Below the pieces are notes generated by a model that saw only the letters and a program-made list of their open reading frames with translations, had not been told where the DNA came from and searched no databases. Shown here piece by piece: positions 1-64,000 of a DNA stretch of 64,000 nucleotides (position 1 is the stretch's first letter; each line of letters starts with the position of its first letter). Origin of the DNA: Syntrophaceae bacterium. GTDB taxonomy: Bacteria; Desulfobacterota; BSN033; UBA1163. The position numbers and the translations under genes are program-made. The stretch covers positions 5,826 through 69,825 of the forward strand of contig JACAEX010000020.1 in assembly GCA_013388635.1 (NCBI GenBank), written 5' to 3'.

Positions 1-86
1 CTGATTGCAGAAAAAGCGATCTGGCCAGAGCATATCAGGAAAGTTGAAGAGATATATAGCCGTTTCGCTAATTCCAGAGCATGAAG

Positions 87-102
87 TGGCATGAGGCTTG
101 CA
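87..102 (+). promoter_or_regulatory. Candidate sigma-54 promoter TGGCAT-N5-TTGCA upstream of the polysaccharide locus
   Basis: tGGcatgaggcttGCa with canonical GG/GC spacing; about 300 bp upstream of ORF 402. Confidence 0.4.
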
Positions 103-401
103 AGTTTAATGGAAGAGATCAATACCTTTTCTCGCAGAAGGAGGATTTGTTGCTAAAGAATACCCTTAAGATTCAAAGCCTTCAGTAAGGTATTATTTTT
201 TTCATCTGAATGTTCAGGCTCTGAACGTTTTACGAAAAATGTCCTTTAGTTTACAAAAGTTGCCCAAAATGGGAGAGGACATAAGGCACAGCGTAGTTTA
301 GAACAGGGTGTCGTTTGTTGTTGTCGAAGCAGGCATGGGAGCTCGTTTACCGAAGCTATGGGCTCGGGTTTAAAGAGCCTCAGAAATGAAACCCGAACGA
401 T

Positions 402-1031
402 ATGGAAGTCAGGCGACAAGGTCCGAGTATTTTTAAGCCATCTGAGGAGATGAGGGATCTCCGGCTACTTGAGGAATTAGAAAGAAATCCTGTTGTTTCA
501 CAACGGGAGTTGTCGCACAAGTTTGGTATTGCCTTAGGAGTCACAAATGCCTGTCTAAAAAGGATGGTGAGGAAGGGATTGATCCGAATTCGGGGTTTAA
601 ATCACCGAAGGATCGGATACTATCTAACCCCGAAAGGTTTGATGGAAAAAACAAGGCTCACGCTGCACCTGATTTCGTTCAGGGTTCAGCATTACGTGGA
701 ATTAAAAAGAGTTCTCAGCAACAGATTCTTGGAGATGCAGCACGAAGGCATGAAAAGGATAGTCTTTTACGGACTGAGTGATGAGATGGAGGTGGCCTAC
801 ATTACCCTTCAAGGAGTCAATTTGAAATTGGTTGGAATTGTTGAGGATGATGGAAAATTCAATTCCCAGATCCTTTTTGGTTATGAAGTCGAGCCTGTGA
901 GCCGTATTAAGGAACTCAAACCCGATTGCGTTTTGATCACTTCTTTAACAGGAAATGCAGAGAAAAGGGAGAGACTCGGTAGTATTTTTGGTCAGAATTC
1001 AATCTGTGTAAAAGATATCTGTTTTCCGTGA
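402..1031 (+). CDS. Winged-helix (MarR/PadR-like) transcriptional regulator with an uncharacterised C-terminal domain; first gene of the polysaccharide locus
   Basis: N-terminal wHTH-like segment (LRLLEELERNPVVSQRELSHKFGIALGVTNACLKRMVRKGLI); ATG at 402. Confidence 0.5.
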   Translation: MEVRRQGPSIFKPSEEMRDLRLLEELERNPVVSQRELSHKFGIALGVTNACLKRMVRKGLIRIRGLNHRRIGYYLTPKGLMEKTRLTLHLISFRVQHYVELKRVLSNRFLEMQHEGMKRIVFYGLSDEMEVAYITLQGVNLKLVGIVEDDGKFNSQILFGYEVEPVSRIKELKPDCVLITSLTGNAEKRERLGSIFGQNSICVKDICFP

Positions 1032-1108
1032 TGAAGAGGCCAAGAAGCCATAAATTTGGAAGAAAAGGTTTGAATTTTCTGAGTTCCTGAGTTCCTGGAT
1101 TCCTTATA

Positions 1109-2275
1109 ATGAAGATGTTGACAGCCATGTATACCATAAAAAGAGGGGGGGCTTACGATAGATTTATAATGCTGATTGAGGCTTTTCTGGAAAGGGGGTG
1201 CGAGGTCCATTGCCTGTCGTTGACTCCGATTCAGATCAGGCATCCCTTTTTTCATAACCATGTCGCATACTGGCCTTTTAGCAAAATGAACACCTGGCAA
1301 GCAAGGTTATTTGTAGTCTCGATCTTTCCCTTATGGGCCCTTTGGTCAGGCTGGAGAAATAAGATCGATCTTATCGTCGCCTTTGGGATCCTTTATGCCT
1401 TCATCCAGGGCTTTTCGAAATACTTATTAAGAAAACCGATGGTTACGTTAATAAGGGGAGATTCCAGTTTCGGGTTAAGAATGAGAAACACGTATCCCGG
1501 GCTTCTCTATCTAAATTGCCGTATCGAAAGCCTCGGGCTTCGCTTCTCCGACTCCATCATCACGAATAGCGGAGGCCTCCGGGAGGAGATTTCAAAAAAA
1601 TTAAAAACCAGAAGACATATTGATGTAAAGGTTCTCCCTAACAATATTCCGACCATACCGGTTCCTGATCCGCAGGATCTTATTCCAACCAGAGCCAGGT
1701 ATGGGATTCCCGAAGATGCAAAGGTTCTGATCACCGCGGGCGTTCTGAACAGGGGAAAGAATATCGAGACGCTGATAAGTTGCTTAGCGAAGATAGAGAT
1801 GGAAAACCTCCATCTCTTGATCACGGGAGACGGCTCGACCAAAGACGATTTTCCTTACAGGGAATTCCTGGAAGGCTTGACAAGAGACTTAAAGGTTGAA
1901 AACCGAGTTCATTTTCCAGGTTGGGTTGAAAAAGAGGAACTAAGCAGAATCTATGCGGCATCCGATCTTTTCATCTTACCTTCCATGAATGAGGGCATGC
2001 CCAATGCAATGTTAGAGGCATTAGGATCGGATTTGCCATGCCTGGGGAGCAACATTCCAGGAATTAGAGATATTCTCTATTATGAAGAATTAATGTTTGA
2101 TCCTACGGATGAGCAAGCTATCGTAAATAAAATCAACCAAGTATTTTCTGACGTTAAATTCTTCAACAGAATTAGAGAGTTGTGCCGAGAAAGAAAACAA
2201 GCGTTTACATTTGATTGGAAACAGAAAATTTTCCAAACTATAACAGAAGGGATCTCGTCTCCCGAAGCCAATTGA
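1109..2275 (+). CDS. Glycosyltransferase family 4 (GT-B)
   Basis: C-terminal GT4 signature (PSMNEGMPNAMLEALGSDLPCLGSNIPGIRDIL, E-x7-E type). Confidence 0.7.
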   Translation: MKMLTAMYTIKRGGAYDRFIMLIEAFLERGCEVHCLSLTPIQIRHPFFHNHVAYWPFSKMNTWQARLFVVSIFPLWALWSGWRNKIDLIVAFGILYAFIQGFSKYLLRKPMVTLIRGDSSFGLRMRNTYPGLLYLNCRIESLGLRFSDSIITNSGGLREEISKKLKTRRHIDVKVLPNNIPTIPVPDPQDLIPTRARYGIPEDAKVLITAGVLNRGKNIETLISCLAKIEMENLHLLITGDGSTKDDFPYREFLEGLTRDLKVENRVHFPGWVEKEELSRIYAASDLFILPSMNEGMPNAMLEALGSDLPCLGSNIPGIRDILYYEELMFDPTDEQAIVNKINQVFSDVKFFNRIRELCRERKQAFTFDWKQKIFQTITEGISSPEAN

Positions 2276-2276
2276 T

Positions 2277-3122
2277 ATGGAAGAGATGATTACTATTTAT
2301 GAGCCTGACAATTCTTTGAGGAAAGGATATCTGTCGATCTTTGGCCAGATATTTACTGAGCTTAAGCAGAACAGATGGCTAACCTATCAACTGTTTAAAA
2401 GGGATTTCCTTTCTGCTTATAAACAGTCACTTTTGGGAGTGCTCTGGGCGATTATTTTGCCCCTTGTCAGCATTGCAATTTTCATCGTGCTGAACCGATC
2501 TGGGATCCTGAACATTGGCGATATCGGTGTACCGTATTCGATCTACGCATTGCTTGGTATTGCCTTCTGGCAATTTTTTTCCAATGGTCTGGTTGCCTGT
2601 TCCAATTCACTGGTGAATGCAGGGCCTATGATTCTGAAAATTAACTTTTCAAAAAAATCACTTGTGATCGCTGCCGCAGCAAAAGCCATTGTCCCCTTTG
2701 CGATTCAAATCGCGATGGTCTGTATTTTATTTGTTGGATATGGAAGGACTCCAAGTATTATGGGTTTTCTGATTCCCATATTTCTGATTCCACTGGTATT
2801 GTTTACCCTTGGCCTCGGTTTTTTCACGTCCCTTTTGAATGGGGTCGTACGAGATATCGGAAATATCATTTCAATTCTTTTGATGTTCCTGATGTTTTTC
2901 ACACCTGTTTTATATGCGAAGCCAAAGATCGGATTTTTAGTTACAGTAACAAAATATAATCCTCTTTATTATCTGGTATCCGCTCCACGGGACCTCATAT
3001 TAAAAGGATCAATTTCCGAGTGGCAGGGTTTCCTGATCGTTTGCTTGATAGCGGTCATTTTATTTTTTGTATGCCTATTTGGATTTCATCTTACTGAAAC
3101 AAGAGTCGCTGAGCGAATCTAA
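2277..3122 (+). CDS. wzm: ABC-2 type polysaccharide/O-antigen exporter permease (Wzm-like)
   Basis: About 6 predicted TM helices; ABC-2 family pattern; immediately upstream of Wzt-like ATPase. Confidence 0.75.
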   Translation: MEEMITIYEPDNSLRKGYLSIFGQIFTELKQNRWLTYQLFKRDFLSAYKQSLLGVLWAIILPLVSIAIFIVLNRSGILNIGDIGVPYSIYALLGIAFWQFFSNGLVACSNSLVNAGPMILKINFSKKSLVIAAAAKAIVPFAIQIAMVCILFVGYGRTPSIMGFLIPIFLIPLVLFTLGLGFFTSLLNGVVRDIGNIISILLMFLMFFTPVLYAKPKIGFLVTVTKYNPLYYLVSAPRDLILKGSISEWQGFLIVCLIAVILFFVCLFGFHLTETRVAERI

Positions 3123-3123
3123 A

Positions 3124-4467
3124 ATGGGTAAAGACACCGTCATAAGCGTTGAACACGTTTCAAAGAAATATTGCAAGTCTTTGAAGAGGTCCATGCTCTA
3201 CGGCGCGATGGATATCGGAAGAAACATATTAGGGCTAAGTTCTAAGTCCGATAGATTGAGAAAGGATGAATTCTGGGCTCTAAATGATGTTTCCTTTGAA
3301 GTCAGAAAAGGGGAAACCCTTGGAATTATCGGCCCCAATGGTTCAGGCAAAACCACACTGCTGAAGCTTTTGAATGGCATTTTCTGGCCGGACAAAGGCA
3401 AAATTACAATCAGAGGTAGAGTAGGTGCACTTATTGAATTAGGAGCCGGATTCCATCCACTGCTTACGGGTAGGGAAAATATCTACATCAACGCGGCAAT
3501 ATTGGGGATGGGAAAAGAAGAAGTTGATAAACAGTTTGACGAAATTGTTAAATTCGCTGACATTGGTGATTTTATTGATACCCCAGTAAAATTCTATTCA
3601 TCAGGGATGTTTGTCAGGTTGGGATTCGCTGTGGCTATGTATTCCCGTCCTGATATTTTGCTGGTAGATGAGGTTTTGGCAGTAGGTGACGTCCAATTCC
3701 AAATGAAATGTTTCAGCAGACTGAAAGAGTTTAGGGAAAGGGGGAACACAATAATAATCGTTACTCATGATATGGGTACTATTCAAAAGCACACCGAGAA
3801 AGTAATCCTTCTAGAGCGAGGATTACTCTCCTGTATCGATATACCAAGGAATGCTCTTAACCAATATCTGTCCTTAATGAGCGGCGGCATCAGAGCAAAC
3901 CAGGTGATGAGCAAACTCAGATGGGGAACGGAGAATGATTCTGAACGAGTAAAAACAACCAAACCACCGTCAAATAATACTCAAGAGGATTTGTGCCCCA
4001 GAAGATTCAATTATAATATCTTCGAATTTCGGTACGGTAGCGGTTATGCGCGAATCATTGATTTTCAAATTGTGAACAATCGTGGAGAGGAAGTTACGTC
4101 GGTGAGGAGTAGCGAAGTCATCCTGTTTCGAGTAAAAGTAAAAGCGTATAAGTTTGTCGAAAAACCAATTCTGGGCATTAGTGTGAAGACAAAAGATGGG
4201 ATAGAGATCTACGGAAATAATACGTTATATGCCGATATAGATGTGCCTCCTTTGAAAGAAGGGAAACAATTGTTGGTGGAATATAGAATCCATTTCAATC
4301 TTCAATCTGGTGATTATTTTTTATCGGCAGGCGTTGCAGAAATGACCCCTGAGGGCATCTCACCTTTGGATCGGAGGTATGATCTTGTTCACATTACTGT
4401 GCTTCCCTCGGACAAGAGTTTTGGACTTGTAAATTTGGCTACGGATATCAAAGTTTATACAAAGTAA
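3124..4467 (+). CDS. wzt: ABC transporter ATP-binding protein (Wzt-like) with about 190-aa C-terminal extension (putative glycan-terminus binding domain)
   Basis: Walker A GPNGSGKTTLLKLL, signature YSSGMFVRLGFA, Walker B ILLVDEVLAVGD; start taken at the in-frame ATG 3124 (MGKDTVISVEHV) rather than the overlapping 3067. Confidence 0.8.
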   Translation: MGKDTVISVEHVSKKYCKSLKRSMLYGAMDIGRNILGLSSKSDRLRKDEFWALNDVSFEVRKGETLGIIGPNGSGKTTLLKLLNGIFWPDKGKITIRGRVGALIELGAGFHPLLTGRENIYINAAILGMGKEEVDKQFDEIVKFADIGDFIDTPVKFYSSGMFVRLGFAVAMYSRPDILLVDEVLAVGDVQFQMKCFSRLKEFRERGNTIIIVTHDMGTIQKHTEKVILLERGLLSCIDIPRNALNQYLSLMSGGIRANQVMSKLRWGTENDSERVKTTKPPSNNTQEDLCPRRFNYNIFEFRYGSGYARIIDFQIVNNRGEEVTSVRSSEVILFRVKVKAYKFVEKPILGISVKTKDGIEIYGNNTLYADIDVPPLKEGKQLLVEYRIHFNLQSGDYFLSAGVAEMTPEGISPLDRRYDLVHITVLPSDKSFGLVNLATDIKVYTK

Positions 4468-4518
4468 GCCATATTTTGTGGGATATTCTTAAGATTGAAG
4501 GAGGAGGCATAAACCCAT

Positions 4519-6327
4519 ATGTCACAACTCGCAAAATTATCGTCCTTTATAATGGATAAAAAAACAGGGGTTTACGTCTTAGAGAAGAAAGCCTATCAGG
4601 GTTTCGGTTATTTGGACGGGTCGGAGGATAAGCTCTTAAAAATTATTACAGGCGCAAGAGATTGTAGCTGTAATTCTAGAGAATTAGAATCCTCCATTAG
4701 CGACTGGCCAACAAAATACCATCTTTCCAACCTAAGGACCAACATTCTTAGGGCTCTTAACTTTTTGAATAAAGATTCCAAAATTCTTGAAGTGGGTGCA
4801 GGATGCGGTGCTCTAACAAGATATCTCGGCGAAAATTTTAATCACGTTGATGCTATCGAAGGTAGTCTGAAGAGGTCGTGCATCGTAAAAGAAAGATGTA
4901 AAGATCTTAACAATGTGAGAGTCTACTGCTCTCCTTTCCAAGAGGTAGTTTTTGACAGTGAATATGATGTAGTAACACTTATTGGAGCTCTCGAATATGC
5001 TCCGATATTTTACTCTGCTGCTGGCCATCGAAGTGAAGAAGCTTGCTTAGAGATGTTAAAACACGCAATAAGCGCCTTAAAAGACGGCGGATGTTTAATT
5101 ATAGCTATGGAAAATAGACTTGGTCTGAAATACTGGTGCGGATGTACTGAAGATCATACGGGTAAATTGTTCGACGGCATCCATGGTTACCCTAATATAA
5201 ATAGTGTGATTACTTTTAGTAAAAAGGAAATGATAAGATTGTTGCAGAAAGCACAATTAAACTATTTTGAATTTTATTATCCATTTCCGGATTATAAATT
5301 GACAAACACGATACTTCGCGAAGTTTCTAATCAAGCCTCGTATTACCTCCATAACTGGATAACCGTACCCTTTGAAGATTATTCTTCCAGCAGGCGGTAT
5401 CTTGTCAATGAGGCTCTAGCTATTAAATCGCTTGTTGAGGCTGAAATGATTTATGACCTCTCAAATTCCTTCTTGATAGTGGCGTACAAGGAGAAAGTTC
5501 CTAGCGGCAGAAACAAGGAACCGGATTGGATAGCCAAACGATTCTCCACAAATAGGGTTCTTCCTTTCAGGGCTGTAACCACACTCGAAACAGAAGCGAA
5601 TACAAATTCACTTGTTGTCCGCAAACGGAAATTGTTTAATGTGACAGAACCTCAAACATTTATAAGGATTAATCCCTGCGATTCAAAATGGATTCCAGGT
5701 AACTTGCTTCAATTTTCTTTATATGAATCAATCTATAAAGATAATGGGTTTAAAAGTCTTATGAATATTTTGGCAAAATACCAAAATGGACTAATGAAGA
5801 ATTGTTCAATAGGAGAAATGGACGATGAGGGATACCCTTTGGCAAAAATGGATGCAATTGATTTTGTTCCATCTAATATTATACTAAGTGACAACGAAAT
5901 GTTAAGTATGGATCATGAATGGATTTACACGCAACCCATAAGTACAGATTATATTTTTTTTAGAGCATTATTTATCTTTGTCATCGAGCAGTACCCATAC
6001 ATTTTGGATAACTTATCTGTTCCAGCTAATAATTTTGATAAATTTATAGTATCAATTATGAAAGAATTCTACCCTCAATATGACATGAAAAGACATGAGA
6101 GAAACAGAAAAAGAGAAGAGGAATTTGAGAGTGTGGTTTCTGGAAATGATATTAAGTTGCCGGAGGCTGAACATTTCAGACTTGCAAAAGATCCGATATC
6201 ACAAAAGGACGAACAGATAAATTCAATATTAAATTCATGGAGTTGGAGAATAACTTCCCCTTTGAGATGGTTGTATAGGAATTATTCCAGGGCGAAAAGC
6301 TTACTTGAACGGCTGAGATGTAATTAA
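4519..6327 (+). CDS. Large class I SAM-dependent methyltransferase (N-terminal MTase domain plus about 350-aa uncharacterised C-terminal region); candidate glycan chain-terminating modifier
   Basis: SAM motif I ILEVGAGCGALTRYL, motif post-I/II DVVTLIGALEY; size and context next to Wzm/Wzt. Confidence 0.6.
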   Translation: MSQLAKLSSFIMDKKTGVYVLEKKAYQGFGYLDGSEDKLLKIITGARDCSCNSRELESSISDWPTKYHLSNLRTNILRALNFLNKDSKILEVGAGCGALTRYLGENFNHVDAIEGSLKRSCIVKERCKDLNNVRVYCSPFQEVVFDSEYDVVTLIGALEYAPIFYSAAGHRSEEACLEMLKHAISALKDGGCLIIAMENRLGLKYWCGCTEDHTGKLFDGIHGYPNINSVITFSKKEMIRLLQKAQLNYFEFYYPFPDYKLTNTILREVSNQASYYLHNWITVPFEDYSSSRRYLVNEALAIKSLVEAEMIYDLSNSFLIVAYKEKVPSGRNKEPDWIAKRFSTNRVLPFRAVTTLETEANTNSLVVRKRKLFNVTEPQTFIRINPCDSKWIPGNLLQFSLYESIYKDNGFKSLMNILAKYQNGLMKNCSIGEMDDEGYPLAKMDAIDFVPSNIILSDNEMLSMDHEWIYTQPISTDYIFFRALFIFVIEQYPYILDNLSVPANNFDKFIVSIMKEFYPQYDMKRHERNRKREEEFESVVSGNDIKLPEAEHFRLAKDPISQKDEQINSILNSWSWRITSPLRWLYRNYSRAKSLLERLRCN

Positions 6328-6584
6328 GATAGCTTGTTCGTGTAAAGCGTATATGGTCGGCCTTGCAAAGTTTGTAAATAGGCGGCCCATCGCAAAGTGA
6401 GCTGGGCGATAGATTTACGTATAGTGGGTGAGGCTTGAGATAGAAATGGATGAAAACATGCTATGTATCGTGCTTGACGGAATTGCTGAGGACGAAGGAG
6501 GTTGTATTTTTTGCTTAAGAGAATGATATCTTATAACCGGCGTGACATTCGAATGATCTAACGTCAGCCCAACATTATTAAGAC

Positions 6585-7460
6585 ATGACATTACCTAATG
6601 CTCATAATCCGCTCATCTCTATAATAATTTTGACCAGAAATGGAGGGATGCTTTTCAAAAAATCGCTTGAAATGATATTTTTGCAGAAGATTGCCTATCC
6701 CTTTGAGGTAATTGTTGTAGATTCCTCTTCGACTGATGACACATTGGATTTCGTTAGGAAGCATCCAATTCGGCTCTTTAGAATAAGCGAGGAGGAATTT
6801 TCATTCGGTCCTACACGAGACTATGCGTTCGAAAAGGCGGAGGGGGAATATATTGTAACATTGTCACAGGACGTTGTTCCGGCAAATGAATCATGGCTGG
6901 AAAATTTAGTGAGGCCAATTATTAATGGTATGTGCGATGTAGTTCAGGGGAAGATTATCGTCCCCGAGTGCAAGGATATATTTTTCTGGGAAAAAAAGGG
7001 GTTATTCTATTTTACTTCTGAGGGTAAAGATTTTATTAAAAAACATTCTAACGTTGGTTTATCGTGTTGCAGCCTTTGTATAAAAAAAGAAGCCTGGCTT
7101 AAGACACGTTTTGGAAACGCCCCCATGTGTGAGGATAAAGCTATCCAGAAGAAATTGACTGAAGGCAACTACAGGATAATAGCTTCCGAAGCTTCGGTCG
7201 CATATCATGGGCACGAGTATAATCTAAAGTCGTTAAGAAAGAGGTGTGAAAACGAGGGGTTGGGATGGAGATATGCGGGCGTTACATACAGGTTTTCAGA
7301 TTTGATTAAAGACTTATTCCCAAAAAAAACAATGTATAAAGTTCTCATACAGGGACTCCTCAATGGGGAAATTCGGTCCGTCACAGAGGCTCTATTTTTA
7401 TTCATCCGGCCAGTTTATCTGTTTAAAGGAAACCGGCTTAATACTACTTATAAAAGATAA
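6585..7460 (+). CDS. Glycosyltransferase family 2
   Basis: N-terminal GT-A motif ISIIILTRNGG...VIVVDSSSTDDT and downstream LSQDVV (DxD-like). Confidence 0.7.
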   Translation: MTLPNAHNPLISIIILTRNGGMLFKKSLEMIFLQKIAYPFEVIVVDSSSTDDTLDFVRKHPIRLFRISEEEFSFGPTRDYAFEKAEGEYIVTLSQDVVPANESWLENLVRPIINGMCDVVQGKIIVPECKDIFFWEKKGLFYFTSEGKDFIKKHSNVGLSCCSLCIKKEAWLKTRFGNAPMCEDKAIQKKLTEGNYRIIASEASVAYHGHEYNLKSLRKRCENEGLGWRYAGVTYRFSDLIKDLFPKKTMYKVLIQGLLNGEIRSVTEALFLFIRPVYLFKGNRLNTTYKR

Positions 7461-7462
7461 CG

Positions 7463-8425
7463 ATGCAAACTAACGGAGTTGACGGTCTGACATATTCTGT
7501 TATCATCATTACGCGAAATAGGGCAAGTGTATTACGAAACGCATTGGAAAGCGTGATTAATCAAGAATATGAAAATGGTAAATATGAAATGATTGTAGTT
7601 GATAATAATTCAAATGATGACACGGCATCGATTGTAGAGACATATCAACAAAAATGTCCTAATAGAATCCGTTATGTTATTGAGCCGGAAATAGGAATGT
7701 CCAAAGCGAGAAATACAGGCTCTAAGTTAGCAAGGGGTGAAATTTTAGTATTCATAGACGATGATGCAATTGCTTCTGCTGGTTGGCTGAGGAATTATCA
7801 GCTTCTTTACCAATCGTCGCCGGATATTGTGGCGGCCGGAGGAAGAATTGAGGTAGTGTTCACCCCAAAAAGACCCAAGTGGATTTCGGATGAATTATTG
7901 GTTGTTTTCGGCAGGTTGGACTCTTCTGATACAGAAGGCACGATGCTGTATCCTAGACATCCATTTGGGGTTAATTTCTCTGTAAGAAAGGAGTATTTCC
8001 TGAAAACTAAAGGATTCTTTCAAGAGATTAAGAACTATAATGATGAGAAAGCATTTTTTTATCAACTTCACCTAAACAAGTGCAAAGTTGGATATTCACC
8101 CGAGGCAGTGGTTTATCACCATATTCCGAGTTCAAAGCTAAGAAGGCGGTATTTTATTAAGAGAGGAATTAAACAAGGGATTGGGAACATAAAATTTATA
8201 TCGATCTTCGATCGTATAGGAATGCCGCGCTTCGACAGCAAGTTGAAGCAATTGTTAGTAAGCGGGGTCTTGATTATTAGAAATATTTTATTTTGCAGAC
8301 GCAGATACTCATTTTCCCAAATATATTATTTCAGTATTTGCCTTGGAGAGCTATTAGGGATAATGATGCGGGGATTTATTTCGTATGAATATCGTTCATA
8401 TAGCAACACGAATGAAACACCATAA
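7463..8425 (+). CDS. Glycosyltransferase family 2
   Basis: YSVIIITRNRASVL...MIVVDNNSNDDT and FIDDDAIA DxD motif. Confidence 0.7.
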   Translation: MQTNGVDGLTYSVIIITRNRASVLRNALESVINQEYENGKYEMIVVDNNSNDDTASIVETYQQKCPNRIRYVIEPEIGMSKARNTGSKLARGEILVFIDDDAIASAGWLRNYQLLYQSSPDIVAAGGRIEVVFTPKRPKWISDELLVVFGRLDSSDTEGTMLYPRHPFGVNFSVRKEYFLKTKGFFQEIKNYNDEKAFFYQLHLNKCKVGYSPEAVVYHHIPSSKLRRRYFIKRGIKQGIGNIKFISIFDRIGMPRFDSKLKQLLVSGVLIIRNILFCRRRYSFSQIYYFSICLGELLGIMMRGFISYEYRSYSNTNETP

Positions 8426-9392
8426 CTCTCACTCAGGATATGACAGGTTGTCCGACTTCATGCGCTGTCAGAGGCTTGATTCGGGCTGGGTAGCTAAAGG
8501 AATGAATCTAATTCCGGACAGAGTTTGGGGACTTTTATTGAGGAAAAGTAAATTCTATTTGGTTCCTGAGCTTAAAAGAGAAATTGACATCCAGCTGAGG
8601 TCGTTATTTTGGGCAGAAACCATTTTTCACTTTTTATATGGCGAAAATGATTTCAGGAGGTTTAACCCTCCAAAGACAAGCAAACTTTTTGTGACTTATC
8701 ATTTCCCTCCTGATAAATATCGCCAATATTTTACGAAACCTCCTAACTTGGGCAGGGTGAATGCGATTATTGTCGTAGGTTCGAATCAGATAGACTATTT
8801 TGCGAAGTGGGTTTCAAAAGAAAGAATAGTATTTATACCCCATGGGATAGATACTGAATATTACAAGCCAGCAGATAACGAAGTGAGGAATGATAAGGTA
8901 CTCTTTGTCGGTAGCCATTTAAGAGACTTTGATGTTTTGAAAGGAGTAATCGAACGGATAGAGAAACTTTCAGTCAATCTGTCTTTCACGATTGTTACGT
9001 TGAAAGAAAATTGGAAAGTATTCCGGGACTTAAAAAATATGGAACTCCTTACAGATGTGACGGAACACGAACTGCTCCGCCTATATCAAAACCATGCTCT
9101 GTGTTTTCTTCCGCTCATTGATGGAACCGCGAATAATACTCTTTTAGAAGCTGCCGCAAGTGGCCTACCGATTATTACAACAGATGTCGGGGGAGTCAGA
9201 GACTATTTGGATGACAGGACTGCTATATTGCTGCGCTCCAAAAAAATTGAAGAGGTGGCTTCTATAGTAGTGGATGTAGTGAATGATGAAGGAAAGAGAA
9301 GGGAGCTCTCCGTTAATGCGAGAGAGAAGATACTTTCGTACGACTGGAAGATTGTTGCTGAAACTATGAAAAAGGCATACGAGGTGTATTAA
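8385..9392 (+). CDS. Glycosyltransferase family 4-like
   Basis: GT-B C-terminal domain pattern (VGSHLRDFDVL..., LLEAAASGLPIITTDVGGVRDYL); start uncertain (8385 or 8412). Confidence 0.6.
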   Translation: MNIVHIATRMKHHNSHSGYDRLSDFMRCQRLDSGWVAKGMNLIPDRVWGLLLRKSKFYLVPELKREIDIQLRSLFWAETIFHFLYGENDFRRFNPPKTSKLFVTYHFPPDKYRQYFTKPPNLGRVNAIIVVGSNQIDYFAKWVSKERIVFIPHGIDTEYYKPADNEVRNDKVLFVGSHLRDFDVLKGVIERIEKLSVNLSFTIVTLKENWKVFRDLKNMELLTDVTEHELLRLYQNHALCFLPLIDGTANNTLLEAAASGLPIITTDVGGVRDYLDDRTAILLRSKKIEEVASIVVDVVNDEGKRRELSVNAREKILSYDWKIVAETMKKAYEVY

Positions 9393-10508
9393 ATGGAACT
9401 AGGAATATTAATGGTTATAGGCCTTTATTATCCGATAATTGGTGGGGCAGAAAGAGAGTGTCAAAAGCATGCAGAATCGCTGAAGAGATTAGGTTGTAAA
9501 GTAACAGTGCTGACGCAATATATGAAGGGATTGCCTGAGTATGAAATAGTTAATGGCGTTTCTGTTTATCGAAAAATTAAAGCAACAACACCGTGGGCGA
9601 TAACATATTTATTGTCTGCGTTGAGGTTTATGATTAGAAGTAGAAGGGAATACGAAATTATTCAATGTTATGGAATTTTTTACCACACAACTGCATGTGT
9701 GATTATGAAGTACCTTTATAGAAAGAAAGTGTTACAACGGTTAGAATGCGCTGGCCCAAATGGGGATCTCGGGAGGATTAATAAAATAAAATGTAGTGTT
9801 CTTATCAAGCTATGCTGGAAGAAGGTGGATAAATTTATTGCAATATCAAAAGAGATTCTCAACGATTTGGTTAATTGCGGAGTTAAGAAAGAAAAAATAA
9901 CATATATTCCGAACAGTGTTGATACTGACTATTATACTCCGTACACTTTGAAAACCTGGGATTCTCCAAAAAATATTTTATTTGTTGGACGGCTAACTGA
10001 ACAAAAAGGAATAGATACACTATTTTGTGCTATGAAGGAGGTTATTGACAAAGGAATTAATCGTTTATCCTTAAGCTTAGTAGGGGACGGTCCATTAAGA
10101 GGAGAATTAGAGAGAATGGTTAATGATTTGGGAATCACGAAATATGTTAGATTTGTTGGAAGCACAAACGACGTGACTCAGTATTATCAAAATTCTCATA
10201 TTTTGGTCATTCCTTCCAATTGGGAAGGCCTTCCTTTGGTTCTTTTAGAAGGAATGGCATGCGGGTTACCTATTCTGGCTTCAGACCTCGATGGAATCAG
10301 AGATGGGATAGAAGACGGAGTTAATGGGTTTTTATTTACTCCAGGAAATGCAAGTCAGCTTTCTTCAAAGATTACCTATCTTCTGGAAAATCCTGAGAAG
10401 GCTGAGGAAATGGGACGGGTAAGCAGAGAAAAAGCCGTTGCTCTTTTTTCATTAAGAGAGAATATGCATAAATATGTTGGAGTATACAAATCCTTATTAG
10501 GACAATAA
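9393..10508 (+). CDS. Glycosyltransferase family 4
   Basis: FVGRLTEQKGIDTL, IPSNWEGLPLVLLEGMACGLPILASDLDGIRD. Confidence 0.75.
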   Translation: MELGILMVIGLYYPIIGGAERECQKHAESLKRLGCKVTVLTQYMKGLPEYEIVNGVSVYRKIKATTPWAITYLLSALRFMIRSRREYEIIQCYGIFYHTTACVIMKYLYRKKVLQRLECAGPNGDLGRINKIKCSVLIKLCWKKVDKFIAISKEILNDLVNCGVKKEKITYIPNSVDTDYYTPYTLKTWDSPKNILFVGRLTEQKGIDTLFCAMKEVIDKGINRLSLSLVGDGPLRGELERMVNDLGITKYVRFVGSTNDVTQYYQNSHILVIPSNWEGLPLVLLEGMACGLPILASDLDGIRDGIEDGVNGFLFTPGNASQLSSKITYLLENPEKAEEMGRVSREKAVALFSLRENMHKYVGVYKSLLGQ

Positions 10509-10516
10509 TCTCAGAG

Positions 10517-11353
10517 ATGGGAAAAAAGGGGGTCGATAAACGATTTGAATTTGGGAAGAACTGGCGGAGATTTCTTTCGATATTGGATGAAGAACGAATC
10601 ATGGAGGCGCAAAAGTCGCTAAAGAGGATGCTGGATGTTGATCATTTGAACGGAAAATCATTTCTGGATATCGGTTGTGGAAGTGGTTTGTTCTCGCTTG
10701 CTGCAAGGCGCTTAGGAGCAAAAGTGCATTCTTTCGATTATGATCCACTTTCTGTGGCCTGCACTGAAGAGCTGAAGAGGCGTTATTTCCCCGACGATCC
10801 AAACTGGAGTGTTGAGCGAGGTGACGTCTTGGATAAAGCGTATCTCGAATCATTGGGGCAATTTGACATCGTTTACGCCTGGGGCGTGCTTCACCATACA
10901 GGGGCGATGTGGCAGGCAATGGAAAATGTGGCGCAGTTGGTCAACCCGGGAGGCAAACTGTTTATATCGATTTACAATGATCAAGGGAATGCAAGCAGTC
11001 GTTGGACAATGCTAAAAAAATTCTATAATCAAGCCCCCAACCCTATAAAAAGTACAATCGTTTTATCTCTTGGATGTCTTTGGGTAATTCGTTCTTCTTT
11101 GATCAAAGTAATTAATTTTCAGAATCCTCTTCCTTTTAAAGAATGGAATGAGAAGAAAAAAAACAGAGGAATGTCTTTTTGGCATGACCTTGTGGATTGG
11201 GTTGGCGGCTATCCCTTTGAAGTGGCCAAGCCTGAGGGTGTGTTTAATTTCTATTACAAAAGAGGATTTGAACTCACAAAACTAAAAACCTGTGGGGGAG
11301 GGCTTGGCTGTAATGAATTTGTTTTTGTACAAAAACCTAAACCACTGAGTTAA
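10517..11353 (+). CDS. Class I SAM-dependent methyltransferase
   Basis: FLDIGCGSGLFSLAARRLGAKVHSFDYD motif I; VYAWGVLHH. Confidence 0.7.
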   Translation: MGKKGVDKRFEFGKNWRRFLSILDEERIMEAQKSLKRMLDVDHLNGKSFLDIGCGSGLFSLAARRLGAKVHSFDYDPLSVACTEELKRRYFPDDPNWSVERGDVLDKAYLESLGQFDIVYAWGVLHHTGAMWQAMENVAQLVNPGGKLFISIYNDQGNASSRWTMLKKFYNQAPNPIKSTIVLSLGCLWVIRSSLIKVINFQNPLPFKEWNEKKKNRGMSFWHDLVDWVGGYPFEVAKPEGVFNFYYKRGFELTKLKTCGGGLGCNEFVFVQKPKPLS

Positions 11354-11361
11354 GTGTAAAA

Positions 11362-12561
11362 ATGAAGGTTTTGATGGTCATTTCACAATTTTACCCGATT
11401 ATTGGCGGAGCTGAGAAGCAATCTTTACTCTTGGCACAGAAATTGGTCGAAAAGGGTATGGGTGTTCAAATAGTGACAGGTTGGTGGAAATGGGGGACTC
11501 CGCAAAGAGAAATTATTAATGGTATACCAGTAATTAGAAATTTTACATTCTGGGGTATGTTTGGCATAAAAGGCCTCCGTACCCTGGGGGCACTTATTTA
11601 TATGGGGAGTCTTGGGGTCTATCTTCTCCTAAATGGGCGAACCTACGATCTTATCCACGTGCATCAAGTTTTATTTCCTGCTTTTGTTTCTGTTTTTATA
11701 GGAAAAAAGTTCCTCAGGAAAAATGTTATAGTGAAAAATTCAGTTTCCGGCCTAATAAGCGACATAAAACAGTTAAAAAAGTTTCCTCTCGGTAGCTTAC
11801 AGTTGAAATATCTAATTAAGAAAATAGATTGTATAGTAACCGTAAGTGCTGATGCAGAGAATGAATTTAAAAGCATCGGTTATCCTGAATCGAGAATAAT
11901 GTATATTCCTAACGGTGTCTCGGTCCCGTTGAAAGGAAAAAATAATTATGACAGAGTCGTTCAAGTCCTCACTGTAGGCAGGTTGGATAACCAAAAAGGG
12001 ATTGATGTTTTGCTTAAAGCTTGGGCAAGCGTTGTGGATGTTGAGAAGGGCCTGAAGCTTCTTGTGTTGGGCAGTGGGCCTCAGAAAGCAGAGCTTAAAA
12101 AGCTTACCGCATCTTTAGGTGTTAGCCATTCAGTAGAATTTAAGGGTTTGGTTCATAATACTGAGGATTACTTTAGTAGTGCTGATATTTTCGTTCTCCC
12201 TTCAAGGGCGGAAGGTTTATCAAATGCACTTCTGGAAGCAATGAGCTATGGAACACCTTGTGTTGCTACAAAAGTTGGGGGAACTACTGAAGTTTTTGGT
12301 TTGAATCCTGAGACTAATATTAAAAGAGGAGGATATGCGGTCGCTAGGAATGGGGTGGCCGTTAATCCAGATGATGTCAAAGGTCTTTCAGAAGGAATTC
12401 TTTATCTAGTTGGGAATAAAGGCGCAAGAGAAGAGATCGGAAAAAGAGCCCGCATATTTATAAAGGAAAATTATTCAATAGATTTGATAGCTGAAAAATA
12501 TATTGAGCTCTATCAAAATATACTGAAGTCGAAACCTTTTTGGATTATGAAACGCCATTGA
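11362..12561 (+). CDS. Glycosyltransferase family 4 (tandem paralog 1)
   Basis: VGRLDNQKGIDVLL, VLPSRAEGLSNALLEAMSYGTPCVATKVGG; about 60 percent identical to next gene. Confidence 0.75.
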   Translation: MKVLMVISQFYPIIGGAEKQSLLLAQKLVEKGMGVQIVTGWWKWGTPQREIINGIPVIRNFTFWGMFGIKGLRTLGALIYMGSLGVYLLLNGRTYDLIHVHQVLFPAFVSVFIGKKFLRKNVIVKNSVSGLISDIKQLKKFPLGSLQLKYLIKKIDCIVTVSADAENEFKSIGYPESRIMYIPNGVSVPLKGKNNYDRVVQVLTVGRLDNQKGIDVLLKAWASVVDVEKGLKLLVLGSGPQKAELKKLTASLGVSHSVEFKGLVHNTEDYFSSADIFVLPSRAEGLSNALLEAMSYGTPCVATKVGGTTEVFGLNPETNIKRGGYAVARNGVAVNPDDVKGLSEGILYLVGNKGAREEIGKRARIFIKENYSIDLIAEKYIELYQNILKSKPFWIMKRH

Positions 12562-12610
12562 GGTGTAGGTTTCGCTCTATTTATATTTGTGGTTAAAGTT
12601 CTCCTTAGAA

Positions 12611-13795
12611 ATGAAAGTTCTCATGGTTATATCACAATTTTATCCAATGATTGGAGGGGTGGAGAAGCAAGCTCAACTTCTCGCAGAAAAATTCATTGAG
12701 AAAGGCCTCGAAGTCCAAATAGTGACAGGTTGGTGGAAATGGAAAACCACAAGAAAAGAAATTGTTAACGGAGTTCCTGTTTTTAGGAATTTTTCATTTT
12801 GGGGTGCGGAGGGAAAGAAGGTTCATCGAACTATTGGTTTAATCGGAGGCTTAGTTTACACGATCAGTCTCAGCGTTTACATTTTTATTCATAGACGAGA
12901 GTTTGACATCCTCCAAGTCCATCAAGCCCTGTATCCTGCTTTTATTTCGGTTCTTGTTGGAAAGAGACTTCTAAAGAAACCGGTCTTGGTTAAGACTGCA
13001 AGCTCTGGGTTAACAAGTGACATAAAACGGCTGAGAAAATACCCGGTCGGTGGTTTTCAACTTAGATACTTACTTAAGAACCAGGATGGATTGGTCGCAA
13101 ACAGTCGGGCAGGAGCAGAGGAGTTTAAAGAGATCGGATATCCGGAATCGCAGATCGCATATATCCCAAATGGGATTAAAATTCCCCACAAAGGTAAGAA
13201 TGCTTATGAAGGGATAGAAAAGGTTCTGACGATCGCACGATTCAGTTACGAAAAGGGAGTCGATGTCTTGCTCAAAGCATGGGCTCAGGTGATTCAAGAA
13301 GAGAAAAGGCTGAGGCTCTTAATCGTTGGAAGTGGTTCTCAGGAAAGTGAGCTCAAAAGCCTTTCGCACTCCTTGGGGATCGATGAATGCGTTGATTTCG
13401 TCGGTCTGGTTCCAGATGCATCACCGTATATAGAGCGGGCCGACCTCTTTGTATTACCCTCCAGGTCTGAAGGGATGTCCAATGCTTTACTGGAAGCCAT
13501 GAGTTACGGATTACCATGTGTTGCAACCCGAGTTGGCGGAAACCGTGAGTTACTTGGAGGAGAGCATGAAGAGATCTTAAGAGGTGATTATGCAACTGGT
13601 GAGAACGGCATTCTTGTCAATCCGGACGATCCGAAAGGGCTCTGCGGGGCCATTCTATATTTCGTGCGGAACCAAAGCCTCAGAGAAAGGATGGGAGTGA
13701 AGGGGAGGGAATTTGTTATGAAGAATTACTCTATTGACCAGGTGGCCGAAAGATATATTGCGCTATATCGATCTATCCTGGAGAAAAGATCGTGA
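12611..13795 (+). CDS. Glycosyltransferase family 4 (tandem paralog 2)
   Basis: Same N-terminus MKVLMVISQFYPMIGGVEKQ as previous gene; start moved to ATG 12611. Confidence 0.75.
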   Translation: MKVLMVISQFYPMIGGVEKQAQLLAEKFIEKGLEVQIVTGWWKWKTTRKEIVNGVPVFRNFSFWGAEGKKVHRTIGLIGGLVYTISLSVYIFIHRREFDILQVHQALYPAFISVLVGKRLLKKPVLVKTASSGLTSDIKRLRKYPVGGFQLRYLLKNQDGLVANSRAGAEEFKEIGYPESQIAYIPNGIKIPHKGKNAYEGIEKVLTIARFSYEKGVDVLLKAWAQVIQEEKRLRLLIVGSGSQESELKSLSHSLGIDECVDFVGLVPDASPYIERADLFVLPSRSEGMSNALLEAMSYGLPCVATRVGGNRELLGGEHEEILRGDYATGENGILVNPDDPKGLCGAILYFVRNQSLRERMGVKGREFVMKNYSIDQVAERYIALYRSILEKRS

Positions 13796-13796
13796 G

Positions 13797-15779
13797 ATGT
13801 GCGGGATTTGTGGGGCGATAGATCTTAGAAGAAAGGGAGTAAGGGCACAGGTCATAGATCGGATGTGTGAGGTACTGGCGCATCGAGGCCCGGATGATGA
13901 GGGGATGGTCTTTTTTCGGGATGGAAAGGCTTTGGAAGTGAAAGAATCCACTCTAATAGTTTTAGCCCAAGGTGGTTTTGAGGTAGGGTTGGGCCATCGA
14001 CGCCTCGCTATCATCGATCTCTCAGAGGCGGCCCATCAACCGATGGCCAATGAGGATGGCCAGATCTGGATCGTCTATAATGGGGAAATCTATAATTTTC
14101 AGGACCTTAGAACCTCATTAGAAAAAAAGGGGCACATCTTCAAATCGAGATCGGACACGGAAGTAATCCTCCATGCCTATGAGGAGTGGGGAGTAGAATG
14201 TCTCAAAGAATTGAGGGGTATGTTTGCCTTTGCCATCTGGGATTCCAACCGAAAGCGGTTGCTCATGGCTCGCGACCGATTGGGGAAGAAGCCTTTGGTC
14301 TATTTTTACCAGGATGGTCGATTTGCCTTCGCTTCGGAGATAAAGGCGCTTCTTCAGATCTCGTGGGTCGAAAGAAAGGTGAATCCACTGGCCATCCACC
14401 ATTATTTAACTTACCAGTATGTCCCATCTCCAGAAAGCATATTCGAAGGAATAAAGAAACTTCCTCCTGCCCATTATCTTCTTTACGATTCCAATGGCAA
14501 CCTTAAGATAGAGAGTTATTGGAGGCTAAATTACAATTACCAGGAAAAAAGAAAGGACGATGTTGAAACGCTCTGTGGGATTATACGGGAAAAGCTTGAG
14601 GAATCGGTGAAGCTCCGACTCATCAGTGATGTACCCCTGGGTGCTTTTCTGAGCGGAGGGATCGATTCGAGCATTGTCGTTGGACTCATGGCCGAAAATG
14701 GAGGACGGCGTGTTAAAACCTTCTCGATTGGTTTTGAGGAGCAGGAATTTAACGAACTCGAATATGCAAGAATCGTCTCTATCCATTTCGGAACTGACCA
14801 TCATGAATTTGTGGTGAAGCCAGATGCAATCGAGATCTTACCCAAGCTGGTCTGGTACTACAATGAACCCTTTGGGGATTCATCAGCCATCCCCACGTAT
14901 TATATGGCTCAGATGACTAAGGATTTCGTAAAGGTTGTTTTGACAGGGGATGCTGGCGATGAGAATTTTGCAGGCTACCCCCGGTATCTTCGGAGCAAAT
15001 ATGTTTGGTGGTTCAGCAGGCTTCCCGATAGCTTACGAAAAGGGTTTTTGCCTTCCTCTCTGAAAATTCTTGCCCAGTTGCCTTATAAACGAAAGACTTT
15101 AAACCGCCTGACTGATTTCATGGAAACGTTGTCGTCTCACCAGGGGCGAAATTATGCCGAGCAGATAAAGATTTTCAACGAAAAGGAGAGAGACGACGTT
15201 TATTCAGAAGAGTTTTCACGACAGGTTGGGAAAATCGACCCCTTTGACTATCTGATCAAGAAATATGACGAAAGGGATACTGATGACCTGTTAGAAAAAC
15301 TCCTTTATCTTGATATGACAACTTATCTTCCCGAGGACCTTCTCGTCAAGGTGGATATTGCGACCATGGCGAATTCCCTGGAGGCGAGGGTCCCCTTTCT
15401 TGACCATCAATTCATGGAGCTGGTTGCCGGAATACCTTCGCATCTGAAGCTGAAAGGGTCCGTTACCAAGTTCATCCTAAAGGAGAGTTTTTCCAACTTC
15501 CTTCCTCGTTCAATTTTGAAGAGAAAGAAGATGGGATTCGGCGTTCCAATCTCAAGATGGTTCAGAAAGGAGTTAAAAGACTACGTGTATCAAATTCTAA
15601 TGGAAAAAAAGGCGTTGAACCGGGGGTACTTTAAAAGAGAGGGCATTGCACGCCTGCTCGAAGAACACGAATCGCTCCGCTACGATCACTCGGCAAAGAT
15701 CTGGGCCCTGCTCGTATTGGAAATATGGTTCAGGGTCTTTATCGATAGGGAAGGAGATTTTGCCCTTTATGGCGGATGA
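13797..15779 (+). CDS. asnB: Asparagine synthetase family (glutamine-hydrolysing) amidotransferase, AsnB/WbpS-like
   Basis: N-terminal MCGICG nucleophile, PP-loop SGGIDSS; start placed at ATG 13797. Confidence 0.8.
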   Translation: MCGICGAIDLRRKGVRAQVIDRMCEVLAHRGPDDEGMVFFRDGKALEVKESTLIVLAQGGFEVGLGHRRLAIIDLSEAAHQPMANEDGQIWIVYNGEIYNFQDLRTSLEKKGHIFKSRSDTEVILHAYEEWGVECLKELRGMFAFAIWDSNRKRLLMARDRLGKKPLVYFYQDGRFAFASEIKALLQISWVERKVNPLAIHHYLTYQYVPSPESIFEGIKKLPPAHYLLYDSNGNLKIESYWRLNYNYQEKRKDDVETLCGIIREKLEESVKLRLISDVPLGAFLSGGIDSSIVVGLMAENGGRRVKTFSIGFEEQEFNELEYARIVSIHFGTDHHEFVVKPDAIEILPKLVWYYNEPFGDSSAIPTYYMAQMTKDFVKVVLTGDAGDENFAGYPRYLRSKYVWWFSRLPDSLRKGFLPSSLKILAQLPYKRKTLNRLTDFMETLSSHQGRNYAEQIKIFNEKERDDVYSEEFSRQVGKIDPFDYLIKKYDERDTDDLLEKLLYLDMTTYLPEDLLVKVDIATMANSLEARVPFLDHQFMELVAGIPSHLKLKGSVTKFILKESFSNFLPRSILKRKKMGFGVPISRWFRKELKDYVYQILMEKKALNRGYFKREGIARLLEEHESLRYDHSAKIWALLVLEIWFRVFIDREGDFALYGG

Positions 15780-17670
15780 AGGAAAAGGATCGGCCCGCCC
15801 CATCAATTTTGAATTCCAGATCAGGAGACGATTTCCCAGGGCCCTGACCGCCTGCCTTGTCCTCGCACTCGTTGTGAGCCTCCTCTATTTCAATTCCCTC
15901 GGAAACCAATTTACGAACTGGGATGACTCGATGATTTATGAGAATCCCCAGATCAGAAGTTTAAGCTGGGAGAACATATCGAAGATATTCAAATTCGATA
16001 AAGGGGGAACCTACCAACCCGTCCGGGTGTTGAGCTATGCAGTCGATTATCAGTTCTGGAAGCTTAACCCAACCGGTTACCACATCACGAACACCCTCCT
16101 TTATATGCTCACGTGCGTCATAATTTTTTTTACGATTTCACATCTTTCAGCCAGTCTTAGAGATCAAGCCCCACCCGAATCCCATGAAAGAGTTGGGCTC
16201 TTTGGATCCCTTCTCTTTGCAGTCCACCCGGTGCACGTGGAGGCAGTTACCTGGCTTGCTGCGCGAAAGGAGGTCTTACAGGGTTTCTTTTTCTTTCTTG
16301 CCTTTCATCTTTACTTGAAAGGGAGGAAGGAGGAAGGAGGAAAGAGATTTCTCTATCTTGGGCTGACCCTTTTTGTCTTTCTCCTTGCCACGCTTTCAAA
16401 ACCCTCTGCCATCGTATTTCCTGCAGTGATTCTTGTCTATGAGATCTCTGTCAGTAGAAAAAGATGGCTCGACTTCATAAAGAGGCACTGGGTCTTTATC
16501 GGCGTTTGCATCGGGCTTTCAATCTTTTTCAGTTTGGTCGTGTTGAAGGTGATGTTCGAAGCGGGCGGGATCAAACCCTATCGCGGAGGTACCTTTTTTA
16601 ATAACCTGGTGATCAGTTTTTATGCTTTTCTTTATAATATCAAGCTATTACTCTTTACAATAAACTATTCAGCGGCCTACACCATCCCTGTCACCAATCC
16701 CATTCTAAGCCTCCGGACCTTCGTCTTCATCGGGATTACGCTTATTATCTTTGGATTGAGCCTCTGGTCACTGAGGCGCATGAAAGTTATCTTCTTTTGC
16801 TTCTTTTTCTTTCTTATAACAATCTTCCCATACCTCAATCTCATTCCCATTAGCACGCTCCTCGCGGACCGGTACGTTTTTATTGCCTCTTTTTCGTACT
16901 GCTTTCTGTTAGGAATTGGCTTTGACAGATTTTATGGCTTGAGGAGTAAGAGATTTTCGGAGAACTTCTTCAAGCTTCTCTCCGTCGCCCTTTTTCTCTT
17001 TATGCTGGCCGGGTACTCTTTTATGACGATCCGGCAGAACAGAATCTGGGAAAATAGTTATACCCTCTGGGCAGATGCTGTGGCAAAGGCTCCGGAAAGC
17101 AACAGTGCCAATGCACTCATGGGCGTGGTCTGTATGGAATTGGGAATGGATAATGAGGCAGCCAAATACCTTGAGAAGGCTGTCCAGATCCTTCCCTATG
17201 ATTACCTGTCAAGAAATAATCTTGGAATTGTCTACGGCAGGCTGGGCGAACGTGATAAGGCAATAAAGGAGTTCATGACAGCGATCTGGCTGAAACCGGA
17301 GGATAATACGATCAAGGTTAACCTCTCAGCCTTCTACCAGAGCCAGAAGGAGTATCAGAAGGCAGAGGAGGTCTTAAAGGATCTCCTGTCCAGAGATGCT
17401 AAGAATGCCTACCTTCACTATCGATTGGGCCTGCTCTACAAAGAGATGGGCCAGTATGATTCGGCCCTTTTAGAATTGACGAAATCCATGGAGCTGGCTC
17501 CCCACATCATCAACCCTTATGAAGAGCTCGGCAATATCTACGCGAGCCGACTGAGAGATGCGGAGAAAGCGAGATCATACTACACCAAGGGAATTGAAGC
17601 AGTCCCTGAGGCCAGGTCAAGAGTGGAACAGTTGAGATGGATGGTTCAGGACCTGGAAGCATACAGATAG
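15769..17670 (+). CDS. Multi-TM PMT/TMTC/ArnT-like membrane glycosyltransferase fused to C-terminal TPR repeats
   Basis: About 11 hydrophobic segments followed by TPR-like repeats (AKYLEKAVQILPYD..., YLHYRLGLLYKEMGQYDSA); ATG 15769 overlaps asnB stop. Confidence 0.6.
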   Translation: MADEGKGSARPINFEFQIRRRFPRALTACLVLALVVSLLYFNSLGNQFTNWDDSMIYENPQIRSLSWENISKIFKFDKGGTYQPVRVLSYAVDYQFWKLNPTGYHITNTLLYMLTCVIIFFTISHLSASLRDQAPPESHERVGLFGSLLFAVHPVHVEAVTWLAARKEVLQGFFFFLAFHLYLKGRKEEGGKRFLYLGLTLFVFLLATLSKPSAIVFPAVILVYEISVSRKRWLDFIKRHWVFIGVCIGLSIFFSLVVLKVMFEAGGIKPYRGGTFFNNLVISFYAFLYNIKLLLFTINYSAAYTIPVTNPILSLRTFVFIGITLIIFGLSLWSLRRMKVIFFCFFFFLITIFPYLNLIPISTLLADRYVFIASFSYCFLLGIGFDRFYGLRSKRFSENFFKLLSVALFLFMLAGYSFMTIRQNRIWENSYTLWADAVAKAPESNSANALMGVVCMELGMDNEAAKYLEKAVQILPYDYLSRNNLGIVYGRLGERDKAIKEFMTAIWLKPEDNTIKVNLSAFYQSQKEYQKAEEVLKDLLSRDAKNAYLHYRLGLLYKEMGQYDSALLELTKSMELAPHIINPYEELGNIYASRLRDAEKARSYYTKGIEAVPEARSRVEQLRWMVQDLEAYR

Positions 17671-17994
17671 AAAGCGTCTGTCGGTTGATGATTGAGGTAA
17701 TGAGGCCCGTATCGTTAGTCAAAGGTTACGTTTATCGTCTTTTAATGCTGGATCGACATATGAGACGTTACCCTTACCGATCTGCGAAACAGGCCTCTTA
17801 ACCGTAACCCAAATTATGTTAGGAGTGCCATAAATAAAAAGTCATTGGTTTAAAGGTTAGGGTAACGATGCCGGTTTCGTGGAAGGGTTATGTGGTTGGT
17901 CTTTAAATCTTTTAGCCGTTACCCTTTGACTCTTTACCAAACTGGCTTCCTAACCCTAACCCAAAGACCATTTTCTTAAAACGAGTTATCGCCT

Positions 17995-18753
17995 ATGCTG
18001 ACTATTGCTTCGATCATTTTTGGGGCTATTGTTGGAAGTTTCTTGAATGTCTGCATCTGGAGGCTTCCTAAGGGAGAGTCCATCGTCAGCCCGGGTTCCC
18101 ATTGTCCCCACTGCAGTCATCCGATCAGATTTTACGACAATATCCCCTTGATCAGTTACCTCCTATTGGGTGGAAGATGTCGTCACTGTAAAGGATCGAT
18201 CTCTGCCCAATACCCTCTGGTCGAAGGGGTGACAGCGCTTAGCTCCCTTCTGCTCTTCTTAAAGCACGGTTTCTCGTTCAGTTATCTCTACTATTTTGCC
18301 TTCCTAACAGGCCTGATCACAGTCACGGTGATCGATCTTTACCATCAGATCATCCCTGACGTGATCAGCATTCCTGGAATCGTCATTGGATTGTTAGGCG
18401 CATTGATCATTCCCCATATCACTTTTCTCCGTTCCCTCTTGGGAGTCCTCCTGGGTGGTGGAAGCCTTTTTCTGGTTGCTACGGCCTATCAGTGGCTCTT
18501 TAAGAGAGAAGGGATGGGTGGTGGAGATGTGAAACTCCTGGCCATGATCGGCGCCTTTTTAGGATGGGATGCAGTGATCCTGACGATCCTCCTAAGCTCT
18601 CTCATCGGGTCGATCACGGGAATCTTGGTTATTATCCTGAAGGGAAAGGATTTCAAATATGCCATCCCCTTTGGCCCGTTTCTTTCACTCGGTGCGGCGA
18701 TCTCACTCTATTCCGGGGAAGACATAGTCAGATGGTATCTTGGTGTAAGATAA
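17995..18753 (+). CDS. pilD: Prepilin peptidase / N-methyltransferase (A24 family) PilD
   Basis: Zn-binding CPHC...CRHC tetracysteine, catalytic-Asp-containing TM core (GGGDVKLLAMIGAFLGW). Confidence 0.85.
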   Translation: MLTIASIIFGAIVGSFLNVCIWRLPKGESIVSPGSHCPHCSHPIRFYDNIPLISYLLLGGRCRHCKGSISAQYPLVEGVTALSSLLLFLKHGFSFSYLYYFAFLTGLITVTVIDLYHQIIPDVISIPGIVIGLLGALIIPHITFLRSLLGVLLGGGSLFLVATAYQWLFKREGMGGGDVKLLAMIGAFLGWDAVILTILLSSLIGSITGILVIILKGKDFKYAIPFGPFLSLGAAISLYSGEDIVRWYLGVR

Positions 18754-18949
18754 GAAATATTCTCAGCAAAGAGACTCAGAGGAGGAAGTGAACTGCAATA
18801 TTGGAATAGTGGAATGATGGAACAATGGGAAAACAAATCTCCGGGGGAAGATGAAGTAGATTGATTGATCGCTGTGAAGTTGTAGTTTTAGATGATGTGT
18901 TTTTAATCCTATATTCCATTATTCCAACATTCCGGTCATAAGGTGTCAG

Positions 18950-20680
18950 ATGAAGAACAGTTGGTTATTTAAAAAACTGCATTTAAGCCTCAGGGTGGAA
19001 GTTATTATCAATATTTCTCTGCTCATGCTGGCTGCGATCCTCCTGATCGGCTTTGTGATTTCCAAGATCAACGAGAACAATATGATCGAGGAGAGGACAA
19101 GAAATGGAGAAGGGGTGGTTCAGGACTTTCAAGCGATCATCGACTACATGGTCAGGGATAAGAAGGAGATTTCATTGAACCACCCGTCTGTGAAGAAAGA
19201 GGTCCAGGATTTTGCCCGAATTTATACAAAGGCAAGAAGGTTTCACGATCTCATAATCACGGATCGAGAGATGAGGGTGGTTGCAAGCAAAAAGGGGGAT
19301 GGGGTTGATCAACAATACTTCGATGATCTTCTTAAAAAATCGATTCAGTCAGGGGAGTTGAATACCAAAATCGAAAAAACAGGAGGGCTCTTATCCACCC
19401 ATTATAAGAAATTGATCCTCTCTGCTCCGTTATGGGTTCACGAAAAGATCGAAGGCGGCATTTTAGTTAAGATCTCTTTGACAGATGTAGCCATGCATCT
19501 GCTCACCTGGCAGAAAACGATTCTGATTTCATTGATTTTGGATGCGATTGTCCTGATCGCCTTCGGAAGCTTCCTCCTCTCTCGCATCCTGGTCAAGCCC
19601 ATGAAAGATCTCGTCCGATTGACACAGAAGATCAGTGAGGGCGATTTCAGTCAGACCATAGAGGTTACGTCGAAGAATGAGATCGGACAGCTGATCTCCT
19701 CCTTCAACCGCATGATCGAGAGATTGAGAGAGAAGCAGGAGAGCATCGAAAGTTATTTGAAATCCCTCGAGCTGGCCAACAAGAAGCTGAAGGAAGCCCA
19801 GGAAGAGCTGATCCGCACTGAAAAGCTGGCTTCCATCGGAAGGTTTGCAGCAGGGGTGGCTCACGAAGTCGGAAATCCGCTCGGAGCGATTCTCGGATAC
19901 ACCAGCATCTTAGAAAAGGAAGGCGTCAAACCTGAAGAGGCGAAAGACTACTTAAGACGAATCGAAAAGGAGATCGAGCGGATCAACCGGATTGTTCGAG
20001 AGCTTCTGGATTTCTCAAGACCCTCGAAGTCTGAGATCCAGGAGATCGAAGTCAATAAGGTGATCGAAAATACACTTTCATTACTCTCATACCAGAAAAA
20101 TTTCAAAAATATCAAGACTGATTTAGACCTTCAGACCGATCTACCCCGGATCAAAGGGGATGAATCTCAACTCTCCCAGGTCTTCATCAACATCATTTTG
20201 AATGCTGTGGATGCAATGCCGGAGGGTGGGGCGCTAAGAATCAGGACCGAGGACATCGTCGTCGAAGATCTGCTCGAAGAGGAGCTCCAGCAGTTTTACC
20301 CCAGAAGGCGTAAAGACGATCCACTCGACTCCGACTATTCCCGGCTGAGAAAGCCCGACCCTCTTTCCGCTATCCTTTCAAAATTTTCAAAGGGTGAACG
20401 ACTGGTCAAGATAAGAATTTCTGACACGGGGACAGGGATCCCCCAGGAAAATCTGGAGAGGATTTTTGATCCCTTCTTTACCACCAAAGATCCTGACAAG
20501 GGCACGGGCCTTGGCCTGTCGATCTGCCTGAGGATTGTCGAATCGATGGGCGGAAGAATAAGGGTTGAAAGCGAGGTCGGAAAAGGCTCGACGTTCGAGA
20601 TTTATCTGCCCACATTTGATGCGGGAAGTAGCCTAACAGTTAAGGTGACGACGCCCGTTTCGTCAGGCGTCAACCGGTAA
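18950..20680 (+). CDS. Membrane sensor histidine kinase (2TM, HAMP, HisKA, HATPase), PilS-like
   Basis: HAMP after TM2, H-box [13 protein letters not shown]-boxes DTGTGI/GTGLGLS. Confidence 0.75.
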
Positions 20681-20765
20681 CGTAAAAAGAGTCAAAAAAG
20701 ACAGACGTAGCCTTTTATTAACGATACGGGCCTCGTAACCGTAACCTAAGACCGAGGAGGGTAAA

Positions 20766-22145
20766 ATGATTCCCGGACGAGTTCTCATTATCGACGATGA
20801 AGAAAGCTTCAGGCATATGCTGTCTGTCATCTTACAGAAGGAAAATTATGAAGTCGAAATCGCATCGAATGGAGAGGAAGGGTTAAGAAAGCTGACCTCT
20901 TCCCATTTCGACCAGGTCCTTTGTGATATCCGGATGCCCCAGATGGACGGGATGGAATTTTTGGAGGAGGCGAAGAAGGTTGCAGCCGGAGTGACGATCA
21001 TCATGATGTCCGCTTATGGAACGATCGATACCGCGATCGAGGCGATGAAACTTGGCGCGTACGATTATGTTTCAAAACCCTTTAAGCCCGATGAGATCAT
21101 CCTGACCCTGAAAAAGGCAGAGGAGAGGGAGCGGCTGAGGAAGGAAAATGAGCTTTTGAGAAAGGAGATCCAAAAAGAGTATAGTTTTAACAACATCGTG
21201 AGCAAGAATCAGAAGATGTTAGACATCTTTGAGGTGATCAAAAAGGTCGCTCCCTACAAGTCGACCATCCTGATCACCGGAGAGAGTGGAACCGGAAAAG
21301 AGTTGATTGCGAGGGCATTGCATTATCACAGTGATCGGTCGGGCCGTCCATTCATCCCTGTCAACTGTGGCGCCATTCCCGAGAATTTGCTGGAAAGTGA
21401 GCTCTTCGGTCATGCAAAAGGAGCGTTTACAGATGCGGTCCGGATGAAGAAGGGGCTCTTTGAAGAGGCGGATGGCGGAACCCTCTTTTTAGATGAGATC
21501 GGGGAACTCCCTGCTCCGCTTCAGGTGAAACTCCTCAGGGTGCTTCAGGATGGTGAGATCCGGAGGGTAGGGGAGTCGAAGTCGATCCAGATTGACGTGA
21601 GGATCATTGCTGCCACGGTGAAGGATCTTGCGAGAGAGGTGAGGGAAAACCGCTTCAGAGAGGACCTATTCTATCGTTTGAACGTCCTGCCGATCCATCT
21701 TCCACCCCTTCGGGAGAGGAGAGAGGATATCCCCTTACTCGTCAATCATTTTGTTAATAAATATAGCCAGGCGATGAATAAACCCGTAAGGGGGATTAGT
21801 CCAAAGGCGCTTGAGGTACTGGTCAACTACAAATGGTCGGGCAATGTGAGGGAGCTCGAAAATACGATCGAAAGAGCGATCGTCCTCACAGATAAGGAGA
21901 ATATTGAGCTGGAGAACTTACCCATCGAACTCCAGAACTTCCGGGAGGAGACTCCAGCGGCGCCTTTGGCCGAAGAGGAATATTCGATCAAGAAGGCGTC
22001 AAAGGTTTTAGAGATCGGTTTGATTAAGAAGGCACTGAAAAAGACCAAGGGCAACCATACCCATGCTGCAAGATTACTCGAGATAAGTCATCGGGCGCTC
22101 CTTTACAAGATCAGGGAATACGGGATTGTAGAAAACGAGAGATGA
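20766..22145 (+). CDS. Sigma-54-dependent response regulator (REC-AAA+-Fis HTH), PilR/NtrC-like
   Basis: D-containing REC, Walker A GESGTGKEL, GAFTDA loop, C-terminal HTH ...HAARLLEISHRALLYKIREYGI. Confidence 0.85.
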   Translation: MIPGRVLIIDDEESFRHMLSVILQKENYEVEIASNGEEGLRKLTSSHFDQVLCDIRMPQMDGMEFLEEAKKVAAGVTIIMMSAYGTIDTAIEAMKLGAYDYVSKPFKPDEIILTLKKAEERERLRKENELLRKEIQKEYSFNNIVSKNQKMLDIFEVIKKVAPYKSTILITGESGTGKELIARALHYHSDRSGRPFIPVNCGAIPENLLESELFGHAKGAFTDAVRMKKGLFEEADGGTLFLDEIGELPAPLQVKLLRVLQDGEIRRVGESKSIQIDVRIIAATVKDLAREVRENRFREDLFYRLNVLPIHLPPLRERREDIPLLVNHFVNKYSQAMNKPVRGISPKALEVLVNYKWSGNVRELENTIERAIVLTDKENIELENLPIELQNFREETPAAPLAEEEYSIKKASKVLEIGLIKKALKKTKGNHTHAARLLEISHRALLYKIREYGIVENER

Positions 22146-22386
22146 AAATTGGAATACTGGAAGAAAACGAATGATGGGACGCCGTCTTTGATCCACGCAA
22201 TTTTTTACCTTGTTTATAAAATTTTTTCATATTTTTTGGATGGCGCACCCACAGGGTTTCACCTTATGGCCAATAAGAGTCGGTTCGGTTCAGCGATCCT
22301 ATTCTGGCTTCTAACCTGCCAAAACGATTAGACTTTTAATTACTTCGCCCCTTCCCACTCCCCATAGCTCAGATGCAAAAGGTTAT

Positions 22387-22402
22387 TGGTATGCGATTTG
22401 CA
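22387..22402 (+). promoter_or_regulatory. Sigma-54 promoter (TGGTAT-N5-TTGCA) driving the PilV-PilW-PilX-PilY1 cassette
   Basis: Correct -24 GG / -12 GC spacing, 38 nt upstream of pilin TTG start. Confidence 0.55.
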
Positions 22403-22439
22403 GAACCATCTGCAAAACCCTTATTCATGGAGGTCAGGC

Positions 22440-22805
22440 TTGAAACTCCTGCCTAAAAAAGATGGTTTCACATTGGTCGAGATCTTAATTGCCTTGGTCA
22501 TCTTATCGATTTCTTTATTGGCCCTGGCTGCATTAATGGCAACCACGACACAGAATACCTCTTTTGGCGGCCATCTGACCGAGGCTGCCACTTTTGCCCA
22601 GGATAGGCTCGAAGAGCTGAGGGTAACCCCATGGGCCAGTATTGCGGCAGGATCTGATGTAAGGACAAGCACGGGGACAGGGATGTCTTATAACCGTACC
22701 TGGACAGTGGCCGAGACTGGAAGCTTAAAGACGGTGACAATCACAGTCACCTGGAATGACCCGTTACCGCATTTGTTCAGCCTGACATCATCGTTTGCTC
22801 AATAA
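22440..22805 (+). CDS. pilV: Type IV minor pilin, PilV-like (cassette 1)
   Basis: Prepilin leader MKLLPKKDG / FTLVEILIALVILSISLLALAAL with TTG start 22440 and GGAGG 10 nt upstream; sigma-54 promoter just upstream. Confidence 0.65.
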   Translation: MKLLPKKDGFTLVEILIALVILSISLLALAALMATTTQNTSFGGHLTEAATFAQDRLEELRVTPWASIAAGSDVRTSTGTGMSYNRTWTVAETGSLKTVTITVTWNDPLPHLFSLTSSFAQ

Positions 22806-22816
22806 AAGGAGAGAGG

Positions 22817-23479
22817 ATGAAGAGACCATCGACATTTGGAGAAAAAGGCATCACCCTGATCGAATTGCTTGTGGCACTGATTATCTTCGGATTTGCGATT
22901 GGAGCGATCTACCGCCTTTTCATCGTCCAGACGAGGGCTTATACGGTTCACGAGGAGGTTGTTGACGTTCAACAGAATGTGAGAAGTGCCATGGAAGTGA
23001 TGCTGAGAGACCTTCGAATGACAGGTTATGATGATGATGCCACCACCTCAGTGGTAACGATTCCAACTCCCATTGCTACTCCTGTCCAGGCAAGCGATAT
23101 TACGGTGAGCTACGAATATCAGAATCAGAGGTACACGGTTCGTTACTGGAGAGATGCCCCAACCTTAGAACTACGCCGGCAACTCACAAGGGATGCTACA
23201 GTTGATCCAGCAGAAACCCTTCTGAATAATGTTGATACCCTAACCTTTACTTACGGCCTCGACGCCAATGGAGATGGAAACATGGACGACCAGAACGGGG
23301 ATGGCGTCATTGACAATAACGACTGGGTGACCGCAGCCGGGGTGGGGACATCAAAGGTGATTGCGGTACGGGTCACCCTGGCTGCCAGACCTGCAACGGA
23401 CAACCCAGATGTTCAAACAAGGGTCTCTCCAAGAAGTTTAACCTCTGCTGTGACTTTAAGAAATCTTGTCATGAAATGA
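22817..23479 (+). CDS. pilW: Type IV minor pilin, PilW-like (cassette 1)
   Basis: Class III leader ...GEKG / ITLIELLVALIIFGFAIGAIYRLF. Confidence 0.6.
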   Translation: MKRPSTFGEKGITLIELLVALIIFGFAIGAIYRLFIVQTRAYTVHEEVVDVQQNVRSAMEVMLRDLRMTGYDDDATTSVVTIPTPIATPVQASDITVSYEYQNQRYTVRYWRDAPTLELRRQLTRDATVDPAETLLNNVDTLTFTYGLDANGDGNMDDQNGDGVIDNNDWVTAAGVGTSKVIAVRVTLAARPATDNPDVQTRVSPRSLTSAVTLRNLVMK

Positions 23480-23495
23480 GTAAGGAGAATTCTTT

Positions 23496-23978
23496 ATGAT
23501 TAAGGGAAGAAACTCAGCTCTCAGAAATCAATCCGGCGCAGCCCTGGTGATCGCCATGACGATGATGATTGTCCTGACGCTTATTGCGATTGGCTCGATC
23601 TTCACATCGACATTTGAGATCAGGATCTCAGGGAACAAGAGATGCTCAACCGACTCCTTCTATGCAGCAGACAGCGGGGTTCAGGTAGTCCTGGCGAGGA
23701 CTCAAAATTTCGATATGAATCTATATACTGCGACCGGTCAGTACGATCCTTCTACCGACGCAAACAATCCCATTCCTGCCAATACCACGGTCCTGATTAC
23801 GAACGACACCACCCAAGAGGGTGCACCCAGGGGCTATGGGTTCAGTGCGATGAGTTTTGAATTCGAACACTTTCTGGTCACATCTACCGGAGAGAGCTGT
23901 CCGAACCCCAATCCTGCCAGAACCATAGTCCAGGAAAAAGTGGTGAGACTGATTCCCACCATGCAAGGAGGTTATTAA
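23496..23978 (+). CDS. pilX: PilX-like minor pilin (PilX N-terminal domain)
   Basis: GAALVIAMTMMIVLTLIAIGSIFTS pattern of PilX_N. Confidence 0.65.
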   Translation: MIKGRNSALRNQSGAALVIAMTMMIVLTLIAIGSIFTSTFEIRISGNKRCSTDSFYAADSGVQVVLARTQNFDMNLYTATGQYDPSTDANNPIPANTTVLITNDTTQEGAPRGYGFSAMSFEFEHFLVTSTGESCPNPNPARTIVQEKVVRLIPTMQGGY

Positions 23979-23981
23979 GAG

Positions 23982-26900
23982 ATGAAAGTCTTAAGATATT
24001 TGAGCGTTATAGTGGGTTTGATACTTTTCATCTGTGGGAATTTATCCGCCTATGACACAGATCTCTACATGGCAAGCGGAGCAGGGGTTGAACCCAATAT
24101 CCTGATCATCTTTGACAACTCAGGAAGTATGGGTGAACAGATCCCCGTAGTTTATTATAACTACGAGACCGAGTATCCTCCGGCTGTAGTGCCTCTTGCT
24201 GATAAAGGCAAGGTCTACTATCAAAGCTGGTGGGGAAATTGGTCGGTCTTTAAGAATTCGATCGAAGAGGTTCCATGCCCGGATGCACAGACCGCGCTGA
24301 CCTACAATGGCCATTACGAAGGTTATACAAACTCGACTTGTAATAAGAATAGTTACAATCTACGAACGGGAAATTACAGGAACTTTCTTGCCACCGAAGG
24401 AAGCGAAACCGATACCAAATTAAACATTGCAAAGAATGTGATAAAGGATTTCTTGGATACGATCAATGGCGTAAAGGTCGGGGTGATGATCTTTAACGGG
24501 AGCGAAGGAGGACGTCTCCAGGACGAGACAAAGACCCAGATTCGAAGCCTGACTTCTACTGTGCGAAGCGAATTGAAGACCGCTATCGAAAATATTCAAG
24601 CGGACACCTACACCCCTCTCGCTGAGACGCTTTATGAGGCAGGGATCTACTTCAGGGGTGGAAGAAGCTACTTCAACTCCGGTGTCAACTATATCAGCCC
24701 GATCGAGTTTCATTGCCAGAGAAATTATGTGATCCTTATGACAGATGGGGAACCGACAAAGGACCGTAATTCAGTCCTAAAAAACGGAGCCACAGTGGAT
24801 GGCGTTACCTATCCGGCGATTGGAGATCAGGATGGTGACAAGAGAGAGCCCGGCCTGGCCAATGAGGTTTACTACGAATACGATGGCTCCGACTATTTGG
24901 ACGATGTTGCCAAGTACTTATACAATACTGATCTTCGTTCTGACCTAACAGGTCAGCAGAATATCATTACCTATACGATCGGCTTTGCGGTCAGCTCCCC
25001 CCTGCTTGAGAGGACAGCGACCCATGGCCACGGAAAGTACTATTATGCGGCGAGTGCTTCGCAGTTGGCAAATGCCTTTCAGAATGTTATAGGCGAGATA
25101 CTTGCGAAGTCTACTTCCTTTGTGGCGCCAATCGTTCCGGTCAGCCGTCTGGAGAGGACGACTGCAGGAGACAAGATATACTTAGCCTTTTTTAAGCCGA
25201 AAGCAAATCAGATGTGGAGTGGAAATATAAAGAAGTATGGTGTTGCTCAGGCTGATAACCCTTCTTTAAATATTTCCAAAGGCGATATCCTCGACGTGAG
25301 TGGCCAAAAGGCTATCGATGATACAGAAGGTTCTCCCACGAAGGGTCAATTCTACGCTACGGCAACATCGTTCTGGACAACCACCAGTCCTATGGACGGA
25401 GGTGAGGTTGAACAGGGAGGAGTGGGGGAGGTTCTGATGAATCGGACCGCCCAAAGAAATCTTTATACATATTTCTATACGAATGTGAATTTGAGTGATG
25501 ATTCGAATAAGTTCATAACGACTAATGCATCGATCACACCATCGAAATTGGGTCTCCTGGAGGACGACACTGATGGAAGGAATAAGCTGATTAACTTTGT
25601 CCATGGCTACGATGCCTATGATGATAATGGCAATGGGAATACCTCAGAGAAGCGGGACTGGATCCTGGGCTCTTTCCTCCATTCAAGACCTATGATTATC
25701 CATTACCCGAACCCGAGCAACCCGAGTTTGACCCGCTCCGTAATCTTTGCGGGTTCAAATGGTGGCATGCTCCATGCCTTTGACGACTCAGATGGAAGGG
25801 AGCTCTGGGGTTTCATCCCTCCGATCCTGTTAGACAAACTTAAGGCATTACATGCTGATGTTATGGCAACATATGTGGATGGCTCACCAAGGGCTTATAT
25901 CACCTACAATACTGATGGTTCTGTTAATCAGGCGATTCTGATATTCGGTCTGAGAAGAGGCGGCAACCGATACTATGCCCTCGACGTGACCTATCCTGAG
26001 AGTCCTAAATTTCTCTGGGAGATCGGGCCCACGGAAACATGGTATCAGACTACAAAGACGATAACATCGGCTTATAATAGGATGGGGCAGACATGGGCAT
26101 CTCCGATCATCGGCAAGATCCCGTGTGAAGAGGGGAGCACCAATTGTGTGAATGTTTCCGCTTCGACCGGTGTCGGAGAGCGATGGGTGGCCTTTATTGG
26201 GGGCGGATATGATACAAACCAGGATACTGATCCGGTCGTAGCCTCTGATACGGTGGGCATGGCGGTCTATGTGGTTGATGTGTTGACAGGTTCTCTGGTG
26301 AAGCGGTTCTCGATTGATGATTCAGGATATTCAGATATGACCTATGCGATTCCCAGCGATATTGCAAAGGTCGACACCGATGGAAATGGAAAGGTCGATC
26401 GTCTATATGTGGGGGATATGGGCGGAAGGATCTGGCGGTTCGATATTTGCGATCCGGATTACCCGGATCATTCGAGTCCAAGTTGGTGCGCTGCGAACCC
26501 AGATGCCTGGACAGGGAAGATCATATTTGAATCGAACCCGGATCCGCGCGGGCCCAACGACCGGAGAAAGATGTTCTATCCTCCTGATGTTACGTTCGAA
26601 AGGGATTCTACCGGACCATATGAGATGCTCTTCTTCGGCACTGGAGACCGTGAGGCTCCAAAGGAGGACGATGTCGCCAACCGTCTCTATGCTATTAAAG
26701 ACAGACACCCTGCATCACCCCTGAAAGAGAGTGATTTGGTTAATGTGACTGACGGTTTGACCCCAGGAACGCCGGTTCCAAACGGATGGTTTATCATTCT
26801 CGAAAATTCGGGAGAAAAATGTCTCGCTGCACCTGTTGTCTTCTATAAAGTAGCCTATTATACAACCTTCACTCCTTCGGGCGAGGCAGTGGAGGGAGAC

Positions 26901-27170
26901 CCCTGCTATGTTGGTGAGGGAAAAGGGAGGCTCTATGCGCTGAAGTACAGTACTGGTGATGCTGTTTTTAACTTTGATGGTTCGCTTGATAATGTCATCT
27001 CAAAGAGTGACAGGTCTATCGAGATGGGTTCGGGCATCCCATCCGGGGTGATCGTAACCTTTGTCGGTGGCACGGCGGTTGCGTATGCAGGTGTGGGCGG
27101 AGGTGTCTGTTCTCCTGAGCTGGCAAGTTCAAAATCCCTGGTTCCAATGACCTGGCGAATCATTTTTTAA
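23982..27170 (+). CDS. pilY1: PilY1-like tip adhesin: signal peptide, vWA domain, C-terminal PilY1 beta-propeller with Ca-binding loop (paralog 1, 1062 aa)
   Basis: MIDAS IIFDNSGSMG; C-terminal DTDGNGKVDRLYVGDMGGRIWRFD. Confidence 0.8.
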   Translation: MKVLRYLSVIVGLILFICGNLSAYDTDLYMASGAGVEPNILIIFDNSGSMGEQIPVVYYNYETEYPPAVVPLADKGKVYYQSWWGNWSVFKNSIEEVPCPDAQTALTYNGHYEGYTNSTCNKNSYNLRTGNYRNFLATEGSETDTKLNIAKNVIKDFLDTINGVKVGVMIFNGSEGGRLQDETKTQIRSLTSTVRSELKTAIENIQADTYTPLAETLYEAGIYFRGGRSYFNSGVNYISPIEFHCQRNYVILMTDGEPTKDRNSVLKNGATVDGVTYPAIGDQDGDKREPGLANEVYYEYDGSDYLDDVAKYLYNTDLRSDLTGQQNIITYTIGFAVSSPLLERTATHGHGKYYYAASASQLANAFQNVIGEILAKSTSFVAPIVPVSRLERTTAGDKIYLAFFKPKANQMWSGNIKKYGVAQADNPSLNISKGDILDVSGQKAIDDTEGSPTKGQFYATATSFWTTTSPMDGGEVEQGGVGEVLMNRTAQRNLYTYFYTNVNLSDDSNKFITTNASITPSKLGLLEDDTDGRNKLINFVHGYDAYDDNGNGNTSEKRDWILGSFLHSRPMIIHYPNPSNPSLTRSVIFAGSNGGMLHAFDDSDGRELWGFIPPILLDKLKALHADVMATYVDGSPRAYITYNTDGSVNQAILIFGLRRGGNRYYALDVTYPESPKFLWEIGPTETWYQTTKTITSAYNRMGQTWASPIIGKIPCEEGSTNCVNVSASTGVGERWVAFIGGGYDTNQDTDPVVASDTVGMAVYVVDVLTGSLVKRFSIDDSGYSDMTYAIPSDIAKVDTDGNGKVDRLYVGDMGGRIWRFDICDPDYPDHSSPSWCAANPDAWTGKIIFESNPDPRGPNDRRKMFYPPDVTFERDSTGPYEMLFFGTGDREAPKEDDVANRLYAIKDRHPASPLKESDLVNVTDGLTPGTPVPNGWFIILENSGEKCLAAPVVFYKVAYYTTFTPSGEAVEGDPCYVGEGKGRLYALKYSTGDAVFNFDGSLDNVISKSDRSIEMGSGIPSGVIVTFVGGTAVAYAGVGGGVCSPELASSKSLVPMTWRIIF

Positions 27171-27230
27171 GTCGTAATGTCAAAAAAGTTATGAAAAACT
27201 CTGTTAAAAGACAAAGAAAAACAAGCATGT

Positions 27231-27359
27231 CCCTCCCCCTTGAGGGGGGAGGAGAGGGTGGGGGTGAAAGAATGAGGGAGCATGACAAAGCAATTAATAA
27301 AAGTCAGCTGATATCGCAGGTTACCCCTCACCCTAGCCCTCTCCCACAAGGGGAGAGGG
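27231..27359 (+). terminator. Two GC-rich stem-loops (27231-27251; 27337-27359) between pilY1-1 and the downstream small gene; candidate terminator/attenuator or GC-rich palindromic repeat
   Basis: cctccccc/ttgag/gggggagg and ccctctccc/acaag/gggagaggg perfect stems; second followed by aataaatttt. Confidence 0.4.
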
Positions 27360-27404
27360 GGAATAAATTTTGACAATACGTTTTAAGTAAGAAGGAGGGA
27401 AGTC

Positions 27405-27773
27405 ATGAGAAAATTTCTCTTTTTGAATATGGTGTTTCCCACGGTTCTTTTGCTGACGGTCTTCTGTCCTTTGGTTTTGGCTGAAGAGGTGAGTGTAGTC
27501 AGGCTCCAGGGTGCTATAATGGAACTCGATTTGAAGAAAAACATCCTCATAGTCAATGAGAGGGTTTTTGTATGCGATCAGAAGACGACATTTCACAACG
27601 AGAAAGGTGTCCCTGTCGGCATTGAAAAACTGAGAGTCAAATCCTGGGTATATATTGAAGGTGAACGCGATGAAGCTCGGAAGAGATTGGTGGCAAAGAA
27701 GATCTATTTGCTCCCCAGGTATATCGGTCGAAAGGAGAGGCGTCTCTATCCATTCATCCCACGAGAAGATTAG
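27405..27773 (+). CDS. Small secreted protein (signal peptide), paralog of 31191-31508; PilY1-associated
   Basis: N-terminal signal MRKFLFLNMVFPTVLLLTVFCPLVLA; alignable to the ORF upstream of pilY1 paralog 2. Confidence 0.4.
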   Translation: MRKFLFLNMVFPTVLLLTVFCPLVLAEEVSVVRLQGAIMELDLKKNILIVNERVFVCDQKTTFHNEKGVPVGIEKLRVKSWVYIEGERDEARKRLVAKKIYLLPRYIGRKERRLYPFIPRED

Positions 27774-27804
27774 ATGGTGCGGTATAAGCCGGGCTCTCAA
27801 AGGG

Positions 27805-28722
27805 GTGATCTTCTGCACTATTCTTGCATCCTCTTTTTTAACTCTCTCCTGTGAGAATCAGAGGGAGGTACCTCAAGTCAAAGAGAAGACCCGAAGCAAT
27901 GTCCCTCCGGTCATCACGTCTGTCGACATTATGCCAAAAAACCCCAGCCGAGAGAGTAACTTGGATCTCATCGTACGAAGTGAGGATCCTGATGGCGACA
28001 TGGTGACCTATCGTTACCAGTGGATTAGAAATGGTGAAGAGATTTCTGGTGAGAATAAGAATCTTTTAAAGAGCGGAAATTTCAATAAAGGAGATGTCAT
28101 CCAGGTGAGGGTGGTCCCTTCAGATGATAAGGCAGAGGGAAGGGCCTTTCTATCCCCTCCGGTAAAGATTCTCAATTCTCCACCGGTTGTCCAGGAGGTC
28201 CGGATTGAGCCGAGGATTGCCTACGCACAGGATCGTCTAAGGGCCGTTGTGAAAGGTCATGATGTGGATGAAGACCCCATTCACTACACCTATCAATGGG
28301 AAAAGAATGGAGTGGTTCTGGCTGAAGAGAGGACAGAGGCGCTTGAGAAGGGCCGATTTAAGAGGGGAGACTCCATTGTCGTCACAGTGACACCCGAGGA
28401 TGGAGAAGGTAGAGGTAATCCGAAAAAGTCAGAAGCCATCACCATATTGAACAGTCCACCGGTCATCCTTTCATCCCCTCCGACCTCGGTCGAGGGGAAC
28501 GAGTATCTCTACCAGGTGAAGGCAGAGGACCCGGATGGAGATCCCACCTCTTTCAGTCTGAGGTCTGGTCCGAAAGGGATGGAGATCGACAAGGAGAAGG
28601 GGCTGGTTCGATGGACGATTCAGTGGAGAGACCGGGGCACTCATCCAGTAGAGATTGAGGTCTCTGATAAGGACGGGGCGAAGTGCTTCCAGCGATATGT
28701 CCTGAATGTTGAAATCCGATGA
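27805..28722 (+). CDS. Lipoprotein with tandem about 90-aa Ig/cadherin-like repeats; start uncertain (frame open from 27655)
   Basis: Lipobox FLTLSC; two clear internal repeats (SPPV...YxYQWxxNG...GDxIxVxVxPxD) plus a divergent third domain. Confidence 0.45.
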   Translation: MIFCTILASSFLTLSCENQREVPQVKEKTRSNVPPVITSVDIMPKNPSRESNLDLIVRSEDPDGDMVTYRYQWIRNGEEISGENKNLLKSGNFNKGDVIQVRVVPSDDKAEGRAFLSPPVKILNSPPVVQEVRIEPRIAYAQDRLRAVVKGHDVDEDPIHYTYQWEKNGVVLAEERTEALEKGRFKRGDSIVVTVTPEDGEGRGNPKKSEAITILNSPPVILSSPPTSVEGNEYLYQVKAEDPDGDPTSFSLRSGPKGMEIDKEKGLVRWTIQWRDRGTHPVEIEVSDKDGAKCFQRYVLNVEIR

Positions 28723-28775
28723 ATAAGGTTTAGTGTCTGTCATCTTAAGTCCGGTGTCGGAATTGAATTTCCATA

Positions 28776-28803
28776 TTGACAAAGATTTTTTAGCCGATAA
28801 AAT
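28776..28803 (+). promoter_or_regulatory. Sigma-70-like promoter TTGACA-N16-TAAAAT upstream of minor pilin cassette 2
   Basis: Consensus -35 and near-consensus -10, about 60 nt upstream of GTG 28867. Confidence 0.45.
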
Positions 28804-28866
28804 AGATTTAACCTCTTTAAGGTCGGTGCGGCCAGTATCCGTTTTTAGCGGACGGAGGTGAGATTC

Positions 28867-29313
28867 GTGAACAAAAAGGGAGTAACATTAATCGAGATGA
28901 TTGTGGTCATGGTGATCATTGGTCTGGGTGCGCTCCTGTTCGTTCCGAATATTTCCGGGTTCTTGCCCAGTTACCGCCTGAGAGGTGCGGCCCGGGACAT
29001 TGTCTCCACCATGAAAAATGCCCAGGTCAGAGCGGTTTCGACAGGTATGACTTACCGGGTCAGGTTTACACAAACCCCTCCAAGCTTCGTCCTTGAATAT
29101 TTTGACACGGGAAGTGGAAACTGGGTGGCTGAGGGGACAAGCCAGAGTCTTCCAACAGGGATTTCAATCGTTTCGATCAATTTTACAGGGGATAATGCAC
29201 AGTTTAACTCCAATATGACTGCTTCTGCTGGAAGTATTAGGTTGCAGAATAATCGTGGGACGCAGAAAGTAGTGAGTGTTGCTTCCTCGACCGGCAGGAT
29301 TCAGCTCCAGTAG
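28867..29313 (+). CDS. fimT: Type IV minor pilin, FimT/GspH-like (cassette 2)
   Basis: Leader MNKKG / VTLIEMIVVMVIIGLGALL from GTG 28867 with GGAGG 8 nt upstream. Confidence 0.6.
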   Translation: MNKKGVTLIEMIVVMVIIGLGALLFVPNISGFLPSYRLRGAARDIVSTMKNAQVRAVSTGMTYRVRFTQTPPSFVLEYFDTGSGNWVAEGTSQSLPTGISIVSINFTGDNAQFNSNMTASAGSIRLQNNRGTQKVVSVASSTGRIQLQ

Positions 29314-29682
29314 ATGATTCAGAGAAAGACAGGCTTTTCTTTGGTTGAGGTCCTGATTGGACTGATCTTCCTTGCCATCGGTCTTCTTGCCCTCGCTGGT
29401 TTGCAGATCACCTCCATCCGCGGTAATTCCTTCAGCCATCATTTGATGCAGGCCACCTACCAGGTTCAGGATCGCGTCGAAAGATTAAAAAATCTACCGC
29501 TTACCTCTCCTGAACTCCAGCCTGGAAGTCACAACCTCGAGCCCTTCACCCTTTCGGGTCTTGTCTTCAAACAGTCCTATACCGTCATTGAAGAAGCTGA
29601 TCTTAAGACGATCCATTACACGGTCGAATGGGACGACGGTGTTGGCCACAGGATCACCTTTTCGACGATCCGGTCGCAGTGA
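29314..29682 (+). CDS. pilV: Type IV minor pilin, PilV-like (cassette 2)
   Basis: MIQRKTG / FSLVEVLIGLIFLAIGLLALAGLQ. Confidence 0.65.
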   Translation: MIQRKTGFSLVEVLIGLIFLAIGLLALAGLQITSIRGNSFSHHLMQATYQVQDRVERLKNLPLTSPELQPGSHNLEPFTLSGLVFKQSYTVIEEADLKTIHYTVEWDDGVGHRITFSTIRSQ

Positions 29683-29687
29683 AAAGT

Positions 29688-30506
29688 ATGCAGATTATTA
29701 AGAAGAAAAACAGAGGGGTCACCCTGATTGAACTGATGATTGCCCTGGTGATGAGCAGCGTCCTCATCGCCGCTCTCTATGAAGTATTCATTCGTCACCA
29801 AAAGACCTATGTCCTTCAGGAACAGATCGTCGACACACAGCAGAGTGTGCGGATCGCCTTGAATCGCATGGTCAGTGAGATCAGAATGGCAGGGTTTGGG
29901 GGAGTGGAAAACGTCCTGAGTTTGGCCGGAGGGGTAAATGGCTTCACCCAGGTGATCACCCCGGGCCCGAAGAGAATCACAATCGTCGGAGGATTCAAGC
30001 AGATCCGGCGAGATAATGGAGAGCCGATTCTGGTCTCTTCGGTTTCAGGAAATCAGATTACGCTCAATTATGCCACAAACGAGTTTGATAGATTGGCACA
30101 CCGATTTATTTCGATCGGTGGCCTTGAAAGCAGTACAGTGCTGAAAAGGGATAGAAGGATTCTTACACTCAGCAACCCTCTCAAGTGGAATCACCCTGCT
30201 GGGACACCAGTATTTAAGATCCAGGCCATCACCTACACCACGGGCCTCAGCGGTCTTAGGATCATCCTTCAAAGGGATGAGAATACGGGAGGTGGCCCTC
30301 AGCCTGTGGCCGAGAATATAGAAGAGATTCAATTCGAATATTTCGATGCCAATGGAAACACGACCGCAGATCCTCCGAAGATTCGGATGGTTCGGGTGAC
30401 AGCTACTGCAAGAACCGATCGGCCTGATCCTTATCTCAAGATCGGGGATGGCTATCGGAGAAGGCAGATCGCGTCTCATATCTACATCAGAAATATGGGA
30501 TTATAG
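29688..30506 (+). CDS. pilW: Type IV minor pilin, PilW-like (cassette 2)
   Basis: MQIIKKKNRG / VTLIELMIALVMSSVLIAALYEVF; ATG 29688. Confidence 0.65.
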   Translation: MQIIKKKNRGVTLIELMIALVMSSVLIAALYEVFIRHQKTYVLQEQIVDTQQSVRIALNRMVSEIRMAGFGGVENVLSLAGGVNGFTQVITPGPKRITIVGGFKQIRRDNGEPILVSSVSGNQITLNYATNEFDRLAHRFISIGGLESSTVLKRDRRILTLSNPLKWNHPAGTPVFKIQAITYTTGLSGLRIILQRDENTGGGPQPVAENIEEIQFEYFDANGNTTADPPKIRMVRVTATARTDRPDPYLKIGDGYRRRQIASHIYIRNMGL

Positions 30507-30712
30507 GTCATGGTTACGAGACCCGTTTCATAACTTCTGATGTGGAGCATCGGAGATGAGGTGATGAGGAGAGGAATCTATTTCTCCCTATCCCCTCACC
30601 CCCTTATCTCCTTATTGATTATTGATTTTTTGCCGATACGGGCATCGTTACCCTGACCGGACGACGAGACCCTTATTTTCTGAGCAATTGAAAGATGGCA
30701 GGTTTCTGTTAT

Positions 30713-31159
30713 ATGGAAAGAAATATTTTAAAGAACAGAAAGGGGGTAGCGTTGATCATTGCCCTTCTGTTGCTACTTGCCCTGACGTTGATCGGAATCA
30801 GCTCGATCAATACGACGACGATTGAAACGGGTATCTCTGGAAACGATCGGGAGAAGGTCGATGCCTTTTATACGGCTGAGGCCGGGGTCCAGGTGGGAAT
30901 TCATCAAATTCCGGTTACATCCCCGATCCCAACGACCAAACTGAAGGAAAATTCCTACTATTGGAGCGGAACGGCAGATGACAGAGAAAACCCCAAGGCC
31001 TTTAAGTCCTTCGGAATTCACCAGATGCCCGGATTTGATTCCTCGTGGGCGTTTCGACGATATCAGATTAATGTGACAGGAGAATCCTTTAGATCGACAA
31101 GAGAGATAGAGGTTCAGGTGAGTTACGGCCCCTTTCGGGCGGATACGGATTACAACTGA
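30713..31159 (+). CDS. pilX: PilX-like minor pilin (cassette 2)
   Basis: MERNILKNRKGVALIIALLLLLALTLIGISSINTT PilX_N pattern; ATG 30713. Confidence 0.6.
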   Translation: MERNILKNRKGVALIIALLLLLALTLIGISSINTTTIETGISGNDREKVDAFYTAEAGVQVGIHQIPVTSPIPTTKLKENSYYWSGTADDRENPKAFKSFGIHQMPGFDSSWAFRRYQINVTGESFRSTREIEVQVSYGPFRADTDYN

Positions 31160-31190
31160 TTGGGCTTCTGGGTTTTAGAGGGAAGGGGAG

Positions 31191-31508
31191 ATGAGATATA
31201 GAGGAGGTTTATACATTGTTGTCTTTGCCATAGCTTTTCTTTTTCAAAACCAAACTTTTTCCCAGGTGAAGGTCGGGGAGACGGTTTCATTTACTGGGAT
31301 GATCGAGAGGGTCCAGGACGATCTCAAATTCATCGTCATCCATGAGATGAGGATTTTTATCACTACGGATACAAGGATAGTAGATGAGAACGGAGAGATG
31401 TTGAAGGTAGATGATCTGAGGCCGAAACTGAAAGTAGCCATTGAAGGGATTCGGAATCCAAATGGCTTCCTCGCAAAGAGGATTCTTCTTAAAAGCCCGA
31501 AGAAGTAA
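31191..31508 (+). CDS. Small secreted protein, paralog of 27405-27773; immediately upstream of pilY1 paralog 2
   Basis: Signal peptide; shared architecture (G.I.E.D.K.I.V.E...F......LAKKI.LL). Confidence 0.45.
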   Translation: MRYRGGLYIVVFAIAFLFQNQTFSQVKVGETVSFTGMIERVQDDLKFIVIHEMRIFITTDTRIVDENGEMLKVDDLRPKLKVAIEGIRNPNGFLAKRILLKSPKK

Positions 31509-34298
31509 GTGAAGATCAAGAAGCTTAACCCGGCGATACTCCTTATTTTTTTTCTCTCGATACCCCTCCATCATCTTCAGGCCGATGATACCGATCTCTT
31601 TATGACCAATGTGGAACCGGATGCGCTGATCCTTCTGGACAAATCCGGAAGCATGAATTTAGGCCCTGCAGGCTATCCTGTCAGTGACCCTAACAGAAAG
31701 ATCGATATTGCAAGAAAAGTCATTTTTGATCTTCTCGATCATAACGGGGATGGTCGGATCGACAATGCGGATGAAAAGAGTTTAAACGTGCGTCTGGGAT
31801 ATATGAGGTTCTGGAACTCAAACAGTAACGATGATGGTGAACCAAAAACAGGGGAGATCCAGATCTTATCAGCTTTGGGAAACTCGTACAGCAATATCTG
31901 GTCCAGCGTAAACCAGGAGCAGGAGCGTGATGGTCTGGGTGGTACGCCTTTAGCTGCCTCTCTATCAGAGGCCAGAACATACTTTACGCGGGACGTCAAT
32001 CCTTCGGATCCGGCCATCGATTGCAGGCAGAAGTTTCTGATCCTGATTACGGATGGGGAAGACACCTATGCCTGTGGCGGTGATGGGTCAGAGGGACAAG
32101 CGGATATGTTCAAAAGAAGAATCTTGACCATCCAAAGGGCCAAGGAGCTTTATGAGGCCGGAATCAAAGTCTTCGTTGTGGGATTGGGCCAAACCCTGTC
32201 AGAGCCTCTGAAAAGGACTTTAAACTGGACTGCAAGGTATGGAGGGACAGATAACCCTCTGGAGATGAACTCGGGAGACCCAGGTGCCTATGATGTGGCA
32301 AGATACAGCCCTGCCTGTTCAACCACGGATGCGAGTTCAGATCCAGCCAATTATCCCCTTTCTGGGTACGCCTTCTTAGCGTCGGATGCTTCCTATCTGA
32401 AAAAAGCAATAGAGGCTATTGCGAAGGAGGTTCGAGAAGGATCTTATTCTTTCACCGCTCCTTCGAGACCTACCGCTCAAATAGCTGACAGGGATGTCCT
32501 CTACCTCTCTTCCTTTACCCCCAACCGCACCCCCTTCTGGAAGGGAAATATCCGGGCATATCGCCTGGATGAAGATGGATTGTTTCCTGTGGATAAGGAT
32601 GGAAATCCTCTCAGATCGAGCCTGATCTGGGATGCATCTGAGAACCTCAAAGCGCTCTCGCCCGGTTCTCGAAAAATTTATACATATGTGAGTGGAAACC
32701 AGATACCTTTTGATTATGGACATTTAACCAATACCGATCTCGGTGTTTTCACAAATTGGGAAAGGCAAAGGCTGATTGACCATATCCGGGGCATCGATGC
32801 CTACGATGTGGACGGTGATGGGGATAGAAATGAAGCGAGAGAGTGGAGTCTCGGCGATATCTTTCATTCAAACCCCGTGATTGTGGGTGAACCCTCTCCC
32901 TTTTTTGAGGATCAGGGTTTTAGCGGGAAAGGGGGTTTTTATCAGTTGAGAAAGGATCGGACCAAGGTGGTCATTGCCGGCGCTAACGATGGGATGCTCC
33001 ATGCATTTGATGCAGCCACAGGAGATGAACAATGGGCTTTTATTCCAACCAGTCTGTTGAAGAATTTGAAACTGATGGCGTCTTCCCATACCTATTATGT
33101 CGATTCGACACCCAAAGTAGCTGATGTCTGGTTCTATAGCAGTCCTACAGATATGACGAAGAGTCCAGATGAATGGAGAACGGTTCTGATCTCAGGCCTG
33201 AGGAAGGGGGGAAAGGCCTACTTCGCTCTGGATATCACAGACACCTTAGACCCTAAGTATCTCTGGGAATTTCCGGCACCTTCGGACACAACGACTCTCG
33301 CAAAGGTCGGCCAGAGCTGGTCCGAGCCTGCCATCGGAAGGGTAAAGGTCGAGGTGGGAGACGGACTTTATGAGAGATGGGCAGCCTTCATCGGCGGAGG
33401 GTTTGACTACACGAACAGTACAGGAAGAGCTTTCTTTGTGATCGATATCAAATCGGGTGAGACTATTAAGGAGTTCTCTGGGCTGGAAGGCATGAATTAC
33501 GCATTTGCAGCTCCTCCAAAAGCGGTTGATACCAATTCGGACGGATATGTAGACAGGGTCTACGTGGGCGATCTGGGTGGCCAGATGTGGGTGTTCGATC
33601 TCTCATTTGATGAGGCGAAAAGAGAGAGCAACAGTCAGTGGACAGGAAAGAGACTTTTCGTAGCCCCGATTTCAGAGACTGAGGTCCATCGGATCTACTG
33701 TGAGCCTGCTGTTGCATTTGATCGATCTGGAACTCCCTGGGTCTATTTCGGGACTGGGGATAGAGAACGGCCCAACGATCTCTCAAATCCTAACGAGAGG
33801 TTCTATGCGGTGAAAGACAGTGGCATAGGAAGCTACCCGCGAAAGGAGACCGATCTCTCAGAGGTTACGTCTTCAAATACCTTCAAACCGGCGTCGAAAG
33901 AGGGCTGGTATCTCCGCTTGGAGCGATCAGCTCAAAATTCAGAGAAGGTGCTAACAAAACCGGTCGTCTTCAATAAACTTCTCTACTTTACTACGTATTT
34001 ATATACTGCAACCGAAAATCCCTGCCTTTTTTTAGGGGAGGGAAAACTCTACGTGCTTGAATCCCTCTCTGGAGGGGGAGCCCTAAGCTTTGATGATGCG
34101 ACTGTCTTAGAAGACACTCCATCCGAGCGGTCAAAAAAGATCGGCAGGGGAATCCCTTCTGCCCCTGCGGTCAGAGTGGATTTAAAAGGTAAGGCATGGG
34201 TGACCGTCGGAACGACCGAGGGTCAGGTTTTCTCAACCCCAATATTCTCTCCAGCCAGATCGAAGCAGATCCTTTATTGGCGAGAAGTCATTCCGTAA
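31509..34298 (+). CDS. pilY1: PilY1-like tip adhesin (paralog 2, 929 aa): signal peptide, vWA, PilY1 propeller
   Basis: GTG start; MIDAS ILLDKSGSMN; DTNSDGYVDRVYVGDLGGQMWVFDL Ca-loop. Confidence 0.8.
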   Translation: MKIKKLNPAILLIFFLSIPLHHLQADDTDLFMTNVEPDALILLDKSGSMNLGPAGYPVSDPNRKIDIARKVIFDLLDHNGDGRIDNADEKSLNVRLGYMRFWNSNSNDDGEPKTGEIQILSALGNSYSNIWSSVNQEQERDGLGGTPLAASLSEARTYFTRDVNPSDPAIDCRQKFLILITDGEDTYACGGDGSEGQADMFKRRILTIQRAKELYEAGIKVFVVGLGQTLSEPLKRTLNWTARYGGTDNPLEMNSGDPGAYDVARYSPACSTTDASSDPANYPLSGYAFLASDASYLKKAIEAIAKEVREGSYSFTAPSRPTAQIADRDVLYLSSFTPNRTPFWKGNIRAYRLDEDGLFPVDKDGNPLRSSLIWDASENLKALSPGSRKIYTYVSGNQIPFDYGHLTNTDLGVFTNWERQRLIDHIRGIDAYDVDGDGDRNEAREWSLGDIFHSNPVIVGEPSPFFEDQGFSGKGGFYQLRKDRTKVVIAGANDGMLHAFDAATGDEQWAFIPTSLLKNLKLMASSHTYYVDSTPKVADVWFYSSPTDMTKSPDEWRTVLISGLRKGGKAYFALDITDTLDPKYLWEFPAPSDTTTLAKVGQSWSEPAIGRVKVEVGDGLYERWAAFIGGGFDYTNSTGRAFFVIDIKSGETIKEFSGLEGMNYAFAAPPKAVDTNSDGYVDRVYVGDLGGQMWVFDLSFDEAKRESNSQWTGKRLFVAPISETEVHRIYCEPAVAFDRSGTPWVYFGTGDRERPNDLSNPNERFYAVKDSGIGSYPRKETDLSEVTSSNTFKPASKEGWYLRLERSAQNSEKVLTKPVVFNKLLYFTTYLYTATENPCLFLGEGKLYVLESLSGGGALSFDDATVLEDTPSERSKKIGRGIPSAPAVRVDLKGKAWVTVGTTEGQVFSTPIFSPARSKQILYWREVIP

Positions 34299-34397
34299 CG
34301 AACCATCCATTCTTTTTGTTCATCGTCCATTGTCTATGGTGCGGAGCAGGCCTCGTAACCGAAAAACTATTTTCTTCCTTCCGGGATGGCCAATCAA

Positions 34398-35369
34398 TTA
34401 GGAGTGATCTGTCTTCGTCTGGAGTCTCTTAATCCTCTCCTGGGCCTTGGAGAAAGAATGATCTAACTTCAAGACGGTGGTAAAGGTGCTCAAGGCCTCG
34501 GAGACCATTCCCTTGGCTTCATAAGCTAACCCTAAAGAGAAGTGGACGCGGGCCAATTTCTGATTTGACAATCCTGGCACCTTGGAGGCCAGCGTGTAGT
34601 ATTTGATCGATTGATCGTAATCGCCCTTCTCCATGAAGCAGTTCCCGAGCATGATATAGCAATCAAACCTTATCGGGCCACATGAAGCGGCCTGTTCAAA
34701 CTCAGAGATGGCATAATCGTAGAGCTCCATCTCTTTGTAGGCAATCCCCAAATGGTAATGCATTTGAGAATCCTTATCGGCATCTGCTGCAGACGACTCG
34801 CTCTCATAGGTCACCTCGCGTGGGATCTGTGGGGCAGGGGGAGGAGTGGGTTTCTGCTGGACCACCTTCTTTTCTAACGGAGGGAGGGATTCAGGGACAC
34901 GGGGCTGTGGTGGTGGAACAACCACCTTAGGAGGTTCTTTTGTTTCCTTCTGGCGGGCCTCGATATCCTCGAGTGCATGTCGGGCTTCCGTGTCGCCAGG
35001 TTTAATCTCCAGAACATTCTGATAATAGCTCTTTGCGCTTCCGATAAGCCCTTCTTTTAAATATAGTTTTGCTATCTTGTGAAAGGCTTCGACAAATTTT
35101 GGGTCGATCGAAAGGACTCTCTTATAGACAGAGATCGCCCGGAAATTCAAATCCTCTTCGGCATAGAGCTCGGCAAGCTTCAGATATTCTCCGATCGCCT
35201 TCTCCTTTTCTCCTTCTTTCAGGTAGAGATCCCCTAACTTCAGGTATAATCGCTTATCCTTAGGGGTAACCTCAATGAGTTTAAGGTACTCCTGGATTGC
35301 CTTCTTGGGCTGACCTTTGAGGACATACTTTTGGGCGAGGTCCAGTATCTTTTCTTTGTCGATAGCCAA
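34398..35369 (-). CDS. TPR-repeat protein with central Pro-rich linker (divergent from MglA operon)
   Basis: Multiple TPR-like helices (AIQEYLKLIEVTPKDKRLYLKLGDLYLKEG...), PPPQPRVPESLPPLEKK linker. Confidence 0.65.
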   Translation of the reverse strand: MAIDKEKILDLAQKYVLKGQPKKAIQEYLKLIEVTPKDKRLYLKLGDLYLKEGEKEKAIGEYLKLAELYAEEDLNFRAISVYKRVLSIDPKFVEAFHKIAKLYLKEGLIGSAKSYYQNVLEIKPGDTEARHALEDIEARQKETKEPPKVVVPPPQPRVPESLPPLEKKVVQQKPTPPPAPQIPREVTYESESSAADADKDSQMHYHLGIAYKEMELYDYAISEFEQAASCGPIRFDCYIMLGNCFMEKGDYDQSIKYYTLASKVPGLSNQKLARVHFSLGLAYEAKGMVSEALSTFTTVLKLDHSFSKAQERIKRLQTKTDHS

Positions 35370-35846
35370 AAGATTACCCTCAGAAAGGGAAATCTTAATC
35401 CGATCTGAGCGATTCCGTATCCTCGGAGGGGAAATCGCTCAGTTCAAGCTTAAAGAAACCCTAAATTGAAAAGAAGGAGAAAGAGAAGCCATCCAAAAAG
35501 ATGTTTTCGTTCACGTATGAACATTGGCCAGAAAGAGGAATAGGGTGAATAGCAACCCGGTTCTTGACCGGAAGATCTCTCAGCTTATTACAATTTACCC
35601 AATGGTCAAGAAAAAGTCAAGATTGACATTCTGCGCAAAGCAGGGCGGATCAAAAGAAGCCAGATCTAACCCTTTTTCTCGGGCAAATCGTTTTCATCTC
35701 TTAGGTTCAAAATGACGGAAATTTTTTGCCAATGGTCAAATATTGGCCGCCACCACCATGTCTCTCAGGATTCTTAAAGATTGGCCTTGGAACAGAACTA
35801 TGCGAACCTCTTGATGAAAATGGTGAGAGGAATTTTTTGCAAAAAT

Positions 35847-35861
35847 TGGCACTTATTTTGC
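35847..35861 (+). promoter_or_regulatory. Sigma-54 promoter TGGCAC-N5-TTGC upstream of REC-DUF4388/mglB/mglA operon
   Basis: Perfect consensus TGGCACttattTTGCt, 62 nt upstream of ATG 35924. Confidence 0.65.
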
Positions 35862-35923
35862 TTTTCCTTAGAGAAATCAAGTAGTAACAGGCAATCACAA
35901 CCCGACATCCTCGAGATCTCCCT

Positions 35924-36613
35924 ATGCCGAAGAATTTAAAGAAGGTTCTGATAGTTGACGATGAAGAGACCTTGACATGGAGCATGGCCAAAAGCCTCTC
36001 AAAAGATAAAGATAAATATGAGGTGATCATTGCCAACAATGGCCAAGAGGCCTTGACTCTCTTGGAACAGAACAGGGTTGATTTAGTGATCACTGACATA
36101 CGGATGCCAGACATTAATGGTCTGGATCTGCTTGTTAGAATAAGGAAGGAATACCCCCAAACCAAGGTCATCATCATGACGGCTTACGGCTCTTCCGACA
36201 TCCAGAAAGAGGCTACCCAGAGGGGATCTCTCTACTACGTGGAAAAGCCCTTTGAGATTTCAGACATAAGGAAGATCATCATCGATCTCATCGGACATAA
36301 AAAGGGATTCCGTGGAAAGGTATTTGGCCTCCAGCTGACCGATGTGATTCAGATGAACTGTCTGGGCAGACTCACCACAGCACTCATCATCACGCGGGAC
36401 GGCGAGAAGGGGATCATCTATTTGAACGAAGGGGAGATCGTCCATGCGGAATGCGGAGAACAGAAGGGAGCAGAGGCCTTCTATAACATCCTGAGCTGGC
36501 AGGAAGGGGAGTTCGTCTCAAATATTGGCTTCGCCGCCCCTGTGCAAACAATCTACCAGAGCTGGGAACATCTCCTGATCGAAGCGATGCGGAGGAATGA
36601 CGAAAAGGCATGA
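35924..36613 (+). CDS. Response regulator: REC domain plus C-terminal DUF4388 (PATAN-type) domain
   Basis: REC (VLIVDDEE...DLVITDIRMPDINGLDL...KVIIMTAYG); C-terminal KVFGLQLTDVIQMNCLGRLTTALIITRDGEKGIIYLNEGEIV. Confidence 0.7.
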   Translation: MPKNLKKVLIVDDEETLTWSMAKSLSKDKDKYEVIIANNGQEALTLLEQNRVDLVITDIRMPDINGLDLLVRIRKEYPQTKVIIMTAYGSSDIQKEATQRGSLYYVEKPFEISDIRKIIIDLIGHKKGFRGKVFGLQLTDVIQMNCLGRLTTALIITRDGEKGIIYLNEGEIVHAECGEQKGAEAFYNILSWQEGEFVSNIGFAAPVQTIYQSWEHLLIEAMRRNDEKA

Positions 36614-36654
36614 GCGGTTTGCATCTCGGCTCTGCGGTCAGGAAATCATAGAAG

Positions 36655-37074
36655 ATGGATATCATCATTACCAGAAAGGATCTCGAAAAGATAAACCTCT
36701 GCCTGGATAAGGTGGTCTCCTCCTCGCATGCGCACTCCGTGTTGCTCATCGACCGGTCGGGACAACTCATTGCGCACCATGGAAACACACCGGGGATCGA
36801 TATCCTATCCCTTTCTGCCCTGACCGCCGCCAATTTCGGAGCAACGGCAGAGATCGCCAGGATCCTGGGTGAGGAAGAGTTTACGCTCTTATTTCATAAG
36901 GGGAAGAACGAGAACGTCTATTTTTCAGCAATCGGAGAGCACGTTATCTTGGTGACCCTATTTGATGACAATACCTCATTAGGGTTGATCCGGCTGCAGA
37001 TCAATAAGATCATTGATGAGCTCTCGAGCATCCTCTCATCCATCTTTGAAGAGAAAGCGGTTCCGGCGAATTGA
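36655..37074 (+). CDS. mglB: MglB (Roadblock/LC7 GTPase-activating protein for MglA)
   Basis: Strong resemblance to recalled M. xanthus MglB incl. LFDDNTSLGLIRLQINKIIDEL. Confidence 0.8.
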   Translation: MDIIITRKDLEKINLCLDKVVSSSHAHSVLLIDRSGQLIAHHGNTPGIDILSLSALTAANFGATAEIARILGEEEFTLLFHKGKNENVYFSAIGEHVILVTLFDDNTSLGLIRLQINKIIDELSSILSSIFEEKAVPAN

Positions 37075-37104
37075 TCGACTTCGATTTCCTGGCGTGGAAA
37101 GTGT

Positions 37105-37731
37105 ATGCCTTTTATAAACTTCAGCAAAGACGAGATTCAATGCAAGATCGTCTACTATGGACCAGGATTTTGCGGAAAGACCACGAATCTTCAGTATATT
37201 TTTAGTCAGACGAGCGAAGAGATCAAAGGAAAGATGGTCTCCATCGATACAAAGGGGGATCGGACACTCTTTTTTGACTTTCTCTCCCTTAGCCTCGGAA
37301 AGATCCGGGGGTTCGATATCCGAGTTCAGCTCTACACCGTTCCAGGACAGGTCCACTATGATGCTACCAGAAAGCTGGTATTGAAGGGCGTCGATGGGGT
37401 TGTTTTCGTGGGAGATTCGTTGAAGGTTCAAAGGAAGAAGAATATTGAAAGTCTGATCAATCTGGCAAAGAATCTTGCCGAGAAGGGAATTAGCATCCGA
37501 TCCATTCCCCTTGTGATCCAATACAACAAACGCGATTTGGACGGGACCGATTCGGAGATCCTCCCTATTGAGGTGATGGAGAAGGATCTCAATTCGATGC
37601 TCAAAGTCCCCTCTTTTTCTGCCAGCGCCCTCAAGGGGGATGGCGTTTTCGAGACCCTCCGGGAGATCAGCAAGTTAGTGGTCAAAGATGTGAGCCGAAA
37701 GATCATGGTTCTCGACAAGCAGGTCCGGTGA
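37105..37731 (+). CDS. mglA: MglA (Ras-like polarity GTPase)
   Basis: MPFINFSKDEIQCKIVYYGPGFCGKTTNLQYIF ... LYTVPGQVHYDATRKL ... IQYNKRDL, near-collinear with recalled M. xanthus MglA. Confidence 0.85.
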   Translation: MPFINFSKDEIQCKIVYYGPGFCGKTTNLQYIFSQTSEEIKGKMVSIDTKGDRTLFFDFLSLSLGKIRGFDIRVQLYTVPGQVHYDATRKLVLKGVDGVVFVGDSLKVQRKKNIESLINLAKNLAEKGISIRSIPLVIQYNKRDLDGTDSEILPIEVMEKDLNSMLKVPSFSASALKGDGVFETLREISKLVVKDVSRKIMVLDKQVR

Positions 37732-37749
37732 TGACCAAGGACATCGAGC

Positions 37750-38892
37750 ATGGAAAAGATAATCGGCGAGGATGAGATCAGGGGACTCGAAGAAGAGATC
37801 GACTCTGCTGTGGAACGGCTTTTCGTCGATAGAAAGGCTGACCGAACCGAGAGCCCATCGGTGAAGCCTCACCCCGCTCCTCCTCCGCAAAGGGCGAAGA
37901 AGGCCGATAGTGAGATCCCTGTGCATCCCCCGTCAGGACCCGCTTCGCCCTTGCAATCTTTTGACAAGATGGAGACGAGACTTCTTTCATTGGAGTGGGA
38001 GATAACAGGAGAGGACCTCGAAAAAACAAAAGAGGAAATCCAGGGCTTGCGAGAGGCCTTTAGAGAGAGACCGGATATCATCTCAGTTCTAAATTTGATG
38101 GCGAAGGTCATCATTCATATGACGCAAAATGAAGAAGGAATTCAACCTTCCCAGATCAAATTCCTGATGGATTCAAAAGAGACGATAAAGCTGCTGATGA
38201 AGGAAGACGCAGGGGCTGAATTCTCCGTTTACAAGCAGCTGGCCCTCAGCGGAATTGAGGCCAGGTATTTAGCTCTCGAAGGGATCAAACAGGCCCAAAC
38301 CAAACCACCGGCCTCAGGTCCAGGTGAGTTGACTCAGAGAGAAGCCTCGAAACCCCGGGACAAACAGTTTGAGCGGATGTTTAATAAAATGGATCTCCTT
38401 TTTGAGAAGATGTCAGATCTCCTGAAGAGATTTGAAGGCCATCTATCCACGTCTGAGGAGAAGAGCAGAGCACTGTCCAAACCCGAGGTTCGAAGGGGCC
38501 CTGTGCCAGTGGACATCACGCTCTTCAAAGCAGGAGAGAGACTGTTTGGAATTGAGAGCCAAAAGGTCTTCAAATTATTCAAGGTCCCGGATAGTTTTGA
38601 CGAGAGATATTCGGGTCAGCATAAGATACGGATGAAGGACTTTGAGATCAGGATGGTTGATTTGAAAGGCATCCTGTCGATCCAGAGCCGAGGTCGAAAA
38701 GGGGAGAGGCAATTGCTCACTGTAAAAGAAGACGGTGAGTACAAAGGACTGGTCGTCGATCAGATGGTGAAGAGGCTGACAACCGAAGTCGATACCGAAG
38801 GGGATTACGGTGAATATTTCTCAGGGGTGGTCCATTGGACCTACCAGGAAGTACCGCTGGAAATTCCTGTCTTAAATTTAAAAAGGATATAA
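37750..38892 (+). CDS. Pro-rich/coiled-coil protein with C-terminal CheW-like domain
   Basis: C-terminal about 130 aa (DITLFKAGERLFGIESQKVFKLFKVP...GLVVDQMVKRLTTEVDTEGDYGEYFSGV...VLNLKRI) matches CheW-fold pattern. Confidence 0.55.
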   Translation: MEKIIGEDEIRGLEEEIDSAVERLFVDRKADRTESPSVKPHPAPPPQRAKKADSEIPVHPPSGPASPLQSFDKMETRLLSLEWEITGEDLEKTKEEIQGLREAFRERPDIISVLNLMAKVIIHMTQNEEGIQPSQIKFLMDSKETIKLLMKEDAGAEFSVYKQLALSGIEARYLALEGIKQAQTKPPASGPGELTQREASKPRDKQFERMFNKMDLLFEKMSDLLKRFEGHLSTSEEKSRALSKPEVRRGPVPVDITLFKAGERLFGIESQKVFKLFKVPDSFDERYSGQHKIRMKDFEIRMVDLKGILSIQSRGRKGERQLLTVKEDGEYKGLVVDQMVKRLTTEVDTEGDYGEYFSGVVHWTYQEVPLEIPVLNLKRI

Positions 38893-38907
38893 GGACCGGA
38901 TCAGGCC

Positions 38908-40068
38908 ATGGAGCAGGGAATTTCAATTCGAGCCATCGGTGGCGGTAGGGTAAAAAAAGAGGAGACGATCCAGGCGCTGGCTCAGGAGTTAGAGGATGTC
39001 AAAAATTTCATGGATAGCGTCATCCAGAGCATCGGAAGCGGAATCATCATCACAGGGATGAACGATACCATTACCTACATCAACCGGGCAGGGGAGAGGC
39101 TTTCAGGGTATTCAAGGGAGGACGTGATCAACAAACCCTTCAGCATCTTTGCCCTGAGGGAAAAGCAGAGCGATATCCACGCCTTCTTCGATAATCCTGA
39201 TGATCATACGACGAGAAGGGAAGGGTGGATGAGGAGGAAGGACCATACCGAATTTCCCGTCGGATTTAGCATGAACGATCATGTCAATGTCAAGGGAGAG
39301 AGGATAGGCAAGATCGTGATCTTCCGCGATCTGACCAATGTGTATAAAATCCAGGAGGAAATATTGAGGATGGACCGCCTGGTGTCTCTGGGAAAACTGG
39401 CTTCGGGCATTGCGCATGAGCTTCGAAATCCCCTTGCCGGGATTAAGACGACCGCTCAGGCGCTTAGCGAGGAGATGCCGAAGGACGATCCCAAAAGAGA
39501 ATATCTAAATCGAATTACCAGGGAGATCGACCGGTTAAACGATCTCTTGAAGACCTTCTTCTCCTTTGCCAAGCCACAGGAATTGAATCTGGTTTACTGC
39601 CACATCCGAGAGGTGATCAATGAGATCATCCCATTTCTTTTCAAGGAGATTGCTGATCAGGGGATCCGGTTTAATGAAAGCTATGACCCAGAGCTCCCTA
39701 AGATCAAAGTTGATAAGGCCCAGATGCACCAGGCCTTTCTAAATCTCTTTTTGAATGCCATCCAGGCGATGCCCCGCGGAGGGGAGCTCAAGATTGAGGT
39801 GACGCCAACCACTCTGCAATCCTCTGATGGACTCAAACAGAACTTCGTTAAGATCATCATCTCCGATACAGGAAAAGGTATTCCTCCACATATCATTCAG
39901 AAAATTTTCGATCCGTTTTTTACAACGAAACCGAAAGGGATTGGGCTGGGCCTTTCGATCACCTATCAGATCATTAAGAAACACGGGGGGACGATTAAGG
40001 TCGAAAGTGAATGGGGCAAGGGAACTTCCTTCATCATCAATTTGCCGGAGGCGTTGGAGAACCCATGA
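38908..40068 (+). CDS. Cytoplasmic PAS-domain sensor histidine kinase
   Basis: PAS (ITGMNDTITYINRAGERLSGYSRED), H-box ASGIAHELRNPLAGI, G-boxes DTGKGI/GIGLGLS. Confidence 0.8.
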   Translation: MEQGISIRAIGGGRVKKEETIQALAQELEDVKNFMDSVIQSIGSGIIITGMNDTITYINRAGERLSGYSREDVINKPFSIFALREKQSDIHAFFDNPDDHTTRREGWMRRKDHTEFPVGFSMNDHVNVKGERIGKIVIFRDLTNVYKIQEEILRMDRLVSLGKLASGIAHELRNPLAGIKTTAQALSEEMPKDDPKREYLNRITREIDRLNDLLKTFFSFAKPQELNLVYCHIREVINEIIPFLFKEIADQGIRFNESYDPELPKIKVDKAQMHQAFLNLFLNAIQAMPRGGELKIEVTPTTLQSSDGLKQNFVKIIISDTGKGIPPHIIQKIFDPFFTTKPKGIGLGLSITYQIIKKHGGTIKVESEWGKGTSFIINLPEALENP

Positions 40069-41441
40069 GACCTTCGATTCTTATTGTAGATGATGATGAG
40101 GTCCTGCGAGAGACCCTTTTTGATGTCTTTCGGAAGAAGGGTTACGAGGTTTTTTCTGCGGGAACGGGAGACGAAACCCTCACAGTCATAAGAAGGTATC
40201 TTGTCGATCTAATTCTTCTGGATATGCGACTCCCGGATGTGGACGGATTGGATATCTTGAAGAAGATTAAGGAGTTGGATACCGAGATTTTGGTCATTAT
40301 GATGACCGCCTACTCCGATGTCCAGAGCGCGGTGAAGGCGATGAAGTCAGGAGCTTACGACTACATCAACAAGCCCTTCGAATTAGAGGAATTGCAGCTG
40401 CTGGTTGAAAAGGGTCTGGAGACGAAGAGCCTGATCAACGAGGTGCGGAGACTCCATCGGCAACATCGGGTGGAGCACAGGGACAGCCATATTTACGGGG
40501 TGAGCCCGCAGATTCAATACGTGAGAGAAATGATCGAAATGATCAGCAAAACCAATAAGACCTCTGTCCTGATTCAGGGAGAGAGCGGAACGGGCAAAGA
40601 GCTGGCGGCCAATGCCATCCATTTCAGCAGCAAACGGAGCGCCAAACCTCTGATGAAGATTAATTGCAGCGCCATTCCCGATTCGTTATTGGAGTCGGAA
40701 CTCTTTGGATATGAGAAAGGTGCTTTTACCGACGCAAAGACCACGAAGAAGGGGCTTTTTGAACTGGCAGATGGAGGGACGGTCTTCCTGGACGAGATTG
40801 GAGAGATGAAGCCCTTTTTGCAGTCAAAGATACTAAGAGTTCTTGAAAATCAGACATTTATGAGAGTGGGCGGGGAAAGGGAGATCAAGGTCGATGTCCG
40901 AGCGATTGCAGCGACCAATCGGGACCTGGAGCAGATGGTCAGGGATGGGCTCTTTCGAAAGGATTTATACTACAGGTTAAAGGTGATGGTGGTTGAGATG
41001 CCACCTCTCCGTGAAAGAGTGGAGGATATTCTCCTTCTTGCGAAGTTGTTCGTCGAGGAGAACAATAAGGAATACAATAAGGATGTCAAAGGATTTTCCG
41101 AGGAGGCAAAGAAATTGCTGGTTCAGTACTCATGGCCAGGGAATGTAAGAGAATTGAAAAATGTGATTGAAAGAGCGATGATTTTGACTGATGGGGAGTA
41201 CATCACACCCAAACAGCTCCCGTTTGAATTAAAGCAAACCGAACCTAACTGTGCGGTGAAGGTGATTTCTGATCTCTCTGATCCAGTGCTTGGGATTTCC
41301 CTGGAGGATATGGAGAGAAGTCATATCTCAAATGTTCTCAAGAGGCTGGAATGGAATAAGTCGAAGGCATCGAAGGCCTTGGGGATTTCTCGAGCGACTT
41401 TGAGGGCAAAGATCAAAAGATACAGCCTTGATGCAATTTAG
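40065..41441 (+). CDS. Sigma-54-dependent response regulator (NtrC family)
   Basis: ATG 40065 overlaps kinase stop (ATGA); REC, GESGTGKEL, GAFTDA, C-terminal HTH. Confidence 0.85.
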   Translation: MRPSILIVDDDEVLRETLFDVFRKKGYEVFSAGTGDETLTVIRRYLVDLILLDMRLPDVDGLDILKKIKELDTEILVIMMTAYSDVQSAVKAMKSGAYDYINKPFELEELQLLVEKGLETKSLINEVRRLHRQHRVEHRDSHIYGVSPQIQYVREMIEMISKTNKTSVLIQGESGTGKELAANAIHFSSKRSAKPLMKINCSAIPDSLLESELFGYEKGAFTDAKTTKKGLFELADGGTVFLDEIGEMKPFLQSKILRVLENQTFMRVGGEREIKVDVRAIAATNRDLEQMVRDGLFRKDLYYRLKVMVVEMPPLRERVEDILLLAKLFVEENNKEYNKDVKGFSEEAKKLLVQYSWPGNVRELKNVIERAMILTDGEYITPKQLPFELKQTEPNCAVKVISDLSDPVLGISLEDMERSHISNVLKRLEWNKSKASKALGISRATLRAKIKRYSLDAI

Positions 41442-41579
41442 TTTGAACTATTAAGTAGTTACAGCCAAAAAATAAAATGATTTATACATTTTAGATTAAT
41501 CTGTTTTGAAATTTTTGTAGATTTTTTAGTTGACTTTTATAAAATTTAAGGATGATTCTTTGGAAAGAGGAGATAAAAG

Positions 41580-42638
41580 ATGCTCTGGGGTAGAAAAAAG
41601 GACGTGATTGGTCTGGATATTGGGTCAAGTTCAATCAAACTTGTCGAACTGGCCCAGGGCAAGAGCGGGTATAGGTTACAAAATCTGGGAATCTCCCCCC
41701 TGCCGCCGGAGGCCATTGTTGACGGGGCTTTGATGGACTCGGTCACCATCATCGACACCATTCGGGAGCTGGTCAACACGACGAAAGTGAAGACCAAGGA
41801 TGTGGTGACATCTGTATCAGGCCACTCCGTCATCGTCAAAAAGATTACATTGCCCTTCATGACAGAGGCTGAATTGGAGGAATCGATCAAGTGGGAAGCA
41901 GAAAGGTACATTCCGTTTGATATCAACGACGTCAACATCGATTTCCAGATATTCGGTTCCAATGCAGAAAATCCCGAGATGATGGACGTCGTTCTAGTGG
42001 CTGCGAAAAAGGATATCATCAACGATTATGTCTCGGTGATTATGGAGGCCGGGCTCAACCCGGTGATCATCGATGTCGATGTTTTTGCGCTGGAGAATAT
42101 GTTGGCGATCAATTACGAGATCGCCAAAGACGAAGTGGTCGCCATTGCGAATGTCGGTGCGAGCACCACGAACATCAATATCCTCAAAAACAATGTCTCA
42201 GGTTTTACAAGGGACATCTTCAAAGGAGGGAATCAAATCACAGAAGATATCCAGAGGCAACTCCATGTGGACCACCAAGAGGCAGAAGAGATCAAGGTGG
42301 GCAGCAAGATGGATGTCGCCTCCCGAACGATCGTTCAGAATCTATTGAAGAAGGGCTCCGAATCATTGGCTGTCGAAATCCGAAACTCACTCGACTTCTA
42401 TCAATCGTCGACCACCTATGAAAAGATCAGCAAGTTACACCTGAGCGGGGGCGGATCGAGGATTAAGGATTTCGATCTCATCCTTCAGGAGGAAATCGGG
42501 ATTCCCGTTGAGGTCGTGGATCCTTTTAGAAAGATAGAGTGCAACGAGAAGAAGTTCGATCTCGAGTATTTAAAGGAGATCGGACCGGTCATGGCCGTGG
42601 GAGTCGGCCTCGCTTCAAGAAAGGTTGGAGATCGATGA
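41580..42638 (+). CDS. pilM: Type IV pilus assembly ATPase-fold protein PilM
   Basis: IGLDIGSSSIKLVEL actin-like fold N-terminus. Confidence 0.85.
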   Translation: MLWGRKKDVIGLDIGSSSIKLVELAQGKSGYRLQNLGISPLPPEAIVDGALMDSVTIIDTIRELVNTTKVKTKDVVTSVSGHSVIVKKITLPFMTEAELEESIKWEAERYIPFDINDVNIDFQIFGSNAENPEMMDVVLVAAKKDIINDYVSVIMEAGLNPVIIDVDVFALENMLAINYEIAKDEVVAIANVGASTTNINILKNNVSGFTRDIFKGGNQITEDIQRQLHVDHQEAEEIKVGSKMDVASRTIVQNLLKKGSESLAVEIRNSLDFYQSSTTYEKISKLHLSGGGSRIKDFDLILQEEIGIPVEVVDPFRKIECNEKKFDLEYLKEIGPVMAVGVGLASRKVGDR

Positions 42639-43171
42639 TAAAGATCAATCTGCTTGCGATACGCAAGGAAAAGAAGAAGATCAAGATAAGAAAGGAGTTC
42701 CTCGTTCTCATTCCGGCTCTCGTCCTTGAGTTTGCCTTTATCGGCTTTATGGAATGGAAAATGGACAAAGAAAAGGCTGAGCTTTTGGAGAGTATATCGA
42801 AAGCTAAAAAAGAGAACGACTATTATAAGTCTTTGATGACGGAGGTCAAAAAGGCCAAGGAGTCGCAGAAGATCCTTCAGGACAAGCTAAACGTCATCAA
42901 TTCGTTGAGAAAGCAAAAGGCCGTGCCTGCCAGGGTATTGGACGAGATCAGCATGAACAAGCCGGATAAAATCCAACTGGATTCTCTGAAGAAGGAGGGA
43001 GCCAAATTGGGGATTGAAGGACTCGCTTTGGATGACGAAACCGTGGCCAATTTTATGACCAACCTTCGGAGATCAAAGGTCTTTAAATCGGTTGATCTGA
43101 TCGTCACCGAGCAGGTCGAGCAGAGCAAATTCAAGTTGAAGAAGTTCATCCTTTCATGCGAAATTTCATAG
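42635..43171 (+). CDS. pilN: PilN
   Basis: MIKINLLAIRKEKKK N-terminus plus single TM; ATG 42635 overlaps pilM stop. Confidence 0.75.
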   Translation: MIKINLLAIRKEKKKIKIRKEFLVLIPALVLEFAFIGFMEWKMDKEKAELLESISKAKKENDYYKSLMTEVKKAKESQKILQDKLNVINSLRKQKAVPARVLDEISMNKPDKIQLDSLKKEGAKLGIEGLALDDETVANFMTNLRRSKVFKSVDLIVTEQVEQSKFKLKKFILSCEIS

Positions 43172-43193
43172 ATCTCACTCAGGAGGAGACCCA

Positions 43194-43835
43194 ATGGCAC
43201 TTAAGGCAGATGCCATCTTTAAGCTTTCAACACCGAAGAAGGTCCTCCTGCTGGTCGCCCTCTTAGGGATGATCGCAGGTCTCTACCTCCATTTCTCCTT
43301 CAGTGGTCGGCGGGAGGAGATCAAGCTCTTGAAGGCGGACCTCGATAAGTTGATCAAGGAGCTGAACGGGAACAAAACGATCACCCGGGATCTTCAAAAA
43401 TTCAAGGAACAGCTTGCGAAGATGGACGAGGAACTGGCAAGGGCGGTCACCCAGCTCCCCAATGAAAAAGAGATTCCGGAGATACTGAAAAACATTGCCA
43501 GCCTCGGGAAGGAGTCGAATCTTGAATTTACCCTCTTCAGGCCCAAGGCCGAAGTCCCCCAACAGTTCTATGCGAAGGTTCCGATCGAGCTCACGGCATT
43601 AGGAAGTTATCATAATACTGGCATCTTCTTCGACAGGGTGAGCAAGCTTCCAAGAATTATTAATGTGATCGACTTCAATATGACCAGAGTAAAAGATGCG
43701 AAGGCAAAGGCGGGCGGTGAGATCTTAGTAAGGACCTCGTGTCTGGTCAACACCTACCGTTTCATAGAGAAGAAGAGCGTGGAGAAAGAAAAGAAAATTG
43801 AGCAGAAGAAAGGCGAGGAGAAGAAGCATGAGTAA
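43194..43835 (+). CDS. pilO: PilO
   Basis: Single TM plus coiled coil plus conserved PilO core (LPRIINVIDFNM). Confidence 0.7.
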   Translation: MALKADAIFKLSTPKKVLLLVALLGMIAGLYLHFSFSGRREEIKLLKADLDKLIKELNGNKTITRDLQKFKEQLAKMDEELARAVTQLPNEKEIPEILKNIASLGKESNLEFTLFRPKAEVPQQFYAKVPIELTALGSYHNTGIFFDRVSKLPRIINVIDFNMTRVKDAKAKAGGEILVRTSCLVNTYRFIEKKSVEKEKKIEQKKGEEKKHE

Positions 43836-44409
43836 AAATAGGTTCCTCTCAGGAAAGGAAAAGGGTTCTCAAGAGAATAGGACTCTCTACTCTCTGCTGT
43901 CTCTATGGGCCGTCTTTCTTTTCATGGTGGCCAGCTGCGGAGGAAGTTCTCCTCCTCCTGTTCAAAAGGCAAAACCTCTCGCGGTGGAGAAGAAGATGGC
44001 GGAAAGTGCAAAGGCACCTGAGAAGAAGGATCAGGAGGAGAAGAAGGAGCCCGAGTACGTTTACAACCCGGCAGGAAAACCGGATCCCTTTAAGCCATTT
44101 ATCCAATTGGAATCTGTAAAAGAGGTTGCCAAGACCGCTCCGCTTACCCCCTTGCAAAAATACGATGTCAGTCAATTGAAGTTGGTGGCTATTATTACGT
44201 CAGCGGAAGGGGGAATCGCTATGGTCGAAGATGCCACTGGCAAAGGATACTCTTTGCGAAAGGGGACGGGGATCGGGAAACATGACGGGAAGGTGAAGAA
44301 GATCCTTAAGGACAGGGTGATCATTGAAGAAGTGTATGAGGATACGCTTGGCCAGAAAAAAGTTCATGAGATTTCATTGTTTCTTCATAAAGAGGGAGGA
44401 GAGTCATGA
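43828..44409 (+). CDS. pilP: PilP lipoprotein
   Basis: Lipobox MVASC; C-terminal beta domain KGYSLRKGTGIGKHDGKVKKI; start 43828 or 43798. Confidence 0.65.
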   Translation: MSKNRFLSGKEKGSQENRTLYSLLSLWAVFLFMVASCGGSSPPPVQKAKPLAVEKKMAESAKAPEKKDQEEKKEPEYVYNPAGKPDPFKPFIQLESVKEVAKTAPLTPLQKYDVSQLKLVAIITSAEGGIAMVEDATGKGYSLRKGTGIGKHDGKVKKILKDRVIIEEVYEDTLGQKKVHEISLFLHKEGGES

Positions 44410-47243
44410 GATCATATCGCCTGATTAAAACCATCTCTTTTCTCACCGGGTTGCTCTTGTTGAGTGGTTGCGCTGTAAGCAGACCTTCCATAGAGGCCCC
44501 AAGCCCAGGCACTCCAGATATCGCAACAAAGGCAGGAAGAGTTTCTGCCATCGAGGGGATAACTTTTACAGAGGAGGAGAATTTTACAAGGATTAAGATC
44601 TCGGGTTCTGAAACCCTCGAGGCCCCTTTCTATAAACTCTTGACCGACCCCCTCAGACTTATCATCGATCTTCCAAATGTCGACTTGAAACAGCTGAGGG
44701 ACCCGATCAAGATTGAAAATGGGACGGTCGGTGAGGTCACAGCCACTCAATTGGATGACAAGGGAAGGATCGAGATCGGTCTCCTTCAGATGACGAACTA
44801 CAATATCTCAAAGGAAGAGAAGGATCTGATCATCGATATCGAAAAAATCAAGGCGATTGCTGAGGCGAAGGAAGGAGAAAAGCCAGAGGAACCGGTGAAA
44901 GAGAAGGAAGCTGAGATCCCTCCTCCGGAGATGAAGAAAGAGGAGGCCGTGCAGGTTCAACCTGTTGAGACACCTCCAGTCCAAGAGGTGAGCAAGAAGG
45001 CGAAGAATATCCTCACCGTCTCACTGGATCAGAAGAAGGACTCCATTACGTTCCAGATCATCGCTGACGGAAGCATTGGCAACTACAATGCGTTCAAACT
45101 GGATTCCCCTTCGAGGTTGGTCCTTGACATCTGGGAGGTGGGCAGCCGCTATCCGAAAGATTTGATCAAAATTCAAAATCGGTTGATCAAACAGGTCCGA
45201 ATTGGACGCCACCCGGATAAGATGAGGTTCGTCTTCGATTCTCTCAAACCCCAACTCCCCCCTTACCAGATCAATCGGATGGATGATAAGCTGATGGTCT
45301 CATTCGGGAAGGTTCCGCAGCCATCAGAGCCCCAAATTTTAGTGCCCGAAAAGCCCAGCGTAGGGGTCCCGGCACCGAAGGCTCGGGTGAATGCCCCGAT
45401 CGAATTTAAACAGATGGATAATAAGTCAAGGATCGTCGTATCGCTGACAGAGGAGCCAAAATTTGAATCTCAGTTGATTTCAAAAGATGTGATCGCGGTC
45501 GATATCAAGAATGCATTCGTTCCCAGGCGCCTCCAGAGGGAATTGGATACGAGCGCATTCGACAGCGCTGTCAAGTCGGTCGAGCTCAAAAACATCAGGT
45601 CAGGAGAGGCAAGCGATGTCAGAATCTTGATCAGATTAAAAGAAGAGGTGCCGTTTGAAACCGCTCAGGAAGGGAAGTCGCTGCTTATTGACATCGAGAG
45701 GCCTAAGAAGGCCGAGGCCAAGATAGGGGCTCCCTCAGAGATCAAAAGGGAGGAAGTGTCGCAGGAGTCGAGGAAAGAGGAGCCCAAAGAAGAAGCGGTG
45801 AAGAAAGAAGGAGAGGTCAAGAAGGAGGTTAAGGAAGAGGTTAAGAAAGAGGAGGCCAAGCCTTCTCCTGAGGGAAAAAAGACCGAGAAGGGCACCCCCA
45901 GGGCTGAGGAGAAGCCTCTTTCAGTAATTCCGCCGGTGAAAAAAGCGGAAGAGGAGAAGAAGGTGATCGAAGAAGCCCCTTCGGAAAAGGTCTATACCGG
46001 CAGGAGGGTATCCCTCGATTTCAAAGATGCCGATATTAAGAATATCCTCCGGCTGATCGCAGAGGTGAGCAACTTCAATATCATCACAGGGGATGATGTT
46101 TCAGGAAAGATCACGATGCGATTGGTCGATGTCCCCTGGGATCAGGCTCTGGATGTGATCTTGCAGGCGAGATCTCTCGGAATGAAAAAGGTCGGAAATG
46201 TGATCCGGATCGCGCCCCTCGATACCCTGAAGAAGGAGATTCAGACAGAGCTCGAGGCAAGAAGGGCGAAGGAGAAGCTGGAGGATCTGATGACCGAGCT
46301 CATCCCGGTCAACTATGCCACGGCCAAGGAGATCCTGCCCCAGGTCAAGAGCATCCTGAGTGAGCGAGGGGACATCAAGGTCGATGATCGGACGAATATC
46401 TTAATCGTCAAGGATATTGCTCGAAATATCGCTGCCGCAAAGAGCCTGATCAAATCGCTGGATACGAAGACGCCCCAGGTTCTGATCGAGGCCAGGATCG
46501 TGGAGGCCACGCTGACGTTTCAGAGGGACCTTGGTATTTCGTGGGGATTTTTGGCAGAGAAGGGAACGGACAAGAGGAGGACCTACTCGGTCGGGGGAGG
46601 GACAGCAGGGGAGAGCACCCTGAGAGCGCCCTCGGGAACTGCTTCGGTTGACACTCGAAAATTCGTCGATCTACCTACGAGCACGGCAGCAGGTCTCCTT
46701 GAATTTCTTTTCACCTCCGATTATGGGCTAAAGAATCTCGATGTTGCCATATCGGCTTATGAGAGCAAGGGAGATGTTAAGGTGATCTCGAGCCCAAAGA
46801 TCGCTACACTCGATAACAAAGAGGCATCGGTCGAGCAGGGGCTGAGGATTCCATATACCAAACTGACCACAGAGGGGACTGTAACAGAGGAGTTTATCGA
46901 GGCCAATCTGAAATTGATAGTAACCCCTCATGTGACCAACGACGGCCACATCAAAATGAGTATCAAAGTCAAAAAGGATGAACCGAGCAAGGCATTTGTA
47001 AGCAAGAGTGATACCCCGAGCATCGATAAGAAAGAGGCGATCACCGAGGTGCTGGTCAAAGATAACGGAGTGGTGGCGATCGCTGGTATCTATACGATCA
47101 AAAACGATCGGGGAACCACGGGCGTCCCATTTCTAAGTAAGATTCCCGTGCTGGGCTGGCTCTTTAAGAAGGAATCGAAGACGAATGACACGAAGGATTT
47201 ATTGATTTTCATCTCACCCAAGATCTTTAAGGATCAGGTTTAA
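44406..47243 (+). CDS. pilQ: PilQ secretin lipoprotein with three N-terminal AMIN domains, a Lys/Glu-rich low-complexity linker, N0/N1 and secretin domains
   Basis: Lipobox LLSGC; C-terminal secretin signature TTGVPFLSKIPVLGWLFK. Confidence 0.85.
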   Translation: MRSYRLIKTISFLTGLLLLSGCAVSRPSIEAPSPGTPDIATKAGRVSAIEGITFTEEENFTRIKISGSETLEAPFYKLLTDPLRLIIDLPNVDLKQLRDPIKIENGTVGEVTATQLDDKGRIEIGLLQMTNYNISKEEKDLIIDIEKIKAIAEAKEGEKPEEPVKEKEAEIPPPEMKKEEAVQVQPVETPPVQEVSKKAKNILTVSLDQKKDSITFQIIADGSIGNYNAFKLDSPSRLVLDIWEVGSRYPKDLIKIQNRLIKQVRIGRHPDKMRFVFDSLKPQLPPYQINRMDDKLMVSFGKVPQPSEPQILVPEKPSVGVPAPKARVNAPIEFKQMDNKSRIVVSLTEEPKFESQLISKDVIAVDIKNAFVPRRLQRELDTSAFDSAVKSVELKNIRSGEASDVRILIRLKEEVPFETAQEGKSLLIDIERPKKAEAKIGAPSEIKREEVSQESRKEEPKEEAVKKEGEVKKEVKEEVKKEEAKPSPEGKKTEKGTPRAEEKPLSVIPPVKKAEEEKKVIEEAPSEKVYTGRRVSLDFKDADIKNILRLIAEVSNFNIITGDDVSGKITMRLVDVPWDQALDVILQARSLGMKKVGNVIRIAPLDTLKKEIQTELEARRAKEKLEDLMTELIPVNYATAKEILPQVKSILSERGDIKVDDRTNILIVKDIARNIAAAKSLIKSLDTKTPQVLIEARIVEATLTFQRDLGISWGFLAEKGTDKRRTYSVGGGTAGESTLRAPSGTASVDTRKFVDLPTSTAAGLLEFLFTSDYGLKNLDVAISAYESKGDVKVISSPKIATLDNKEASVEQGLRIPYTKLTTEGTVTEEFIEANLKLIVTPHVTNDGHIKMSIKVKKDEPSKAFVSKSDTPSIDKKEAITEVLVKDNGVVAIAGIYTIKNDRGTTGVPFLSKIPVLGWLFKKESKTNDTKDLLIFISPKIFKDQV

Positions 47244-47253
47244 GGAGATTCTG

Positions 47254-48180
47254 TCAAACGTTAAATAGGCCGGTCAACTTTTGAACACTGTCGATCTTAT
47301 TCTGGATAAGATATCGCCTTATCCCAGTGATCACGTCTGCGGCCGTTCTCGGATTGATTAAATTGGCCGTCCCGACCTGGACGGCCGCTGCTCCGGCAAG
47401 AATGAATTCGATTGCGTCCTCAGCCCTCATAATCCCTCCCATCCCGATCACAGGAATTTTCACTCTCTGACACACCTCCCAAACCATTCTGAGTGCAATC
47501 GGTTTAATCGCAGGGCCTGAGAGGCCTCCGATCATGTTTCCCAGTTCCGGCCTTCTTGACCGAATATTGATCGCCATCGCTCTGAGCGTATTAATCAGAG
47601 AGACCGCATCAGCTCCTCCTTCTTCGACACCTTGGGCGATGCAGGCGATGTCTGTGACATTGGGTGTCAGTTTCACGATCAGGGTCAATCTCGTCACCTT
47701 TCTGACTGCACGGACAAGCCGGTAGGCAATTTTTGGATCAGAGCCGAAGAGGATCCCACCCTGTTTGACATTGGGGCAGGAGATGTTCATCTCAAGACCT
47801 GAGATGCCCGGGACATCATCAAAACGCCTTGCCAGCTCAACATATTCCTGCTGGGTATTTCCAAAAAAGTTGATGATGAGATGCGTTTTAAGCTTCTGGT
47901 AATAGGGTAACTTATCCTTAATAAAATCACGAAAACCCGGGTTTTGAAGGCCGATCGAGTTCAGAATCCCTCCTTCTGTTTCAAAAATCCTCGGGGGAGG
48001 GTTCCCTTTCATGGGCTTCAGGGAGATCCCTTTGGGAATGATCGCTCCCAGCTGATTGAGGTCCAAGAATTCTTCATACTCTTCACCGAAACCGAATGTC
48101 CCGGAGGCTACGATCACTGGATTTTTTAGCCGGATCTTCCCGATCCTTACGGACAGGTCAGGGTTAGGAACGCTGCTCAT
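47254..48180 (-). CDS. pyrD: Dihydroorotate dehydrogenase catalytic subunit (class 1B)
   Basis: NPVIVASGTFGFG..., IIPKGISLKP, LSCPNVKQGG motifs. Confidence 0.85.
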   Translation of the reverse strand: MSSVPNPDLSVRIGKIRLKNPVIVASGTFGFGEEYEEFLDLNQLGAIIPKGISLKPMKGNPPPRIFETEGGILNSIGLQNPGFRDFIKDKLPYYQKLKTHLIINFFGNTQQEYVELARRFDDVPGISGLEMNISCPNVKQGGILFGSDPKIAYRLVRAVRKVTRLTLIVKLTPNVTDIACIAQGVEEGGADAVSLINTLRAMAINIRSRRPELGNMIGGLSGPAIKPIALRMVWEVCQRVKIPVIGMGGIMRAEDAIEFILAGAAAVQVGTANLINPRTAADVITGIRRYLIQNKIDSVQKLTGLFNV

Positions 48181-48182
48181 CC

Positions 48183-49001
48183 TTACTCCCAGACGATATC
48201 TCTTAAATTGAAGACCGGGCCTTCCTTACAGACTCTCTGGTAAGGTTTCTTGGGATCATTCGTTTTGACCACACACCCCCAGCAGGCCCCAAAACCGCAT
48301 CCCATTCGAGCCTCAAGGGAGATTTGGCAGAGGGCCTTTTGAGATTCTATCGCATTGGCCAGCGCCTTCAACATTTCAACCGGACCGCACGAATAGATGT
48401 ACTCGGGCTCAATCTTATTGTGGCCTTTCTGCCACGATAGAAAAAGGTCAATCACCGTCCCCTGATGCCCCTGGCTTCCGTCCTCTGTAGCGATAAGGAT
48501 CTTTGAGGCGCCTGCGTTCCTGAAATCCTCCTCGCACAGGATATCCTTCGCCGTTCTTCCTCCTATAAAAACAAACAACTTATGGCCTCGTGCAGCCTCT
48601 GCCAGGGAATAGAGTGTGACAATGCCAACGCCCCCACCCACCAAGATGATGTTCTTCGAAGAGGGGAAAGGAGGCAAGGAAAACCGATTTCCCAGAGGGC
48701 CGATCAGGTCGACCTTCTGCCCACTTCTGAACTCTGTCATCTTCTGGGTTCCCCTGCCCACCTTCTTATAAACGATGAGCAGAGACCCTCTCTTCCTTCT
48801 CTCCGGATGGTCTAAGCGGTAGCTCCTGTAAATACTGAAGGGTCGTCTTAGAAGAGGAGAGCGGTCCTTAGAGACCTTGAGCATGACGAATTGACCAGGT
48901 CTTACCTCTTCGGCAATGGGGGGGCAGTGGATCGTCAGAGCGAAGTAGAGGGACTTTATCCTCTGATTCCTCACGACAATCCCATCGGTCTGGAAGGTCA
49001 T
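48183..49001 (-). CDS. pyrK: Dihydroorotate dehydrogenase electron-transfer subunit PyrK (FAD/NAD-binding, C-terminal 2Fe-2S)
   Basis: RPFSIY FAD motif, GGGVGI, C-terminal CGFGACWGC cluster. Confidence 0.8.
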   Translation of the reverse strand: MTFQTDGIVVRNQRIKSLYFALTIHCPPIAEEVRPGQFVMLKVSKDRSPLLRRPFSIYRSYRLDHPERRKRGSLLIVYKKVGRGTQKMTEFRSGQKVDLIGPLGNRFSLPPFPSSKNIILVGGGVGIVTLYSLAEAARGHKLFVFIGGRTAKDILCEEDFRNAGASKILIATEDGSQGHQGTVIDLFLSWQKGHNKIEPEYIYSCGPVEMLKALANAIESQKALCQISLEARMGCGFGACWGCVVKTNDPKKPYQRVCKEGPVFNLRDIVWE

Positions 49002-49008
49002 AAGGTTT

Positions 49009-49467
49009 TCATGCCTTTCTCACCATCAGAAGGGCGTCGGATCTTCCGTGATAAAATTTCTTTCTTATGGCCAGTGGTTCATAGGAAAAAGACTGATAGA
49101 GATGGACCGCGGCCCGATTTGAGGCATCGACCTCGAGATAAAAGGCCTTGATCTTCTTACTTTTACAGAATTCAGTATAAAAACGCATCAACCTTTTTCC
49201 GATTCCCTTTTGCCTGTATTGAGGGTGGACACAGATCTTTAGAAGCTCTGACTCCTCTCCCACGTTCCGAAAACATATAAAACCGATCACCCGCCCCCCA
49301 GGTCCTTCTTTCATATTTATAACGAAGCAGTGGGCCAGCGGGTTTTGCATTTCTTCGATAAACATCTTTTTTGACCACGGCACAGAGGAGGAGCTTTCCA
49401 TTTTCAGGACCTCATCCAGATCGTGCACATCCATCTTCTTGATGCTCAATCCTTCAAATCGCATCAC
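49009..49467 (-). CDS. GNAT family N-acetyltransferase (RimI-like)
   Basis: QYRQKGIGKRLM acetyl-CoA binding motif. Confidence 0.7.
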   Translation of the reverse strand: MMRFEGLSIKKMDVHDLDEVLKMESSSSVPWSKKMFIEEMQNPLAHCFVINMKEGPGGRVIGFICFRNVGEESELLKICVHPQYRQKGIGKRLMRFYTEFCKSKKIKAFYLEVDASNRAAVHLYQSFSYEPLAIRKKFYHGRSDALLMVRKA

Positions 49468-49500
49468 TGAATTGGATCAACGCTGATGACACGAAGAAAT

Positions 49501-51405
49501 TCAATTCGGCCTCGTATGACTTAATAGCTCCTTCACCGCTTCTCTGATCTCATCGTCTTCTGTCTGATCGAGGACGATCTTATATGACTTTTTGGCCTCC
49601 TCATACCTTCCCCTCTTTTTCTGGAGATTACCGATCTCCATATAGGTCAAGGAGAACCATATCGATGTCTCCTTTAAATACCTGGCAGCATTTTCAAAGC
49701 TCACAAGTGCCTTCTCGTATTTACCCTGCTGGTAGAAAATTTCGCCCAGGGCGAAAGCGGCTTGACCAAGCAACTCCAGCCCATTGCCTTTCAGGACCAT
49801 GGAGTAGAAGGAGATCGCCTCCACCAAATTTCTTCTCCTGAAATGGGCATTCCCCAATTGAAATGCGGCGTAATAGAAGAGTGGGTGGCCGGGGAAATCA
49901 CGGATGACCCTCTGCAAGGCAGTCTCAGCCCTCTCATGCTCATCGCGGAAATGATAAATTTGACTGGCTTGCATGAGTGCAAAGAGCTGCCAGTGGCTAG
50001 TCCGGCTCCGTTTGGCGATGAGATCGTAGCTCTCCAGGGCCTGTTCCAGATTTCCAAGTCTGAGGAGGCACTCCGCTTTCATGAATAGGGACTCGTCACT
50101 GAATGAGGAGTTAGGAAATTCAAGCAAAAGTATATCCAAGTTGGTCATCGCCTCTCTGAATTTGTTTTCAAGAAAATATCCTTTCCCGATCTGGAAGAGG
50201 GCCTTTTCTCTGAATTTGGTATCGAGAACCGTGAAATAATAGGGGAGCGAATCCGTTATTCTACCCTCTGAGAAAATCACCTGCGCGTTTAACCATTGGA
50301 TGAATATCTTTTCTTCTTCATAAGAGCCCAGTTTCTGAAGCCTCTGAAAGACCCGATTGGCCCCTTCTCTATCGCCCAAATGAATATAGTCCCAAAAAAG
50401 CGCGAGGGCCGTGATTCCGGCGAGGCGATTTGCTTTCGGCCCATCGAGAATGGGATTTAATTCTTTCACAGAAGAAGAATAATCGCCACGGATCAACTCT
50501 ATTTCTCCCAATAAATAATGGGCATGGGACATCAATGGAGAATCCTTAAACTCTTTTCGAAATGACTGAAAGATCTCGATCGATTCCTTAATATTTCCTA
50601 AACGATAGTTGCAGAAACCCAGCCTCCAGGAGACGGCCGAGACCAGCGGATCATCTTTAAATCGTTCATAAAATGTCCTGTAATGTTGTCGGGCCTCCTC
50701 AAACCTGCCCAGTTTCAGGTATGACTCTCCAAGCCAGAATAAAGCCTGCTTTGCGTATTCCTTCGGGATAGTTTCAGCCCCCCCCCATACCCCTCTAAAA
50801 CAGCTGAGGGCGGCCTCGTACTCTTTCTTCTTCAATGAGAGAACCCCGAGCCAGAAGACGGAGCGGCGGATGAATTGGTCATTTTTCGAGAGGAGCGAAA
50901 CCTTTCTAAAAGAAGATTCAGCCTCAGCAAATCTACTCGATCCGAGCTCAAGAAGCCCCAGTAAGTAGTAGGAGTAGTCGATCCAATCAAACCTTGGGAA
51001 TTCCTTGATCGCGAGATGAAGGAGTCTTCTCGCCTGCTCTCCATTGCCCAAACTCATCTCGATCGTCGCCAGCCAGAAAAGGGCATAGTCCATCTGCTCA
51101 AAGTTCTTACCTTCATGGACAATTCTTGAAAAGACCAGTCTGGCCTCTCTCAGCTTCCGCTTATTCATCAGTGTTTTACCCAAAAGGTAAGAGACGTCCC
51201 ATACCTTTTTATGATTCGGATAATCTCTGATAAATTGTGAGAACTGCTTCTCCGAAATATCGTAGAAGCCATCGTGATAGGCTCCGATTCCAACCCTTAA
51301 CAGTTTCTCTTCCTCAGTGATGCCTTTTGAATACATTTTTGGAGGAGCCAAGATCCCGAAAACCAAAAGCCCAACAATCCCATATAGAATGGTCTTCTTT
51401 TTCAT
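49501..51405 (-). CDS. Secreted TPR-repeat protein (634 aa)
   Basis: Signal peptide plus more than 10 TPR-like repeats. Confidence 0.65.
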   Translation of the reverse strand: MKKKTILYGIVGLLVFGILAPPKMYSKGITEEEKLLRVGIGAYHDGFYDISEKQFSQFIRDYPNHKKVWDVSYLLGKTLMNKRKLREARLVFSRIVHEGKNFEQMDYALFWLATIEMSLGNGEQARRLLHLAIKEFPRFDWIDYSYYLLGLLELGSSRFAEAESSFRKVSLLSKNDQFIRRSVFWLGVLSLKKKEYEAALSCFRGVWGGAETIPKEYAKQALFWLGESYLKLGRFEEARQHYRTFYERFKDDPLVSAVSWRLGFCNYRLGNIKESIEIFQSFRKEFKDSPLMSHAHYLLGEIELIRGDYSSSVKELNPILDGPKANRLAGITALALFWDYIHLGDREGANRVFQRLQKLGSYEEEKIFIQWLNAQVIFSEGRITDSLPYYFTVLDTKFREKALFQIGKGYFLENKFREAMTNLDILLLEFPNSSFSDESLFMKAECLLRLGNLEQALESYDLIAKRSRTSHWQLFALMQASQIYHFRDEHERAETALQRVIRDFPGHPLFYYAAFQLGNAHFRRRNLVEAISFYSMVLKGNGLELLGQAAFALGEIFYQQGKYEKALVSFENAARYLKETSIWFSLTYMEIGNLQKKRGRYEEAKKSYKIVLDQTEDDEIREAVKELLSHTRPN

Positions 51406-51406
51406 C

Positions 51407-52003
51407 TCAATGAGGTTCGGTTCTTTTCTTCAGTCGGTCAAGCTCTTCGGGTGTATTCACATTGATAAAAGACTCTTTCCTTGGATCTAAAGAGAGAAAC
51501 TGCTGTTCTTCAATCACCCTGACCTTTACCATCGGATAGAGGTCAATGATCTTGGACCTTCCTTGCTCGATGATCTTTTTCATCGGCTCTAAGCAGTTCT
51601 TAGAGTAGATCGCGTGCAGGGGCTCAAGGCCATCACTGGTTCGAGGGACGACAACATCGTGGCCATCGATATTGTCAATGAGATAAGTGATCACAGATTC
51701 CTTGAGGAAAGGCATGTCGCAGGCAACGCAGAATGAGAAAAAAAACGATGAAAAAAAAAGTCCGGTGTAGAGCCCAGCCAGAGCGCCGCGATTCGGGATG
51801 AGGTCAGCATAAACCTTGGCATTCAAATTCGAATATGGCTCGCCTTCATCTGCAACGATTATGACTTCTCGGAAGAGCCTTTCAAATAGGGCATGAATTC
51901 TTTGGATGATCGGTACTCCATCGATCGGGATAAGGGCCTTGTTTTGTCCCATTCGGGTGTTTTTGCCGCCCGAAAGGATGATCCCCGTGATATTCCTCGT
52001 CAT
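51407..52003 (-). CDS. mobA: Molybdenum cofactor guanylyltransferase MobA
   Basis: N-terminal ITGIILSGGKNTRMG motif. Confidence 0.75.
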   Translation of the reverse strand: MTRNITGIILSGGKNTRMGQNKALIPIDGVPIIQRIHALFERLFREVIIVADEGEPYSNLNAKVYADLIPNRGALAGLYTGLFFSSFFFSFCVACDMPFLKESVITYLIDNIDGHDVVVPRTSDGLEPLHAIYSKNCLEPMKKIIEQGRSKIIDLYPMVKVRVIEEQQFLSLDPRKESFINVNTPEELDRLKKRTEPH

Positions 52004-52041
52004 AGGTATTGTCTGATAAGATATATTATGTTAACTTCAGT

Positions 52042-53148
52042 CTATTTCTCCGCCCGGAAGAACCTTTTCCACCCCTCACCCTCCTTCTCCTTCTTCATAC
52101 TTATCTCTTCGAACTCCCGGAGGATCTCCTCTTGCCTTTTTGTCAAATTCTTAGGCGTTTTCACAATAACCTGGACCACCTGATCTCCTCGACCCGATCC
52201 TTTAAGCCTTGGAAAGCCTTCTCCCTTGATCTTAAACACATCGCCAGTTTCAGTACCTCTCGGGATGGTTAGAGTTCGTTTTCCATTCAAGGTTGGTACC
52301 TCTATTTCGGCTCCGAGCGCGGCTTGGGTAAAAGCAATCGGAACCTGACAGACAATATCGTCTCCATCCCTTGAGAAGAAGTCGTGAGGTTCAACATAAA
52401 GAAAGACGAAGAGGTCACCCGGCGGTCCGCCTCGCTCGCCCTCCTCTCCCTCTCCCCGAATTCTCAATTTTGAGCCTGTGTCAACTCCCGGGGGTATCTT
52501 TAATTGGATCTTCCGTTTTGTCTTCACCTTGCCCACGCCGCGACACTCTTTGCAGGGATGCGAGATCACCCTTCCTTCACCGCGGCAGTGGCCGCACGTG
52601 GTGCTGATCGTAAAAAAGCCCTGTGATCGGGTGACCTGACCTGTCCCCCTGCAGGCTGGACAGGTTGTCGGTTGTGTTCCTGGTTTAGCGCCTGTTCCAT
52701 TGCAGACCTCACAGGACACTGTCTTGGGAATCTCAATCTCAGTGTCTTTCCCGAACGCAGCGTCATAAAAAGAGATTGTTAGATCATATCTCAGGTCAGC
52801 ACCAGGACGTGCCCTTGTCCTTCGTCTGGAGTAAGTGGTCCCGAATCCAAAAAAGTCCTCGAATATATCTCCAAAGGCTGAAAAGATGTCATCAAATCCT
52901 CTAAAACCCGTAAAGCCGGTGCCCTTCAGACCTTCAATCCCGTAATGGTCGTAGATCCGCCTTTTTTCCGGGTCCCTGAGCACTTCGTACGCCTCTGAAG
53001 CCAGCTTAAATTTTTCCTCGGCATCCTTGTCCCCCGGATTCCTATCCGGGTGGTATTGCATTGCAATCCTCCGATAGCTCCTCTTAATCTCTTCTTCAGA
53101 GGCATCCCTTGAGACACCGAGAATCCTGTAGTAGTCTTTATCTTCCAT
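52042..53148 (-). CDS. dnaJ: Chaperone DnaJ
   Basis: J domain DYYRILGV...HPD, four CxxCxGxG zinc-finger repeats; start at ATG 53148. Confidence 0.85.
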
Positions 53149-53299
53149 AGACGCCGCTAAAACCTGACAAAAAAGATAAGGGGCTCGGGAGATAGGGATA
53201 AACAAATCTTTTTTCCTCTTCACCCCATCTCCGATGCTCCTCATGCGAACTCGCAAGAGGGGCTTCGTAAGCTAAACTCAATTGCGAAACCATTTGAAC

Positions 53300-53638
53300 C
53301 TACTTGTTGTATTCCTCAAGGATCTTTCCTGTCCTGCCTTTCTCCACGATCTCATCTAACTTGGGGCCCAGGTCTATACCCATCTCCCTCATCCTCTTTT
53401 TGGCCCAGAGCCCCACATTTCTTGAGTCTCTGTAGAAATCTTCTCCCCTTGGCTTTGACGTATCGAAGTTGGCCAAACGGGATTCTTCTGTCTGATGAAC
53501 ACGGAAAGAAGATAATAATTTCGTAAGGTTAGAGCTATTACAGAATTTACATTTGACTTCTTTAACCTGCCTGATACTGAGAAACAACTCGCTGAATTCC
53601 CGGCCGCATTGATTGCATCGATACTCATAAATCGGCAT
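53300..53638 (-). CDS. FmdB-family zinc-ribbon regulatory protein
   Basis: MPIYEYRCNQCG...CKFCNS. Confidence 0.7.
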   Translation of the reverse strand: MPIYEYRCNQCGREFSELFLSIRQVKEVKCKFCNSSNLTKLLSSFRVHQTEESRLANFDTSKPRGEDFYRDSRNVGLWAKKRMREMGIDLGPKLDEIVEKGRTGKILEEYNK

Positions 53639-53781
53639 ACTTATTTCTCCCCTGGAATTCAGACACCGGACTTCAGACTTTAGACGCCAGACTTTTCAAT
53701 ATAGGAAATTAACCCTTGCAGTGTTCTCGAACCTTCTTGAGCTTTTGCCCATAATTCTTCATATATATGGATGTCTAAGTA

Positions 53782-54045
53782 TCAGAATTCCTTTGTAAAT
53801 CTGATGTAGTAATTCAATTCTGCTAACGATGACATAGCAATATATAAAAATTGTAAGTATTCATTCCTATTCTTCCTGGCTGAGCCCTCCACGATATTTG
53901 CTGGCACTGATACAGCAGCTCTTCTCATCTGAGATGTCAAACCCCAAATTTCACTCTTTGGAAATTCTTTCGTAGCCTTGTATACCAAGAGTGCCAATTC
54001 ATCAGCTAATTTCCATGCCTTTATTTTTGTGTAATCTCTGGCCAT
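53782..54045 (-). CDS. Four-helix-bundle protein (23S rRNA IVS-protein-like family)
   Basis: MARDYTKIKAWKLADELALLVYKATKEFPKSE...ANIVEG family pattern. Confidence 0.6.
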   Translation of the reverse strand: MARDYTKIKAWKLADELALLVYKATKEFPKSEIWGLTSQMRRAAVSVPANIVEGSARKNRNEYLQFLYIAMSSLAELNYYIRFTKEF

Positions 54046-54103
54046 TTCTTCCCCTTTAGTCCAATGTCTGAAGTCTATGGTCTAATGTCTGAATCACAGA
54101 TAG

Positions 54104-54385
54104 TTATTTCCCTTTCCCCTTTGACCTCTTCTTCGCCCCCTTCTTTTTTCCCTCTGATTGTTCTTCTTTTTTTGATTCCCCCTCCTCGACGTTAACCATT
54201 AACTCTTCACCCGGATTGTACAGCTTATCACTTACATCCGGCAACTTGGAAAGATAGGTCTCGTAATCCTTTTGAGTGATGATTCCCATTTTGATATTTC
54301 TCTCAATATTTCTCTTATCAAATTTCTTTCCTTCGTCGGTATGCATAGCAATCTCCTTGGCGCATATCATAAAAAGAGATAGCAT
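54104..54385 (-). CDS. Small hypothetical protein with Lys-rich C-terminus
   Basis: ORF only; C-terminal KKKGAKKRSKGKGK. Confidence 0.3.
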   Translation of the reverse strand: MLSLFMICAKEIAMHTDEGKKFDKRNIERNIKMGIITQKDYETYLSKLPDVSDKLYNPGEELMVNVEEGESKKEEQSEGKKKGAKKRSKGKGK

Positions 54386-54470
54386 AAAACAGAGAGTCCT
54401 TCAAGATGTTTTGTAACCTACTAAAATAAAAAGAAAATTCATTTTAGTAGAATTTCTTTGTACAAAATTG

Positions 54471-54498
54471 TTGACACAATTTAAAAATATTTATAATA
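54471..54498 (+). promoter_or_regulatory. Sigma-70-like promoter TTGACA-N16-TATAAT preceded by conserved TGTACAAAATTGT box
   Basis: Consensus hexamers; same module repeated at 55128-55166. Confidence 0.5.
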
Positions 54499-54623
54499 AT
54501 GGCATTACTTATTTCTGTAACCCCTTCTGTTCCCCCCTTTATAACTCCCCCTTCTCCCTCTTAATTTAAGAGGGGGAGAGTGGAGGGGGCGTTAGATTGG
54601 GGGATGAAAGGGCTTAATATTGC

Positions 54624-55056
54624 TTGATCGGAGACCTTGCGGTGAATGCTTATGTTGAATCTGTCGTGAGTCTGGATTTAGATATTGTAGCTGCTGTGGA
54701 GAGAATTGGGGCGATTTGCAAGGCGGCCAGAGAAAAGGGGTTGAGGGTTGAAGAGTTCGAGCGTAGCGTGAACATTACCAGCGAGAGTTCTGACCTTCGG
54801 ATCCAACTTCAGATCGACCTGCGCTACCAGACGTTTATTTCAATGGCTGAAGACAGGGAAGTACCGGGATATAAGATGAAAGTGGCCCCCCCTTAAAGAC
54901 GTATTGGAGGACAATATATGGGCCTATATGGATAAGACGAGGCGAAGAAGCAAGCGGCAGAAAGACTTGGCTGATATTTTACGGATCATAGAGGCGTATC
55001 CAGAACTTAAGGGATCACTCCCACAAAGCCTTCAGGAGGAACTGGATAGAAAATAG
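54624..55056 (+). pseudogene. Hypothetical gene interrupted by a +1 frameshift within a C7 homopolymer (54886-54892); removal of one C fuses 54624-54896 to the frame ending at 55056
   Basis: Two consecutive open frames that fuse if the C7 run is read as C6; TTG start. Confidence 0.35.
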
Positions 55057-55127
55057 GACTTGAGCGAGAACTCAAGGGTGGGAAAACCTGCTTGGTTTAA
55101 GGGCAGGACATTGTACCTGACATTGCG

Positions 55128-55166
55128 TGTACAAAATTGTTGACATATTTTTTAATTCTCTATAAT
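55128..55166 (+). promoter_or_regulatory. Second copy of TGTACAAAATTGTTGACA...TATAAT promoter module upstream of KAS gene
   Basis: 18-mer identical to 54459-54476 followed by TATAAT. Confidence 0.5.
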
Positions 55167-55254
55167 AATTAACGTCAACCATTGCCCAGGTTTCGATGAT
55201 AATGGGTAAAAAGGCTGTATTCATTTGGACTTAGTGAAAAGAGTGTGTAGGCCA

Positions 55255-56493
55255 ATGGAAACAAGAAGAGTGGTTATAACGGGGATGGGGGTTGTTGCCC
55301 CCAATGGTATTGGAATAGAAAATTTTTGGGATTCTTTAGTCAACGGACGATCTGGAATTCGAAGAATTACCCGTTTTGATCCCTCCTCCTATTCTTCACA
55401 AATTGCAGGAGAAGTGCAAGATTTTGACCCAACTAATTATATGGAACCAAAAACCGCAAAGAGATTGAGCAGGTTCGCTCAATTTGCATTAGCCGCTGCT
55501 CGAATGGCGGTGGGGGATTCTGATATTATTCTTGATCAAGAAGATCCTTATAACGTTGGAGTTTTTGTTGGAACTGCAATTGGCGGGTTGGATATTTTTG
55601 AGACTCAGCATTCTATTTTCATGGAAAAGGGCGTAAAGAGAATTAACCCGTTTTCAATGGTTTCGTGTTCAACCCATTCCGCAAGTGCAGTTATTGCTTG
55701 TGAGCTTAGTCTAAGAGGAATCAATACGACCATTTCTTCAGGGTGTAATACGGGATTGGATACAGTCTATTCAGCTTTTAACTCAATCCGTGTTGGAGAT
55801 GCAGATATAATCGTTGTTAGTGCGGGGGAGGCCCCTCTTACCCCTCTTATCCATGGGATATTTTGTGCCACCGGGTATATATCACGCCGAAACGGAGAAC
55901 CCCAAAAGGCTTTAAGACCATACGATTCAGATGCTGATGGAATAGTCTTAGGTGAAGGTGGTGCCTGTGTTATCATAGAGGAACTTAATCACGCAATAAA
56001 AAGAAATGCAAAAATTTATGCTGAGATAATAAGCTATTCTGCCTTGAACGAAGCATTCGATCTTTTGGAGGTCGATAATAATGAAGAAACAATGGCTTTG
56101 AATTTGAGAAGGCTTTTGGAAAAGGGGCGCATTGATACTGCCGAGATTGATTATATCAGTGCCCACGGAAACGGCATAGTTTCTTATGATATTATAGAGA
56201 CCAATGCCATTAAGCGAGTGTTCGGAAATTTAGCATACAACATTCCGGTCACATCGATAAAACCTGTTACTAGCCACTCAATTTCAGCTACAGGCATATG
56301 GCAGATTATTACCTCTCTTTTGGCAATGAAAACTAGCACTATTCCCCCTACTATTAATATTTTGAATCCCAATCCCAAGTGTGATCTTAACTATTTGCCG
56401 AATGGTTTTCTAAGAAAAGAGGTTCGAACTGCAATTATCAATACACATGGATTTGGCGGCAGGTTAACAGCAATTGCCCTAAAAAAATTTTAG
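55255..56493 (+). CDS. Beta-ketoacyl-ACP synthase (KAS I/II, FabF-like)
   Basis: METRRVVITGMGVVAPNGIG, active-site region SSGCNTGLD, C-terminal NTHGFGG. Confidence 0.8.
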   Translation: METRRVVITGMGVVAPNGIGIENFWDSLVNGRSGIRRITRFDPSSYSSQIAGEVQDFDPTNYMEPKTAKRLSRFAQFALAAARMAVGDSDIILDQEDPYNVGVFVGTAIGGLDIFETQHSIFMEKGVKRINPFSMVSCSTHSASAVIACELSLRGINTTISSGCNTGLDTVYSAFNSIRVGDADIIVVSAGEAPLTPLIHGIFCATGYISRRNGEPQKALRPYDSDADGIVLGEGGACVIIEELNHAIKRNAKIYAEIISYSALNEAFDLLEVDNNEETMALNLRRLLEKGRIDTAEIDYISAHGNGIVSYDIIETNAIKRVFGNLAYNIPVTSIKPVTSHSISATGIWQIITSLLAMKTSTIPPTINILNPNPKCDLNYLPNGFLRKEVRTAIINTHGFGGRLTAIALKKF

Positions 56494-56517
56494 CTGACGT
56501 ATCCCAGTCCCCTGATA

Positions 56518-58695
56518 ATGATCAACCTGAGTATCACAAACATTGTTTTATGGGTAGCGTTTTTATTAAATTTGGCCTTGGGCTTCTTGGTCTATCTAAA
56601 AGAACCCAAGAGAAGTGTTAATATTTCCTTTTCCATATGCACTTGGGCATTATCGGGCTGGATATTAGGTGTGTCAATGTTTTTTCTATTTAAAGACCCC
56701 ACGCCCAGGTTATTTTGGGCTAGGATGACTTTTTTCTCAGCAAGTATTATTCCTTCTGCCTTTTTCTATTTTTCGTTAATTTTCCCACAAGAAAAACGTA
56801 CCATTACCCCGTCAAAGATATTACTTATTTTTTCCCCAGCCTTAATGTTCGCTATCGCCTCTTTGACAAAATTGATGGTTCATTCTGCTCGTTGGGATAC
56901 TTTGACTATGAATTATGGTGTGGCTCATAAGTTTTTTTCAGTTTATTTGCTTGCAGGGATGTTCGGAGGAATTTTCTTTCTTATAAAGTCGTATAGAAAT
57001 TCAGTAGGGTTGAAACGTATTCAGATTAAGTATTGTTTGTCAGGGTTGCTTATAATGACTATTTTTGGCATTAGTTTTAATCTTATCATTCCCATGATTA
57101 GCTCATCGCGGTTCAGTTATTTAGGGCCTGTTTCGTCAATCATCATGGTGAGCTTTATTAGCTATGCAATTGTTAGACACCGGTTGATGGACATTAATAT
57201 CGTCTTTAAAAAAGGGACGACTTATGTTCTTTTGATATTGCTCTTTTTAGTGCCCTCTGCCATATTGATCGTGATCTTTCAAAAGCTCTTTTTTAAAGAG
57301 ATTAACTATCTTTTTTCTGTCATCATTTTATCGCTCCTCTTTGTGGTTGCTCGCTTGTTTCACGAAATCAAACCAGGTGCAGAAAAGGCAGTGGAGTATG
57401 TTCTCTTTAGAAATAAATACGACTATCGGGAGACCCTGGGAAAATTCGGCAGGGCCATGGTCTCCATCCTCGATTTGCAATCTCTGTCCCGGAGGATTAT
57501 TGATACGATCGCCCAGACGATGGGGGTTGAGAAGGCATCGCTATTCCTGTTGAATGAAGAAAAGGGAGGGTTCGTTCTAAAGGAATCGAGAAACGTGGAG
57601 ATGGAGCTACCCACTCCAATGCTTCAAAAGGGAGACCCCCTGCCCCATTATTTACAGAGGATCGAGGAAATCATAGTCAGGGAAGAGCTGATGAAGGGAG
57701 CACATATCCCCGAATTAAAGAAGGTGGTTGACCAGATGTCTCTTTTAGAAGCAGAGGTCAGCATCCCCCTGCTTTCAAAAGGCCGTTTGATCGGGTTCAT
57801 TAACCTGAGTCATAAATTCAATAAGGACATCTATTCGCACGAAGATATTGAGTTGCTGACCACACTGGCCTTTCAGACCTCAATCGCAATCGAGAACGCA
57901 AGGCTCTATGAGGATTTGAAAAAATCGAAATCGTATATGCGCAGGGCGGACCGTCTGGCTTCTTTGGGAACCCTTGCGACCGGCCTGGCCCATGAGATCC
58001 GTAACCCGCTGGTCGCCATTAAGACCTTCACCCAATTGCTTCCGGACCGCCTCGATGACGAAGAGTTTAGAAACCATTTTCTTAACGTCGCCTCCTCAGA
58101 GGTCGATCGAATCTCATCGCTGATCACCGAACTTCTCGACTTCGCAAAACCATCCGAGCCAAAGCTCGAACTTGAAGATATCAACAGTATCTTAGATGGG
58201 ATGCTCCTTTTGATTTCGACTGAGACGAAGAAGAAGGAAATCAGTGTCGTTAAAAACTATACCCCAAACTTACCACTGGTCAAGGTTGACCGGGAACAGA
58301 TCAAACAGGTCTTCTTGAATATCTTGCTCAATGCCATCGACGCAACGCCCATAAAAGGTCGGATCAGCGTGACCACACGCTCGTTTATAAAGCCTCATGG
58401 GGAGCCCTATCTCCAGATCGAATTTACGGACACGGGATGTGGCATCCCACCAGAACATCTGGAGGAGATCTTCACCCCATTCTTTTCGACCAAGGATAAA
58501 GGAAGTGGATTGGGGTTAGCGATCTGCCATCAGATCATCCAGGACCATAATGGATATATTGATGTGGAGAGCGAGTTGAACAGAGGGACGTCTTTCTATA
58601 TCAATTTACCACTACAAGAGGCGTACACGAAAGAGAAAAAAGAAGACTTTATTAGAGAACACCGTGAAGGGTTCGATTCTGTTGAATCAGCATGA
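56518..58695 (+). CDS. Multi-TM (about 8 TM) - GAF - HisKA - HATPase sensor histidine kinase, PrsK-like architecture
   Basis: N-terminal 300 aa hydrophobic, GAF, H-box ATGLAHEIRNPLVAI, G-boxes DTGCGI/GSGLGLA. Confidence 0.75.
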   Translation: MINLSITNIVLWVAFLLNLALGFLVYLKEPKRSVNISFSICTWALSGWILGVSMFFLFKDPTPRLFWARMTFFSASIIPSAFFYFSLIFPQEKRTITPSKILLIFSPALMFAIASLTKLMVHSARWDTLTMNYGVAHKFFSVYLLAGMFGGIFFLIKSYRNSVGLKRIQIKYCLSGLLIMTIFGISFNLIIPMISSSRFSYLGPVSSIIMVSFISYAIVRHRLMDINIVFKKGTTYVLLILLFLVPSAILIVIFQKLFFKEINYLFSVIILSLLFVVARLFHEIKPGAEKAVEYVLFRNKYDYRETLGKFGRAMVSILDLQSLSRRIIDTIAQTMGVEKASLFLLNEEKGGFVLKESRNVEMELPTPMLQKGDPLPHYLQRIEEIIVREELMKGAHIPELKKVVDQMSLLEAEVSIPLLSKGRLIGFINLSHKFNKDIYSHEDIELLTTLAFQTSIAIENARLYEDLKKSKSYMRRADRLASLGTLATGLAHEIRNPLVAIKTFTQLLPDRLDDEEFRNHFLNVASSEVDRISSLITELLDFAKPSEPKLELEDINSILDGMLLLISTETKKKEISVVKNYTPNLPLVKVDREQIKQVFLNILLNAIDATPIKGRISVTTRSFIKPHGEPYLQIEFTDTGCGIPPEHLEEIFTPFFSTKDKGSGLGLAICHQIIQDHNGYIDVESELNRGTSFYINLPLQEAYTKEKKEDFIREHREGFDSVESA

Positions 58696-60239
58696 ATTAT
58701 CAAGAATTGCTTCAATCTCCGATCATCCCACCCCAAATTGTAGCACTGACCCAGAAGGCCAGCTCCAATATGGTCCCTGTCCTCATCCAGGGCGAACAGG
58801 GAACAGGAAAGGAGTTGATCGCAAAGCTCATCCATTACACCGGAGACTGGAAATCTTACCGTTTCCTCAAAATGGATTGTCGAATCATGACGAAAGATAC
58901 ATTTCAGGCCTCCCTCTCCGAGCTTCTTAAAGAGACCGAAGGGGGTGAGACCCCGGCAACCGTTTATCTCAAGGAAGTCGGGTACTTAGGAAAGGAGAGC
59001 CAGTTAAAGCTATTGGAATTGATCGAAGACGGGGTCCTTCAGACTAACGGAGAGAAGAAAGTGATCAAGAATATCCGGTTTATCTCCTCTTCGTCTGAGG
59101 ATTTGAAAGAGAAGGCCGCCCAGGGAAAATTCTTAGAGGATTTATACTATCAATTGAGCACCCTCTCCATTTTCGTACCGCCCTTGCGAGATAGGACAGA
59201 CGAGATTCCGAAGATCGCCCAGTACATCCTGGAAGAATATTCTAAAAGGATGAGGCTTAAGAAGGTGGCCATTTCCAATGATGTCCTCTCGCTTCTGGAA
59301 AGCTACTGGTGGCCAGGGAACCTGCGAGAGCTCGAGCATGTGGTGATCCGGGGAGCGGTTTATTCCGACGGCGAAACGCTGAAAGAGAAGGATCTCTTCT
59401 TTAGACAGGAGGAGGAAAGGACATCTTTCTCCTCTTTTCTGAAGAAGTCTGATGTGAAGCCCCCCCTGCCGAAGGAGAGGGGCTTTTCAGGAGAGGAGGA
59501 TACTCCCTCTTTGTCCGCCTTTCTGATTGAGTTGGTCCACCGGATCAAGAATCCCCTTGTCTCGATCAAGGCATTTACGCAACTCTTGAGGGAAAAATTT
59601 AATGATCCTGAATTCAGAAATCAATATTATCGAGTGGTGACCGAAGATATCGATAGGATCGATTCCCTGCTGAACGGTTTCTTGAACTACATCAAGATCA
59701 ACACCCCGATCGAGAAAAGGAACACGGTTCACGGGGTTCTGGACGATGTTTTAAAGAGGCACGATCCCCAGCTTAAAGACAAACAGATAAAGGTATTTAA
59801 GAGGTATGAAGAAGGCCTTCCCGAAACCATTGTCCACGAGGAGCAGCTTCGCTATATTTTCGATTCGATCCTGCAATATGCGATCTCCTCTGTGCCTCCA
59901 AACGGGAGCATCGGATTTTTGACAAAATCCTCGAACACTCACAAAAAGACTCCCGTCGAAAGAGCACTGTCAAATGGGGAAAAAGGACAGATTGAGATTG
60001 TGGTCGTCTTCACTGGCTATAAGAGGGAAGGCGAACCGTTGAGGAATGTGTTAGGAATTCCCGTCCCCCCGCAGGAGGAGAAGATCGAATTGGAACTGCG
60101 GCTGCTCAAAGAGATTATTCAAAAGAACCGGGGGATGATGAAATTCGAGGTCGACGAGAAGAAACCGCGAACCCTGATCTCTCTGAGCTTCCCCATCGAA
60201 AGAAGAAAGGTGATCTATTACCCGTCAGCAGAATCGTAG
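58692..60239 (+). CDS. Degenerate sigma-54-activator-like AAA+ domain (no GAFTGA, altered Walker B) fused to a HisKA-like domain and degenerate ATPase-like C-terminus
   Basis: LIQGEQGTGKELIA Walker A; LEDLYYQLSTLSIFVPPLRDRTDEIP; H-box-like LVHRIKNPLVSIKAFTQLL; no G1/G2 boxes. Confidence 0.55.
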   Translation: MNYQELLQSPIIPPQIVALTQKASSNMVPVLIQGEQGTGKELIAKLIHYTGDWKSYRFLKMDCRIMTKDTFQASLSELLKETEGGETPATVYLKEVGYLGKESQLKLLELIEDGVLQTNGEKKVIKNIRFISSSSEDLKEKAAQGKFLEDLYYQLSTLSIFVPPLRDRTDEIPKIAQYILEEYSKRMRLKKVAISNDVLSLLESYWWPGNLRELEHVVIRGAVYSDGETLKEKDLFFRQEEERTSFSSFLKKSDVKPPLPKERGFSGEEDTPSLSAFLIELVHRIKNPLVSIKAFTQLLREKFNDPEFRNQYYRVVTEDIDRIDSLLNGFLNYIKINTPIEKRNTVHGVLDDVLKRHDPQLKDKQIKVFKRYEEGLPETIVHEEQLRYIFDSILQYAISSVPPNGSIGFLTKSSNTHKKTPVERALSNGEKGQIEIVVVFTGYKREGEPLRNVLGIPVPPQEEKIELELRLLKEIIQKNRGMMKFEVDEKKPRTLISLSFPIERRKVIYYPSAES

Positions 60240-60267
60240 AAGAGATTATAAACTCGAAAGTGGAGGG

Positions 60268-61635
60268 GTGAATGTGAGAAGCGTCTTAATTGTTGACGAT
60301 GAGGCAGGTACCAGGGAATCGATCAAGATGATTCTGAAGAACGATTACGAGGTCTTCTTGGCCAGAGACGCCGAGGAGGCATTTGCTCAGATCAAGGCAC
60401 ATTCGCCGGATGTGATTCTCCTTGACATCATCCTGCCTGATATCGATGGTTTAAAAGTTCTTGAAAAGATTAAGGAAAATGACCCAGATCTGATCGTGAT
60501 CATGATCACCGCAACCAAGACGGTCAAGACAGCCGTTGAGGCGATGAAATTAGGGGCCTACGACTACGTGACCAAGCCCTTCGATGTCGATGAACTCCGG
60601 TTGATCATTAACCGGGCCCTGTCGACTCAGGCCCTGGAGAAGGAGGTCAGATATCTTCGGAAGGAGATCGATAAGGGGTTCAGCTTTGGGAACATCATCG
60701 GTAAAAGTAAGGTAATGGAAGACATTTTTAAGGTGGTCAGGCAAATCGCAGATTCAAAATCGACTGTTCTCATCATGGGAGAGAGCGGAACCGGAAAGGA
60801 GCTAATCTCTCGGGCAATCCATTATAATAGCAATCGAAGGAATTTCCCCTTCGTCACGATCAACTGTGCCGCCATCCCGGAGACCTTGATCGAGAGTGAA
60901 CTGTTCGGCCATGAAAGGGGGGCGTTCACCAATGCGATCGAGAGAAAGTTGGGCCGTTTTGAGATTGCCCATCGGGGGACGATCTTTCTCGATGAGATCG
61001 GTGAATTGAGCCTGAACACACAGGCAAAGATCCTCAGATTCTTAGAGGAGAAGGAGTTCAATCGGGTTGGAGGGTCGAAGACGATCAAAGTCGATGTCAG
61101 GCTGATCACGGCGACCAACAGAGACCTGAATCAGCTCTTAAAAAAAGGGGAGTTCCGGGAGGATCTCTATTATCGGATCAATGTGGTCCCCATCGTCATG
61201 CCACCTCTCCGGGAGAGGAAGGAGGATATCCCTCTCCTGTTAGAGCACTTTATAAAGAAATTCAATGAGGAGAATAATAAAAAGGTCAAAGGGGTTAGCA
61301 AGGAGGCATTGGAACGTATCATGAGTTATGACTGGCCGGGCAACGTTCGGGAATTGGAGAATTTGATCGAGCGCGTGGTCGCTTTGACCTCCAATGAGCT
61401 TATCCAAGCCAACGAGTTACCGTTCTCATTGACCAACGTGCCTAAGCTCAATGGGTTAAAAGAGTCTGTTTTGGAGGGCAAGGTCTCTTTTTCAAAGGCA
61501 GAGGAGGAATTTGAAAGGGATATTATCCTCGACGCCTTGAGAAAGGCCAACTATGTTCAGTCCCGTGCAGCTGAAATACTGGGCATCAGCCGCCGAATAC
61601 TGAAGTACAAGATGGATAAATTAGGAATCGCTTGA
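60268..61635 (+). CDS. Sigma-54-dependent response regulator (NtrC family)
   Basis: REC, GESGTGKEL, GAFTNA, ...GISRRILKYKMDKLGI HTH. Confidence 0.85.
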   Translation: MNVRSVLIVDDEAGTRESIKMILKNDYEVFLARDAEEAFAQIKAHSPDVILLDIILPDIDGLKVLEKIKENDPDLIVIMITATKTVKTAVEAMKLGAYDYVTKPFDVDELRLIINRALSTQALEKEVRYLRKEIDKGFSFGNIIGKSKVMEDIFKVVRQIADSKSTVLIMGESGTGKELISRAIHYNSNRRNFPFVTINCAAIPETLIESELFGHERGAFTNAIERKLGRFEIAHRGTIFLDEIGELSLNTQAKILRFLEEKEFNRVGGSKTIKVDVRLITATNRDLNQLLKKGEFREDLYYRINVVPIVMPPLRERKEDIPLLLEHFIKKFNEENNKKVKGVSKEALERIMSYDWPGNVRELENLIERVVALTSNELIQANELPFSLTNVPKLNGLKESVLEGKVSFSKAEEEFERDIILDALRKANYVQSRAAEILGISRRILKYKMDKLGIA

Positions 61636-61887
61636 AACAAAGCTAAAAGGAGGCAAAAAGGTACAAAATTGTATATCGGTGTTCGATTTTGAGCAAGATT
61701 AATCTTTTCCACTTATTACAATAGGTTACAATTCATGTTGAACGAAATGGCTTAATACTTCGCAAAAAACGGCATATCTTTACCTATCCTTTTAGGCAGG
61801 GATTCTGCCTCTCTTCCCCACCTAAAAATTTCCTTTAGATATCAAATAATTGTTAAATATCCCTAACCGCATTTTTTTATGCATTTA

Positions 61888-61902
61888 TGGCAAAGTTCTT
61901 GC
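61888..61902 (+). promoter_or_regulatory. Candidate sigma-54 promoter TGGCAA-N5-TTGCT upstream of HD-GYP response regulator
   Basis: tGGcaaagttcttGCt, about 75 nt upstream of ATG 61978; NtrC-type activator gene immediately upstream. Confidence 0.5.
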
Positions 61903-61977
61903 TTCAATTCTAACTAACCCCTGGAGAAGCCTCGCCGTTTAGGGAGAAGAGGGGGAGATCACGAAGGGGAGGAGATT

Positions 61978-63099
61978 ATGGAGGCTAAACCCAACGTGCC
62001 TAATGTCCTCATTGTTGACGACGAGATCGGGCCGAGAGAATCCTTAAGAATGATCTTAAAGGCAAACTATAATGTCTTTGCAGTTGAGAATGGGAATGCT
62101 GCGATTCAAATGGTCCAGCAAATCCCGATGGATGTCGTTACATTAGATCTGAAGATGCCTGGCCTCTCCGGAATCGATACCCTTAAGGAACTTCGGCTGA
62201 TCGACCCCGATCTCATGATAATCATCATCACTGGATATGGGACCTTAAAGAGCGCAATCGAAGCGATTCGATATGGAGTCTTTGACTATATTCCCAAGCC
62301 CTTCAACGTACCGGAGATCATCTCCATCATCGATCGATCGGTACAGCGGAGGAAACTCAATTTGAAGATCAAGGAAGTGATCGGTAACTTCTTTGAGGTT
62401 TCGCTCGGTGCATCGCCACTAAAGGACGGCATGCCCATTCAGGATGGAACCGCTCATCCTAAGTGGGGCCGCGAAATACCGTCCGGTGAACAAAACTTTT
62501 TAAAATTCGCCAAGGTCCTCGCCCATACCCTTGAGGAGAAAGACCCTTATACCTCCGGCCACTCCGAGAGGGTCTGTTACTATTCTGATTTTATTGCCAA
62601 GCGGCTTCCCCTCTCTCCGAAAGAACGGGCTGAAATCCAGATCGCTGCCTATCTCCATGATGTCGGGAAGGTCGGGATCAGCAATCGATTCATGAATAAA
62701 AAGGGGACGTTGACGCCTATCGATTGGGCGATCATTAAACAGCATACGAAGAAGTCGATCGAGCTTTTGCTTCCGTTAAACCTCTCTCCGAGCATCCTTG
62801 CGTGCATTCAATATCATCACGAGCGCTTTGACGGAACGGGCTACCCGGATGGACTCGCGGGCGACCAGATCCCAGTAGGGGCGAGGATCATCGCAATCTG
62901 CGACGCCTATGACAGCATGACCTCAGATCAACCCTACCGGAAGCCGCTCTCCCATGAGGAGGCGAAGAGTGAATTATTGAAATTCTCAGGCAAACAATTC
63001 GATCCCAATCTCGTCTCCATCTTTTTAGATGTTCTGAAGGAAATGGAGGAGGTCTTTCTGGTAAGAGACCATCTAAAAGCCCCCTCGATCTCATACTAA
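61978..63099 (+). CDS. Response regulator with HD-GYP c-di-GMP phosphodiesterase domain
   Basis: REC; HD (AAYLHDVGK) and HHERFDGTGYPDGL. Confidence 0.8.
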   Translation: MEAKPNVPNVLIVDDEIGPRESLRMILKANYNVFAVENGNAAIQMVQQIPMDVVTLDLKMPGLSGIDTLKELRLIDPDLMIIIITGYGTLKSAIEAIRYGVFDYIPKPFNVPEIISIIDRSVQRRKLNLKIKEVIGNFFEVSLGASPLKDGMPIQDGTAHPKWGREIPSGEQNFLKFAKVLAHTLEEKDPYTSGHSERVCYYSDFIAKRLPLSPKERAEIQIAAYLHDVGKVGISNRFMNKKGTLTPIDWAIIKQHTKKSIELLLPLNLSPSILACIQYHHERFDGTGYPDGLAGDQIPVGARIIAICDAYDSMTSDQPYRKPLSHEEAKSELLKFSGKQFDPNLVSIFLDVLKEMEEVFLVRDHLKAPSISY

Positions 63100-63100
63100 G

Positions 63101-63886
63101 ATGAAAGAAGGAAAGGAGCCACAAATGAACCAACTCATCCGCTGCGTCAATTGCGACGCAATCTTTCTCAAGACCCCATTCGATCAGTACCCGGAATATG
63201 ACCCGGACTCAACCCATTCACCTGAATCATTTCGAACCATTGAAAAGGATGACCTCCAGGATTTTCTAAAGAATCACCGCGGCCACCGAATGGAAGAATT
63301 GAAGGTCCTGGAAGACTCGTTCGTCAGTGAAAGAGACTACATCGAACCGGTCAAGACCTCCTATTTCAAGGCGACCAATGGAACCGAGAAGTTCGTCATT
63401 AAGAAATTCAGGGAGAAGATCGAAGAGCCGCTCCGATATCAGTTGATTCATGGAGACTATTGTTTAAAGTGTATTGGAATCGAAATCCGGTCTGAAGAGA
63501 TCGCCAAACAGCTCCAGGCAGAATTCAAGGCGACCCCCCTTCCCCCTGACAAGCTGGAGGCCTTTCTCAAGCTATTTCACTATATTGCTAAAAACACGGA
63601 TGTCAACAAATTGGAGAGAATTCCTGAAGAGTCCTCGAATCCGTTGGAGATCTATTACAGGATCGACGATATCAGTCTGGTTTATCTGCTGAGGAACTGC
63701 CGCAATATCTTTCAAGGCCAGGAATACACGGCCATCGAAGATTTCATCCGTCGGCATAAGGACGACGGCGTGCTCTTGCTGAAGGCCACGTATCGGATCC
63801 AGATCAACGAGGTAGCTAAAAAGAGAAAAAGGCTTATGGCAGCCCAGATTCGCCCAGAAAGGGCAAGGGTCGTAGCCAAAGGATAA
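63101..63886 (+). CDS. Hypothetical protein (N-terminal CxxC), translationally coupled to HD-GYP regulator
   Basis: ATG 2 nt after upstream stop; IRCVNCDAIF N-terminus; no recognised domain. Confidence 0.4.
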   Translation: MKEGKEPQMNQLIRCVNCDAIFLKTPFDQYPEYDPDSTHSPESFRTIEKDDLQDFLKNHRGHRMEELKVLEDSFVSERDYIEPVKTSYFKATNGTEKFVIKKFREKIEEPLRYQLIHGDYCLKCIGIEIRSEEIAKQLQAEFKATPLPPDKLEAFLKLFHYIAKNTDVNKLERIPEESSNPLEIYYRIDDISLVYLLRNCRNIFQGQEYTAIEDFIRRHKDDGVLLLKATYRIQINEVAKKRKRLMAAQIRPERARVVAKG

Positions 63887-64000
63887 TCTCGGGTCCCTTT
63901 TAACCCTTCCACGATCTCTAAGCCAGAATTGACATACCGATCTGCGTCTGTTATCGTTTACCATCAAGATAAACAGACCAACGGGTATCGTCTTGTCGTC

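Follow-up and report, generated by a model that had tools for sequence, protein, structure and literature searches.

The window analysed here is a 64,000-nucleotide stretch of a Syntrophaceae bacterium contig (JACAEX010000020.1), and the hybrid gene under study, termed FUS, lies within a cassette whose genes and intergenic elements are as follows.

55225..56493, forward strand: FabF-like beta-ketoacyl-ACP synthase, the first cassette gene (NCBIfam NF005589, 395 bits against a cut-off of 387)
56518..58695, forward strand: intact upstream sensor kinase (7TM, GAF, HisKA and HATPase_c by Pfam), its stop overlapping the FUS start
58692..60239, forward strand: FUS, 515 aa, comprising a pseudo-AAA+ domain, a linker, DHp helices and a pseudo-CA domain (open reading frame, translation, Pfam and AF2 models)
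60268..61635, forward strand: downstream NtrC-type enhancer-binding response regulator (REC, AAA+, HTH_8) with a GAFTNA loop
61664..61691, no strand assigned: inverted repeat CAAAAT-N16-ATTTTG, candidate upstream activator site (conserved blocks in 31 aligned orthologous intergenic regions)
61840..61852, forward strand: IHF-consensus-like site TATCAAATAATTG between repeat and promoter, read from the sequence, with conserved CAA and TT cores
61888..61903, forward strand: sigma54 -24/-12 promoter TGGCAAAGTTCTTGCT, differing from the consensus at one position, 75 nt upstream of the REC-HD-GYP gene
61978..63099, forward strand: second cassette response regulator, REC plus an HD-GYP-type HD domain (Response_reg 93 bits, HD_5 123 bits)
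63101..63886, forward strand: conserved unknown protein of 261 aa, the last cassette gene, with no Pfam family

The first-pass annotation called the upstream kinase PrsK-like and placed an NtrC-type activator on the other side of FUS. The activator stands as described. The kinase has the architecture of PrsK (7TM-GAF-HisKA-HATPase), and its residues 26-698 align end to end with positions 18-679 of the PrsK model (TIGR02916), but its score of 176.5 lies below the PrsK cut-off of 300. The activator likewise aligns end to end with PrsR (TIGR02915) and falls below its cut-off (469.5 against 502.6). No described protein is known to sit between PrsK and PrsR, and no exosortase or PEP-CTERM genes are seen in the examined parts of the window.

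The -24/-12 promoter is kept at a fixed distance in 30 of 31 orthologous loci, and its conservation ahead of the REC-HD-GYP gene marks the sigma54 pathway as live. We infer that the inverted repeat serves as the upstream activator site and TATCAAATAATTG as an IHF site. The HD and GYP motifs of the second regulator can be read from its translation. The system, as its sequence presents it, is a cassette of four or more components in which this regulator is placed under a conserved sigma54 promoter, a point absent from the first-pass annotation.

The FUS reading frame is open throughout, and its ATG overlaps the TGA of the kinase gene (gcATGAatt), as had been noted. The deposited MAG protein P0001 (Syntrophaceae bacterium) matches it at 100% identity over the full length. 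A search for homologues with the same fusion finds more than 120 sequence clusters of equal length and architecture (62-84% identity); FUS occurs in 36 species-level MAGs of Thermodesulfobacteriota/Syntrophaceae, uncultured relatives of sulfate reducers, and at about 65 further metagenome loci, and more than 100 independent contigs carry it. The order fabF-like gene, 7TM-GAF kinase, FUS, NtrC-type activator, REC-HD-GYP, unknown protein is constant; the kinase adjoins FUS at all loci, and the activator, 75-90% identical between loci, is likewise a conserved neighbour. FUS scores below the cut-off of every NCBIfam model, database sources give it generic names only, no curated family describes it, and literature searches returned no paper on it. 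The earlier claim that the fusion is not a described family thus holds up as far as curated families and literature go.

The Pfam matches of FUS are weak (87 and 38.9 bits) and every catalytic motif is lost, which might suggest a non-functional remnant of an enhancer-binding protein (EBP) or kinase, either a pseudogene or a fusion produced by a frameshift or assembly error. This is hardly credible: the intact 515-aa frame is constant in length across those clusters and contigs, about 80 positions are invariant, including the motifs that replace lost boxes (Y396, E468, R470, ERRK), and the cassette position is kept across lineages diverged to 34% identity. An intact GAFTGA loop, an intact HATPase domain and a frameshift were each looked for in FUS, and none is present. 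With length, motifs and gene order conserved in this way across the clusters and the 36 genomes, FUS is not a frameshifted or decaying EBP, and its candidacy as a decayed gene is refuted by conservation.

FUS itself contains the following parts, all on the forward strand.

58737..59420: degenerate sigma54-activator-type AAA+ domain and lid, residues 16-243 (Sigma54_activat, residues 16-160, 87 bits; AAA_lid_14, residues 166-243, 62.6 bits; Foldseek and pLDDT)
58791..58814: Walker A, GEQGTGKE, residues 34-41
58923..58979: site of the GAFTGA-loop deletion (residues 78-90), then the altered Walker B VYLKEV (residues 91-96), from alignments with the three window EBPs and orthologues
59514..59702: HisKA/DHp helices, residues 275-337 (HisKA 38.9 bits), with His283 at nt 59538-59540
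59724..60197: pseudo-CA domain, residues 345-502, a kinase ATP-binding fold without N, G1, F and G2 boxes
60198..60221: conserved C-terminal tail ERRKVIYY, residues 503-510

The N-terminal part had been read as a sigma54-activator-type AAA+ domain that retains Walker A and the sensor II region, lacks the GAFTGA loop and carries a changed Walker B, and each element is borne out by alignment with the neighbouring EBP and the two other window EBPs. Its AF2 model (pLDDT 80-90) matches NtrC1 (3m0e/1ny6) at a TM score of 0.80 in Foldseek, and Sigma54_activat scores 243 bits on the neighbouring activator against 87 on FUS. A deletion of 11-12 residues takes out the GAFTGA loop, and Walker B reads YLKEV against FLDEIG in EBPs, so that Asp becomes Lys; residue counts here and below are over 120 family members, and this position 94 is Lys in 100 of them and Arg in 18. 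FREDLYYR of the EBPs becomes FLEDLYYQ, with loss of the arginine fingers, while the sensor II Arg in GNLRELE is retained (109/120 across the 515-aa family). The Walker A Lys, K40, is kept in 118/120, although the preceding Gly is Glu in 36/120. No HTH or other DNA-binding domain is found by Pfam. Without the loop, the Walker B Asp, the conserved arginine fingers and a DNA-binding domain, FUS is unable to act as a sigma54 activator.

The C-terminal half had been described as a HisKA-like helix with a conserved His, followed by a C-terminus without G1/G2 boxes, and this too is upheld. The H-box is LVHRIKNPLVSIKAFTQLL, and His283, Arg284 and Asn287 are each present in 120/120. No HATPase_c match is found even at E<=1, and the N, G1, F and G2 boxes are all replaced: the N box NILLNAIDA of the neighbouring kinase is SILQYAISS in FUS, with Y396 in place of the Asn in 119/120; DTGCGI of the G1 box is FTGYKR, in which FTGYK replaces DxGxG; and GSGLGLA of the G2 box is KIELELR, in which IELELR replaces GxGLGL. 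The fold still resembles that of a kinase ATPase, which the first-pass annotation had not noted: a PDB profile search with FUS matches whole DHp+CA chains, RetS among the top matches, and the AF2 model of the C-half matches the DHp+CA of ZraS, RetS, DivL and GacS over 230-245 columns (Foldseek). The full-length model has a pTM of 0.47, and its inter-domain arrangement carries no confidence. In the tail, E503, R504, R505 and Y510 are each 120/120. Mean p-distance is 0.179 for the DHp, lower than in the pseudo-AAA+ (0.367) or the pseudo-CA domain (0.351); sequence conservation indicates that FUS is under strong selection, strongest on the DHp helices.

In four HisKA kinases the acid at H+1 is needed for kinase activity only, and the Thr or Asn at H+4 for phosphatase activity only (PMC3510030). 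FUS has lost the kinase acid, an unvarying Arg taking its place at H+1, but keeps the phosphatase Asn at H+4 without exception. Because it lacks both the ATP-binding boxes and the acid after the His, FUS is predicted to be incapable of autophosphorylation in the normal way; an Arg in this position lacks a characterised precedent, which makes any phosphatase competence an extrapolation. The AAA+ P-loop, instead of a GHKL domain, might bind ATP and phosphorylate His283, as the retained Walker A Lys and sensor II Arg and the invariant His would allow. Such an unorthodox kinase would be without precedent and is highly improbable, given the Glu in the GK motif of 36/120 members, the Lys or Arg in Walker B, the missing H+1 acid, and several REC-bearing orthologues in the same slot that have no Walker A Lys (GLGQE, GSGHE) and still have the His.

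Distant orthologues (about 34% identity) occupy the same slot between a 7TM-GAF kinase and an EBP and share the GAFTGA-loop deletion. They carry an extra N-terminal receiver without the phospho-acceptor Asp and keep Glu at H+1, so the chemistry may differ between lineages. The FabF-like gene upstream of the kinase is conserved in both lineages, and the 261-aa protein, with RCxxC and NHxGH motifs, has orthologues in both. Orphan paralogues of the C-half (about 290 aa) share the C-terminal tail, which the REC-bearing orthologues lack; these orphans are often without the His, so the scaffold can be useful without phospho-chemistry. Neither group figured in the first-pass annotation.

The first helix of the FUS DHp, HRIKNPLVSIK(A/T)FTQLL, is near-identical to its counterpart in the adjacent kinase, HEIRNPLVAIKTFTQLL, and this holds at all loci; the alpha1 helices of the other two window kinases (a 17-residue stretch in one, HELRNPLAGIKTTAQAL in the other) do not match FUS. 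Over 141 residues the DHp regions of FUS and the neighbouring kinase are 38% identical, with alpha2 less similar than alpha1. All cassette receivers carry the alpha1 signature G.RES[LI][KR]M[IV]L (181 instances across loci), read as RESLRMILK in the REC-HD-GYP receiver, and none of the window's three remaining response regulators has it. Part of the alpha1 likeness could reflect common descent; in any kinase, conservation is highest around the H-box. A mirror-tree comparison is non-discriminating (FUS-AAA against EBP-AAA, r 0.83; EBP-AAA against the unknown protein, r 0.87).

We tentatively propose that FUS is a non-catalytic accessory of the conserved sigma54 cassette, resembling RedE and NifL, which docks receivers, removes or re-routes phosphoryl groups and engages the activator through its dead AAA+ domain. 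With similar reserve, FUS may be regarded as the dedicated, enzymatically dead component of a cassette made up of 7TM-GAF kinase, FUS, NtrC-type activator and REC-HD-GYP regulator. The DHp would mediate dimerisation, and its alpha1 surface would dock the receivers of the activator and the REC-HD-GYP protein. FUS would then act on receiver phospho-aspartates as a phosphatase and/or reverse phospho-acceptor, a role suggested by the invariant His283 and Asn287 and by the precedent of RedE in the RedCDEF 'four-component' system of Myxococcus xanthus. RedE, which shares a four-gene system with one true kinase and two response regulators, is kinase-like and does not autophosphorylate; it takes phosphate from one of the regulators and removes phosphate from the other (PMC2755868). 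The FUS cassette similarly combines a single true kinase with a single kinase-like protein and at least two receivers. Unlike FUS, RedE lacks an AAA+ module and does not work with sigma54 activators; FUS differs in the Arg after its His, and sequence kinship between the two is known here at the level of the HisKA superfamily. By draining or re-routing phosphoryl groups, FUS would set the duration of the activator's on-state and couple it to the sigma54-induced REC-HD-GYP protein. As an EBP-like interaction domain, the inactive AAA+ module would carry the DHp to the AAA+ domain or ring of the activator, and might in addition cap or poison the ring itself.

FUS might instead be a purely stoichiometric anti-activator that binds the activator without phospho-chemistry, the His being structural. 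Its dead AAA+ subunits could enter and poison the EBP ring, since they can supply neither arginine finger nor GAFTGA loop; the fold is kept while the trans-acting arginines and L1 loop are lost. Alternatively, its DHp/pseudo-CA could clamp the EBP AAA+ domain as NifL clamps NifA. NifL (PDB 9qq6 of this system is among the structure-search matches) is, like FUS, a kinase-derived DHp/GHKL module encoded beside an EBP; it has no phosphotransfer activity, and its DHp/GHKL domains contact the NifA AAA+ domain directly and block hexamerisation (PMC12998174). It differs in its PAS/FAD sensor domains, nucleotide-binding GHKL and lack of an essential His, whereas FUS has no PAS, every ATP box of its GHKL-like fold is replaced, its His is invariant, and it carries an EBP-type AAA+ domain of its own. 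The C-half finds some of its best structural matches in the pseudokinases RetS and DivL, and the orphan paralogues persist without the His. Set against this, the invariance of His283, Arg284 and Asn287 in the most conserved part of the protein is hard to explain structurally alone, alpha1 matches a receiver-docking surface common with the real kinase, and the FUS AAA+ domain shows no special likeness to the neighbouring EBP (31%, against 33% for each of the other two). Pure anti-activation seems unlikely.

It is improbable, too, that FUS modulates the kinase through DHp heterodimers, in the manner of RetS on GacS, pairing with the translationally coupled upstream kinase so that autophosphorylation is blocked or redirected or the kinase CA phosphorylates His283 in trans. 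The 4-nt ATGA overlap suggests co-translation in fixed proportion, the DHp identity with near-identical alpha1 helices would suit pairing, RetS is among the top sequence and fold matches, and the Asp-less pseudo-receiver of the REC-bearing orthologues, with its cassette docking signature, could be a decoy substrate occupying the kinase. Against pairing, the alpha2 helices are less alike, the AAA+ module is left without a role, and with Arg at H+1 no CA domain would be expected to phosphorylate His283 efficiently (PMC3510030).

The receiver-docking accessory that we favour can be set beside other known proteins. DivL (Caulobacter) and RetS (Pseudomonas) resemble FUS in combining DHp and CA folds with lost kinase activity, but they are large membrane or multi-PAS sensors without an AAA+ domain or a tie to a sigma54 activator, and DivL has Tyr instead of His. 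DivL binds a response regulator, and RetS binds the DHp of another kinase. Spo0B and ChpT have a DHp-like helical dimer, a phospho-accepting His followed by a retained Asp and a C-terminal kinase ATP-binding fold that does not bind ATP, and they shuttle phosphate between two receiver domains; unlike FUS they have no AAA+ domain, and neither is among its matches in the PDB profile or Foldseek searches. TyrR, HupR and Rhodobacter NtrC are EBP family members that have, like FUS, a sigma54-activator-type AAA+ domain without the sigma54-contacting loop, but they keep a DNA-binding domain and are sigma70-dependent transcription factors; in FUS a kinase-like module takes the C-terminal position held by the HTH in ordinary EBPs.

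The first-pass proposal, an anti-activator or a phosphatase/phosphotransfer shuttle acting on the adjacent regulator, is partly supported: it is compatible with the evidence and somewhat sharpened by the alpha1 surface that FUS has in common with the adjacent kinase, the shared receiver signature and the invariant Arg at H+1 and Asn at H+4. Judged by its motifs, FUS is a switched-off transcription-activator motor joined to a switched-off sensor kinase. It stands constantly between a true kinase and a true activator, and is therefore probably an undescribed third party that tunes this signalling pair.

FUS, the 515-aa product of the central gene of a conserved cassette, is encoded by an uninterrupted frame of 515 codons. 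Its ATG shares bases with the TGA of the upstream kinase gene (gcATGAatt), and 28 nt separate its end from the next gene. Along its whole length the protein has the same sequence as P0001, deposited from a Syntrophaceae metagenome-assembled genome (MAG). The cassette contains the following genes:

55225-56493, FabF-like ketoacyl-ACP synthase
56518-58695, 7TM-GAF kinase
58692-60239, plus strand, FUS
60268-61635, NtrC-type activator, an enhancer-binding protein (EBP)
61978-63099, REC-HD-GYP protein
63101-63886, 261-aa protein (in L120 and L121, loci of a sister lineage, 12961-13722 and 5256-6089, respectively)

Pfam places Sigma54_activat at residues 16-160 of FUS (87 bits, against 243 bits in the neighbouring activator), AAA_lid_14 at residues 166-243 (62.6 bits) and HisKA at residues 275-337 (38.9 bits). 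In the Pfam search HATPase_c was absent even at E<=1, and FUS matched neither PAS nor HTH_8 or any other helix-turn-helix (HTH), while HTH_8 of the neighbouring EBP scores 49.5 bits. NCBIfam returned partial matches, all below cut-off, to AtoS and to a large number of EBP equivalogs, and no curated NCBIfam family reaches its cut-off with FUS; a search of the literature on the fusion and on HisKA_7TM systems turned up no description and nothing else of relevance. The first-pass annotation had read the protein as a sigma54-activator-type AAA+ domain followed by a HisKA-like helix, with a start overlapping the kinase stop and a fusion belonging to no described family, and the domain matches, the NtrC1 fold, the shared ATGA and the unmet NCBIfam cut-offs bear this out. 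The per-domain HMM search, homologue search and AF2 model that it proposed have found the fusion architecture in at least 120 clusters and modelled its folds.

These clusters, retrieved by a word-indexed search, show 62-84% identity, are all about 515 aa long and have the same Pfam architecture; in an alignment of 59 of them the mean column identity is 77%, with about 80 invariant columns. A genome scan gave 36 species-level genomes with the gene, all of them uncultured Thermodesulfobacteriota, Syntrophaceae or 'Syntrophorhabdus' MAGs, and about 65 further loci came from a metagenome scan. Wherever a locus has the length needed for gene order to be judged, that order is constant: dnaJ and a Zn-ribbon gene on the opposite strand, then the fabF-like gene, the 7TM-GAF kinase, FUS, the EBP, REC-HD and the 261-aa protein. 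All named family members are MAG-derived and have generic database names ('sigma 54-interacting transcriptional regulator', 'nitrogen-specific signal transduction histidine kinase'). A pseudogene or frameshift was rejected on this conservation across same-length clusters, genomes and metagenome loci; with its intact frame, FUS is not the decayed EBP that the first-pass annotation had named as a possible refutation. Divergence was compared domain by domain:

Mean pairwise p-distances among 34 non-redundant loci
FUS DHp, 0.179
FUS pseudo-AAA+, 0.367
FUS pseudo-CA, 0.351
activator AAA+, 0.167
kinase DHp, 0.113
kinase CA, 0.245

Compared with their live counterparts, the dead domains of FUS change 1.4-2.2 times faster, yet they are well conserved, and the DHp is the core of the protein.

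The AAA+ half is predicted to adopt the fold of NtrC1 (TM 0.80; AF2 pLDDT 80-90). Its motifs were read by alignment with the three genuine EBPs of the window and with orthologues, and counted over 120 family members. The sigma54-contacting GAFTGA (L1) loop is deleted, with the loss of 11-12 residues, in FUS and in every orthologue aligned. Walker A is present as GEQGTGKE; across the family the Gly preceding the Lys is Glu in 36/120, and the Lys itself is gone in several orthologues. Walker B reads VYLKEV instead of hhhDE, the Asp position being occupied by Lys in 100/120 and by Arg in 18/120. FLEDLYYQ stands where EBPs have FREDLYYR; the first arginine-finger position is Ser in 112 of the 120 and Leu in 8, while the second is Arg in 74 and Gln in 44, the window's FUS having Gln. 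Sensor I is SSS rather than the ATN of EBPs, and the sensor II Arg is kept. Hydrolysis of ATP by EBPs requires the Walker B Asp-Glu and trans-acting arginine fingers. Judged by its motifs, FUS has the AAA+ fold of an EBP and fails membership on the loop, Walker B, the arginine fingers and the HTH; EBP-like ATP hydrolysis is impossible, and the sequence leaves no room for sigma54 activation or a transcription-factor function. A recent copying of the AAA+ domain from the neighbouring EBP was rejected, as identity is 31% to the neighbour and 33% to each other window EBP. Tandem-AAA+ EBPs (P0138, a database protein, and similar) were dropped as Rosetta-stone support for a pseudo-AAA/EBP pairing, both of their domains scoring as ordinary EBP.

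The kinase-like half has an H-box, LVHRIKNPLVSIKAFTQLL, in which His283, Arg284 (H+1) and Asn287 (H+4) are each found in 120/120 members, and its DHp is modelled by AF2 as a helical hairpin. Against the upstream kinase, the ATP boxes are changed throughout: the N-box Asn position is Tyr (Y396) in 119/120, G1 is FTGYK in place of DTGCGI, and G2 is (A)IELELR in place of GSGLGLA, with E468 and R470 essentially invariant. Since these replacements are themselves conserved, the boxes have been swapped for another residue set and not randomly eroded. The C-terminal tail, ERRKVxYY, is invariant. A profile of the C-half matched whole DHp+CA chains in the PDB (ZraS at 5e-19, KinB, VicK and RetS), and a separate AF2 model of it (pTM 0.67) aligns over 230-245 columns with ZraS, RetS, DivL, GacS and CpxA. 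Together with the box replacements, these matches indicate that the C-terminus is a kinase ATP-binding fold without ATP binding. The motif claims of the first-pass annotation hold in both halves: the missing GAFTGA loop, the retained Walker A and sensor II, the altered Walker B, the conserved His and the C-terminus without G1 and G2 boxes were all recovered.

In four HisKA kinases studied by Willett and Kirby, the acid at H+1 serves kinase activity only and the Thr or Asn at H+4 phosphatase activity only (PMC3510030). FUS has the DHp with its His and the H+4 residue of such kinases and fails membership on the H+1 acid and the ATP boxes, so that conventional HisKA-type kinase activity, or autophosphorylation, is very unlikely. 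In EnvZ and NtrB, phosphatase activity survives mutation of the His. The invariance of His283 exceeds this usual phosphatase need, and therefore favours a role as phospho-acceptor, as in RedE.

Two other kinase/EBP pairs are encoded in the window (18950/20766 and 38908/40011), and the middle gene is absent from both. They are ordinary pairs lying within a type IV pilus region (about 18900-47300) that also carries PilY1-like genes (23982-27170 and 31509-34298), a PilQ-type secretin with AMIN domains (44406-47243) and a REC-DUF4388 protein (35924-36613). Helix alpha1 of the DHp and alpha1 of the receiver are established specificity determinants of kinase-regulator pairing, reportedly from rewiring work by Skerker, Laub and colleagues. 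DHp alpha1 of FUS, HRIKNPLVSIKAFTQLL, is identical at 13/17 positions to that of the adjacent kinase, HEIRNPLVAIKTFTQLL; those of the other two window kinases are a further 17-residue segment, whose letters are not shown, and HELRNPLAGIKTTAQAL. The likeness of FUS to the kinase is kept in all orthologous loci, the REC-bearing lineage included. On the receiver side, alpha1 is GTRESIKMILK in the activator and GPRESLRMILK in the REC-HD-GYP protein, giving a cassette signature, G.RES[LI][KR]M[IV]L, at two places in the window:

60283-60330, receiver alpha1 signature of the activator
62005-62050, receiver alpha1 signature of the REC-HD-GYP protein

The signature, present also in L120 and L121, occurs 181 times in the loci; its bearers include a REC-HATPase restricted to the sister lineage and, in REC-bearing FUS orthologues, the pseudo-receiver that lacks the Asp, and none of the window's three other response regulators has it. 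At 41%, identity between the two cassette receivers is lower than the 45-47% that the cassette activator shares with the window's other two activators. Given the alpha1 likeness and the common receiver signature, a single receiver set docked by both the kinase and FUS is the most economical reading. Mirror-tree comparison of FUS with partner domains over 34 non-redundant loci gave no specific signal, as all long domains correlate at 0.7-0.9, and residue covariation between FUS alpha1 and receivers is inaccessible to analysis because alpha1 is invariant.

The region between the activator and REC-HD-GYP genes (61636-61977) has a full sigma54-promoter architecture that is kept across about 30 loci:

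61664-61691, conserved inverted repeat CAAAAT-N16-ATTTTG, upstream of the IHF-like site
61840-61852, candidate IHF-like site, consensus-like, TATCAAATAATTG
61888-61903, sigma54 -24/-12 element TGGCAAAGTTCTTGCT, identified by consensus match and conservation, 75 nt upstream of the REC-HD-GYP gene

The -24/-12 element is found in 30/31 orthologous intergenic regions at a fixed distance. A window-wide consensus scan by itself is non-significant (30 matches against 18.9 expected), and it is cross-locus conservation that makes the site at 61888 credible. The conserved architecture implies that the cassette activator very probably drives REC-HD-GYP and the 261-aa protein, and the sigma54 pathway is live in the organism. 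Canonical GAFTGA occurs in none of the three genuine window EBPs (60268-61635, 20766-22145 and 40011-41441), the cassette activator having GAFTNA and the other two GAFTDA. Among the cassette EBP orthologues (L001-L119) the loop is GAFTNA in 77/89, GAFTDA in 6, GAFTHA in 4 and GSFTNA in 2, with GAFTGA in none; the conserved promoter downstream suggests that a GAFTNA-type loop is functional. The 261-aa protein has no Pfam family and shows 32-33% identity between lineages, with about 60 invariant positions that include an N-terminal RCxxC and an NHxGH motif, which may form a metal site. The FabF-like gene always precedes the kinase in both lineages, and chaperone genes lie close by: dnaJ upstream in the window (for which 52042-53256 is also given) and hrcA-grpE-dnaK downstream in L121. 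These neighbours hint at a membrane- or heat-related signal.

An exhaustive search against 50%-identity representatives collapsed the 515-aa family into one cluster and revealed three other groups. Members of the first, about 620-660 aa long and 33-40% identical, have the pseudo-AAA, HisKA and pseudo-CA arrangement of FUS behind an N-terminal receiver. Two of these proteins, in L120 and L121, occupy the identical cassette slot (fabF-like, 7TM-GAF kinase, REC-bearing orthologue, EBP, REC-HD and/or REC-HATPase, homologue of the 261-aa protein). Their receivers have Gly, Glu or Asn for the phospho-acceptor Asp, the Walker A Lys is often missing (GLGQE, GSGHE), the GAFTGA-loop deletion is identical to that in FUS, and HE(I/V/F/M)KNPL is kept; the accessory is therefore ancient, and in this lineage has three pseudo-domains and a live-looking His. 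One REC-bearing relative, P0143 (1040 aa), ends in a family 9 glycosyltransferase (heptosyltransferase) domain, a fusion that could be real, and point to the cell envelope, or could be a gene-calling artefact. The second group consists of orphans of about 280-345 aa that correspond to the C-half alone (40-49% identity) and keep the SFxSFLKK helix and the ERRKVxYY tail, the His often being Gln, Ser, Gly or Tyr. Paralogues of about 290 aa were found in several loci:

1566-2420 in L051, orphan paralogue
1008-1898 in L041, orphan paralogue
L040, L042, L044, L061, L096 and L100, further orphan paralogues

Their neighbours are a tadA-like deaminase gene and dnaX. Stand-alone C-half proteins were dropped as a clue to partners, since metagenome matches are mostly the fusion itself and true orphans lack signalling neighbours. 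The third group is a single 827-aa protein, P0145, in which a GAFTGA-less EBP-type AAA+ domain precedes GAF-PAS-HisKA and an intact HATPase_c (76.8 bits); such a module thus also serves as the N-terminal domain of an apparently active kinase.

In sequence terms FUS is like the kinase-like accessories RedE, Spo0B and ChpT, with a conserved-His DHp, a dead ATP-binding domain and at least two co-encoded receiver proteins (two receivers in the window; three and a pseudo-receiver in L120). RedE, part of a four-gene system that includes a single true kinase, accepts phosphate from RedD and also removes it from RedF (PMC2755868). Our leading reading, put forward tentatively and at somewhat less than even confidence, is that FUS would resemble RedE in function, dephosphorylating the activator and/or REC-HD-GYP or serving as a sink for their phosphate, with its dead AAA+ domain as an EBP-like interaction module. 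A purely stoichiometric anti-activator, working by ring poisoning or a NifL-like clamp, is a serious rival. In NifL, DHp/GHKL modules can attach to the AAA+ domain of an EBP and keep it from assembling into hexamers (PMC12998174). FUS resembles NifL, as it does DivL and RetS, in being a repurposed kinase core, and its gene adjoins that of an EBP; NifL-type proteins, however, have a PAS sensor and a nucleotide-binding GHKL domain, whereas FUS has no PAS and its ATP boxes are replaced. A RetS-like DHp heterodimer of FUS with the upstream kinase is also a serious rival.

A further and rather unlikely reading makes FUS a double molecular mimic bridging both halves of the two-component system. The dead EBP half, with a decoy Asp-less receiver added in sister lineages, would engage the kinase and/or co-assemble with the AAA+ ring of the real activator, and the dead kinase half would dock the real receivers, so that one protein reads and resets both phosphorylation state and hexamer assembly. 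If true, FUS would be a covalently linked counterpart of the DHp/GHKL-AAA+ pairing of NifL and NifA, put to use for feedback or insulation, and would at the same time act through its His as a sink for phosphate with respect to the sigma54-induced REC-HD-GYP. The flanking proteins score below the curated cut-offs of the PrsK/PrsR PEP-CTERM system, the kinase scoring 176.5 against a TIGR02916 cut-off of 300 and the activator 469.5 against a TIGR02915 cut-off of 502.6. What is new in FUS is a kinase core fused to a dead EBP motor domain and fixed between a kinase and an EBP.

Simple two-component pathways grow into networks by way of accessory pseudo-enzymes, RedE, DivL, RetS and NifL among them, of which few types are known. 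FUS would add a type in which a dead regulator motor is combined with a dead kinase core, fixed in a conserved cassette whose lineage is uncultured. In Thermodesulfobacteriota, censuses of regulons and kinases over-count proteins of this kind, which databases list under the generic names given above although an activator or transcription-factor role is ruled out by sequence and conventional kinase activity is very unlikely. The finding is no paradigm shift; FUS is a clean candidate that can be put to the test. It is a natural system in which to ask whether sigma54-activator rings can be controlled by catalytically dead paralogous subunits, and whether the NifL-type contact between DHp/GHKL and AAA+ modules is more widespread.
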